Shown: positions 1-32,920 of the stretch, piece after piece
Layout of the letters: each line of letters starts with the position of its first letter
Numbering within the stretch: position 1 is the stretch's first letter
NCBI GenBank assembly: GCA_048268245.1
Contig: JBLWVX010000031.1
Coordinates: forward strand, 1-32,920
DNA length: 32,920 nt
Direction: 5' to 3'
Source of the DNA: Arcobacteraceae bacterium
GTDB taxonomy: Bacteria; Campylobacterota; Campylobacteria; Campylobacterales; Arcobacteraceae
Made by a program: the position numbers and the translations under genes
Notes under the pieces: model-generated
What the model saw: the letters and a program-made list of their open reading frames with translations, nothing else
What the model was told of the DNA's origin: nothing
Databases searched by the model: none

Positions 1-12
1 AAACTCTTATAA

Positions 13-127
13 TTGTACAACTATTAAATATTTGTTCAATAGTTAAATTATAATAATTTAAGTTTTTGTTCAACTATTAAACTAAATTCAATTATTAGAA
101 TTATATCAAAAAACAATAATTTTGATA
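13..127. promoter_or_regulatory. Operator-like repeats upstream of the first phage ORF
   Basis: TTGTACAACTATTAAA (13-28) and TTGTTCAACTATTAAA (66-81) match at 15/16; AACTATT (19-25)/AATAGTT (38-44) are inverted; TATCAAAA (104-111)/TTTTGATA (120-127) are inverted. Confidence 0.45.
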
Positions 128-150
128 AACACTATTTTAAAGGGGTAATT

Positions 151-429
151 ATGAAGTGGGTACAAACAATAATGAAATTTACATCTAAAAAAACTAGACA
201 ATCTAAAAGAATTAGATTAATTAAAAAGTTTGCTTTAAATGTATTAGTTCCATCTCATAAAGATATGTCTGATAAATACTTTCAAAAAATCATTAAAATA
301 AATAAAAGAAAAAATCTTCTTTTAAAATTTAATAATCACATCAAAAAACAATTATCAAAAAAATCTCAATTCTCAAAATTAAAACAATTATTTACTTTAT
401 TTGATAAACAGTATGCAAGGCTTATATAA
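151..429 (+). CDS. Hypothetical, very Lys-rich phage protein (92 aa)
   Basis: ORF preceded by the AGGGGT Shine-Dalgarno shared with other phage genes; no recognisable motif. Confidence 0.55.
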   Translation: MKWVQTIMKFTSKKTRQSKRIRLIKKFALNVLVPSHKDMSDKYFQKIIKINKRKNLLLKFNNHIKKQLSKKSQFSKLKQLFTLFDKQYARLI

Positions 430-461
430 CCTACTACAAAGCACTTTAACAAGTTCTTTCT

Positions 462-523
462 AGTGAGTTATCTCACTCGGCTAGGCACTTTACCCCGCCT
501 AGTTCGTTAGTTTAAAGGGGTAA
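462..523 (+). other. Structured leader: two hairpins plus a possible pseudoknot
   Basis: AGTGAG-ttat-CTCACT (462-477); CTAGGC-actttacccc-GCCTAG (481-502); loop TTACCCC (490-496) is complementary to GGGGTAA (517-523). Confidence 0.55.
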
Positions 524-556
524 TTAAATTAAAAAACATTTAACAAGGGGTTAATT

Positions 557-964
557 ATGGCACTAATCGAACAAGGTTTTGAAGTAAATTATACTTTACA
601 AAAGATGGGACTTATAAAAGTAGGTGGATCAGGAACTATGGATAATGGACATGCATATCCTGCAAGTTTAAAAATTAGAACTTCTAATATGTCTAGTGAA
701 TATGATGAAGAATTAGGTCAAGTAGACAAAGAGGAACTTTTAGAATTTAAAATTCCTTGTGACACAAATGTACAAGCAGGCGAATTAAATAGACTTTTTA
801 GAGATTTAAAAGCAAATGGAATAATCGTACCTTTTAATGGTGGACTTCCTAGAAAATATCAAAATTCAGAATATTCAACTGTAACAGTAACAGATAAAGC
901 AGATGAGTTACTTGAAAAGTTAAGAAAGTTAAAAGCTCCAACTTCAAAACCAAATGATAAATAA
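557..964 (+). CDS. Phage protein, candidate ssDNA-binding (pV-like) protein
   Basis: 135 aa, AAGGGG SD, apparently beta-rich, located upstream of the major coat gene; function inferred from position only. Confidence 0.5.
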   Translation: MALIEQGFEVNYTLQKMGLIKVGGSGTMDNGHAYPASLKIRTSNMSSEYDEELGQVDKEELLEFKIPCDTNVQAGELNRLFRDLKANGIIVPFNGGLPRKYQNSEYSTVTVTDKADELLEKLRKLKAPTSKPNDK

Positions 965-987
965 AAAATTGGAGTAAAGAACAATTG

Positions 988-1062
988 GGACGATTTTTAA
1001 ATTATTGGGAAGAAATAAAGATACGAACTCTTTAAACTACCTCCCATAATTTAAAAATGTTC
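988..1062. other. Long imperfect hairpin, candidate packaging signal
   Basis: ATTTTTAAATTAT-TGGGA (993-1010) pairs with TCCCATAATTTAAAAAT (1042-1058); inner stem TAAAGA (1016-1021)/TCTTTA (1029-1034); lies in a 273-bp non-coding gap. Confidence 0.55.
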
Positions 1063-1237
1063 AAACAAACGAGAGTGCGTTTAGGGCAGAAAATAAATAC
1101 CTAAACTAAATAAAAAGCTTACTAGAAAACAAAGCAATATAAATCGATAGTTGTATTGATGAAGTACATATCTTCTAGCTGTGTATTTCACAAATTCAAC
1201 TAAGGCTCTAGGATAGGGCAAACATAAAGGATAACAA

Positions 1238-1447
1238 ATGAAAGCTATGTTCAAAGGTGGAAAAGCAAAAGTAGGTGCATTAATCGCAGCAGGTTTATTA
1301 ACAGCTTCTCAAGCTCAAGCAGCATTATTAGCAGCTGATGCTTCTATTGATATGACAGAATTTATGGCAATTGGTGGAGTTGTTGCAGCTTCTTACTTAG
1401 TAATCAAAGGTGTACAAAAAGCACTACAATTATTAAGAGGTGCATAA
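1238..1447 (+). CDS. Major coat protein (pVIII-like) precursor
   Basis: 69 aa: basic N-terminus, signal peptide ending AQA, short acidic mature N-terminus, one hydrophobic helix, basic C-terminus (KGVQKALQLLRGA); AAGGA SD; terminator directly downstream. Confidence 0.88.
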   Translation: MKAMFKGGKAKVGALIAAGLLTASQAQAALLAADASIDMTEFMAIGGVVAASYLVIKGVQKALQLLRGA

Positions 1448-1464
1448 GATACTTCTTATCTTCC

Positions 1465-1490
1465 AAAATAGAGGCTAACCCCTCTATTTT
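1465..1490 (+). terminator. Intrinsic terminator after the major coat gene
   Basis: AAAATAGAGG-ctaacc-CCTCTATTTT perfect 10-bp stem ending in a T run. Confidence 0.75.
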
Positions 1491-1546
1491 ATACCTTATC
1501 TAAATTAATAAAAATTTGATTTATGTAAGTTATAAAAGGATTTAAA

Positions 1547-1798
1547 ATGACAGAAATAATACTAACTGGAAAACTAAAACAACACCTTTCAAGAACATCT
1601 TCTCAAAATAGCAAGATGTATCATATATACCAATTTGAAACAATGAATAATCATAACTATATTGAAATAATAGATGTTTATTCTCAAAATCTTCTACCTA
1701 ATTCAAAAGTAGGTGCTGATATAAAAATACCTGTTGTTGTTTCTCTAAGAGATAACTCAATCTTATTTGAAGTTAAAACAAAAAATCTAAAAGGCTAA
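1547..1798 (+). CDS. Small OB-fold-like protein, candidate ssDNA-binding protein
   Basis: 83 aa, AAGGA SD, alternating beta-strand pattern (IILTGKL, YHIYQF, IEIIDVYS, IKIPVVV); size typical of pV. Confidence 0.55.
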   Translation: MTEIILTGKLKQHLSRTSSQNSKMYHIYQFETMNNHNYIEIIDVYSQNLLPNSKVGADIKIPVVVSLRDNSILFEVKTKNLKG

Positions 1799-1801
1799 AT
1801 T

Positions 1802-2146
1802 ATGGCAAATAGAGTATGGGGAGCACCATCAATTAGTGATGATATCTTTAATAACCTTTCTAAAACACATCATAAAGAAATAGAGTATACAAACTCTTTT
1901 TCAACTGATTATATTAACTCTTTCAAAGCTTCGTTAAAAGGCGAAAAATATGAAAGACCTTTTGAAGAAAAACTTGTAAGAAATAATAATATTGACTATG
2001 TATCAGAAACAAACCTTGATGATATAGCTTATGAAATGACTAATGAGTCTTTACTAGGTTATGACCAAGATGAACACGCAGAAAACCTATTTAATGATTT
2101 TGAATCATCTGATAATTTCGGTGACTTTGATACTGACTGGATTTAA
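1802..2146 (+). CDS. Hypothetical acidic phage protein (114 aa)
   Basis: ORF with AAAGG SD; D/E-rich C-terminal half ending DFDTDWI. Confidence 0.7.
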   Translation: MANRVWGAPSISDDIFNNLSKTHHKEIEYTNSFSTDYINSFKASLKGEKYERPFEEKLVRNNNIDYVSETNLDDIAYEMTNESLLGYDQDEHAENLFNDFESSDNFGDFDTDWI

Positions 2147-2147
2147 A

Positions 2148-2252
2148 TTGATTTTACTTACTGATTTAAATATCTATTTTGCTTCTGTTGCCATTTTCTT
2201 TATGGCTAAATTTGGATTTGTAAAAGCAATTCATTTATTAAAAAGGGCATAA
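2148..2252 (+). CDS. Small membrane protein, minor coat (pVII/pIX-like) candidate, 34 aa
   Basis: Track start is 2061, but TTG at 2148 directly after the upstream stop, with GGA SD, gives MILLTDLNIYFASVAIFFMAKFGFVKAIHLLKRA: one TM helix and a basic tail. Confidence 0.6.
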   Translation: MILLTDLNIYFASVAIFFMAKFGFVKAIHLLKRA

Positions 2253-2253
2253 C

Positions 2254-2604
2254 ATGAAATTGTTACTATTAACTCTTATTTTTTTAGCTTCTTTAAATGC
2301 AGATATGCTTTTTAATAATGATAGATGTATTGTATCTTATTCAACATATTCAAATGGTGCTTATTATGAAGTGATTTATTCATCAAATCCTAATAAAGTT
2401 GTACAAACTGGACTTTCAACTTCAACAATACCAATTTCAACTGATATTTATATTCTAAAATATGATTCTAATAATCAAGAACTATGTATTAAATCAAAAG
2501 CAAAAGAACTAGGAATGACAGAACAAGACTATAACTTTGTAATGTCAATCATTGGTGGCCTTTTTGGTATTGCAATCTTCTCACAACTAATAAGGTTAGC
2601 ATAA
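2254..2604 (+). CDS. Exported phage protein with C-terminal membrane anchor (minor virion candidate)
   Basis: Signal peptide (ends LNA), two Cys, C-terminal hydrophobic helix SIIGGLFGIAIFSQLIRLA. Confidence 0.7.
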   Translation: MKLLLLTLIFLASLNADMLFNNDRCIVSYSTYSNGAYYEVIYSSNPNKVVQTGLSTSTIPISTDIYILKYDSNNQELCIKSKAKELGMTEQDYNFVMSIIGGLFGIAIFSQLIRLA

Positions 2605-2726
2605 TGCCAATACTAGATATACAAATTATAGCAAATGAGCCTGCATTTAATTACTTCGCAAGTATTCCACTAAGTTTAGCAATATATGCACTTCCAATCT
2701 TTGCAGCATTTAGGTTAATGAGGTAA
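2604..2726 (+). CDS. Unlisted 40-aa membrane protein, minor coat (pVII/pIX-like) candidate
   Basis: ATG overlaps the upstream stop (TAATG); MPILDIQIIANEPAFNYFASIPLSLAIYALPIFAAFRLMR; fills the gap before the pIII-like gene. Confidence 0.75.
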   Translation: MPILDIQIIANEPAFNYFASIPLSLAIYALPIFAAFRLMR

Positions 2727-2732
2727 TTTGTT

Positions 2733-4373
2733 ATGGTTAGAAATATAGTTTTTTTACTTTTATTTATAAATACATTTGCTTTTTCTTCTTGTTTAGACGG
2801 CGAAGAACTCAAAGTTGATAGATATACTACTACTAGTAGTTATAAGTCAGGAACAAATGAATCACATTGTAACACTAATAGAGAAACATATACATCAAAT
2901 TCTAAATTTTCTGTTGGTTCTTGTTTTTATAGTTCTGCTGATGGTTATTGGAAATATAGACTTTCTTATTCTACAGTTTATACATCTTGTCATCCTATCG
3001 ATGATGGACATGTTGAGCCTGAACCACCTAGTTATGTAAACCCTGACACAAACGAAACATGTACACTGGGTTTAGATGCAAGATATACATGTTCTTGTGC
3101 TTCTAATCAAGACTATAAACTTGGTGTTTGTACTAATCTTAATGATGGTGAAAGTGGTTATGATCCTAATGGTAATTTAGAATGTTCTGATACTCATGAA
3201 ATTACTATAATTAATGGTATTCAAACTTGTACACCAAAACAGGAAACATCTGACAATTCTTATTGTGGCTCACAGCAAAATGCACTTAATATTTTAGGTA
3301 ATATTTGTAAAGGTGATGTTAATTCTTCTACTATTAATCCTGATCAAAATGGTTGTTATAATTCTCTTTCATACTCTTGTGGAAATGGCGAAATTGGTTA
3401 TGTAGAGATTACACAAGATTTTAATATAGGTACAGGTGATGGTGGTGGTACTTCTCCAACAACACCAACTGACCCTGATACTAGTACAGGTACAGGAGGT
3501 ACAACAACAGACCCAACAAATCCTGATACAGATACTGGAACAAGTACAGGTGGAATTATTGACCCATCTACTCCTGATGATGATAGAACTCCTGCACAAG
3601 GTGGAACAGGTACTTCTACAGGTGGTGGCTCTACGGGTGAAGTTGATGAACCTGTAACAGATCCTACTTTTCCTGATGATGAAATAGTTCCTGAACCAGT
3701 TGATACTTTACCTGAGGGAAATACTGCAAGTAGTTGTGATGAAACAAAACTTACATTAACAGAAATGCTTCTTTGTGAAATGAATGAAAATCTACAAGAC
3801 TCTGACGGTACTTTTCCAAATGCTCTTGATGATTTAAAAAAATCTAATAATGAAGCCTATAAAGCTATGAATAATAATATTATAGGCTCTAATAAAAGAT
3901 TAGATGAAATAGTTGACTTAGAAAGAAATAATTTACAAGCTCAAAATATATCAAATGGTTTAATTTCAGATGTTAAAGATCTTTTGACACCTCCTGCAGA
4001 TAACGGACAATCAGAACTTGATAAACTAGATACTATTTTAGATGATGAAACAAACTTTTCAGAAGATGTTGAACTAACATCTGATTTAAAAAATACTGCA
4101 AATGGATATTTTGAAAACTATTCTAATATATTTAAAAATCAATTATTAGCTTTATTTAGTACTTTCTTTTCTATTAATACAACAGGAACACAAGCTCTTG
4201 GAGTTCCTTATAACTTTACTCTTGCAGGTAGAAATTTTACAGGTGTATTTTTAGATGAACAAATGTTTATAGAGTTACATATGGATAAGTTAGCAAAGAT
4301 AATTATATTTGGTTTCTCTGTTCTTGGTTTTTTACATGCCTTTAGATTTGTAATCGCTTCAAAGGATAACTAA
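2733..4373 (+). CDS. Attachment protein (pIII-like)
   Basis: Signal peptide, 16 Cys mostly in the N-terminal domains, Gly/Thr/Pro/Asp-rich linker, helical region, C-terminal TM anchor; directly upstream of pVI and pI. Confidence 0.85.
   Translation: MVRNIVFLLLFINTFAFSSCLDGEELKVDRYTTTSSYKSGTNESHCNTNRETYTSNSKFSVGSCFYSSADGYWKYRLSYSTVYTSCHPIDDGHVEPEPPSYVNPDTNETCTLGLDARYTCSCASNQDYKLGVCTNLNDGESGYDPNGNLECSDTHEITIINGIQTCTPKQETSDNSYCGSQQNALNILGNICKGDVNSSTINPDQNGCYNSLSYSCGNGEIGYVEITQDFNIGTGDGGGTSPTTPTDPDTSTGTGGTTTDPTNPDTDTGTSTGGIIDPSTPDDDRTPAQGGTGTSTGGGSTGEVDEPVTDPTFPDDEIVPEPVDTLPEGNTASSCDETKLTLTEMLLCEMNENLQDSDGTFPNALDDLKKSNNEAYKAMNNNIIGSNKRLDEIVDLERNNLQAQNISNGLISDVKDLLTPPADNGQSELDKLDTILDDETNFSEDVELTSDLKNTANGYFENYSNIFKNQLLALFSTFFSINTTGTQALGVPYNFTLAGRNFTGVFLDEQMFIELHMDKLAKIIIFGFSVLGFLHAFRFVIASKDN
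3426..3700 (+). repeat. Low-complexity G/T/P/D linker repeats inside the pIII-like gene
   Basis: Degenerate repeats TDPDTSTGTGG / TDPTNPDTDTGTSTGG / GTGTSTGGG. Confidence 0.7.
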
Positions 4374-4669
4374 TGTGGAATTTTCTTACAGGATTTTTTA
4401 TTTCTATTTTTGAAAAGCTTTTTTCTTTTATTGGAAAGTTCTTTAAAAAAGCTGTTGTTACTATTCCAGTTGTTGCATTTTTAATAACTTTAGAGTTTGT
4501 AATCCTTGATAAAGTTTTTGATTTAGTTCAGCCTTTAATACTTGAATTTCCTTATTTAAACTACTTAGTTTATTTTGGATTTATACAAGGTATTCAAAAC
4601 TATATACTTATTCTTATAACTGCATATAGCTCTAAAAAAGCCCTAGATATTGCTAAAAGGTTTATCTAA
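4373..4669 (+). CDS. Minor coat protein (pVI-like)
   Basis: 98 aa, hydrophobic, basic C-terminus, coupled by TAATG overlaps between pIII and pI. Confidence 0.8.
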   Translation: MWNFLTGFFISIFEKLFSFIGKFFKKAVVTIPVVAFLITLEFVILDKVFDLVQPLILEFPYLNYLVYFGFIQGIQNYILILITAYSSKKALDIAKRFI

Positions 4670-5799
4670 TGGTTGTTTTTGCTACAGGAGTAATGGGAGC
4701 AGGTAAGTCTTATGAGGCTATATGTAGAATATATGCTTACTTTGGTAAAGACACAAAAATAAAGACTTACCTAAAATCAAAATATATTATAAATAAAGAT
4801 ATTAAACATCTAAGAACTAATATCCCTTATAATAAAGACTCTTTTACTATTGATAAAACTACTGATACATCATTTAAATTTGAAAAGTTTTATGAAAATA
4901 TACAGTTACTTCATGCTTATTACTTAGATGATAATGTATCAGAAAAAGAACTTTTAGAACATGCAAAAGAGTTTGGAATAGCTGATACTTTTTTTGTAAT
5001 AGATGAGTGTCATAACTATCTTGATAAAGCTGATAAAGCCTTATTGTTCTTTTTTACTTATCATAGACACTTTCATTGTGAAGTACTTCTTATCACTCAA
5101 AACCTTTCATTAGTAAATTATAAATATAAAGGCTTTTGTGAACAGTTTGTTAGAGCAGTTCCATCAACTTTTCAATTAGTATCAAGAAACTTTGTTTATA
5201 AATATTTCCCATCTTCTAGAATGTCTGCAAAAGAACTATATAAAACAGAAAAAATTAAAAAGCTTGATATTGTTTTTAAAGCATATACAAGTGGTGGTAA
5301 AGTGTTCACAAATAATGCTATTAAAAAGATACTAATATCTTCTGCAGCTCTTTTAGCTCTTGTAATTACAGCCTTTTATTTTCTTGTAACAAATATGACA
5401 CCACAACAAGAAACACCAAACACAAATGAAGTAAATAATACTCCTGTAAATGTTCCAACTACAAATAATAGTACGCTGCAGGACACATCAACACAATTTA
5501 TAAAAGAAGAAAAGCTTTTTGATATTACAGATTTTGAGGGCTTTATGCTTGTAAGTCTTACTTGTAATAAAACAAAATGTTTTAACTCTGATTTCTCTAT
5601 TGGTTCTAATCTTTTAGAGGTCCTATATAAAAAGAAAATCCTAGAAGTAATTAGCATGAATCCAATTACTAAGAGTAGTTACTCAATAACACTTGTAACT
5701 AAACCAACATTTATAAATCTATTTCAATACAAAGGGGTAAATGATGAAAAAGATATTAATATCGCTGATGATACTAAGTACACTTATTCTAGCAAATGA
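4669..5799 (+). CDS. zot: Zot-like morphogenesis ATPase (pI)
   Basis: N-terminal Walker A GVMGAGKS, Walker B FFVIDECH, HRH..LLITQ motif, single TM helix followed by a periplasmic tail. Confidence 0.92.
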   Translation: MVVFATGVMGAGKSYEAICRIYAYFGKDTKIKTYLKSKYIINKDIKHLRTNIPYNKDSFTIDKTTDTSFKFEKFYENIQLLHAYYLDDNVSEKELLEHAKEFGIADTFFVIDECHNYLDKADKALLFFFTYHRHFHCEVLLITQNLSLVNYKYKGFCEQFVRAVPSTFQLVSRNFVYKYFPSSRMSAKELYKTEKIKKLDIVFKAYTSGGKVFTNNAIKKILISSAALLALVITAFYFLVTNMTPQQETPNTNEVNNTPVNVPTTNNSTLQDTSTQFIKEEKLFDITDFEGFMLVSLTCNKTKCFNSDFSIGSNLLEVLYKKKILEVISMNPITKSSYSITLVTKPTFINLFQYKGVNDEKDINIADDTKYTYSSK

Positions 5800-6880
5800 T
5801 GATGCAGATACTTTAACACTAAAGAACTATATAAAGCTCTTTTCAAACTTGCTTAATATAAATGTACTAGTTCCTAAAGATTTAGAAGATAAAAAGATCT
5901 CTTTTTTTATAAACACAAAGTTAGATAAGATAGAAAAAGATTTAGGTACATTGTCAGATGTTTTAAAAGCTAATAATCTAATACTTATTAGAAAACCAAA
6001 CTATTACTTAGTTACTGAAAAAAATGAACTGTCACTAACTTGTACTTATGAAGTAAATAATTCAAGCTTTACAGATATAGAAAATTACTTCAAATTTCAA
6101 GCACTAAAATATACAATCTTTAAAGATACAAATGTAGTTTATTTTAAAACTAATAAAACTTGTAAAGAGCATGTTAAAAAACTTGCAATGATAGATAACG
6201 TACTTCAAAATATGGTACTTAATATTTCAATCTTTCAAAACGATATGTCAAATAATAAGGAAAAAGAAGTTAAGTTTGATACAAAATATCTACAGATACT
6301 TAATCCTTTTACTATTGCTGCAGACACAACAATTAAATACACTAAAGATACCTATGAAACATTTTTAAGATATGTAGATAAAAACTCTGATGTACAAATA
6401 AAGTCTTCGCCATCTTTAAAAGTATTTAACAATAAAACACTTGATTTCAACTCATTTCAAGAAATACCCTATACAAAAACTATCACTCAATTAGATAAAG
6501 ATAATTCAAATAAAACTACAGAATCAACAGACTTTAAAAAAGTAGGTATATCAGTAAAAATAAAACCAAGATTTCTTAAAAATGGCTCTGTTTATTTTGC
6601 TATGAAATTATCATTTTCAAACTTTATTGACTTTGATAAAAAAGGTATTCCAACAACATACACAAATGATTTAAATACTAGCTTCATACTAAAAGAAGAT
6701 GAAATGTTTGTTCTCTCTGGTTTAAATTCACAATCAAATAAAAATGTTCTTTCTTATCCCTTGCTTTCTCAATTACCAATCATTGGAGAGGCCTTTAATG
6801 GATATATCAAAGAAAATAAAAAGTTCCACTTATCACTAGTGGTTAAATTAACAAAAGGGGTTACTGATGTCAAAAAGTAA
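5741..6880 (+). CDS. Phage secretin (pIV-like, GspD family)
   Basis: Signal peptide; secretin C-domain motifs QEIPY, KKVGISVKIKP, EMFVLSGL, PLLSQLPIIGEAF; overlaps the pI 3' end. Confidence 0.88.
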   Translation: MMKKILISLMILSTLILANDDADTLTLKNYIKLFSNLLNINVLVPKDLEDKKISFFINTKLDKIEKDLGTLSDVLKANNLILIRKPNYYLVTEKNELSLTCTYEVNNSSFTDIENYFKFQALKYTIFKDTNVVYFKTNKTCKEHVKKLAMIDNVLQNMVLNISIFQNDMSNNKEKEVKFDTKYLQILNPFTIAADTTIKYTKDTYETFLRYVDKNSDVQIKSSPSLKVFNNKTLDFNSFQEIPYTKTITQLDKDNSNKTTESTDFKKVGISVKIKPRFLKNGSVYFAMKLSFSNFIDFDKKGIPTTYTNDLNTSFILKEDEMFVLSGLNSQSNKNVLSYPLLSQLPIIGEAFNGYIKENKKFHLSLVVKLTKGVTDVKK

Positions 6881-7064
6881 ATTAAGATTAAAAAATAAGT
6901 ATAGAAAGATTTTTACTACTGATAATTACGAAAGTCACACATATTTTCATAATCATCTTGATGGGAATTTATTTCCTTTATTGATTCCAAATACAGTAAT
7001 TGAGATTTTAATAATTCATGGTTTAAAACAAATGTTTAACAAATTTACAAAGGATATAACATGA
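6867..7064 (+). CDS. Hypothetical phage protein (65 aa)
   Basis: AAGGGG SD; overlaps both neighbours. Confidence 0.55.
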   Translation: MSKSKLRLKNKYRKIFTTDNYESHTYFHNHLDGNLFPLLIPNTVIEILIIHGLKQMFNKFTKDIT

Positions 7065-7378
7065 TAGAAAAAATTAAAAACAATATAGGTTTAGCTCGTA
7101 ATCTGATTAGTTCAGTTGATATTCCAATACCTTTATTACCTTTTGCAGGATTACTTTTATCAATAGCAGCAGTAAAACAAATAGTAAAAGAAGCACAAAA
7201 TGACCCAAGAACAGATGAAGAGTTCTTCCAAGATATTAAAAATGAGTATTTAAATATGCAAAGAATGAGTGAACAAATAAATGATAATTTCTATGTTTTT
7301 ACAGAAGAATTTAATCAAGAGCTACATTTTAGAATTAATTACTTTAATGAGTATATTTTCAAATTTGAAGATCAATAA
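7061..7378 (+). CDS. Hypothetical phage protein (105 aa), one hydrophobic segment
   Basis: AAGGA SD; ATGA overlap with the upstream stop. Confidence 0.65.
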   Translation: MIEKIKNNIGLARNLISSVDIPIPLLPFAGLLLSIAAVKQIVKEAQNDPRTDEEFFQDIKNEYLNMQRMSEQINDNFYVFTEEFNQELHFRINYFNEYIFKFEDQ

Positions 7379-7387
7379 AAATAGGTT

Positions 7388-7480
7388 TTAAATCTTTATT
7401 TTATAGAGATTTAATTAGTGAGAAGAACACTTTTTCTTTGTGAGCGAAGCGAACAAAAAAAAGTGTTCCTTGTCAAATTA
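7388..7480. other. Candidate rolling-circle origin (two hairpins upstream of rep)
   Basis: Hairpin 7388-7414; hairpin GAACACTTTTTcTTTGT-gagcgaagcga-ACAAAAAAAAGTGTTC (7425-7468) followed by CTTGTC. Confidence 0.6.
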
Positions 7481-7505
7481 ACAAAAGTTGTCGTCAGGGG
7501 TAAAA

Positions 7506-8879
7506 ATGAAATATGGTATTACTACAAAAGATTTAGAAGTTATTCAAAAGAAACATGAAATACAAAGAGCATATCTAAAAGACAAATTCTTTATAGGTTC
7601 AACAGGTCAATATAAATCACTTTTAGATGTTTCTTTCTCAGCTAATCATTCAAAAAGATACTATTCAGAGATCATAAATAAAATAAACACTATGAATGAA
7701 ATAGTAGCAAGTGAGCTTATTGAATATTCTAATATATTTATAACAGCAACACTTGATGGGTTTTTTAGAGACTTTTTAAAAGGTGATTTTTCAAGATACA
7801 ATGAAGATAAGCATAAAAAGCTAATTCCAAATAATGATAGATTTGGTCATTTAAAAGATAAAATAGCTTCAAAAGAAAAGTTTACAATAAAAGACTTATA
7901 CAATATTTTAAACTATCAAATGTATAGATTTCAAAGTTCACAAAAATATAGAAAAATCAAAAAAGCAGGATATAAAGCTCATTATATAAGAGTTGCAGAA
8001 CCACATAAGAAAGATGGTGTACCACACATTCACATGATGTTATATGTTCCTGTAGAGTTTAAGAATGACCTTTTAAAAGCATATAGAGAATACTTTCCAG
8101 CACCTCAAAATATTAAAAAACTAAAAAACTGCAAATTAGGTCAGTTAAATGGTTTTCAATGGGATATTAAGTCAGCTCCTGCATATATTCTAAAATATTT
8201 ATTTAAATCATTTTTAAATGTAGAAAATGAAAGTGAACTTGATGAGCTTCAAACTTGGTATATTAAACATAGAATCCTAAGGGTTGTCACTTCTCACTCT
8301 TTAGTTCCTGCATGGGTTTATAGAAAAACAGCAATCATAGAAAAAGACTGGCATTATCTAACAGATATTATAAAAACTGGTATCGCTTCATGGAATCAAG
8401 AGAATGACTATTTTATGTTTCAAGATGAACAAGACAGGGTACTTAGATACCATAACGGTACTTACGAGGTTTTTAATAAAAATAGATTAATTAAATCATT
8501 TGGAAAAAAGAAAGATACTGTTTCTAAAGATAAACCTTTTAGAGTTGATTTAAAACTAAAATACAAAAAGAAAATTAAAAACCTTCATGTTATCGTAGAT
8601 GGTGTTGATTATGTAACAGTTGATAATAAACTAAAAAAATTTAATCCAATTCCAATACCATCAAGAATGACAGACAAAATACTTACTGAGTACTTTAATG
8701 AGCAAGATAATAAACCTATAGATCAACTAAATATACCACATTACAAAGTAACTAAAAATGAAATGATTAAAAGAGGTCTTTTCAATAATAAAAAACTTGA
8801 ATTGATAAATGGAAACTTTGAACTTATAAACTCTATGCCTTATGAAACATTTGAGACTATAGAGTCAATAGGATTTTAA
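7506..8879 (+). CDS. Rolling-circle replication endonuclease, HUH superfamily, P2 gpA-like
   Basis: Motifs FITATL, RVAEPHKKDGVPHIH (HUH) and AYILKYLFK (two-Tyr motif 3); ATG 7506 with AGGGGT SD preferred over the track start TTG 7488. Confidence 0.88.
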   Translation: MKYGITTKDLEVIQKKHEIQRAYLKDKFFIGSTGQYKSLLDVSFSANHSKRYYSEIINKINTMNEIVASELIEYSNIFITATLDGFFRDFLKGDFSRYNEDKHKKLIPNNDRFGHLKDKIASKEKFTIKDLYNILNYQMYRFQSSQKYRKIKKAGYKAHYIRVAEPHKKDGVPHIHMMLYVPVEFKNDLLKAYREYFPAPQNIKKLKNCKLGQLNGFQWDIKSAPAYILKYLFKSFLNVENESELDELQTWYIKHRILRVVTSHSLVPAWVYRKTAIIEKDWHYLTDIIKTGIASWNQENDYFMFQDEQDRVLRYHNGTYEVFNKNRLIKSFGKKKDTVSKDKPFRVDLKLKYKKKIKNLHVIVDGVDYVTVDNKLKKFNPIPIPSRMTDKILTEYFNEQDNKPIDQLNIPHYKVTKNEMIKRGLFNNKKLELINGNFELINSMPYETFETIESIGF

Positions 8880-8880
8880 T

Positions 8881-9114
8881 ATGCTAAATGTACTAACACT
8901 AAAAAATGATGAAACTACAATCTACTATATTTTAAAAGACAAAATAGTTTTTCAAATAAGAAAAATAAGACTTTCAGAAAATGCAACATTTATATTTTTT
9001 GATTACACATTCAAAGAAACAAAATTTAAAAGCTTTAAATCAATAGATGAAGCAAAAGAACATCTAAAAACTAGATTTGAACAATATTTAAATAAATTTA
9101 ATAAAAGGGGATAA
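8881..9114 (+). CDS. Hypothetical phage protein (77 aa)
   Basis: Tightly packed between rep and parB, with AGGA SD. Confidence 0.65.
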   Translation: MLNVLTLKNDETTIYYILKDKIVFQIRKIRLSENATFIFFDYTFKETKFKSFKSIDEAKEHLKTRFEQYLNKFNKRG

Positions 9115-9115
9115 A

Positions 9116-10576
9116 ATGAATAAATTAATAGATACACAATTACAAGACTTTTTAGAGGTGGATATCAAAACAGTATATCCAAATGAAAATCAACCAAGAA
9201 AAACTTTTAATAATTTAGATGAGCTTGCAAGCTCTATTAAAATACATGGACTTTTAGAACCTGTTGCAGTTGTTAAATTTGATAAAGGATTTATGATTGT
9301 AGATGGTGAAAGAAGATTTAAGGCTTGTAATAAATTAAATCACACAACTATTAAAATACAGATATTTGATTTTGATGAAGCTCAAATAGATGAAATATCA
9401 CTTGTAAAAGCAAGACAAAGGCAAGATTTAACACCTTTTGAATATGCAAAGAAAATAGGTGAGATGTGGAACTCTGGAAGATATAAGAAAAAAGAACATT
9501 TAGCAAGAGCTATAGGTGAATCACAAACTTTTATTTCTAAATGTTTTTCTTCTTTAAGATTAGACCCATCTATCGTAACACTTTTAGAAGCTGATAGATT
9601 AACTGTACCTCTTTCAGTTCTTGAAGAAATAGGAAGAATTAAAGATACAGATTTACAATGTGAGATATATGATAAATATGTAAACGAAGAAATTACAAGA
9701 GATGAAATAAAAGATTATAAACAAAATTTTCCCGCGGGAAAAAAAGAAGAAAAAGTATCAAACTTTAATACAAAACCTGATGAACATAAAGAAGAAGTTG
9801 ATATTGATGATTTTATTCCTTTTAAATATATTATTACTTTAACAAAAAAGATTACTTCAAATTTTTCAAAAGGATTATTATTTGATTTACCTTTTGGTAT
9901 AAAAGGTATTTATACTATTAATGACATTAATATTGATTTTTATGAGTTTCAAACTGGTGTACATATAGGTTTTGGTAATTTATCATTAAATTCTTTAGAT
10001 GAAATGATTGAAAAAGTTTATAAACATTTTTTAGGAAGTGGTGCAAATCATGTATTAAATTTCTTCAAAAGAAGATTAGTTATTAATGATACTTTTGAAC
10101 ACACATATATTAAAGTCTTAAATGATATTGCAAAAGAATCATCTATGCAAAAAGAAACAATTAATGATATAGATGAAATAGCAAAACTTCAAAATGAAAA
10201 TAAAAGATTAAAAGAAGAAAATGAACAATTAAAAAAAGAATTAGAAAGCTTAAAAAATTCAACTCAAGAAAAACCTAAATCATTTAAAGAACAATATGAA
10301 GAATCAAAGAACCTGGAGCAACCAGTTAAAGAAGAAACAAAAAGAGATATAAGACATATTGAAATAAGTGATAGTATATATATAGAATATACAGATATGG
10401 ACTGCGATACAGTATCTTATTCAAAAGCTAAACAAATTATTAAAGAGCTTCAAACTACAGAGTTTACATATGTGTCTAATGGTTCAGAAAAAGCACATAA
10501 TTTTATTAATTCAATTCCTAAGTATGGAAGTGATCATAATAAGATTGTTTTAAAAGATAAATATAGAGTTAACTAA
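9116..10576 (+). CDS. ParB/Spo0J-family protein with a long unrecognised C-terminal extension
   Basis: PNENQPRKTF, LASSIKIHGLLEP, IVDGERRFKA (GxxRxxA box), HTH KKEHLARAIGESQTFISK; C-terminal coiled coil (LQNENKRLKEENEQLKKELE). Confidence 0.85.
   Translation: MNKLIDTQLQDFLEVDIKTVYPNENQPRKTFNNLDELASSIKIHGLLEPVAVVKFDKGFMIVDGERRFKACNKLNHTTIKIQIFDFDEAQIDEISLVKARQRQDLTPFEYAKKIGEMWNSGRYKKKEHLARAIGESQTFISKCFSSLRLDPSIVTLLEADRLTVPLSVLEEIGRIKDTDLQCEIYDKYVNEEITRDEIKDYKQNFPAGKKEEKVSNFNTKPDEHKEEVDIDDFIPFKYIITLTKKITSNFSKGLLFDLPFGIKGIYTINDINIDFYEFQTGVHIGFGNLSLNSLDEMIEKVYKHFLGSGANHVLNFFKRRLVINDTFEHTYIKVLNDIAKESSMQKETINDIDEIAKLQNENKRLKEENEQLKKELESLKNSTQEKPKSFKEQYEESKNLEQPVKEETKRDIRHIEISDSIYIEYTDMDCDTVSYSKAKQIIKELQTTEFTYVSNGSEKAHNFINSIPKYGSDHNKIVLKDKYRVN
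9727..9742. promoter_or_regulatory. Perfect 16-bp palindrome, candidate parS site
   Basis: TTTTCCCGCGGGAAAA is its own reverse complement and has a GC-rich core inside a very AT-rich gene. Confidence 0.55.
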
Positions 10577-10902
10577 TGACAATAGAAGAAAAATTAGATT
10601 TAATTATTAAAAAATTAACTGTATTAGAAGATGAAATTGTTAATCAAAAAAATTTTAATACAAAAAAAGATGTTGCAATTTTTTTAAATGTTACATCTAG
10701 AACTGTTACTAATTATATTAAAAATGGTACTTTTATAAATGGTGTTCATTACGTTTATAGAAATGATAAATTATATTTTATTAGTAAAGCTATTTATGAT
10801 TATAAAGTTAATCCAATTACAACAATTAGTAAAGATGTAATTGATGATATTGAATATTTAAACCCTATTGCTTCTAATATTGTAAAGGATTTAATAGCAT
10901 GA
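10576..10902 (+). CDS. Helix-turn-helix protein, excisionase-like
   Basis: NTKKDVAIFLNVTSRTVTNYIKNG HTH pattern; overlaps the integrase start (ATGA). Confidence 0.75.
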   Translation: MTIEEKLDLIIKKLTVLEDEIVNQKNFNTKKDVAIFLNVTSRTVTNYIKNGTFINGVHYVYRNDKLYFISKAIYDYKVNPITTISKDVIDDIEYLNPIASNIVKDLIA

Positions 10903-12050
10903 GCATATTATATAACTATATGAATATGAAAATTACAATAAAAGAAAAAAATCAAAAATGGTGGTTGGATTTTTATCATAATGGTAAAAGAGTAAGGAAG
11001 TCTACAAAATTAATTGCTAATGATGTTAATTTAAAAGAGATTAAAAAAGTTATCATACCTCAAATAGTTTCAGCTCTTAAAGGTTCTAGTAATATATCTT
11101 TAAATTTAGATATTACATTAGATGATTTTTCACATAAGTTCTTTCAAGTTTATAAAAATACTGTTAGAACTCATGTCTATAAAGAACGATTGAAACAATA
11201 TAAATTAGCTATATATCCTTTCTTTAAAGATATAAAGATTATTGAAATAACACCTTTGCTTCTTGAGGAATGGCAAAGTAAATTACTTATCAAATACAAA
11301 CTTAATAGTTATAAAATATATAAATCTTTACTAAATTTAATTCTTAAAAAAGCTTATGAAAATAATTTCATTTCTTTTAATCCTTTTGATAAAGTTTCCC
11401 TTCCTAAAAAGAGTATAAAATTAAAGAAATTAGATGAGCAACATGACTATATATATCCATTTAATACAAATGAGATAAACACAATTTTTAATTATTACAA
11501 AGTTAAAAAAAACAACATTTACTATTTCTTATCTATTATGTTATATACAGGTATGAGACCAGGTGAGATACTTGCTCTTACTTGGAATGATATTGATTTT
11601 CATAAGAAACGTATTGCAATTGATAAAAAAATATTAAATGGTGTTCTAGGTGATGTTAAAACTCAATCAAGTGTAAGATATGTTGATATACTTCCTCAAT
11701 TAGAAATACTATTATTAGAATTAAAATCTAAACAAAAAGATAGTAATATAGTTCTTTCTACTATTAGCAATACACATTATTATTCACAAGCTAATTTTTA
11801 TGCTGATTTTGTTAAAACATTAAAAAAACATAATATACCTACACGTACAATTTATAATTTAAGACATACATTTGCTTCAACTCTTATATCAGAGTCTTCT
11901 AGCAATATTTTATATGTTTCAAATATGTTAGGTCATGCAAATTTGGATATTACTCTTAAAATTTATGCAAAATTTATAAAAGAAGATGAGGAAAAGAGAC
12001 TAAATAATATAAAAAGAGTGGGCTCTTTTATGGACATTTTTAATATTTGA
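10899..12050 (+). CDS. Tyrosine recombinase / phage integrase
   Basis: N-terminal arm-binding-like WWLDFYHNGKRVRKST; catalytic motifs TGMRPGE, KT, YNLRHTFAS, LGH, TLKIY. Confidence 0.95.
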   Translation: MSILYNYMNMKITIKEKNQKWWLDFYHNGKRVRKSTKLIANDVNLKEIKKVIIPQIVSALKGSSNISLNLDITLDDFSHKFFQVYKNTVRTHVYKERLKQYKLAIYPFFKDIKIIEITPLLLEEWQSKLLIKYKLNSYKIYKSLLNLILKKAYENNFISFNPFDKVSLPKKSIKLKKLDEQHDYIYPFNTNEINTIFNYYKVKKNNIYYFLSIMLYTGMRPGEILALTWNDIDFHKKRIAIDKKILNGVLGDVKTQSSVRYVDILPQLEILLLELKSKQKDSNIVLSTISNTHYYSQANFYADFVKTLKKHNIPTRTIYNLRHTFASTLISESSSNILYVSNMLGHANLDITLKIYAKFIKEDEEKRLNNIKRVGSFMDIFNI

Positions 12051-12131
12051 TATTTCTTTAAGTGCGTTAAAAAGGCTTTTGTTAGTGTTTATATGTTATT
12101 AATACTTAATAGTTTGTTCAAAGGAAAAGTA

Positions 12132-12731
12132 GTGAAAATAGTTTTAGCTTCAGGTAATAAAGGAAAGATAAAAGAGATTGGTAAATTAATGCCAAATGAT
12201 GAAGTTCTTGCCTTTAAAGATATTTTAGGTGATATAGAGATTGTAGAAGATAAAGATACTTTTAAAGGTAATGCAATCAAAAAAGCAAAAGTAATTTATG
12301 ATGAATTAGAAAAAAAAGGTTATAAAAATCATATTGTTATTTCTGATGACTCTGGACTTACAGTTCCTGCATTAAATAATGAACCAGGTATTTACTCTGC
12401 AAGATATGCAGGAGAAAATGCTAGTGACAATGATAATAATGAAAAATTAATAAACAGTCTAAAAGAAAAAAACTTAAAAAGAACACCAGCTTATTATACA
12501 GCTTGTATAGCAATAGTTTACCAAGGAAATGTAGAAACTGTTCATGGTTGGATGCACGGAAAAGTTATTGATGAGCAAGTTGGAAGTGAAGGTTTTGGTT
12601 ATGATCCTTTATTTATTCCAAAAGGTTTTGATAAAACTTTAGGTGAATTACCTCATGAAGTAAAAAAAGAGTTTTCTCATAGAAGTAAGGCTTTAAAATT
12701 AGCTAAAAAAGTTTTAGAAGTTATTATCTAA
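12132..12731 (+). CDS. rdgB: dITP/XTP pyrophosphatase (RdgB/HAM1)
   Basis: [36 protein letters not shown] motifs; GTG 12132 with AAGGA SD preferred over the track start 12093. Confidence 0.95.
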
Positions 12732-13060
12732 ATATTTTTTATAAACTCTTCATATACAGATATGTCATAATATTTTGACTTAACATATATTTGTATATGA
12801 AAGTTTGAGTTTTCTTTTTTTACATAAGCTTCAATCAAAAAAGAGTCATCATTTATACTTAAGTGTTCGATAGTATTTAAATTTGTAAGAGAGTTTATAT
12901 ACTCTTTTAGAAATTCTTTGTGGTTTTTTGCTTGTATATATAAATATTGATTTATCTCATTCTCATTTTTTATAGATTTTGTTGTTAAAATTTTTATACT
13001 TAAATATGAAAAAAGTGTTATTAATACAATACTTAAAAGTAAAACAAATGACTTTTTCAT
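12728..13060 (-). CDS. Pilin-like protein (atypical, lacks E+5)
   Basis: [14 protein letters not shown] class III-like leader; last gene of a three-gene cluster. Confidence 0.6.
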
Positions 13061-13398
13061 ATTTTAAACACCCATTTTATAAAAATCGCATCTTTATATT
13101 TAAGGTCTATTTTTATTAACTTTTGCTCTTTTTTCATACTAAAACTGCTAATATCTTCTAAAAGAATAGAGTTTTTATAAAAGATTGTAGTTCCTTCATG
13201 TTTTATATATTCATAAAAATCTGCTTTTTTATCTAAAAAAGCTTTTGTTGCAAGTAAATCAATCTTAGCTATTTCTTGTTTTTGTATAGTGTCACTATTT
13301 GTGTACAACTCTTTAATAAAAACTAAACTATAAATTATTACTATAGATGAAATTAGTGTTACTAGTATTAATTCTAAAAGTGAAAAACTAGATTTCAT
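13057..13398 (-). CDS. Prepilin-type N-terminal domain protein
   Basis: MKSS-FSLLELILV motif; start 13398 preferred over the track start 13428. Confidence 0.7.
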   Translation of the reverse strand: MKSSFSLLELILVTLISSIVIIYSLVFIKELYTNSDTIQKQEIAKIDLLATKAFLDKKADFYEYIKHEGTTIFYKNSILLEDISSFSMKKEQKLIKIDLKYKDAIFIKWVFKI

Positions 13399-13690
13399 AT
13401 TTGAATAATTTGATTGTTTCATCTTCATATTTATACTTTTTTACGTTTAAATTTATTTCACTTGAGTTATTTATCATGATTTTAATATTATTTTGAGTTT
13501 TTTCAAAACTACTATAATCTTTTGAAGTAAATCTATTTTCTAAGTCATTTAGCTTTTGAAAGTTATTGTTTTTTGAGTCATAATAAGTGAGATTTGAAAA
13601 CCCACTTATTACAAATAGTAGTAAGCTTATGCTTATTAAGGTTTCTAAAATAGTAAAACTATTTTTTCCCAAGTTCACAAGCTTTTTCAT
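13388..13690 (-). CDS. Prepilin-type N-terminal domain protein
   Basis: KNS-FTILETLISI motif; the real start may be TTG at 13672. Confidence 0.7.
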   Translation of the reverse strand: MKKLVNLGKNSFTILETLISISLLLFVISGFSNLTYYDSKNNNFQKLNDLENRFTSKDYSSFEKTQNNIKIMINNSSEINLNVKKYKYEDETIKLFKYEI

Positions 13691-14423
13691 ATGCTTTGTT
13701 TACTGCTTTTATCATAGAGTCTCTAACAGCTCCTTCTTCAAGTTGTGCAACACCAGCAGCAGTAGTTCCCCCTGGTGACATAACTGAGTCTTTTATGATT
13801 GCAGGATGATTTGATTTTAGAAGTTTAGATGTTCCTTCCATTAAGCCTTGAACTAACTCATAGCATGTATGTCTTTCAAGTCCAGCTTTTACACCACCAT
13901 CTGCTAAAGCTTCTGCTATTAAAGCTAAGTAAGCAGGTCCAGAACCAGCAATAGCAGTTGCAATATCAAGTTGATTTTCAGTATTTACCCAAATTGCTTT
14001 ACCAATTGATGAGAAAATTTCAATAGCTGTAGTTTTAGCTTCCTTATCTCCTGTAATAGTTGTAGTTGAGAATTGAACTGAAGCTGCAACATTTGGCATA
14101 GTTCTTACATAGTGTTTTGCTTCAATTTGTTTTTTTAGTGTATCAAGAGTAGTTCCTGCTAGGATAGAAAATAGCATGTTTGCTTTTCCTGTAAGCCTTG
14201 CTGATACACTATGTAGGGCATATGGTTTTACACAAAAAAGAATATTTTTATCTGTAATATCTTCATTGTCATCTAAAACTTTGATAGTAATTTCAGGAAT
14301 TTTTTCGTGAATAGTTTTTAGTTTATTTTCATCTCTTCCTATTATTTCAACTTCATGGTTTTTAATAAGTCCCTTAGCCAGGGATTGAGCCATAACTCCA
14401 TTACCTATTAAAGTTAGTTTCAT
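13659..14423 (-). CDS. proC: Pyrroline-5-carboxylate reductase
   Basis: IGNGVMA, VKP, RTMPN, GSGPAY, SPGGTT motifs. Confidence 0.96.
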   Translation of the reverse strand: MKLTLIGNGVMAQSLAKGLIKNHEVEIIGRDENKLKTIHEKIPEITIKVLDDNEDITDKNILFCVKPYALHSVSARLTGKANMLFSILAGTTLDTLKKQIEAKHYVRTMPNVAASVQFSTTTITGDKEAKTTAIEIFSSIGKAIWVNTENQLDIATAIAGSGPAYLALIAEALADGGVKAGLERHTCYELVQGLMEGTSKLLKSNHPAIIKDSVMSPGGTTAAGVAQLEEGAVRDSMIKAVNKAYEKACELGKK

Positions 14424-14450
14424 TTTAATACCTTTTTAATTATTTTTATT

Positions 14451-14459
14451 ATTATAGCA
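14451..14459 (-). promoter_or_regulatory. Extended -10 promoter element for proC
   Basis: TGCTATAAT on the minus strand about 28 nt upstream of the proC ATG. Confidence 0.6.
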
Positions 14460-14515
14460 GATAATTCCTAAGCTAGTATTAGATAAAATATCAACTTTAC
14501 AAGAAAGGATTTTAT

Positions 14516-15175
14516 ATGGTAACTAGCTTTAAACTAAAAAATTTATTATTTGCCACAAGTTTAATTTTTATTTTTACGGCTTGTTCTTCAAAAAACGAGT
14601 CAAGCACAGAGTACAATAAACCAGCAATTTATTGGTATAACAAAATGGTAACTCAACTTTCAAGAGGTGATACAGATTTAGCTGATGATACTTATACATC
14701 ATTGGAAAGTGAACATAGAAATTCACCTTTAATCCCAACCGCAATACTTATTTTAGTAAATGCACATATTGATGCAGAAGAGTATGCTTTAGCAAACTTC
14801 TATTTAGATGAGTATATTAAAAGATTTGCATTAAGTAAAAATATTGATTATGCTAGATATTTAAAAATTAAAGCTAACTTCTTAGGGTTCACATATCAAA
14901 TGAGAGATCAAAAACTTATAGAAGATACTATAAATGACATAAAAGAGTACAAAATAAAGTATAGTTCATCTCCATATATGCCTCTTGTTGATACAATGAA
15001 TGCAAGATTGTATATGGCAAAAGCACTTCTTGATGAAGAGATTGCAAAACTTTACGAGAAAAAAGGTAAAGAAAAAGCAGCTAAAATTTACATGGATAGA
15101 GTTAAAGAGTCATGGATTGACCCAGAAGAGATCAAACCTGTAGAAGTACCATTTTATAGATCAATTTTTGAATAA
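14516..15175 (+). CDS. bamD: Outer membrane protein assembly lipoprotein BamD
   Basis: Lipobox FTAC, TPR-like helices, position upstream of lon. Confidence 0.88.
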   Translation: MVTSFKLKNLLFATSLIFIFTACSSKNESSTEYNKPAIYWYNKMVTQLSRGDTDLADDTYTSLESEHRNSPLIPTAILILVNAHIDAEEYALANFYLDEYIKRFALSKNIDYARYLKIKANFLGFTYQMRDQKLIEDTINDIKEYKIKYSSSPYMPLVDTMNARLYMAKALLDEEIAKLYEKKGKEKAAKIYMDRVKESWIDPEEIKPVEVPFYRSIFE

Positions 15176-15200
15176 TATATAAGGATTTAGGAGTAAATAT

Positions 15201-17618
15201 ATGGAATTAGAAAACTACGATGAATTTCCACAAAGACTACCACTGATAATTGAAGACGAGATATTTTTATATCCTTTTATGATTGCTCCACTTTTCTTGG
15301 ATAGTGATGAGAATATAAGTGCAGTTGAGCAAGCAATAGAAGAGAATAAATTAGTTATTGTTGCTGTTTCAAAACATGGTAAAGAGGGTAAAAGAGATAG
15401 TGATTCTTTTTATGATGTAGGTGTTATTGGAAATATCATGAGAAAAGTAGCTTTACCAGATGGTAAGATTAAAGTACTTTTCCAAGGTCTAGCTAAGGGT
15501 AAAATTATTGATTTTGATGATCAAAACCCTATTAGATGTGAAGTAAATATTTTAGAAAACCAAGAGTTTAGTGATGAGAGTGTTAAATCTGAAATATCAG
15601 TTTTAATAGAGCATGTGAAAAAACTTTCAAGATTAAACTCTAAGTTTCCTGCTGATTTAATCAAAACTATTGAAGAGAATGATGATGCTACAAGAATTGC
15701 TGATTTAATCTCATCAGTTTTAAAAGTAAAAAAAGATGATGCTTATAAGCTTTTCTCACAAACAGATGTTGAGCAAAGATTACTTGATATTATTGAAGTT
15801 ATCAAAAAAGAGATTGAGTCATTTAAAATTCAAAAAGAGATTACTCAAAAAGTAAACTCAAAAATTGAGAAAACTCATAAAGATTACTTCTTAAAAGAGC
15901 AAATAAAAGCTATTCAAAAAGAGCTTGGTACTGATAATAAAAAAGATGAAGAGATTAAGACTTATAAAAAAAGACTTAAAAAACTTAAACCTTTCATGCC
16001 AAAAGATGGATATAAAGAGACTAAAAAGCAAATAGAAAAACTTTCTAGAATGCACCAAGACTCACCAGATGCATCACTTTTGCAAACATATATTGAGCAA
16101 GTACTTGATATTCCATTTGGAGAGTACTCAGATGAAAAAATCTCTGTTGACAACGTAGAAAAACAACTAAATAAAGATCATTACTCTTTAGAAAAAGCAA
16201 AAGAGAGAATCTTAGAGTACTTCGCTGTAAAACAACTTTTAGAGCAAAGAAATGTAGAAGATTTAAAATCTAAGGGTACTGTTTTATGTTTTGTAGGACC
16301 TCCCGGTGTTGGTAAAACATCTTTAGCAAATTCAATTTCAAAAGCACTTCAAAGACCACTTGTAAGAGTAGCTTTAGGTGGAATGGAAGATGTAAATGAA
16401 TTAAGAGGACATAGAAGAACATATGTTGGAGCAATGCCAGGTAGACTTGTAAAAGGTTTAATTGATGCTAAAAAGATGAACCCTGTAATGGTTCTTGATG
16501 AGATTGATAAACTTGGAGCAAATCACAGAGGTGACCCCACAGCTGTAATGTTAGAAGTATTAGACCCGGAACAAAACCATGAGTTTAGAGATTTATATTT
16601 AAACTTTGCTATTGATTTATCACAGGTGATTTTTGTATCAACTGCAAATGATGCTAGAAGAATCCCTGCTGCTCTAAGAGATAGAATGGAGTTTATTAAT
16701 ATTTCATCATATACTCCAAATGAAAAATACCATATTGCAAAAGATTACTTAATCCCACAAGAGTTAGGAAAGCATGGTTTAAATAAAAGCGAGATTAGCT
16801 TATCTAAACCAACTATTGAAGCAATTATTTCTAAATACACAAGAGAAGCTGGGGTTAGAAACTTACGAAGAGTATTCTCTAAACTATTTAGAAAAGCTGC
16901 TAAAAAGATTTTAAGTGATAATAGTGCTTCAAAAGTATCTATTTCAACAAAGAATTTAAAATCATATTTAGATAATCCTATTTTTGAAATAGACCCAGCT
17001 GATAAGAAAAATGCTGTTGGTATTGCAAATGGACTTGCATGGACAGCAGTAGGTGGAGATGTTTTAAAAACTGAAGCTATTAAGTTAAAAGGTAAGGGTA
17101 TTTTATCTGTTACTGGTAATTTAGGTGAGGTTATGAAAGAATCATCTAGAATCTCTTATTCAGTAGTAAAAGTACTTATTGATAATGGAATCTTAAAAAT
17201 TGATGATGAAATTATCCCTAAAACTTTCAAGGAAAAAGAAGAGAACTTAAAAGTTGATGCTAGTGAAGTTTATAAAAGATATGATATTCACTTACATATC
17301 CCAGAAGGAGCAACTCCAAAAGATGGACCAAGTGCTGGTATAACTATGGCTTTAACAATTGCTTCTATTTTAAGTAATAGAGAAATTCAATCAGATGTGG
17401 CAATGACAGGTGAGCTTACACTTTCAGGAAAAGTTTTACCAATTGGTGGATTAAAAGAGAAGTTAATTGCAGCTCATAAAGCTAAAATGACAAAAGCTTT
17501 AATTCCTAAAAAGAACTATGAAAGAGATTTAGAAGATATTCCTGATGAGGTTAAAAAATCTATGGAAATAAAAGCTGTTAATACAATCGAAGATGTATTA
17601 AAAGAGGCTTTAGTATAA
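15201..17618 (+). CDS. lon: ATP-dependent Lon protease
   Basis: GPPGVGKTS, RGHRRTYVGAMPG, LDEIDK, PKDGPSAG (catalytic Ser), IGGLKEK. Confidence 0.98.
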   Translation: MELENYDEFPQRLPLIIEDEIFLYPFMIAPLFLDSDENISAVEQAIEENKLVIVAVSKHGKEGKRDSDSFYDVGVIGNIMRKVALPDGKIKVLFQGLAKGKIIDFDDQNPIRCEVNILENQEFSDESVKSEISVLIEHVKKLSRLNSKFPADLIKTIEENDDATRIADLISSVLKVKKDDAYKLFSQTDVEQRLLDIIEVIKKEIESFKIQKEITQKVNSKIEKTHKDYFLKEQIKAIQKELGTDNKKDEEIKTYKKRLKKLKPFMPKDGYKETKKQIEKLSRMHQDSPDASLLQTYIEQVLDIPFGEYSDEKISVDNVEKQLNKDHYSLEKAKERILEYFAVKQLLEQRNVEDLKSKGTVLCFVGPPGVGKTSLANSISKALQRPLVRVALGGMEDVNELRGHRRTYVGAMPGRLVKGLIDAKKMNPVMVLDEIDKLGANHRGDPTAVMLEVLDPEQNHEFRDLYLNFAIDLSQVIFVSTANDARRIPAALRDRMEFINISSYTPNEKYHIAKDYLIPQELGKHGLNKSEISLSKPTIEAIISKYTREAGVRNLRRVFSKLFRKAAKKILSDNSASKVSISTKNLKSYLDNPIFEIDPADKKNAVGIANGLAWTAVGGDVLKTEAIKLKGKGILSVTGNLGEVMKESSRISYSVVKVLIDNGILKIDDEIIPKTFKEKEENLKVDASEVYKRYDIHLHIPEGATPKDGPSAGITMALTIASILSNREIQSDVAMTGELTLSGKVLPIGGLKEKLIAAHKAKMTKALIPKKNYERDLEDIPDEVKKSMEIKAVNTIEDVLKEALV

Positions 17619-17628
17619 AGAATAATTT

Positions 17629-18201
17629 ATGCGAAATTTGAGGCAAAGCCAAGTAATAAATAACTTTTTTACTCTTGCCTCAATTATAATTATTTCAGTA
17701 ACATTAACTTTATATGTAAAATATATAGTTAATGAGCCTGAAATCACAAAAGAAAAAGTAACACCTCTATCTTGTGAAGATATAACCCTTACAAAATACA
17801 AAGTATATAATCAACAACTTTTAAATGACTCACTAAAGGCTTTAAGAAAAGGCTTTTATAAATTAAACGGAAGCTATAAAAAAGCAAAAGTTTCGAATGT
17901 AGAAGAACTAATAAGTTTAAATAAACTTGATGAGTTTTACATGCAAGCAATACAGCGAGCACCTAGAAAAAATATAAAGAAATATCTAAGTATCGAATAC
18001 AAATTGGTAGAAAAAAATAGTACAGATAATAAAATAAAAAGAAAGCAGTTTTATTCAGGCTCAATTCTTACAGTATTTAAAGCAGATAATAAAGAGATAT
18101 TTAAAATATTTACTGATTTTAGATTGTATGATGATAAAGAGATTTTTAATAGAATAGATTGTTCAATAAAGGTATATAAAAATAATGTTAAGAAGTTATA
18201 A
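17629..18201 (+). CDS. Hypothetical protein with N-terminal membrane anchor
   Basis: 190-aa ORF in operon-like packing with one TM segment. Confidence 0.75.
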   Translation: MRNLRQSQVINNFFTLASIIIISVTLTLYVKYIVNEPEITKEKVTPLSCEDITLTKYKVYNQQLLNDSLKALRKGFYKLNGSYKKAKVSNVEELISLNKLDEFYMQAIQRAPRKNIKKYLSIEYKLVEKNSTDNKIKRKQFYSGSILTVFKADNKEIFKIFTDFRLYDDKEIFNRIDCSIKVYKNNVKKL

Positions 18202-18724
18202 TCAATCAAAGTTTACAGCAACAAATATAATAATAGCTATAACGATTATTATGTATATTATTCAAGAAAGTATTAACCAAGGAGGTTTGCTTTTTGGTTT
18301 AAATATGTATTTTGTTGTGTATGATTTTTGGTGGCAACCACTGTCTACTATGTTTGCTCATGGAGGTATTTTCCATCTTGCTATGAATATGTTTGTACTT
18401 TATCAATTTGGTGGTTTAATAGAGAGATTTAGAGGTGCTAAAGAGTTAGTACTTTTATATTTTATCTGTGGTATTTCTACATCTTTAATCTCTTTTGCTT
18501 ATATATATTATTTAGATAATTACGTAAATTTAGTAGGAGCATCAGGTGCAATTTCTGCTATCTTAGGATATGTAGCTTTTTGGGATAAGGCTCAAAGAGG
18601 TGGTATCATAACTTGGGTTTTACTTATCTCAGTTGCCCCTCTACTTATAGGTCTTCCAATTGCTTGGTATTCTCACTTTATAGGTTTAGCTGTAGGATTT
18701 TTATATGCAATAGTTAGAAGATAA
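18185..18724 (+). CDS. Rhomboid family intramembrane serine protease
   Basis: FAHGGIFHLAMNM, GASGA, SHFIG motifs. Confidence 0.93.
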   Translation: MLRSYNQSKFTATNIIIAITIIMYIIQESINQGGLLFGLNMYFVVYDFWWQPLSTMFAHGGIFHLAMNMFVLYQFGGLIERFRGAKELVLLYFICGISTSLISFAYIYYLDNYVNLVGASGAISAILGYVAFWDKAQRGGIITWVLLISVAPLLIGLPIAWYSHFIGLAVGFLYAIVRR

Positions 18725-18728
18725 ACTT

Positions 18729-19420
18729 CTAATTATTGTCATAATACTTACTTGAAAACTCTTTTATTTTTCCTTCATTGATTATATCTTCTAACGCTTG
18801 GTTAATTTCATCCATTCTATTTATAAAGGTAGATTTTTTTGAAACACCTATGTATAAGTCTAGTTTCTTAGAGGGTCTAAAGTCAGCTTTTTCTATCAAA
18901 TCATGGAAAGCATTTTTTTATTTCACAATCTGTACTAATTATAACTTTTATTCTTTTTAAAGATAGCATTTTTAAAAGTTGCTTTTCATTTTGTAACGGC
19001 TCTTTTTTTAAGTGTAGAGTCTTTATCAAATTTCTTGAAGTATACAGAATTGTTTACATAACCTATTAAATGAGCTTTTAAATCCTTGTAAGTTTTGATA
19101 GTGTTACCTAAACCTTTTTGTGTATAAAATACAGGAGAACATGAGTAGTAAGGAACAGAACTATATTTTATATATTCTTGTCTTTCTTTTTTATAGCTAT
19201 ACCACTAATAGTATCAACTGAGCCATTTTTCATATTTACTAAACTTCTATCCCATGGATAGTTCTTGCCATAAATCAAAATCAATTCCAGAATAGGTGTT
19301 GTTTTGTGTCATGCAAAAGGGAGGCTAGTCATCTGTTGGGATTATAATTTCTTCTTTTGCATGTATTGATGAAAAAGTTAAAAAACATAATATTGTTATT
19401 AGTATTGATTTACTTAACAT
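18729..19420 (-). pseudogene. Family-3 periplasmic solute-binding protein pseudogene
   Basis: Signal peptide MLSKSILITILCFLTFSSIHA; TDD*PPF (stop where W is expected); GIDFDLWQEL then a frameshift to PWDRSLVNMKNGSVD; further frameshift near 19190; C-terminus LYIGVSKKS..EINQALEDII. Confidence 0.85.
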
Positions 19421-19497
19421 AATAAACTTCTTTAAATAAAAAGTTTTAGATATAATAATAATTATAACATATTACGATAAAGATGCATGTATATAAA

Positions 19498-19659
19498 TTA
19501 TAGTTTTGTAAAGAATGTATATGCTCCCATAACAACTAATACAAAAGCAAGTGTAATAAATATATCTTTTAGTGTTACAGTAGGATTTAAAATACCACAA
19601 TAGGGGCATTGTCTTTTTTTTGGTTCAATTTCTCTTTTGCAGTTCTTACAAGTAGCTAT
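19498..19659 (-). CDS. Unlisted 53-aa zinc-ribbon membrane protein with ATA start (or start-lost pseudogene)
   Basis: (M)ATCKNCKREIEPKKRQCPYCGILNPTVTLKDIFITLAFVLVVMGAYTFFTKL; AAGGA SD 6 nt upstream of ATA. Confidence 0.7.
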   Translation of the reverse strand: MATCKNCKREIEPKKRQCPYCGILNPTVTLKDIFITLAFVLVVMGAYTFFTKL

Positions 19660-19750
19660 GATGTATCCTTTTTTTGTTGAGATATTAGCATAAAGAGTGT
19701 TAAAAATAAAAATATTTCAATCTGCAATATATTTACATAGAAATTGATTT

Positions 19751-21052
19751 TTGAGTTATACTTCCAAAATGTTTTTACATTTAGATTTAGATTGTTTTTT
19801 TGTATCAGCCCATAGAACTATTGATAGTAGTTTAGAACATATTCCAGTTGCGGTTGGAGGACGAAGTAATCTTAATATTTTCTCTTCAAAAAAAGAGATA
19901 AGAAAAATCTCTTCAAACTCAGGAGCTTTTGTAAGTACTATTCTTACAAATGAAGGGGAGAAAAGTTTTCAAGACTACTTTGTAGATGAAAATGGCAAAA
20001 TAAGAGGAATCATAACTACAGCATCATATGAGGCAAGAGCTTTTGGAGTTAAAACTGCCATGAGTGTAAATGAGGCTTTGAAATTATGCCCAAATTTAAA
20101 GATGCTAGCTCCAAACTATCCTTTATATCATGATTTATCCCAAAAATTAAAAGAACTACTTATAAAAGAGATACCTCTAGTTGAACAGTTTTCAATAGAT
20201 GAATTTTTTGGAGATGTATCTGGATATATAGATGAAGATGAAATAGTTGAGTTTGCATATAATTTAAAAAAGAAAATATTTAATGAACTTAAACTTCCCA
20301 TATCAATAGGTATAGCAAATACAAAGTTTTTATCAAAACTTATAACAGAATATGCAAAACCTGATGGAGTTAAATATGTAGGGCTTGATCATATTGCAAA
20401 TTTTACTAGAAGCATTCCTATTGAAGAGTTTCCTGGAATTGGTAAAGGTTTTCAAAAAAGACTTAAAGGTTATGGAATAAAAACTTTAGGGGATATAAGA
20501 AAAAAAAGAGAGCTGTTTTATTCGTGGAAGAAACCAGGAATTGATTTATATAACCGTGTATGTGGAATAAGAGATACAAAACTAACTTTAGAGAGAGAAA
20601 AAAAGTCAATAGGAATAGGGCGAAGTTTCGATCCTATATTTGATAGGGATGAACTAAAAAGAAGAGTTATGATACTTAGTAGGTATCTATGTTTTTTAGT
20701 AAAAAAAGCAAATGTAAACCCTTTGACATATGCAATAAAAATAAAATATGAATATAAAATAAAATCAAAAAATTATATAAATGTAAATAGAATATTTAAT
20801 GAAACAGATTTTAAAGAAGCAATGGCAAATCTTTTTTTAGAAAATGATATACATCCAACACATGGTGTAATACAACTTAATATCACAGTATCAAACTTTG
20901 CAAAAGTAAACGAATATACTTATAATCTTTTTGAATATGAAGGAGATTTAAAAAAAAGAGCACTTACAAATCAAGTCCAAAAGTTAAGAACAAAATTTGG
21001 GGTTGATATAATTAAAAGTGCAAGTGAATTAAAAAAAGAGTTTAAGTCGTAG
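19751..21052 (+). CDS. dinB: DNA polymerase IV (Y family)
   Basis: HLDLDCFFVS, ASYEAR, SIDE, KPDG motifs; the start may be ATG 19769. Confidence 0.95.
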   Translation: MSYTSKMFLHLDLDCFFVSAHRTIDSSLEHIPVAVGGRSNLNIFSSKKEIRKISSNSGAFVSTILTNEGEKSFQDYFVDENGKIRGIITTASYEARAFGVKTAMSVNEALKLCPNLKMLAPNYPLYHDLSQKLKELLIKEIPLVEQFSIDEFFGDVSGYIDEDEIVEFAYNLKKKIFNELKLPISIGIANTKFLSKLITEYAKPDGVKYVGLDHIANFTRSIPIEEFPGIGKGFQKRLKGYGIKTLGDIRKKRELFYSWKKPGIDLYNRVCGIRDTKLTLEREKKSIGIGRSFDPIFDRDELKRRVMILSRYLCFLVKKANVNPLTYAIKIKYEYKIKSKNYINVNRIFNETDFKEAMANLFLENDIHPTHGVIQLNITVSNFAKVNEYTYNLFEYEGDLKKRALTNQVQKLRTKFGVDIIKSASELKKEFKS

Positions 21053-22861
21053 AAAAGCTTTTTTATAATTGTTCTTTTCAAAATTTCCTTCTATAGAAAA
21101 ATTTTTAGATATTTTATATTGAGAAGAGATTTTTACAAATTGATTTTTTTCATGTTTTTTTGTAAATTCTACTCCTGTTGAAATCAAATTTTTAGTATTT
21201 GAAATTTCAAAATTTAGATTTATATTTGGAGAAATTTTTGTATATGGATTGTTTGAATGAACAGAAGTATTTATAAATGGATAAAAGATAAAATTTTCAT
21301 TTATTTTAAAAGCTTTTCCTATTCCTGAATCTATAAAAAAGTCATTTTTTCTTTTTCTTGTATATATAGATTTAGTTCCAATATTTAAACTCCATGAAGG
21401 AATGAAATTCTCTTCCCAAGGTAAATAGATAGTTTTAAGCTTTTTTATCTTTATCAAATCAAAATAGTTCATAAAAACTTTATTGTCTTTATATCCTAAA
21501 GATGTATTCCCTACAATTAGTTCATCAAAATCAAGACTATTATCTCCAATAGATTCAATAGCAAAAGCTGTAAAATCAACGCTTTGATAATAAAAATTAT
21601 TTAGATAGTTGATAGATGTTGAAATAATTGAAGGTTTATTTCCTTTTGCTGGAGATGATTTGTTTTCTATAAATATTTTATTTTCTTTACTAATTGGTAG
21701 TTTGAATCTTTCTATAAGAATTATTCTTTTATATTTATTATTTCTTTCAGGGTTTTTTATTATTTGATATTTTTCAAAATCTAATAAAAAGTTTAATATT
21801 GTTATTTTACTTTTAATATTGATTTCTTTTAGCTTATTCGCTAGGTTTTTATAATCACTTTTTATTAGTGAAGTCACTAAAGCTTTTTCATTTTCTTTTA
21901 ATGATGAAAATCTTTTATATATAGTTTTTTCCGATGAGGGGATATATCTTATATTTTTTATAATTTTCTTATTTTCATTTATTTCTTCAAGTTTATGAAA
22001 TGTTTCAATTGGTGCATACCAAACTCTGGCATTATCAATTATTGCTTCTTTTGAGATTAGCTCAAAAAGCTCTGATACTCTATATGCACAGTTTTTGTTT
22101 AAAAAATAATAGTCAAATTTTTTTGTAATAACTTCCCATAAATGAAAAAGAATAAGTTTTTGTTCATATGAATTTAAATTTAGCTTGTAGTCCCACATAT
22201 CTCTAAATTCATTATGTGAATAAACTAAATCTTGAGTATAAAAATATTTATCTGAAAAACCAGCTTTATATCCACCAAAAATACCTTTTAGTATATATTT
22301 TACAATATTTTCATTTTCAGGGACTAATGCTCCAAAATTAACTGATAAATCAAATAGGTCATTTTCTAAATCATTTTTAGTATTTAGTTTTATAAAAGAG
22401 TGCCCAAATGTTGAAGCAGGATTACCAAGGTATCCACTAACTAAGATAAGGGATATTGAAGATGTTTCTTTTAATGCTTTCCATTTATTTAGATTTTTAC
22501 AAAAAGGTTTTACCTCTTCAAAATTTGCTAAATTAAGTTTTTTAGAAAGCCAAAAATATCTTGCAGGAAATTTACATTGAGGATGGTTATCATCTTTTTT
22601 ATATTTTTTGAAGTTATTGTATGCATTAAGAGTTTTTAACAATTCTTCTCTAGGATCTTTTTTTGATAAATAAAACTCTTTTGTTGTAATTTTATTTATT
22701 TTATTTTCATTATGAATAAGTGTAAGCCAGGTTTTTTCTTTAGATAATGATAGAAGTTCTTTTTCTGTAACCTCAATAGCATATGCCCTAGTAAAAATAA
22801 AAAAAATAAAATAAAAAAGTAATTTGTAATTCAATAATAGACCTAATGAAGCTAATACCAA
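21029..22861 (-). CDS. DUF4105-like (Lnb N-terminal-type) domain protein with a probable C-terminal beta-barrel
   Basis: QCKFPARY, PASTFGH, NFGA, Y..EFRDMW.Y, YYFLNKNCA motifs; C-terminal aromatic LKLFF; real start probably TTG 22834. Confidence 0.8.
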   Translation of the reverse strand: MVLASLGLLLNYKLLFYFIFFIFTRAYAIEVTEKELLSLSKEKTWLTLIHNENKINKITTKEFYLSKKDPREELLKTLNAYNNFKKYKKDDNHPQCKFPARYFWLSKKLNLANFEEVKPFCKNLNKWKALKETSSISLILVSGYLGNPASTFGHSFIKLNTKNDLENDLFDLSVNFGALVPENENIVKYILKGIFGGYKAGFSDKYFYTQDLVYSHNEFRDMWDYKLNLNSYEQKLILFHLWEVITKKFDYYFLNKNCAYRVSELFELISKEAIIDNARVWYAPIETFHKLEEINENKKIIKNIRYIPSSEKTIYKRFSSLKENEKALVTSLIKSDYKNLANKLKEINIKSKITILNFLLDFEKYQIIKNPERNNKYKRIILIERFKLPISKENKIFIENKSSPAKGNKPSIISTSINYLNNFYYQSVDFTAFAIESIGDNSLDFDELIVGNTSLGYKDNKVFMNYFDLIKIKKLKTIYLPWEENFIPSWSLNIGTKSIYTRKRKNDFFIDSGIGKAFKINENFIFYPFINTSVHSNNPYTKISPNINLNFEISNTKNLISTGVEFTKKHEKNQFVKISSQYKISKNFSIEGNFEKNNYKKAFLRLKLFF

Positions 22862-22876
22862 AAATGGTATCAGCTT
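22849..22876 (-). terminator. Intercistronic hairpin between the DUF3015-like and DUF4105-like genes
   Basis: On the minus strand AAGCTGATACCA-tttt-TGGTATTAGCTT, a 12-bp stem with one G-U pair. Confidence 0.55.
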
Positions 22877-22882
22877 AATGAT

Positions 22883-23350
22883 TTAGTAAATTGTATTATA
22901 CAATTTTTCAGATTTTTTGTAAGTTGAAAGTTCTGAGTATTCAGCACTTGCAATAGTTTCAGAGAATTTATTTCTTAAAGAAAGAATAAATTCTTTATTT
23001 GTTTGAGAGTCTTTTTTAGCTAAAGAAGCTAAAGTGTTAAGATATTTTCCTTCACCTTTAGCTAAGTCTTTTTCAATATTCTCATAACTATCATTAATAA
23101 ATGCAGCAACTTTTGCTTTTCCACCTGCACAAGAATCAGCTGATGAAATGTTTGAAGAAATAGCAGTTGTTCCTAAATCCCAAGTTACATTTGTAACCGC
23201 AGCAACCGCAGCATTTTTAGGTGCAATCATTGCTCCTAAACCACACTCTGTATAAATATCCGCAAATTCTCTTGCTTGAGAGTCTTGTGCTGTTGTTAAC
23301 ATTAGTGCAGTAACAGCAGCAATTGAAAGTTTCATTGTTTTTGTAAACAT
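22883..23350 (-). CDS. DUF3015-like exported protein
   Basis: Signal peptide, CGLGAMI, TN.T..GT..SN, FIN......KDLAKGEGKYLNTL; adjacent to the DUF4105-like gene. Confidence 0.8.
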   Translation of the reverse strand: MFTKTMKLSIAAVTALMLTTAQDSQAREFADIYTECGLGAMIAPKNAAVAAVTNVTWDLGTTAISSNISSADSCAGGKAKVAAFINDSYENIEKDLAKGEGKYLNTLASLAKKDSQTNKEFILSLRNKFSETIASAEYSELSTYKKSEKLYNTIY

Positions 23351-23483
23351 TTTAGAATCCTTGATATAAATAGTTTAAAATAAGAATTATTTTAATAGTT
23401 AAATTATAACATTTTAAACTTGTAAAGTTATTATTTTATAATAAGGGTTTTATTAATGACAATTTTTTTATTTTTTTATATTA

Positions 23484-23492
23484 TGCTATAAT
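23484..23492 (+). promoter_or_regulatory. Extended -10 promoter element
   Basis: TGCTATAAT about 25 nt upstream of ATG 23518. Confidence 0.55.
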
Positions 23493-23517
23493 GCAAAAAA
23501 ATAAAAGTGAATAAATT

Positions 23518-23832
23518 ATGGGTATAAAAGATAAATTAAAAGAAAAGTCAAATAGATTACTAAATATAGCATCAGAAAATACTACAAAAGCTTTTGATTA
23601 TCCTAAGTTAAAAAGCGAGCAAGTTAAAGAGGCTATTAGATTAAAGGTTCGAGAGAAAGCTATTTTAGCTACAAAAGCTAGACTTGTTGAAAATCATAAA
23701 AGCTTTGATAATTTTAGTGATGAAGAACTTGAAATAATAATTGCAGATGAAGAAAGAAAGATTATGGATGATTTGAAAACTAAATCTTTAGTCGTAGCTT
23801 TAGCTGCACTTGGATTAAACTTTTTTGTATAG
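23518..23832 (+). CDS. Hypothetical protein with C-terminal hydrophobic tail
   Basis: 104-aa ORF with an upstream promoter element. Confidence 0.8.
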   Translation: MGIKDKLKEKSNRLLNIASENTTKAFDYPKLKSEQVKEAIRLKVREKAILATKARLVENHKSFDNFSDEELEIIIADEERKIMDDLKTKSLVVALAALGLNFFV

Positions 23833-23840
23833 GCCTTTAA

Positions 23841-24239
23841 ATGTTTAAACAAGTAAAGTCTGCACTATTTTGGTACTATTTATATAAGTTTAGAAAAAGA
23901 GTAGTTTTGATAGCTCTTTTACTAATTGTTGCTTTATTTGCGAATGCAATTTATTCTGACATAGTTGAGTACTTGAAGTTAAAAGATAAATTAGAATTTT
24001 TAGAATTAGCACTTATTATAAAATGGATAATTATTATTTTTAACCTTATTTTTTCTATATATTTAGTATTAACACTTTTTAAAAAAGAAGAAGTTGTAAC
24101 AAAAAATAAAACAAAAGAAAAAGAAGATGATACAAATAATAAAAAGATGTCATCTATAAATACCTTAACTGACAAAGAAAAATCTTTTCTTAATAAAAAG
24201 AAATTAAAATCAAAGGCGGATTATTTAGTTGATAAATAA
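23841..24239 (+). CDS. Hypothetical membrane protein (2 TM)
   Basis: 132-aa ORF co-oriented with the upstream gene. Confidence 0.8.
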   Translation: MFKQVKSALFWYYLYKFRKRVVLIALLLIVALFANAIYSDIVEYLKLKDKLEFLELALIIKWIIIIFNLIFSIYLVLTLFKKEEVVTKNKTKEKEDDTNNKKMSSINTLTDKEKSFLNKKKLKSKADYLVDK

Positions 24240-24307
24240 TTTTCATAACATTATTTAATAGGCATTATAGTATCATATATTTATGAATAAAAATTATAAG
24301 GTTAGTA

Positions 24308-26266
24308 TTGAAATCAATATTTGAGATTACTCTTTTATATGTTGAAGACGATCAGGATATCCGAGAAGAACTATCATATTTTTTAAAAAATAGAGTGAGA
24401 ACTCTTTATGTAGCAAAAGATGGGGAAGAAGGTCTAGAGTTATATAAAAAAAATATGCCAGATTTAGTGATTTCTGATATAAGTATGCCCAAAATGGATG
24501 GTATACAAATGAGTGAAAAAATAAAAGAATTTGATGAAAATTCTAGAATAGTTATATTAACAGCATTTAATGATAGTGATTATTTAACAAATGCCATAAA
24601 CTTAAATATAGATAGATACCTTATTAAACCAATAGACCTTAAAAGTTTACATGACGCAATAAATAAAATATATAAAACTATTCTTTTAGAAAGAGAAAAT
24701 AAAGAAGTAATCAATCTTTTAGAGCAATACAAAAAAGTAGTGGATTTAAGTGCTATAGTATCAAAAACAGATACAAATGGTATCATTACTTATGCAAATA
24801 AAAAGTTTGAAGAAATATCAGGCTACTGTAAAGATGAGTTAATAGGTAAATACCATAGTATAGTAAGACATGAAGATGTTTCTTCAAAACTTTATGAAGA
24901 TTTATGGCATACAATAAAAGATGAAAAGAAACCTTGGTTTGGTACTGTAAAAAATAAAAATAAAAATGGTCAAGCTTATTATGTGGACGCTGTAATTGAA
25001 CCTATAGTAGACTCAAAAGGTAAAATTATAGAATATATAGGAATAAGACATGATATTACAGATATTATGAATCCTAAAAGACAGCTTCTAGATGATATAA
25101 AAAATATGTCAAATCCTGTATTAATTTTAGCAAATATAAATAATTATAAGATCTTAAAAGAATTTTATACAGAATCTCAAAGAGATAAATTTGAAGAGGT
25201 TTTTTCTAAAGTTCTTACTCAGTGTTTTCCTAAAGCTTTAAGTGTGGATAGAGTATATATTTTAGGTGGAGGATTATTTGGTTTTTTAAAAAATGAAGAA
25301 CTAAATAAGGAACATATAAATATTTATTTACATAAATTACTTATAAATTTAAGAAGAAATGACATTTTATTTGAAGATAATAAATATGATATAGATATTC
25401 TTTTAAGTTTTTCATATGATAAAAGTAATCTTTTTGATGATGCTATTACGGGAATAAGACAACTTAAAAATAATAAAAAAGAGAATATATTATTTTCAAA
25501 TGGTTTATATGAAGAAAAACAAAAAGAAGCAAAAGAAAAACTAAAAACACTTACTTTAATAAAAAATGCTTTAAACTCTGAGCGAAAAGTATTATCATTT
25601 TATCAGCCAATAGTATGTAACCAAACACAAACTATAGAAAAGTATGAGTCTTTACTTAGAATTATAAATTCAAAAGAAGAGATAATATCCCCTTTTTTCT
25701 TTTTAGATGTAGCTAAAAAATCTGGTTATTATCATGATTTAACAAAAAAAGTAATAGAAAATGCTAGTAAAATTCTTCATAAAAACAAAACTATAAAAAT
25801 ATCTATTAACTTATCTTCATCTGATATAGAAGATTTAGAGATTCGTGATTTACTTTTTGAGTTAGTTACAATGAAAGAGAATAAAGGAAGAATAACTTTT
25901 GAGCTTTTAGAGGATGAAGAAGTACAAGATTTAGAAGCTATAAAAATTTTTATTGAACTTGTAAAAGTAGCAGGCGATGTTAAAATTTCTATTGATGACT
26001 TTGGAAGTGGTTATTCTAATTATGAAAGATTAAATGTTTTTCAGCCTGATTATATAAAAATAGATGGAAGTTTAATTAAGGATATTTTGACTAGTAAATA
26101 TAATCAAAGTATTGTAAAGTCTATTATAATTTTTGCAAAAGAAAATGGTATAAAAACTATTGCAGAGTTTGTATCAGATGAAAAAATTCATCAAAAAGTT
26201 AAAGAGCTAGGTGTTGACTTTTCACAAGGTTTTTATTTTGGAAAGCCAGAACCTATAATCTCATAA
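24308..26266 (+). CDS. Response regulator c-di-GMP phosphodiesterase (REC-PAS-degenerate GGDEF-EAL)
   Basis: LLYVEDD, SDISMP, KP (REC); SKTDTNGIITYAN (PAS); LGGGLF in place of GGDEF; ESLLR, IDDFGSGYS, IKIDG, QGF (EAL). Confidence 0.92.
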   Translation: MKSIFEITLLYVEDDQDIREELSYFLKNRVRTLYVAKDGEEGLELYKKNMPDLVISDISMPKMDGIQMSEKIKEFDENSRIVILTAFNDSDYLTNAINLNIDRYLIKPIDLKSLHDAINKIYKTILLERENKEVINLLEQYKKVVDLSAIVSKTDTNGIITYANKKFEEISGYCKDELIGKYHSIVRHEDVSSKLYEDLWHTIKDEKKPWFGTVKNKNKNGQAYYVDAVIEPIVDSKGKIIEYIGIRHDITDIMNPKRQLLDDIKNMSNPVLILANINNYKILKEFYTESQRDKFEEVFSKVLTQCFPKALSVDRVYILGGGLFGFLKNEELNKEHINIYLHKLLINLRRNDILFEDNKYDIDILLSFSYDKSNLFDDAITGIRQLKNNKKENILFSNGLYEEKQKEAKEKLKTLTLIKNALNSERKVLSFYQPIVCNQTQTIEKYESLLRIINSKEEIISPFFFLDVAKKSGYYHDLTKKVIENASKILHKNKTIKISINLSSSDIEDLEIRDLLFELVTMKENKGRITFELLEDEEVQDLEAIKIFIELVKVAGDVKISIDDFGSGYSNYERLNVFQPDYIKIDGSLIKDILTSKYNQSIVKSIIIFAKENGIKTIAEFVSDEKIHQKVKELGVDFSQGFYFGKPEPIIS

Positions 26267-26268
26267 AA

Positions 26269-26652
26269 CTATCTTAGTGTTTTATATAGCTGTATTGCTT
26301 CATCAACTTTTTTTCTTTCAGGTTTTCTTCTACATGAAATATAACATTGTTCACCTGCGTCATTTTTGTATGGATATATAGTTGCAAATACCCAATAATA
26401 TCCACCTGATTTAGTTTTATTTTTTACATAGCCTTGCCATACTTTACCACTCTTTACAGTTTTCCATAAGTCTTCAAAGGCAGTTTTAGGCATATCTGAA
26501 TGTCTTACCATACTATGTGGCTGTCCTATAAGCTCATCTTTATTGTATTCCGCTGCATCACAAAATTGTTCATTTGCAAAAGTTATTATTCCTTTTGCAT
26601 CCGTTTCACTAACTAAAAAAGCATTATCTTTAAGTACTGTTTCTTTTGACAT
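26269..26652 (-). CDS. Stand-alone PAS sensor (Aer/CetB-like)
   Basis: SETDAKGIITFAN, HSMVRHSDMP, W.G.VKN, GGYYWV; directly downstream of an MCP gene. Confidence 0.9.
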   Translation of the reverse strand: MSKETVLKDNAFLVSETDAKGIITFANEQFCDAAEYNKDELIGQPHSMVRHSDMPKTAFEDLWKTVKSGKVWQGYVKNKTKSGGYYWVFATIYPYKNDAGEQCYISCRRKPERKKVDEAIQLYKTLR

Positions 26653-26656
26653 GTCA

Positions 26657-29194
26657 TTACCTTTTTCTTTTTTGAAATTCTAAATCACAATTATGTTCTT
26701 TAAGTTTGTCTAATAGTTCAAATATTACATTTATTTGTAACTCTATATTTTCAGTTAATGATATAATTTGACCATTTTCATAACCCTCTGCATATAAGTC
26801 AACACTATCTTGAACCATATGGTGAAATCTTTGATGAGTTGTTTTTAATTCTTCCCATAATTCACCTTTTGTGAAGTCTAAGCTTTGTTGTTCACTCGCA
26901 ATAAGCCATTTACCCATATCACATTGAGTATGGTCTTTTACTGCAAACTTATTACCAACTTTACAATCACTAAAATTTACATTTTTAAAGTTAATATGAT
27001 CAGATTTTAGTTTATTTAAATCAAAAATATAGTCTGAATTACATACTCTTCTTTTTGCATCAGGATCAAATGCCGTTCTATCAACTGCTCCTTGAAGTTG
27101 AATAGATAAGTCTTGAGTTGTTTTTGCCATTTGGCTTATATTTGAAGCAAGTTGAGCATTGTTTTGTGTTGCTTGGTCTAGTGAGTTTACTGTATCATTG
27201 ATTTGATTCATTGCTTCTTGTTGTTCTTTTGATGCATTTGCAACTTCCCCAATAAGCTTAATAGTTGTTGAAATATTTTTATCAAGATTATTGAATCCAT
27301 CTATCATTTGAGCAGATACTTCTTTCCCTTCTTTTGCTTTTGATGTTGCACTTTCAACTAATGATTTGATTTCATTTGCAGCTTCTGCACTTCTTGCAGC
27401 TAAGTTTCTTACTTCTTGAGCAACAACAGCAAATCCTTTTCCAGCTTCACCTGCTGTTGCTGCTTCAACGGCTGCATTTAATGATAAAATATTTGTTTGG
27501 AAAGCAATTTGGTCAATTACTGTAATAGCTTCATTAATTGTATTAACTTCATTACTTAGCTCATCCATTGATGATGAAGTTTTATTTGCAAGTTCTTTTC
27601 CTAATTGACTTGATTTAGTAACTTCACTTGCATATGCTGACATCTTTGAAGAGTTTTCTGAACTAATAGCAATAGTTGAAGTTACTTCTTCAATAGCTGC
27701 AGCTGTTTGCTCTAAAGCAACTGCTTGTTGGTTTGAAGCTTTACTTAACTCTTCAGATGCACTTGATAAGTCTTTTGCACTAAAAGTTAATCTTTTGTTA
27801 GAGTTGTCAATAAGTGCCATTACTTCATTGATTGTTGATTGAGTTACTTTTGTACCACTTAATAAAGAAGCAATTAGTCCTGTTACTCCTTCAATCCTTG
27901 GTATTGGTTTATCATATTTTGCATTTGCTAATTCAATTAAAGCATCAGATAAAGTTGAAAGGTTTGCTTGAGTTTTATTTATCATATCGTTTATTTCATC
28001 TACAAGTCTTTGCATTTCATTTGATGATGCTTTAAGTTCAATTCTTTCATTATAAAGACCCACATTTACTTTTCCCATAACAGTTCTTGCTTGTTCAATT
28101 ACTTTTTTATCAATAGCTGCATTATTTTCAAGTTCATCAATATATAAGTCAAAGTTTTTAGCAATATTTCCTAGTTCATCATCAGATTTTAGATTTATTT
28201 TTGCACCATTTGAGTTTGTATTCTTTACTAAGTCTTCTACTCCATTATTAAGTTTTTCAACACTTGATAGAATACCTTTTATAATAGTAAGTAAGAACAT
28301 TACGCAAATAAATAAGGCAATAGTTAAACCTATTGCAATATTTTCAGCATTTTGCATAACATCTTTATTTCTTTCTAAACTTTTTTCCAATCTAGAGATC
28401 TGTAGATTTTCAATAGCTAATATAGATTTTTCAATAGAGTCAAAGTCTTCATCAACATTAAGCATAGCACCATTTACTTTTTCTTCCATGATATTAAAAG
28501 TTTCACCTTTTTTAGCCATTTTTTTACCAGCTTTAATCATAGAATCAATTGCATTTTTTAATTGAATATCATCAAGGTTATTAAATAAATCTCTTTTTAT
28601 TTCATCTACTTCTTCAAAACCACTAATATCACCTACTGCTAAAGCATCTGTCAATATTTCTTGAATAGATATAACTTGATATTTTAATTTCATAAGTGAA
28701 TATTCTGTGTAGTTTGATGAAGATATATTATTAAGGGCTTCTTCTATATTATTTACTGCTCTATCAAAATTTTTCATTTCAGATATAGAGTCTTGTCTTG
28801 AAGTAAATTTTTCAATACCATATTTACCCATGGCTTTTAAGTTTTGTATATATGAATTTAATTTTGAGTCAATATTTTCTAGTTGAGTTTTATTTTGATT
28901 GCTTGTTGAGAAACTATTTATTTGTTTATGTATATTTTGATACTGTTCTTTTAGTTCATCAATTACATATAAACCTTCTGGGTCTGCTACAAGGGCAGTA
29001 TCTGTGGCAACTTCTTGTAAATCTTTGATAGTATATTTTAAGTCCTTATAAAGACTTAATAGTTTTGTATCATTTACTGTTTTTTCATTTGCTTCTTCTA
29101 TTTTACTAAATGAGTAAAATAATCCTATGGCATTTAAAATAACAAGTAATGAAAAGGTACTTGCTAAAACTAGAGATTTTCTTTTTATATTCAT
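26657..29194 (-). CDS. Methyl-accepting chemotaxis protein with C-terminal CZB domain
   Basis: Two TM helices, [44 protein letters not shown]-type [18 protein letters not shown]. Confidence 0.95.
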
Positions 29195-29310
29195 ATATAT
29201 AACTCCTTATATAACGTGAAATTATAGATGAGATAATCTTATATTTAATTTAATTTAGACTTATTATCATATGAAAATATTAAAAAAACATGTATAATAA
29301 TATATTTTGG

Positions 29311-31227
29311 TTATTTTTTTAACCAAAGTGCCTGTGTAGGGTATGCAAACTCACAATTATTTTTCTTTGTAAGCTCTGATATTTTTACTAAAACATCTTC
29401 TTTTACTGTAAGCCATTCTTCCCAATCTGGACTTCTTGAAAAACAATATATTAAAATATTTACAGATGATGGTCCAAATTCATCAATATATACTAAAAGA
29501 GTTCTTTTTACACCTTGTAAGTCTTCTCTTTTTATAGCTTCAAACTTTCTTGTATTTGTTAATTGAGCATTTTTACTTGTAGCAATACCTGAATGGTTTA
29601 TAAGCATTTCATAAATATCTTCTCTTAATTGAATAATATCTTCCATTTTCGACTCATACGTAATTCCAATACTCATTTTAATCCGTCTACCGATTCTTCT
29701 TTTTGACCAATTCATAATATGTGTATTTGCAAGTTGTGAATTTGGAACTGTAATCATTGCATTATCAAAAGTTCTGATTCTTGTAGTTCTCATTCTAATA
29801 TCAACTACTGTTCCTTCTATATCTCCTGATTTAATCCAATCCCCTTGAGAAAAAGAGTTATCAGTCATGATACTTAATGAACCAAAGAAGTTTGTAAGTG
29901 TATCTTTTGAAGCTAAAGCAATAGCAATACCCCCAACCCCTAGTGAAGCTGCTATGGCTTTAATATCAATACCTAGTTGCGAGAATAAAAATAGAATAAC
30001 TAAAAGAATTAATACAATTTTTATAATTCTTAAGATGAAAACAATCATCTCTTTTCTTACATTTGGATATTTTTCAAGTAAATTTTGAGCATAGTAGTTT
30101 ATACTATTGTTTAAAATAGCATATAGTCCCCATGTTAGCAATGCCATGTAAATTGTATTTACCCAAGGAATAATTTTTTCAATTAATAATGGGTCTTTTA
30201 TTAAAATATATATAGATATTTGAATAGCAAGTAAATATAAGGCATAAATCATTGGAGTGTTGATTGATTCTTTTAAGTATGCTCGTATTTCATCTGCATC
30301 GTCATCTTCATCGTCATCTTCATTTTTTGAATTTTTTCTTTGTACAAAAACTTTTGCAATAAATGTAGCTATTAATGAGATAATTTTTAAATTTAAAAGT
30401 CTAAAAAATGCAATAATAAATATAACAACAACAAGTTCACCTATTGAGAACTTGAAGTGATAAGATGTAAGATTTGATATAAATGATATTCCTTGTATCT
30501 CATCAATCTTTTTTACAAGATATTTTAAGTTAAATTCATCAACAAAAAAGTTTGATTTTCTAAATTTGAAAATATTATCTTTTAAGTATTCAAGTACAAA
30601 AACTTGTGTGTGCCTTTGATTGTAAGTATTTATATAGTTTTGTGTTAACTCTTCTGAAATATAATTTGAATAGTCTTTATGTTCTTCATAAATAGCTTCG
30701 TATTTCTCTAAAGAAGTTTTTTTCATTTTTTCTATACTATCTTGTAATAGATTTACAAAATATTGTCTTTCTCTAAATTCTCTTTTTCCTTTAATAATAT
30801 TTTTTAATGTTTGTTCATATAATCTTTTTTCTTTTAAATAAATCACTTTAAGTTCATCTCTTGTTACTGCAAGAGAGTTATTGGCTCTTTTGTTTATTGT
30901 TATTTTATTTGAAAGTAAAGTTAATTGTTTTTTGTACTCTTTTTCATTGCTTAAGTTTTCTAAAAAAGACTCGTTGTTTATATTTTCAATTACTGATTCT
31001 AAAAGTTTATTTTGTAATTCTATTTGTTTTTGCTCTTCACTTTTAGTTTCTTTAGTTTCTTCTATTGTTTGTTTTTCTACTGCTTTTAATGAGTTGTGAT
31101 TGATTACAACTTCCGTTTTTTTATTCTCTTGATCTTCTGGTTTTATTAGTTTTACAGGCTCTTGCGTACTAGTCTGAGAAAACAAAAAAAGTGGTAATAT
31201 TAATGATAAAAAAATCTTTCGAATCAT
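29311..31227 (-). CDS. MscS-family mechanosensitive channel with a large periplasmic N-terminus
   Basis: ASLGVGGIAIALASKDTLTNFFG, GDWI, GTVVDIRMRTT, VPN, FAYPTQ. Confidence 0.93.
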   Translation of the reverse strand: MIRKIFLSLILPLFLFSQTSTQEPVKLIKPEDQENKKTEVVINHNSLKAVEKQTIEETKETKSEEQKQIELQNKLLESVIENINNESFLENLSNEKEYKKQLTLLSNKITINKRANNSLAVTRDELKVIYLKEKRLYEQTLKNIIKGKREFRERQYFVNLLQDSIEKMKKTSLEKYEAIYEEHKDYSNYISEELTQNYINTYNQRHTQVFVLEYLKDNIFKFRKSNFFVDEFNLKYLVKKIDEIQGISFISNLTSYHFKFSIGELVVVIFIIAFFRLLNLKIISLIATFIAKVFVQRKNSKNEDDDEDDDADEIRAYLKESINTPMIYALYLLAIQISIYILIKDPLLIEKIIPWVNTIYMALLTWGLYAILNNSINYYAQNLLEKYPNVRKEMIVFILRIIKIVLILLVILFLFSQLGIDIKAIAASLGVGGIAIALASKDTLTNFFGSLSIMTDNSFSQGDWIKSGDIEGTVVDIRMRTTRIRTFDNAMITVPNSQLANTHIMNWSKRRIGRRIKMSIGITYESKMEDIIQLREDIYEMLINHSGIATSKNAQLTNTRKFEAIKREDLQGVKRTLLVYIDEFGPSSVNILIYCFSRSPDWEEWLTVKEDVLVKISELTKKNNCEFAYPTQALWLKK

Positions 31228-31262
31228 AGTTTCTCCATGGTTTTAATTATTAAAATTATAGC

Positions 31263-31532
31263 TTATTTTTCTACTGTTGCACTTAGTTTTTGGTATATTC
31301 CTAAACCAATTATTACTAAAACTGCAGTTAGAATTAGTACCGAAGGATAAATTAAGTGAGTTATATTTGTTGTCCTAGTTTTGAAAATATATACAAGTCT
31401 TTCAACACTAACAGCAATTGCAATATAGACTTCATTTGTTGACCACCACAAAATTGCTAAAGCCATAAAAGCTAATACAACTGCAAACATAAAATATACA
31501 AGTGTAGTAATACTTTCAAATATAATCTTCAT
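31263..31532 (-). pseudogene. Small membrane protein, probably an internally deleted PsiE-like gene
   Basis: ATG 31532 with AGGAG SD; the first TM runs directly into IAVSVE..VYIFK...LIYP, suggesting a missing central segment (from recall of the family, not verified). Confidence 0.45.
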
Positions 31533-31920
31533 AGTTTTCGGTACTCCTTTTACTAAATTTACATAAATTTGTAACATATTAGATTGAAACTGAACTTAAA
31601 TATATTTATTTTATTATTTATTCATGTTGGTTGATCTGGCTACAGTAAATGAGACACAGAAATTAAAGAATTCAGAGTTAAAATTACAGATAGAAAGGTC
31701 AGATAAAGATGAGACAATATATACAAGAGTTTAAAAGATATACCTTATACTTAAGCTACGCAGTAAAATGTGCAGTAAAGCTAACAAAATAAGTACACCT
31801 TGTCAACAAAAACTAAATAAGATTGATTGTAAAATTAAAAGATTTTAAATAAATATCACCAGCAGCAATTACATTTATTTTTTAATAAATTTTTATTAAT
31901 ATATTAAAAATCCCACAAAA

Positions 31921-32006
31921 TGGTGCAGCTGGAGGGACTTGAACCCTCACACCAGTACTGGCATTAGCCCCTCAAGCTAACGTGTCTACCGTTCCACCAC
32001 AGCTGC
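31921..32006 (-). tRNA. tRNA-Leu(GAG)
   Basis: GCAGCTG acceptor stem, anticodon arm TTAGC-TTGAGGG-GCTAA, long variable arm, GGTTCAAGTCC T-arm, encoded CCA. Confidence 0.96.
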
Positions 32007-32124
32007 ATTTATTATATTACTTTTTTATTGTAAAACACTTCTAAATAGTTTGTCTTAGTATTTTATCATAGTCGTGATAAGGACGAAATAATACTTGTTT
32101 ATTCCATAAAAAAACCTTAAATAA

Positions 32125-32560
32125 AACAAGTCTCACTAGGTAGTATAATCGCAAATATCGCACCTTCTTTATTGTTTCTTACTTCAATAGTGCCTTTTAA
32201 GTATTTTTCTATTATCTATTTTTTGTATGTAAGATGATTTTTCTATTTTACTATTTACTAAAGCACCTTTTGTATTTGGACGAGCTTTATTATTACTTGC
32301 GTATACTCATTTATAATATCTAGTTCAATATGCTTTGATGTAAGCCATTGGTGTAGTTATTTTAAGACTGCTTCTATTTTCTCTTACATTGTAAAAGTTA
32401 TAGACTGTTTAGTAGGCTTAAAAAAGTTTTGAAAATCATCAAATGATATAGCAGTTTCATTTGATATTATTTTTAAAGTTTAATTCAGAGTATTCTTTTA
32501 GATGACATAAAATAGGATTTATGTCATTATTTACATTTTTATTGATTGCTTCAATCATAC
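32125..32560 (-). pseudogene. Heavily decayed sensor histidine kinase fragment
   Basis: Minus-strand fragments DDFQNFFKPTKQ, NEYTQVII and IEKYLKGTIEVRNNKEGAIFAIILP, interrupted by stops and frameshifts; boundaries approximate. Confidence 0.75.
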
Positions 32561-32703
32561 TTTTTTAAACTATTGTATCAAGGAAAAGTGTCATTTTTGA
32601 GTAGTATTGTATAAAATATAATTTTTATAATAATAGTATACAGAGGTTTGTAAAATATAAGTTAAAATAATAATATAAAAATGTTGAATTTTATTTTAGA
32701 CAT

Positions 32704-32738
32704 AAAAAAAGGCCAAGAGTAAAAACTCTTGACCTTTT
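32704..32738 (-). terminator. Intrinsic terminator of atpE
   Basis: On the minus strand AAAAGGTCAAGAGT-tttt-ACTCTTGGCCTTTT running into a T tract. Confidence 0.85.
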
Positions 32739-32766
32739 AAGTTATCAGTTCTGTAGTAAGTACTGA

Positions 32767-32920
32767 TTACCCTAAGAATGGGTTAGCATATAATGCGATC
32801 ATCGCAATTACTAATGCATAAATAACTTGTGCTTCGATCATCGCTAATGCAATGAACATAGTAGTCATTAATTTTCCACCTAAACCTGGGTTTCTAGCAG
32901 TACCAGCGATTGTTGCAGCA
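32767..32920 (-). CDS. atpE: F0F1 ATP synthase subunit c (3' part; runs off the window)
   Basis: [50 protein letters not shown]. Confidence 0.96.

Follow-up and report, generated by a model that had tools for sequence, protein, structure and literature searches.

Filamentous phages of the Ff group (M13, f1 and fd) are not known to integrate. CTXphi, from which the Zot family takes its name, uses the XerCD and the secretin of its host. Pseudomonas inoviruses of the Pf4/Pf1 type have their own tyrosine integrase and excisionase, a repressor and accessory cargo and are released chronically without lysis; they are not known to have a secretin of their own. Inovirus genomes are described as 5-20 kb in size (PMC6813254). 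In Campylobacter, zot prophages have been defined by an integrase and att repeats, and those of the CON_phi2/phi3 type, for which more than 40% protein identity to CON_phi2/phi3 is the yardstick, insert in tRNA-Met, tRNA-Ser or tRNA-Leu genes (Liu et al. 2016, PMC5025632); the words filamentous and secretin do not occur in the text of that paper. The filamentous prophage of Cupriavidus STM 6070, a Betaproteobacterium, has been reported to combine a tyrosine recombinase with a pIV secretin; its pII belongs to the Ff type (pfam05144) and not to the gpA/ORF2-G2P-type HUH Reps (PMC10011098).

The DNA analysed here (the window) is a stretch of 32,920 nucleotides from an Arcobacteraceae bacterium (GCA_048268245.1, JBLWVX010000031.1:1-32920). 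We consider it very probable that positions 1-12108 are an integrated temperate inovirus in an Arcobacter-type chromosome, belonging to a widespread, barely studied Campylobacterota lineage with its own secretin and tyrosine integrase. A single strand carries genes for pVIII-, pIII-, pVI- and pI/Zot-like proteins, a pIV secretin, a HUH Rep, ParB, an Xis-like protein and a tyrosine integrase (Table 1). The inovirus-type gene block of the original prediction is real, the Zot/pI, secretin, Rep, ParB and integrase being matched by HMMs and the coat proteins being recognised by their features. The profile check proposed for pI, pVIII and Rep gave matches for pI and Rep and none for pVIII; the Pfam and PHROG search also gave no match for pIII, pVI or the small coat candidates, and the coat-type proteins were assigned by signal peptide, transmembrane segments and composition. 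The prophage measures at least 13.1 kb, with a gap between contigs on top, in agreement with the earlier estimate of at least 12 kb. This size and the one-strand gene order, known here from sequence alone, are compatible with the inovirus range.

Table 1. Features of the prophage portion of the window (Ka/Ks against the YIC-464 prophage L014 where this is stated)
Feature	Position	Strand	Remarks
Putative intergenic control region	1-150	.	At contig end, facing the HTH regulator gene
92-aa very basic ORF	151-429	+	First gene of the rightward block; preceded by AAAGGGGTAATT
Conserved non-coding hairpin region	438-530	+	Candidate packaging signal or origin element
135-aa OB-fold protein	557-964	+	Candidate ssDNA-binding or primosome-like protein
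Structured intergenic region, 273 nt	965-1237	+	Candidate origin, packaging region or pVIII promoter
pVIII-like major coat protein (predicted)	1238-1447	+	69-aa precursor, about 41 aa mature
83-aa all-beta OB-fold protein	1547-1798	+	Gene-V-like ssDNA-binding candidate
114-aa acidic protein	1802-2146	+	Ka/Ks 0.11 vs L014
63-aa hydrophobic protein	2061-2252	+	Minor coat (pVII/pIX-like) candidate; hydrophobic segments; overlaps preceding ORF
116-aa protein, signal peptide and C-terminal anchor	2254-2604	+	Minor coat candidate; transmembrane 3-21, 95-113
40-aa protein, single transmembrane segment	2604-2726	+	Minor coat candidate; transmembrane 18-36; Ka/Ks 0.24
pIII-like adsorption protein, 546 aa	2733-4373	+	Assigned by features, not HMM
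pVI-like hydrophobic protein, 98 aa	4373-4669	+	Between pIII and pI; transmembrane segments; Ka/Ks 0.09
pI / Zot-family assembly ATPase	4669-5799	+	PF05707 E 6.9e-11; phrog_197 5.9e-19
pIV secretin (outer-membrane channel encoded by the phage itself)	5741-6880	+	PF00263 5.5e-24
Two small accessory ORFs (65 aa; 105 aa with a transmembrane segment)	6867-7378	+	Variable cassette
HUH rolling-circle Rep	7488-8879	+	REP_ORF2-G2P 4.1e-7, 30.7 bits, above cut-off
77-aa protein	8881-9114	+	After Rep in C31 (the window), C44 and L014 alike
Orphan ParB	9116-10576	+	ParB_N 2.2e-15; HTH_ParB 2.8e-5; PHROGs
Xis-like small HTH protein	10576-10902	+	Directly upstream of the integrase gene, overlapping its start
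Tyrosine integrase	10899-12050	+	PF00589 2.6e-20; phrog_1 4.2e-55; SAM-like and arm-binding domains
attR	12086-12108	.	23-nt imperfect repeat of attL (C45 15423-15445)

By its pI the phage belongs to the same lineage as the Campylobacter zot prophages (kin of CON_phi2 and CON_phi3; about 30-31% identity), and the C. concisus loci have pI, secretin, Rep and integrase in the order of the window. A zot gene, an integrase and att direct repeats are likewise found in the window prophage. Unlike the CON_phi2/phi3 type, it is inserted at an intergenic site and not in a tRNA gene, and its pI shares 30-31% identity with C. concisus matches of full length and at most 38% with partial ones, below 40% in this comparison with C. 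concisus loci. The Campylobacter zot prophage loci also differ in having no ParB. Assembly and export by pI and pIV are shared with the Ff phages (phrog_1012). However, the window phage differs from both Ff and CTXphi in having an integrase, a putative Xis and a secretin of its own, and from IMEX-type elements (CTXphi, XerCD/dif; no recombinase of their own) in its tyrosine integrase and in att sites unrelated to a tRNA gene. In its functions, as far as these can be read from its genes, it can be likened to the Pf4/Pf1-type phages. The Pf phages use a different Rep, and no sequence similarity to phages of this type was detectable.

For comparison, 80 Campylobacterota genome loci were fetched, each of which carries a pI relative by construction (80/80). 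A secretin occurs in 60 of them, a Rep in 69 and an integrase on the same strand within 9 kb in 48, in the order of the window. The module set can thus no longer be called unusual, as it had been, and integrase-bearing Campylobacter zot prophages (PMC5025632) and secretin-plus-integrase inoviruses (PMC10011098) are in print. An HTH gene is present in 22 of the 80 loci and an Mrr-like gene in 21, 20 of those upstream on the opposite strand. IMG/VR holds 20 viral contigs with pI relatives, no GenBank phage matched pI, and, one Arcobacter prophage (91%) apart, no fetched locus has a pI more than 38% identical to that of the window, so the predicted poorly characterised lineage stands. This closest pI is that of Arcobacter sp. 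YIC-464, the host flanks of which are 90% identical to this genome; this, along with empty sites in related genomes, supports the Campylobacterota (Arcobacter-type) host and the integrated state that had been predicted.

The YIC-464 prophage (L014, NZ_JBMOVV010000001.1; about 10.1 kb), of which we found no published description, is 89% identical at the nucleotide level over window 467-9106, from the 135-aa through the 77-aa gene, and its secretin is 93% identical. It differs in having neither ParB nor the 92-aa ORF, and within the fetched locus both the HTH and the Mrr-like gene are absent. It occupies a different chromosomal site, and in type its Xis and integrase match those of a second, mosaic sibling phage that is present in the window's own genome on contig C44, likewise at a contig end.

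The 69-aa protein is the predicted major coat protein from its sequence features, namely a signal peptide ending in AQA, an acidic N-terminus, a hydrophobic core and a basic (K/R) C-terminus. Weak relatives of the same design occur in 6 other loci, and a hairpin with a T-rich tail lies 3' of the gene at about 1468-1494. Among the minor coat candidates, the 63-aa ORF shows few changes (Ka/Ks 0.56) and is the weakest gene call, because it has no visible Shine-Dalgarno motif; the 116-aa protein has relatives in 4/80 loci (Ka/Ks 0.16). The pIII-like protein has a signal peptide, a Cys-rich N-domain, a Gly/Thr/Pro-rich linker and a C-terminal transmembrane anchor (519-537), and over its N-terminal 206 aa it shares 65% identity with the protein of the C44 sibling.

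In the early region, neither the 92-aa ORF nor the 114-aa protein has a Pfam or PHROG family, and relatives of the former were found in none of the loci searched (0/80, 0/20 and 0/160). The region 438-530 is about 88-91% identical in the C44 sibling, which is otherwise about 30% identical, and is also present in L014; the stem CTAGGC/GCCTAG of its hairpin is retained in C44 as ATTAGGC/GCCTGAT. The structured non-coding DNA at 425-556, with this hairpin region, gave an ssDNA fold z of -2.6, and we infer for 438-530 the packaging-signal or origin role given in Table 1. For 965-1237 the ssDNA MFE is -29.6 kcal/mol vs -16.0 in shuffles (z -4.3; 0/200 shuffles as good), and no Rfam family was found.

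Two proteins of this region are predicted to have an OB fold. The AF2 model of the 135-aa protein (pLDDT 84.9) has SSB/PriB as its best fold matches, which are modest (Foldseek E 1.1e-3 and up; VIA Z of at most 6.2), and a relative occupies the same position in 18/80 loci. The model of the 83-aa protein (pLDDT 87) has the mitochondrial SSB Rim1 as its top Foldseek match, again a modest one (E 9.1e-4, TM 0.72, rmsd 2.6), and also matches viral SSB and DUF3127; the Atlas lead was Putative_G5P (0.89), and 8 relatives were found among 1.84 billion representatives. For neither of the two was a sequence family found, the SSB/PriB matches lying at E of about 1e-3 and within the above Z. From its model, the 83-aa protein is the best candidate for a gene-V-like ssDNA-binding protein.

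The pI has a Walker A motif (GVMGAGKS), a Walker B motif (VIDE) and a single transmembrane segment (221-239), and PF05707 is carried by 56/56 of its homologues. The secretin has a signal peptide and a Ka/Ks of 0.07, and it matches phrog_1012, 'protein IV of M13' (5.9e-30), over 21-371, nearly its full length. An integrase and a secretin of its own, both of which had been predicted for the phage, are thus borne out by the Pfam matches in Table 1. The accessory cassette 6867-7378 is variable, and contigs from 4/4 public runs join 6854 to 7382 via 20 other letters. Its 105-aa protein has a counterpart with 87% identity in the C44 sibling, and no family was found for either ORF.

The true start of Rep is likely the ATG at 7506, behind GGAG. 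Rep also matches phrog_91, and its score against Phage_GPA (PF05840; 1.4e-6, 28.0 bits) is below the gathering cut-off of 31.4. The Rep of the prediction is a HUH Rep, by way of REP_ORF2-G2P, and may or may not be of the P2 gpA type. The Rep of the C44 sibling, 29% identical to that of the window, scores 73 bits against Phage_GPA, and the HP1/HP2 Rep has 31% identity over 29% of the protein. With its REP_ORF2-G2P match and its HIH (180-182) and YILKY (233-237; YxxKY) motifs, the window Rep is the rolling-circle initiator expected of an inovirus. The 77-aa protein, for which no family was found, is 93% identical in C44 and 92% in L014.

ParB consists of ParB_N with a GERRFKA box and an HTH, then a middle part that varies, a coiled coil and a C-terminal domain that is conserved; over the N-terminal 232 aa it has 97% identity to its counterpart in the C44 sibling (Ka/Ks 0.06). 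None of 100 related pI-bearing phage loci has a ParB. Relatives of the window ParB belong to temperate phages of 33-40 kb. In three such IMG/VR viral contigs (L201, L202 and L203) ParB is 48-50% identical over its full length, the C-terminal domain also being matched in L201 and L202, and in L201 an Xis-like gene (32%) and then an integrase (38%) follow ParB, as in the window. These large phages differ in that they encode a repressor of the CI type together with an anti-repressor and that a ParA-like gene lies two genes upstream; pI, secretin or window-type Rep was found in 0/160 loci. No ParA family match was obtained among the 19 window ORFs and 2 left-arm ORFs. A scan for the chromosomal-type parS consensus gave 2 matches at 3 mismatches vs 0.71 expected, which 22/100 shuffles equalled, and no outstanding palindrome was found as a parS candidate. 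The claim of self-sufficient partition is thus not upheld, and any role of ParB has to be inferred. Most likely, it acts on the DNA of the phage itself as a DNA clamp of the CTP type, which would either hold the replicative form or silence and regulate it.

The ORF after ParB has weak excisionase PHROG matches only (3e-3 to 5e-3), and its C44 counterpart matches HTH_17 (3.6e-7); it is called Xis-like from these weak matches and from its position. The integrase shows the residues R, K, R, H and Y, and in box II a Tyr replaces the first His, which is the norm of the lineage (45/54 homologues).

It should be noted that window position 1, from which the prophage had been taken to start, is the end of contig C31 and not of the phage. 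The prophage is divided over C45, which holds the left arm that had been missed, and C31, with a gap from C45 16482 to window 1. On the right, the end is not at 12100, as had been proposed, but at attR. Three same-genus genomes (G001, G002 and G003; 84-91% nt) have the empty site, the left flank of which equals C45 up to 15445 and the right flank C31 from 12085; attL was placed from these sites. attL and attR have in common an exact 11-nt core, ATTAATACTTA (window 12098-12108), 23 nt upstream of the rdgB GTG start at 12132, and the 'rdgB' ORF ATG at 12093 falls within phage-derived DNA. The intergenic insertion site has an MFS transporter gene on one side and rdgB on the other, with no tRNA gene at either junction, both ends having been checked.

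Two genes lie on the left arm, one for a small HTH regulator and one for a membrane-anchored nuclease of the Mrr type. The regulator gene ends at the C45 contig end, only about 1-2 codons short compared to homologues. The region 1-150 has three operator-like GTTCAAC/TATTAAA-type motif copies (two direct, one inverted) and the inverted repeats I1 and I2, from which we infer a possible control or operator function. Both this element and its sibling are at contig ends, and the assembly has no contigs below 6.3 kb, so that joining pieces may have been dropped. An artefact or chimera, with replicative-form DNA misjoined to the chromosome or with the C45 and C31 pieces coming from different elements, is nevertheless highly improbable. 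The integrase-to-rdgB junction is internal to the 32.9-kb contig, the att core is on both contigs exactly as the three empty sites predict, HTH and Mrr-like genes are the normal left arm of the lineage, and a public metagenome contig is identical to window 1-449 and reaches 627 nt further left.

Shine-Dalgarno motifs precede nearly all ORFs, all 19 ORFs of the window are open, and Ka/Ks is 0.07-0.56 in 15/15 ORFs common to the window and the 89%-identical YIC-464 relative, indicating purifying selection on all 15 and agreeing with the intact frames of the original prediction. Open frames, a Ka/Ks below 0.6 in every shared ORF, intact att repeats and an empty site in three related genomes make it rather unlikely that the prophage is cryptic and no longer mobile, and that the host keeps it because of its cargo, for example ParB or the Mrr-type nuclease. 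In favour of such a state, an attP would connect the window with another contig, and no joint bearing on it is seen in the public contigs; the insertion parts rdgB from its upstream region, and the site could be fixed in the strain; and functions could be provided or blocked by the sibling phage that shares the cell. Against it, the YIC-464 relative has another integrase and another chromosomal location, so the lineage has moved recently.

As a temperate inovirus, the phage could have the following life cycle. The left-arm HTH regulator would keep the rightward operon silent via the repeats at window 1-100. Upon induction, excision by Xis and Int at the 11-nt core would release a circle, the HUH Rep would nick the plus strand for rolling-circle replication, and the 83-aa OB-fold protein, perhaps along with the 135-aa one, would coat the single strand. 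The DNA would then be extruded by pI, located in the inner membrane, and by the pIV secretin that the phage itself encodes, located in the outer membrane. While it is being extruded, the DNA would receive the mature coat protein of 41 aa, pVI, small cap proteins and the pIII-like adhesin, and the cell would not be lysed.

The membrane-anchored Mrr-type nuclease is common cargo in the lineage, and the orphan ParB is rare. What is new here are the two candidate OB-fold ssDNA-binding proteins, the orphan ParB and the second, mosaic sibling phage on contig C44. The build of this phage is normal for Campylobacterota inoviruses, with the stand-alone ParB gene as its one unusual extra.

The source genome (2.68 Mb, 57 contigs, 28% G+C) contributes one entire contig, C31, as the window. 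Between 151 and 12050 it contains 19 ORFs arranged head to tail on the plus strand, nearly all of which are preceded by a Shine-Dalgarno sequence (AAGG/AAAGGGG). HMM searches with Pfam and PHROGs identified six of them, which are listed in the table together with the other mapped features. The assembly ATPase pI has Walker A and B motifs and a single membrane span, and Rep, an HUH rolling-circle initiator, carries the motifs HIH and YILKY. The coat proteins gave no match to any HMM searched. By sequence features the 69-aa protein has the classic major-coat design, and a 546-aa protein shows a signal peptide, a Gly/Thr/Pro linker and a C-terminal anchor. The HMM matches, the coat-type features and the pI and Rep motifs therefore confirm the inovirus gene set of the original prediction. 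The 212-aa ORF downstream of the integrase is host Ham1/RdgB, and the remainder of the window consists of ordinary host genes. In the GenBank phage collection there was no match to pI, and Rep matched the HP1/HP2 Rep alone. PADLOC returned a single weak match for eight accessory proteins (mad1, E 0.0036, on the HTH regulator), Rfam returned none at gathering thresholds for window 1-13000, and a promoter and terminator scan was uninformative, promoter-like sites being fewer than in shuffled sequences.

Features of the prophage, its junctions and the cassettes common to it and the C44 sibling phage
Feature	Location	Strand	Remarks
attL	C45 15423-15445		23-nt imperfect repeat, exact 11-nt core ATTAATACTTA
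Prophage left arm	C45 15446-16482		two proteins encoded on opposite strand
Mrr-type nuclease	C45, left arm	opposite	187 aa, membrane-anchored; Mrr_cat 2.9e-9
Small HTH regulator	C45, left arm, contig end	opposite	lacks 1-2 codons relative to 22 homologues
pI/Zot ATPase	window 4669-5799	+	PF05707 6.9e-11
pIV-type secretin	window 5741-6880	+	PF00263 5.5e-24; phrog_1012 'protein IV of M13' 5.9e-30
HUH Rep	window 7488-8879	+	REP_ORF2-G2P above cut-off; Phage_GPA 28 bits, just below cut-off
ParB	window 9116-10576	+	HMM match
Excisionase-like protein (Xis)	window 10576-10902	+	weak HMM match
Tyrosine integrase (Int)	window 10899-12050	+	HMM match
attR	window 12086-12108		23-nt imperfect repeat, exact 11-nt core ATTAATACTTA
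Common cassette: non-coding hairpin region	window 421-560		88%; core 438-554 91.5%
Common cassette: pIII N-domain			65% aa
Common cassette: 105-aa gene			87%
Common cassette: 77-aa gene			94%
Common cassette: ParB			first 232 aa 97%, last 136 aa 92%

The uninterrupted integration site is present in three genomes of the same genus (84-91% nucleotide identity). In these, the side upstream of rdgB corresponds to another contig of the source genome, C45, up to 15445, and the rdgB side corresponds to the window from 12085. The empty sites, attL on C45 and attR in the window therefore establish that window position 1 is an assembly break within the prophage and not a phage end. A prophage does lie in the predicted span of 1..12100, but position 1 of that span is the contig break and the right end is attR. 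The predicted size of at least 12 kb is borne out, as the element measures at least 13,145 nt plus the gap between C45 and C31. A search for overlapping contig ends in this assembly found none for this gap; a public metagenome contig identical to window 1-449 extends 627 nt further left. The att site occupies the short spacer that separates rdgB from a divergently oriented MFS transporter gene. Integration targeted to a tRNA was rejected, there being no tRNA at the junctions. The actual start of rdgB is a GTG at 12132. Integration has cut rdgB off from its native upstream spacer and given it an upstream in-frame ATG (12093) within phage-derived DNA (window 12093-12134). Because the integrase gene now points towards rdgB, the latter could be expressed by read-through. 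Elsewhere, C45 has an insertion (~10243-11122; ~1243-2123 of the C45 locus L013) of about 880 nt when compared with the same three genomes; it separates a LapD-like GGDEF/EAL gene from its neighbour, and its 93-aa ORF belongs to no Pfam family.

The closest relative is the prophage of Arcobacter sp. YIC-464 (L014; ~10.1 kb), which is 89% identical over window 467-9106. Beyond this stretch it differs in having another Xis and integrase and no ParB, and it occupies another chromosomal site. Ka/Ks was 0.07-0.56 in all 15 ORFs common to the two, which agrees with the prediction of intact frames and argues for genuine genes even among the small ORFs and for a lineage that was functional and mobile until recently. 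Among public sequencing runs the best DNA matches came from metagenomes of oysters and molluscs, none with more than 0.48 of the window's words, and no RNA dataset was among the runs listed with such words. The runs, mostly from these metagenomes, contain only relatives or parts of the prophage. In all four public runs whose contigs were compared, 6854 and 7382 are linked by 20 other letters, so that the 65-aa and 105-aa ORFs (window 6855-7381) form a presence/absence cassette among close relatives. A YIC-464-like variant without ParB also occurs in public-run contigs, and among the loose ends listed for these contigs no joint had a bearing on a circular form.

It was found that all 56 pI homologues carry the Zot domain; the best is that of YIC-464 (91%), and those with names are from Campylobacterota. 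A scan of representative genomes with pI gave 80 loci, including Sulfurimonas, Sulfuricurvum, Aliarcobacter/Arcobacter and Campylobacter concisus. By tblastn, a same-strand secretin is present in 60 of the 80 (in 59 cases 0.8-1.7 kb downstream from where pI starts), a relative of the window Rep in 69 (68 of them 1.0-3.2 kb downstream) and a same-strand integrase in 48. An HTH regulator lies upstream on the opposite strand in 22, an Mrr-like gene is found in 21 (in 20 cases likewise upstream and opposite in strand) and the 135-aa gene in 18; all these counts are lower bounds because many of the loci are short contigs. Viral contigs of IMG/VR with pI relatives numbered 20 and were 4.8-10.1 kb long, with one of 17.8 kb. 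The module set, predicted to be unusual, is thus the norm of the lineage as regards secretin, Rep and integrase. The lineage had been predicted to be poorly characterised; it is a known but under-described lineage of Campylobacterota. The window phage is a genuine, intact-looking temperate inovirus and a further member of this lineage. Within its group the locus is unremarkable; its only unusual points are the orphan ParB and the sharing of cassettes with a co-resident sibling. A quick tree of pI (87 rows, with SH-aLRT as its only support) places the window phage and L014 as a long-branch pair (100) within a Sulfurimonas-dominated clade (81) and groups the sibling on contig C44 with Arcobacteraceae loci (100). 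Four pI relatives lie on short MAG contigs labelled Micavibrio, Gracilibacteria, Aquificales and Alphaproteobacteria (L018, L024, L029, L063); misbinning would explain this just as well as a host range that is truly wider.

Inovirus hosts are known to include Campylobacterota, with a size range of 5-20 kb, and prophages with att sites adjoining the integrase have been counted (Roux et al. 2019, PMC6813254). The zot prophages described from Campylobacter possess an integrase, and their att repeats lie within tRNA genes (Liu et al. 2016, PMC5025632), whereas no tRNA is involved here; the words filamentous and secretin are absent from the text of that paper. A tyrosine recombinase and a pIV secretin occur together in a Cupriavidus filamentous prophage (PMC10011098), as they do in the window phage. 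Among the top 15 of 265 literature matches none on an Arcobacter filamentous phage was found.

Two small proteins are predicted to adopt OB folds. The model of the 83-aa protein is an OB barrel (pLDDT 87) whose top matches are ssDNA-binding proteins (Rim1: E 9.1e-4, TM 0.72, rmsd 2.6), and its Atlas lead is Putative_G5P (0.89). It is taken as a putative gene-V analogue. The 135-aa protein (pLDDT 84.9) matches SSB and PriB with Z up to 6.2. For both proteins the fold scores are modest but consistent. Two regions, window 425-556 (z -2.6) and 965-1237 (z -4.3), fold unusually well as single strands, and we infer that they are candidate packaging or origin signals.

A second inovirus lies in the same genome on C44 (L012; ~6700-17290, minus strand, at the contig end). 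Its order is that of the window phage: pIII (adsorption protein), pVI-like, pI, secretin, Rep, 77-aa gene, ParB, Xis and Int. Its Rep scores 73 bits on Phage_GPA. The backbones share only 27-36% protein identity, and five cassettes are common to both phages. A TTAATATTTATA-type motif is common to the sibling and the right junction of L014, which is only a lead towards the C44 borders.

The ParB has a GERRFKA box, an HTH, a variable middle, a coiled coil and a conserved C-terminal domain. HMM searches found no ParA in the window prophage or its left arm, and parS and palindrome searches gave nothing above chance and no convincing parS. None of 100 pI-bearing loci has a ParB relative, and none of 160 loci with ParB relatives has pI, a secretin or a Rep of the window type. 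The closest full-length relatives (48-50%) are on viral contigs of 33-40 kb. In one of these, L201 (IMG/VR, 39.7 kb, a larger temperate phage), positions 8817-11668 include a ParA-like gene (phrog_164) two genes before the closest ParB relative. The order there is ParA-like, phrog_98, ParB, Xis-like (32%) and Int (38%), adjoining a CI-type repressor and an anti-repressor, which points to a ParA/ParB unit as part of a lysogeny module. From these relatives and this order, the ParB-Xis-Int arrangement resembles the one in temperate phages of larger size. In Vibrio, lysogeny modules have been described to pass between inoviruses and phages of other kinds (PMC12715192). A literature search found no paper describing a ParB-bearing inovirus, neither term occurring in the titles or abstracts of the matches; PMC7466150 mentions both, in unrelated passages. 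It is a speculative and rather unlikely proposal that the orphan ParB is a working phage part and not passive cargo, acting as a CTP-type clamp on the phage's own DNA. Such a clamp could draw on the host ParA/Soj to partition the double-stranded replicative form, or it could silence the prophage. The 77-aa gene and ParB would then travel as a cassette, within a lysogeny module, among inoviruses that share a cell and temperate phages of larger size.

Nearly all that is known of filamentous phages in Campylobacterota concerns the 'zot prophages' of Campylobacter concisus, which have been of interest mainly because Zot may be a toxin. Together with its sibling and some 100 related loci, the window locus makes up a coherent lineage of fixed layout, in which a regulator and a nuclease lie to one side and the coat genes, pI, the phage's own secretin, HUH Rep and integrase to the other; this layout is an annotation template for such elements. 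Further products of the analysis are candidate ssDNA-binding proteins and a family of coat proteins that is undetected by any HMM library. The orphan ParB and the cassettes common to two co-resident inoviruses are a modest lead that small phages may be swapping lysogeny modules with larger ones. If the proposed role of ParB were true, the window phage would be the first partition- or ParB-controlled filamentous phage.

Follow-up and report, generated by a model that had tools for sequence, protein, structure and literature searches.

A candidate parS-type palindrome within the gene for an orphan ParB of an Arcobacteraceae filamentous prophage

The window analysed here, a stretch of 32,920 nucleotides that makes up the whole of one contig (C31) of an Arcobacteraceae genome (2.68 Mb, 28% GC), carries a filamentous prophage of the Inoviridae type; its pI/Zot-family ATPase, pIV secretin and rolling-circle Rep lie in one co-directional block, the coordinates of which are collected in Table 1. 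Working rightwards from rep, we see that a single nucleotide separates the end of this gene from the start of orf77, which falls within a block 95% identical to a second, related prophage of the same gene order on contig C44. Next comes parB, followed by an open reading frame of 108 amino acids for which no family match was found in Pfam, PHROGs or NCBIfam, and by the integrase that marks the right end of the prophage; beyond this, the host gene for a Ham1-family protein begins at 12093. No att repeats are recognisable within the contig.

Table 1. Features of the prophage, of parB and of its product (P0001) in the window
Feature	Position	Strand	Basis or remark
pI/Zot-family ATPase, filamentous-phage assembly	4669-5799	+	family/PHROGs matches
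pIV secretin, filamentous-phage assembly	5741-6880	+	family/PHROGs matches
Rolling-circle replication initiator (Rep)	7488..8879	+	REP_ORF2-G2P, E 4.1e-7; phrog_91 'nicking at origin'
orf77, no family match	8881..9114	+	occupies the place of parA in relatives
parB, 486 aa (P0001), orphan ParB/Spo0J-family protein	9116..10576	+	Pfam ParB_N, HTH_ParB; TIGR00180
ParB N-terminal (CTPase-fold) domain, residues 12-98	9149..9409	+	Pfam; AF2 pLDDT ~70-90
Box II, G-E-R-R-F-K-A, residues 64-70, intact	9305..9325	+	alignments
Box III, altered: K98-A99-R100-Q101-R102 replacing E-N-x-Q-R	9407..9421	+	alignments
Helix-turn-helix DNA-binding domain, residues 103-199	9422..9712	+	Pfam; confident in AF2 model
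Low-confidence linker, residues 204-352	9725..10171	+	AF2; first six residues encoded by the palindrome
Candidate ParB docking site TTTTCCCGCGGGAAAA	9727..9742	.	inverted 7-bp arms TTTTCCC, 2-bp centre
Predicted long helix or coiled coil, residues 347-382	10154..10261	+	AF2; weak coiled-coil family matches
C-terminal alpha/beta domain, residues ~410-480	10343..10555	+	model pLDDT 85.5; conserved in P0003-P0008
108-aa ORF, excisionase-like by position only	10576..10902	+	overlaps parB stop and int start
Tyrosine integrase, prophage right end	10899..12050	+	family/PHROGs matches

The product of parB is matched by ParB_N (PF02195; E 2.2e-15, 56.9 bits, cut-off 26.3), by HTH_ParB (PF17762; 24.6 bits, cut-off 22.6) and by TIGR00180 (105.4 bits, cut-off 58.45), its best relatives of solved structure being H. 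pylori Spo0J (4umk) and Noc (7ng0; E 9e-19), with KorB (8qa8) a weak one (E 5.4e-8). The helix-turn-helix aligns to the DNA-binding domains of Spo0J and Noc, and both Box I (Q26-P27-R28) and Box II (G64-A70) are invariant in our alignments; the G-E-R-R-F-K-A box and the helix-turn-helix named in the preliminary description of this locus are thus both present. For the C-terminal domain, no clear solved relative emerged (best VIA-align Z 5.1; no Foldseek match at E ≤ 0.001), and within the preceding linker the C44 copy has ~30 other residues in place of residues 228-340. Over 227 codons the two copies of parB differ by 26 synonymous and 3 non-synonymous changes, indicating that the gene is still under purifying selection.

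Saying this, the 'intact' CTPase clamp first proposed for P0001 holds for Box II but not for Box III, in which K98-A99 stand where an E-N pair is expected. The altered K-A-R-Q-R is common to P0001, P0003, P0004 and P0005, being kept in the last of these at 54% identity, whilst E-N-I-Q-R is found in all ParA-linked relatives, in the host ParB and in both 4umk and 7ng0. In Caulobacter ParB, according to the part of the published account available (PMC8367383), the N136A substitution leaves CTP binding weak or absent, and the E135A protein is without CTP hydrolysis or DNA entrapment. Reading Box III against these mutants, we consider CTP binding, hydrolysis and clamp closure to be probably impaired in P0001; the K-A pair might be compensated.

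The absence of ParA from the window, as first described, is borne out, none of the 36 scanned open reading frames matching any ParA family (0/36); and the claim of orphan status withstands a search of the genome, where the sole ParA adjoining a ParB belongs to the host pair on C20. Nor did we find a ParA of the mobile-element type in this genome, the ParA of a relative retrieving weak P-loop matches as query (E 1.5e-4 or worse). Elsewhere in the family parA precedes parB in 12 of 15 loci, as it does in 14 of an additional 17; the exceptions are truncated contigs, a single fragment or a disrupted parB. The N-terminus of P0001 is ~16-20 residues shorter than in these relatives, and the alignment places neither of two motifs there: the basic peptide x-G-K-x-(K/R)-T-x-G, present in all ParA-linked relatives and, we infer, their point of contact with ParA; and the host-type LGRGL motif.

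It is the altered Box III, together with these missing ParA-contact peptides, that makes silencing by spreading and segregation through the host ParA the weaker parts of the first interpretation, the latter being doubtful for a protein that lacks both peptides. A true parS with a working clamp, loading at the palindrome and then silencing rep, xis and int as it spreads across them, or else recruiting host SMC or ParA, would be in keeping with the intact Boxes I and II, with the TIGR00180 score and with a site 849 nt ahead of the following gene of the same operon; repression at a distance by a ParB-family clamp is documented for KorB (PMC11790492). Against it, however, stand the K-A pair at the very positions where the Caulobacter variants fail, the lack of either ParA-contact motif, and a prophage in which no KorA-type partner was identified; we regard this reading as unlikely.

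The perfect 16-base palindrome TTTTCCCGCGGGAAAA is confirmed at the position first described, where it supplies codons N204-K209 of parB. Allowing up to three mismatches, the window holds one match against 0.09 expected, and 8 of 100 shuffles yield at least one. Across the 2.68-Mb genome the palindrome is present in exactly two copies, the second in the related filamentous prophage on C44; a whole-genome search finds CCCGCGGG confined to these two copies, and CCGCGG is encountered three times in all. Conservation between C31 and C44 is uninformative alone, since the palindrome sits within a 72-nt difference-free stretch of a region that is itself ~95% identical. Another palindrome in parB, GAGCTTGCAAGCTC at 9221-9234, was set aside as chance, the C44 copy differing at 9232. 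Within the prophage DNA on the contig there is neither an excess of half-sites nor a further full site, and a multi-operator network of the KorB kind is ruled out for this DNA; the left end of the prophage runs off the contig, and further sites are possible there. The promoter scan returned fewer promoter-like sites than are seen in shuffles.

Could the palindrome have arisen by chance, or incidentally, through selection on the peptide that it encodes? That F-P-A-G-(K/N) recurs in P0004, P0006 and P0007, with L-P-A-G-K in P0005, speaks for the peptide. The codons speak against it: CCC accounts for 2.8% of Pro codons and GCG for 2.1% of Ala codons in 1058 long open reading frames, each is used once in parB, and the chance of F-P-A-G-K being spelled by exactly these codons is 1.6e-4. 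With CCCGCGGG unique to the two copies in the genome and, as set out below, the motif read in three frames to give different peptides in homologues, we find this explanation scarcely credible.

Prophages and conjugative elements in Arcobacteraceae and in Sulfurimonas encode relatives of P0001 at 35-52% identity, and the loci of these relatives provide the comparison that C44 alone cannot. Inverted repeats of the form TTTC(C/G)C-NN-G(G/C)GAAA (the rule being TTTC followed by S, with arms of two complementary bases, a free centre, and GAAA) occur in 29 of 34 clade loci, as 49 sites in 357 kb, the 34 including the near-duplicates L041/L042, L116/L117, L121/L122, L123/L133 and L059/L111; in the remaining 5 of 34 a scan of the locus DNA found no site. 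By the same rule, none of 65 loci with more distant ParBs has a site (0/65; 699 kb); elsewhere in the host genome there is 1 low-GC site in 2.68 Mb. Loci that were found after the motif had been defined behave alike: sites are present in 15 of 16 clade loci of a metagenome set but in 0 of 22 distant ones, with two loci in Sulfurimonas and two further genomes of another family also having them. Outside these elements, no relatives of P0001 were found in the viral contigs scanned; the best match among deposited phages is 33% identical, and the best relevant plasmid match, a ParB of an Aliarcobacter butzleri plasmid (36.6%), comes from a plasmid with no site of the clade class.

In 16 loci (C31, C44, L039, L040, L060 and 11 from the metagenome set) the site lies at the equivalent place inside parB, just past the part that encodes the helix-turn-helix and 610-692 nt from the codon-1 equivalent; a placement kept across ParBs that are 40-50% identical. 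Here it is read in three frames, as F-P-A-G-K, I-S-x-x-K-K or N-F-P-R-E, within a protein linker that is itself unconserved, from which we conclude that selection acts on the DNA. The palindrome is in this sense conserved at the nucleotide level in homologues, with the qualification that, within the orphan subclade P0004-P0007, whose coding DNA turned up neither among the genome and metagenome contigs nor in 401 genomes of the order, site conservation is read from the peptides F-P-A-G-K and L-P-A-G-K only. Throughout the clade the arms are kept whilst the 2-bp centre varies freely. The original parS proposal survives as a conserved cis-element tied to a ParB clade (29/34 against 0/65), shorn of its 'intact' clamp and of its host ParA.

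Arm type is homogeneous in 13 of 14 multi-site loci, and the host genome G143 contains two elements, one CC-type and one GC-type, that encode a separate ParB each; an arrangement that argues for a reader encoded by the element. We found no simple residue-to-base code in the helix-turn-helix alignment that would separate CC-type from GC-type ParBs.

The motif is also met in elements without such a ParB: near or inside the MobV-like relaxase gene of T4SS elements (G159, G046, G047, G006, G032 and a second element in G039) and in a prophage of G029. The genomes concerned encode chromosomal ParB_N proteins only, with none of the mobile-element type, and neither profile search nor profile comparison detected a ParB-like helix-turn-helix within ~10 kb of the T4SS sites, the best match (E 0.014) being an unrelated helix-turn-helix protein of a ParB prophage. 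G159 has an array of 85 bp, made up of three sites and lying immediately 5' of a relaxase-like gene; its layout resembles that of a transfer origin or of an operator. Readers of the motif other than ParB are therefore conceivable. Taken further, these elements would suggest that the palindrome is read by a host factor or by some other mobile-element protein, its linkage to parB reflecting hitch-hiking in a shared pool of mobile DNA; but such hitch-hiking sits poorly with the contrast between clade and distant loci and with the constant in-gene placement among diverged proteins in three frames, and a host factor would not predict element-specific arm types within one host genome. We judge another reader to be distinctly improbable.

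The same carriers bear on a reading of the palindrome as a folded structure; either a hairpin in single-stranded phage DNA, serving as origin, packaging or priming signal, or a terminator. The phage does have a single-stranded stage and a rolling-circle Rep of its own, and T4SS elements transfer single strands too. The hairpin, however, would close a loop of 4 bases with no more than 6 pairs, of which 4 are A-T, and the terminator scan found none at the palindrome; moreover, the majority of carriers are tailed prophages, which are double-stranded and have 2-5 copies at dispersed positions, and kept arms around a free centre are the pattern of a site for a dimer. A folded structure is, in our view, very unlikely.

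Comparison with characterised systems places the locus close to, yet apart from, several of them. With chromosomal ParB/Spo0J and parS it has in common the pairing of ParB_N with a helix-turn-helix, a palindrome of the kind read by a dimer, and a site within the parB gene; Lin and Grossman reportedly placed a B. subtilis parS within spo0J in 1998. It differs in having no ParA and no ParA-contact peptide, in the altered Box III and in a different C-terminal region. The arms of canonical parS share TTTC...GAAA with the palindrome, which instead reads TTTTC(C/G)C with two extra base pairs at the centre; when aligned on their centres, 4 of 8 half-site positions agree with the canonical 16-mer. The host keeps canonical parS-like sites elsewhere, with one or two mismatches (C8:29189 and C8:35983), so that the palindrome represents a separate specificity.

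Noc, an orphan ParB paralogue that likewise has no ParA in the available account of it (PMC7383237), recognises NBS, whose half-site TTTCCC is that of the palindrome, the latter having two extra base pairs between its halves. P0001 nevertheless falls well short of the Noc model (TIGR04285; 110.1 bits, cut-off 315), and has K-A where Noc keeps E-N-x-Q-R; going by the alignment, the equivalent of ParB/Noc specificity position 201 would be a gap in P0001, and the conserved His that follows it a Pro. KorB with its OB operators on plasmid RK2 offers a precedent for use beyond partition, being described in the accessible text (PMC11790492) as a ParB-family clamp and CTPase that controls genes from many operators with KorA as partner; here there is instead one site, which lies in a coding region and not at a promoter, and Box III is altered.

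Orphan ParBs on mobile elements have been surveyed (PMC12704722), with VirB and BisD named as examples in the part available, and P0001 has in common with that class a place outside any parAB operon, the lack of a ParA-binding motif, residence in a prophage and a lineage-specific C-terminus; the survey is protein-centred and, in the same part, gives neither a site for the clade nor a case from a filamentous phage. Our literature search on ParB in filamentous phages, or on such a site in Arcobacter, returned nothing on point. The nearest systems remain the modules of Arcobacteraceae and Sulfurimonas (L036-L050, L059, L060 and L110-L124), 35-52% identical and with the same motif class at the same in-gene place; these retain ParA, the basic N-terminal peptide and E-N-I-Q-R, all three of which are missing from the prophage locus, and most have 2-5 sites.

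Pulling these strands together, we probably have in this prophage a real ParB with its cognate site, acting as a static or clamp-impaired binder rather than as a ParA-driven or spreading clamp. On balance we think it likely that the palindrome is a parS-type site belonging to a reduced module, ParA-less and altered in Box III, that acts without ParA; a prediction made from comparative sequence evidence. The gene and its palindrome would have derived together from a ParA-ParB-site module of Campylobacterota temperate prophages and conjugative elements, to be pared down in the filamentous prophage to parB with its in-gene site; both parA and the N-terminal peptide would have been lost, and K-A would have replaced E-N in Box III. 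The two helix-turn-helix domains of a ParB dimer may then read the inverted TTTTCCC arms, leaving the 2-bp centre free. With ParA and peptide lost and Box III altered, the complex most likely works independently of ParA, and probably also without the normal CTP-driven clamp cycle. We picture a nucleoprotein complex, static or of short range, amid the closely packed rep-orf77-parB-xis-int operon, which could tune that operon (its own gene, xis and int), or else mark and tether the replicative form.

A bolder and rather doubtful extension would have the phage capture the reader and site of a ParABS system and disable both its CTP switch and its ParA contact, turning ParB into a static switch for rep, xis and int. 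Were this true, the TTTTCCC arms, being those of ParABS prophages and conjugative elements, would mean that the phage might occupy, and so poison, the centromeres of its rivals.

For the family at large, the loci appear to define a class of ParB whose half-sites resemble those of parS and NBS but are set two base pairs further apart; a class of site read from genomes for a mobile-element ParB clade of Campylobacterota, with a geometry that would differ from both. That geometry, of 7-bp arms and a free 2-bp centre, can serve to test how far the spacing of ParB half-sites can move. The CTP switches of ParB are an active field, and the orphan ParBs of mobile elements have been catalogued recently, mostly without known DNA sites. 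The clade further supplies a natural series, from ParA-linked proteins with E-N, through ParA-less proteins with E-N (P0006 and P0007), to the ParA-less K-A of P0001, which shows the order in which a partition protein becomes something else; and, in the filamentous phage itself, a rare partition-type protein that may control excision or the replicative form.

The genome (2.68 Mb, 28% GC) lies in 57 contigs, one of which, C31, is the window in its entirety. From position 1 to about 12050 the window is occupied by the right-hand portion of a filamentous prophage, all of its genes being on the + strand; rep, orf77, parB, the 108-aa ORF and int are separated by 1-nt gaps or overlap, and host genes (Ham1-family, proC, BamD-like, Lon and others) lie to the right. 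A second contig, C44 (17290 bp), carries on its reverse strand another, diverged filamentous prophage whose genes follow the same order. By blastn, the stretch of C44 best conserved relative to the window is the orf77-parB block (94–95% identity); most other genes cannot be aligned as DNA, with a few further matching stretches at 85–92%. This likeness suggests that the two co-resident phages have either swapped the module recently or been selected to share a specificity. In place of residues 228–340, the C44 ParB has around 30 different residues. Contigs from runs X1, X4, X7 and X8 (labelled as oyster, mollusc and seawater metagenome, and 'organism A') match parts of window positions 8800–10700 at 80–100% likeness; run X8 includes a form that skips 9798–10165, giving a short, C44-like linker, and both long and short ParB linkers are therefore in circulation.

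Features of the prophage part of the window and of related loci
Feature	Sequence	Position	Strand
Small ORFs	window	prophage part	
546-aa ORF	window	2733-4373	+
pI/Zot-family ATPase	window	4669-5799	+
pIV secretin	window	5741-6880	+
Rolling-circle Rep	window	7488-8879	+
77-aa ORF (orf77)	window	8881-9114	+
ParB (P0001)	window	9116-10576	+
Candidate parS-like palindrome TTTTCCCGCGGGAAAA	window	9727-9742	
Second palindrome GAGCTTGCAAGCTC (probably chance)	window	9221-9234	
C-terminal alpha/beta domain (ParB residues about 410-480)	window	10343-10555	
108-aa ORF	window	10576-10902	+
Tyrosine integrase	window	10899-12050	+
Second prophage parB	C44	8051-9241	reverse
Site over parA start codon	L031 (G066:C62)	1627	
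Site early in parB	L031 (G066:C62)	2278	
Site past HTH-coding part	L031 (G066:C62)	3012	
C-5 cytosine DNA methyltransferase	L037	10652-11839	
C-5 cytosine DNA methyltransferase	L045	11756-13270	
C-5 cytosine DNA methyltransferase	L060	782-1861	
212-aa HTH protein	L057 (G037)	6873-7511	
Three-site array	L053 (G159:C18)	9980-10063	

The candidate palindrome covers parB codons N204 to K209 and is the only match to itself in the window at up to three mismatches. Two exact copies exist in the genome, one per prophage parB, and CCCGCGGG is absent from it apart from these; among the 171 perfect 16-base palindromes of the genome, 11 have at least eight G/C, and only that of parB occurs twice. It takes up the sole CCC and the sole GCG codon of parB, which account for 2.8% and 2.1% of the codons in their families, respectively, across 1058 long ORFs. 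The word CCGCGG occurs just three times in the whole genome, two of these being the phage sites, against the ~20 expected in 2.68 Mb from base composition alone; either general avoidance of GC-rich palindromes or a restriction system selecting against the word may account for this scarcity. The second perfect palindrome, in the N-domain-coding part of parB, has no counterpart in the C44 copy and probably arose by chance.

Nearly all of the 184 same-family genomes encode a chromosomal ParB of ~30% identity to P0001, the window's ParB. A separate set of 15 loci, at 35–52% identity, belongs to temperate tailed prophages that also encode S24 repressors, integrases, dUTPases and portal proteins. 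A small ParA (200–244 aa) precedes parB in 12 of the 15, the exceptions being L042 (an unscored ParA-like fragment only), L040 (where the contig begins at parB) and L048 (a broken parB). Public genomes and metagenomes add relatives at 40–50% identity, Sulfurimonas loci included, one of the latter lying in a conjugative element that encodes TrwB, TraG and TraF; ParA lies immediately upstream in 14 of these 17 additional loci, and the remaining three contigs have <350 nt upstream. Methyltransferase genes sit between or beside parA and parB at three loci (see table).

Near the ParB of two relatives we first spotted TTTTCGCCGGCGAAAA. An initial search of the 184 genomes with TTTC-SSSSSS-GAAA returned 22 distinct sites in 15 genomes, against eight sites in seven genomes for the reversed pattern used as control; perfect palindromes account for 14 of these 22 sites, where chance would give one in eight. 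Loosening the centre revealed inverted arms, TTTC(C/G)C, flanking a free dinucleotide, and the rule was then fixed as TTTC, S, arms of two complementary bases, a free centre, and GAAA. By this rule 29 of 34 clade loci carry sites (49 in all, over 357 kb; several of the loci are near-duplicates of one another), compared with none of 65 loci with more distant ParBs (699 kb), and the host genome outside the prophage sites gives one low-GC match in 2.68 Mb. Metagenome loci collected once the motif was fixed repeat this division (clade, 15/16; distant, 0/22). CC-type sites also stand beside ParB in two genomes of another family. L031 pairs a small parA with a parB whose product shares only 29% identity with P0001, and it carries three TTTCGCATGCGAAA sites; the motif class and its in-gene placement therefore extend past the 35–52% clade. 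In a ParAB prophage, the gene for a 212-aa HTH protein (L057; matching ORF in L042 of G023) is a second gene of a DNA-binding protein to hold a site, here GC-type and spelling I-S-P-A-K-K; the protein's likeness to the ParB HTH is weak (E 0.014–0.06).

Placement within parB is fixed. In C31, C44, L039, L040, L060 and 11 metagenome loci, the site falls 610–692 nt from the codon-1 equivalent, just past the HTH-coding part, and is read in three frames: as F-P-A-G-K in the window, I-S-(L/P/R)-(G/A)-K-K at eight loci, and N-F-P-R-E or N-F-A-G-E at six. The surrounding protein sequence is unconserved. An AF2 model is confident for the N-domain and HTH up to residue 203, and residues 204–352 have pLDDT <50, so the site takes up the opening codons of a linker, the part of the protein under the least constraint. 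The preliminary description had proposed aligning homologous genes to see whether the palindrome is conserved as DNA; fixed place, three frames and unconserved peptide favour a functional DNA element, and selection on the in-gene site is on the DNA itself. A parS within parB is classical for B. subtilis spo0J.

As to what reads the site, clade linkage, the fixed in-gene place and element-specific arm type point to the element's own ParB as the probable reader: all but one of the 14 multi-site loci keep to a single arm type (CC, GC or GT), yet one host (G143) harbours both a CC-type and a GC-type element. The host of the window prophage uses canonical parS-like sites at other places in its genome. 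A reader other than ParB is nevertheless kept as a live alternative, for the identical motif recurs in genomes lacking an element ParB_N. In T4SS elements (G159, G046, G047, G006, G032 and a second element of G039) it lies beside a relaxase-like gene or within it, and a G029 prophage is a further carrier; no ParB-like HTH was found near these sites, and a family-model check of G159, G046 and G047 returned chromosomal ParB_N only. The relaxase-like proteins of the different elements are homologues (E 1e-38) with H-x-D-E and H-x-H motifs. Six such elements (L053, L054, L055, L105, L106 and L107) combine a relaxase-like protein with TrbL and the motif TTTTCGC-NN-GCGAAAA. In L053 a three-site array lies just upstream of the relaxase-like gene, and in other elements the motif is inside it; the array might serve as an origin of transfer or as an operator for another reader.

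Canonical parS and the Noc binding site (NBS), as quoted in the preliminary description, share TTTC...GAAA with the window site. The NBS half-site, TTTCCC, is that of the window site, but there the spacing between the halves is wider by two base pairs than in NBS and parS. ParB/Noc specificity is described as set by positions 173, 179, 184 and 201, residue 201 reading position 6 (PMC7383237). Aligned to Spo0J/Noc, P0001 has a gap at the position before the conserved His, the His itself being Pro; this would fit an altered reading of the inner bases.

P0001 is a firm ParB assignment, with G-E-R-R-F-K-A at residues 64–70. That intact box and the orphan state, as originally described, both stand: no ParA is found beside the window parB, orf77 occupying the parA place. 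Box III is altered to K98-A99-R-Q-R; its counterpart in the ParA-linked relatives, as in Noc, H. pylori Spo0J and the host ParB, is E-N-x-Q-R. In Caulobacter ParB, N136A is reported to bind CTP weakly or not at all, the clamp staying open, and E135A to bind CTP with neither hydrolysis nor DNA entrapment (PMC8367383); we lean modestly towards an impaired clamp cycle in P0001. Also missing are the first 16–20 residues, which in every ParA-linked relative include a conserved basic peptide. The C31 and C44 parB genes differ at 30 of 681 nt (26 synonymous and three non-synonymous codons), K-A recurs in P0005 (54% identical to P0001), and P0001 is not decaying. P0006 and P0007 combine a short N-terminus with an intact E-N-I-Q-R, which suggests that box III changed only after ParA and its contact peptide had gone. 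The C-terminal alpha/beta domain is conserved, with a confident fold and no clear solved relative; it is also present in P0008, which has a long ParA-type N-terminus.

Orphan ParBs are described as a recognised class, common on plasmids and prophages (PMC12704722), and KorB-type ParB-family regulators as well studied (PMC11790492). In the literature on inovirus ParB, orphan ParB/parS and Arcobacter prophages we found neither the 7+2+7 site class, nor three-frame conservation of an in-gene site, nor a ParA-less, box-III-altered filamentous-phage ParB.

From the observed anatomy and comparative pattern we infer binding, nucleotide use and phenotype as follows. A ParB dimer would dock via its HTH domains at the palindrome, which we think it probably does bind; acting without ParA, and probably without the normal CTP clamp cycle, it would for those reasons form a local complex, on the prophage or the replicative form, within the rep-orf77-parB-xis-int operon. 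The likeliest outcome would be either feedback on parB as well as on xis and int downstream of it, a regulatory role specifically being a tentative assignment, or marking and tethering of the replicative form.
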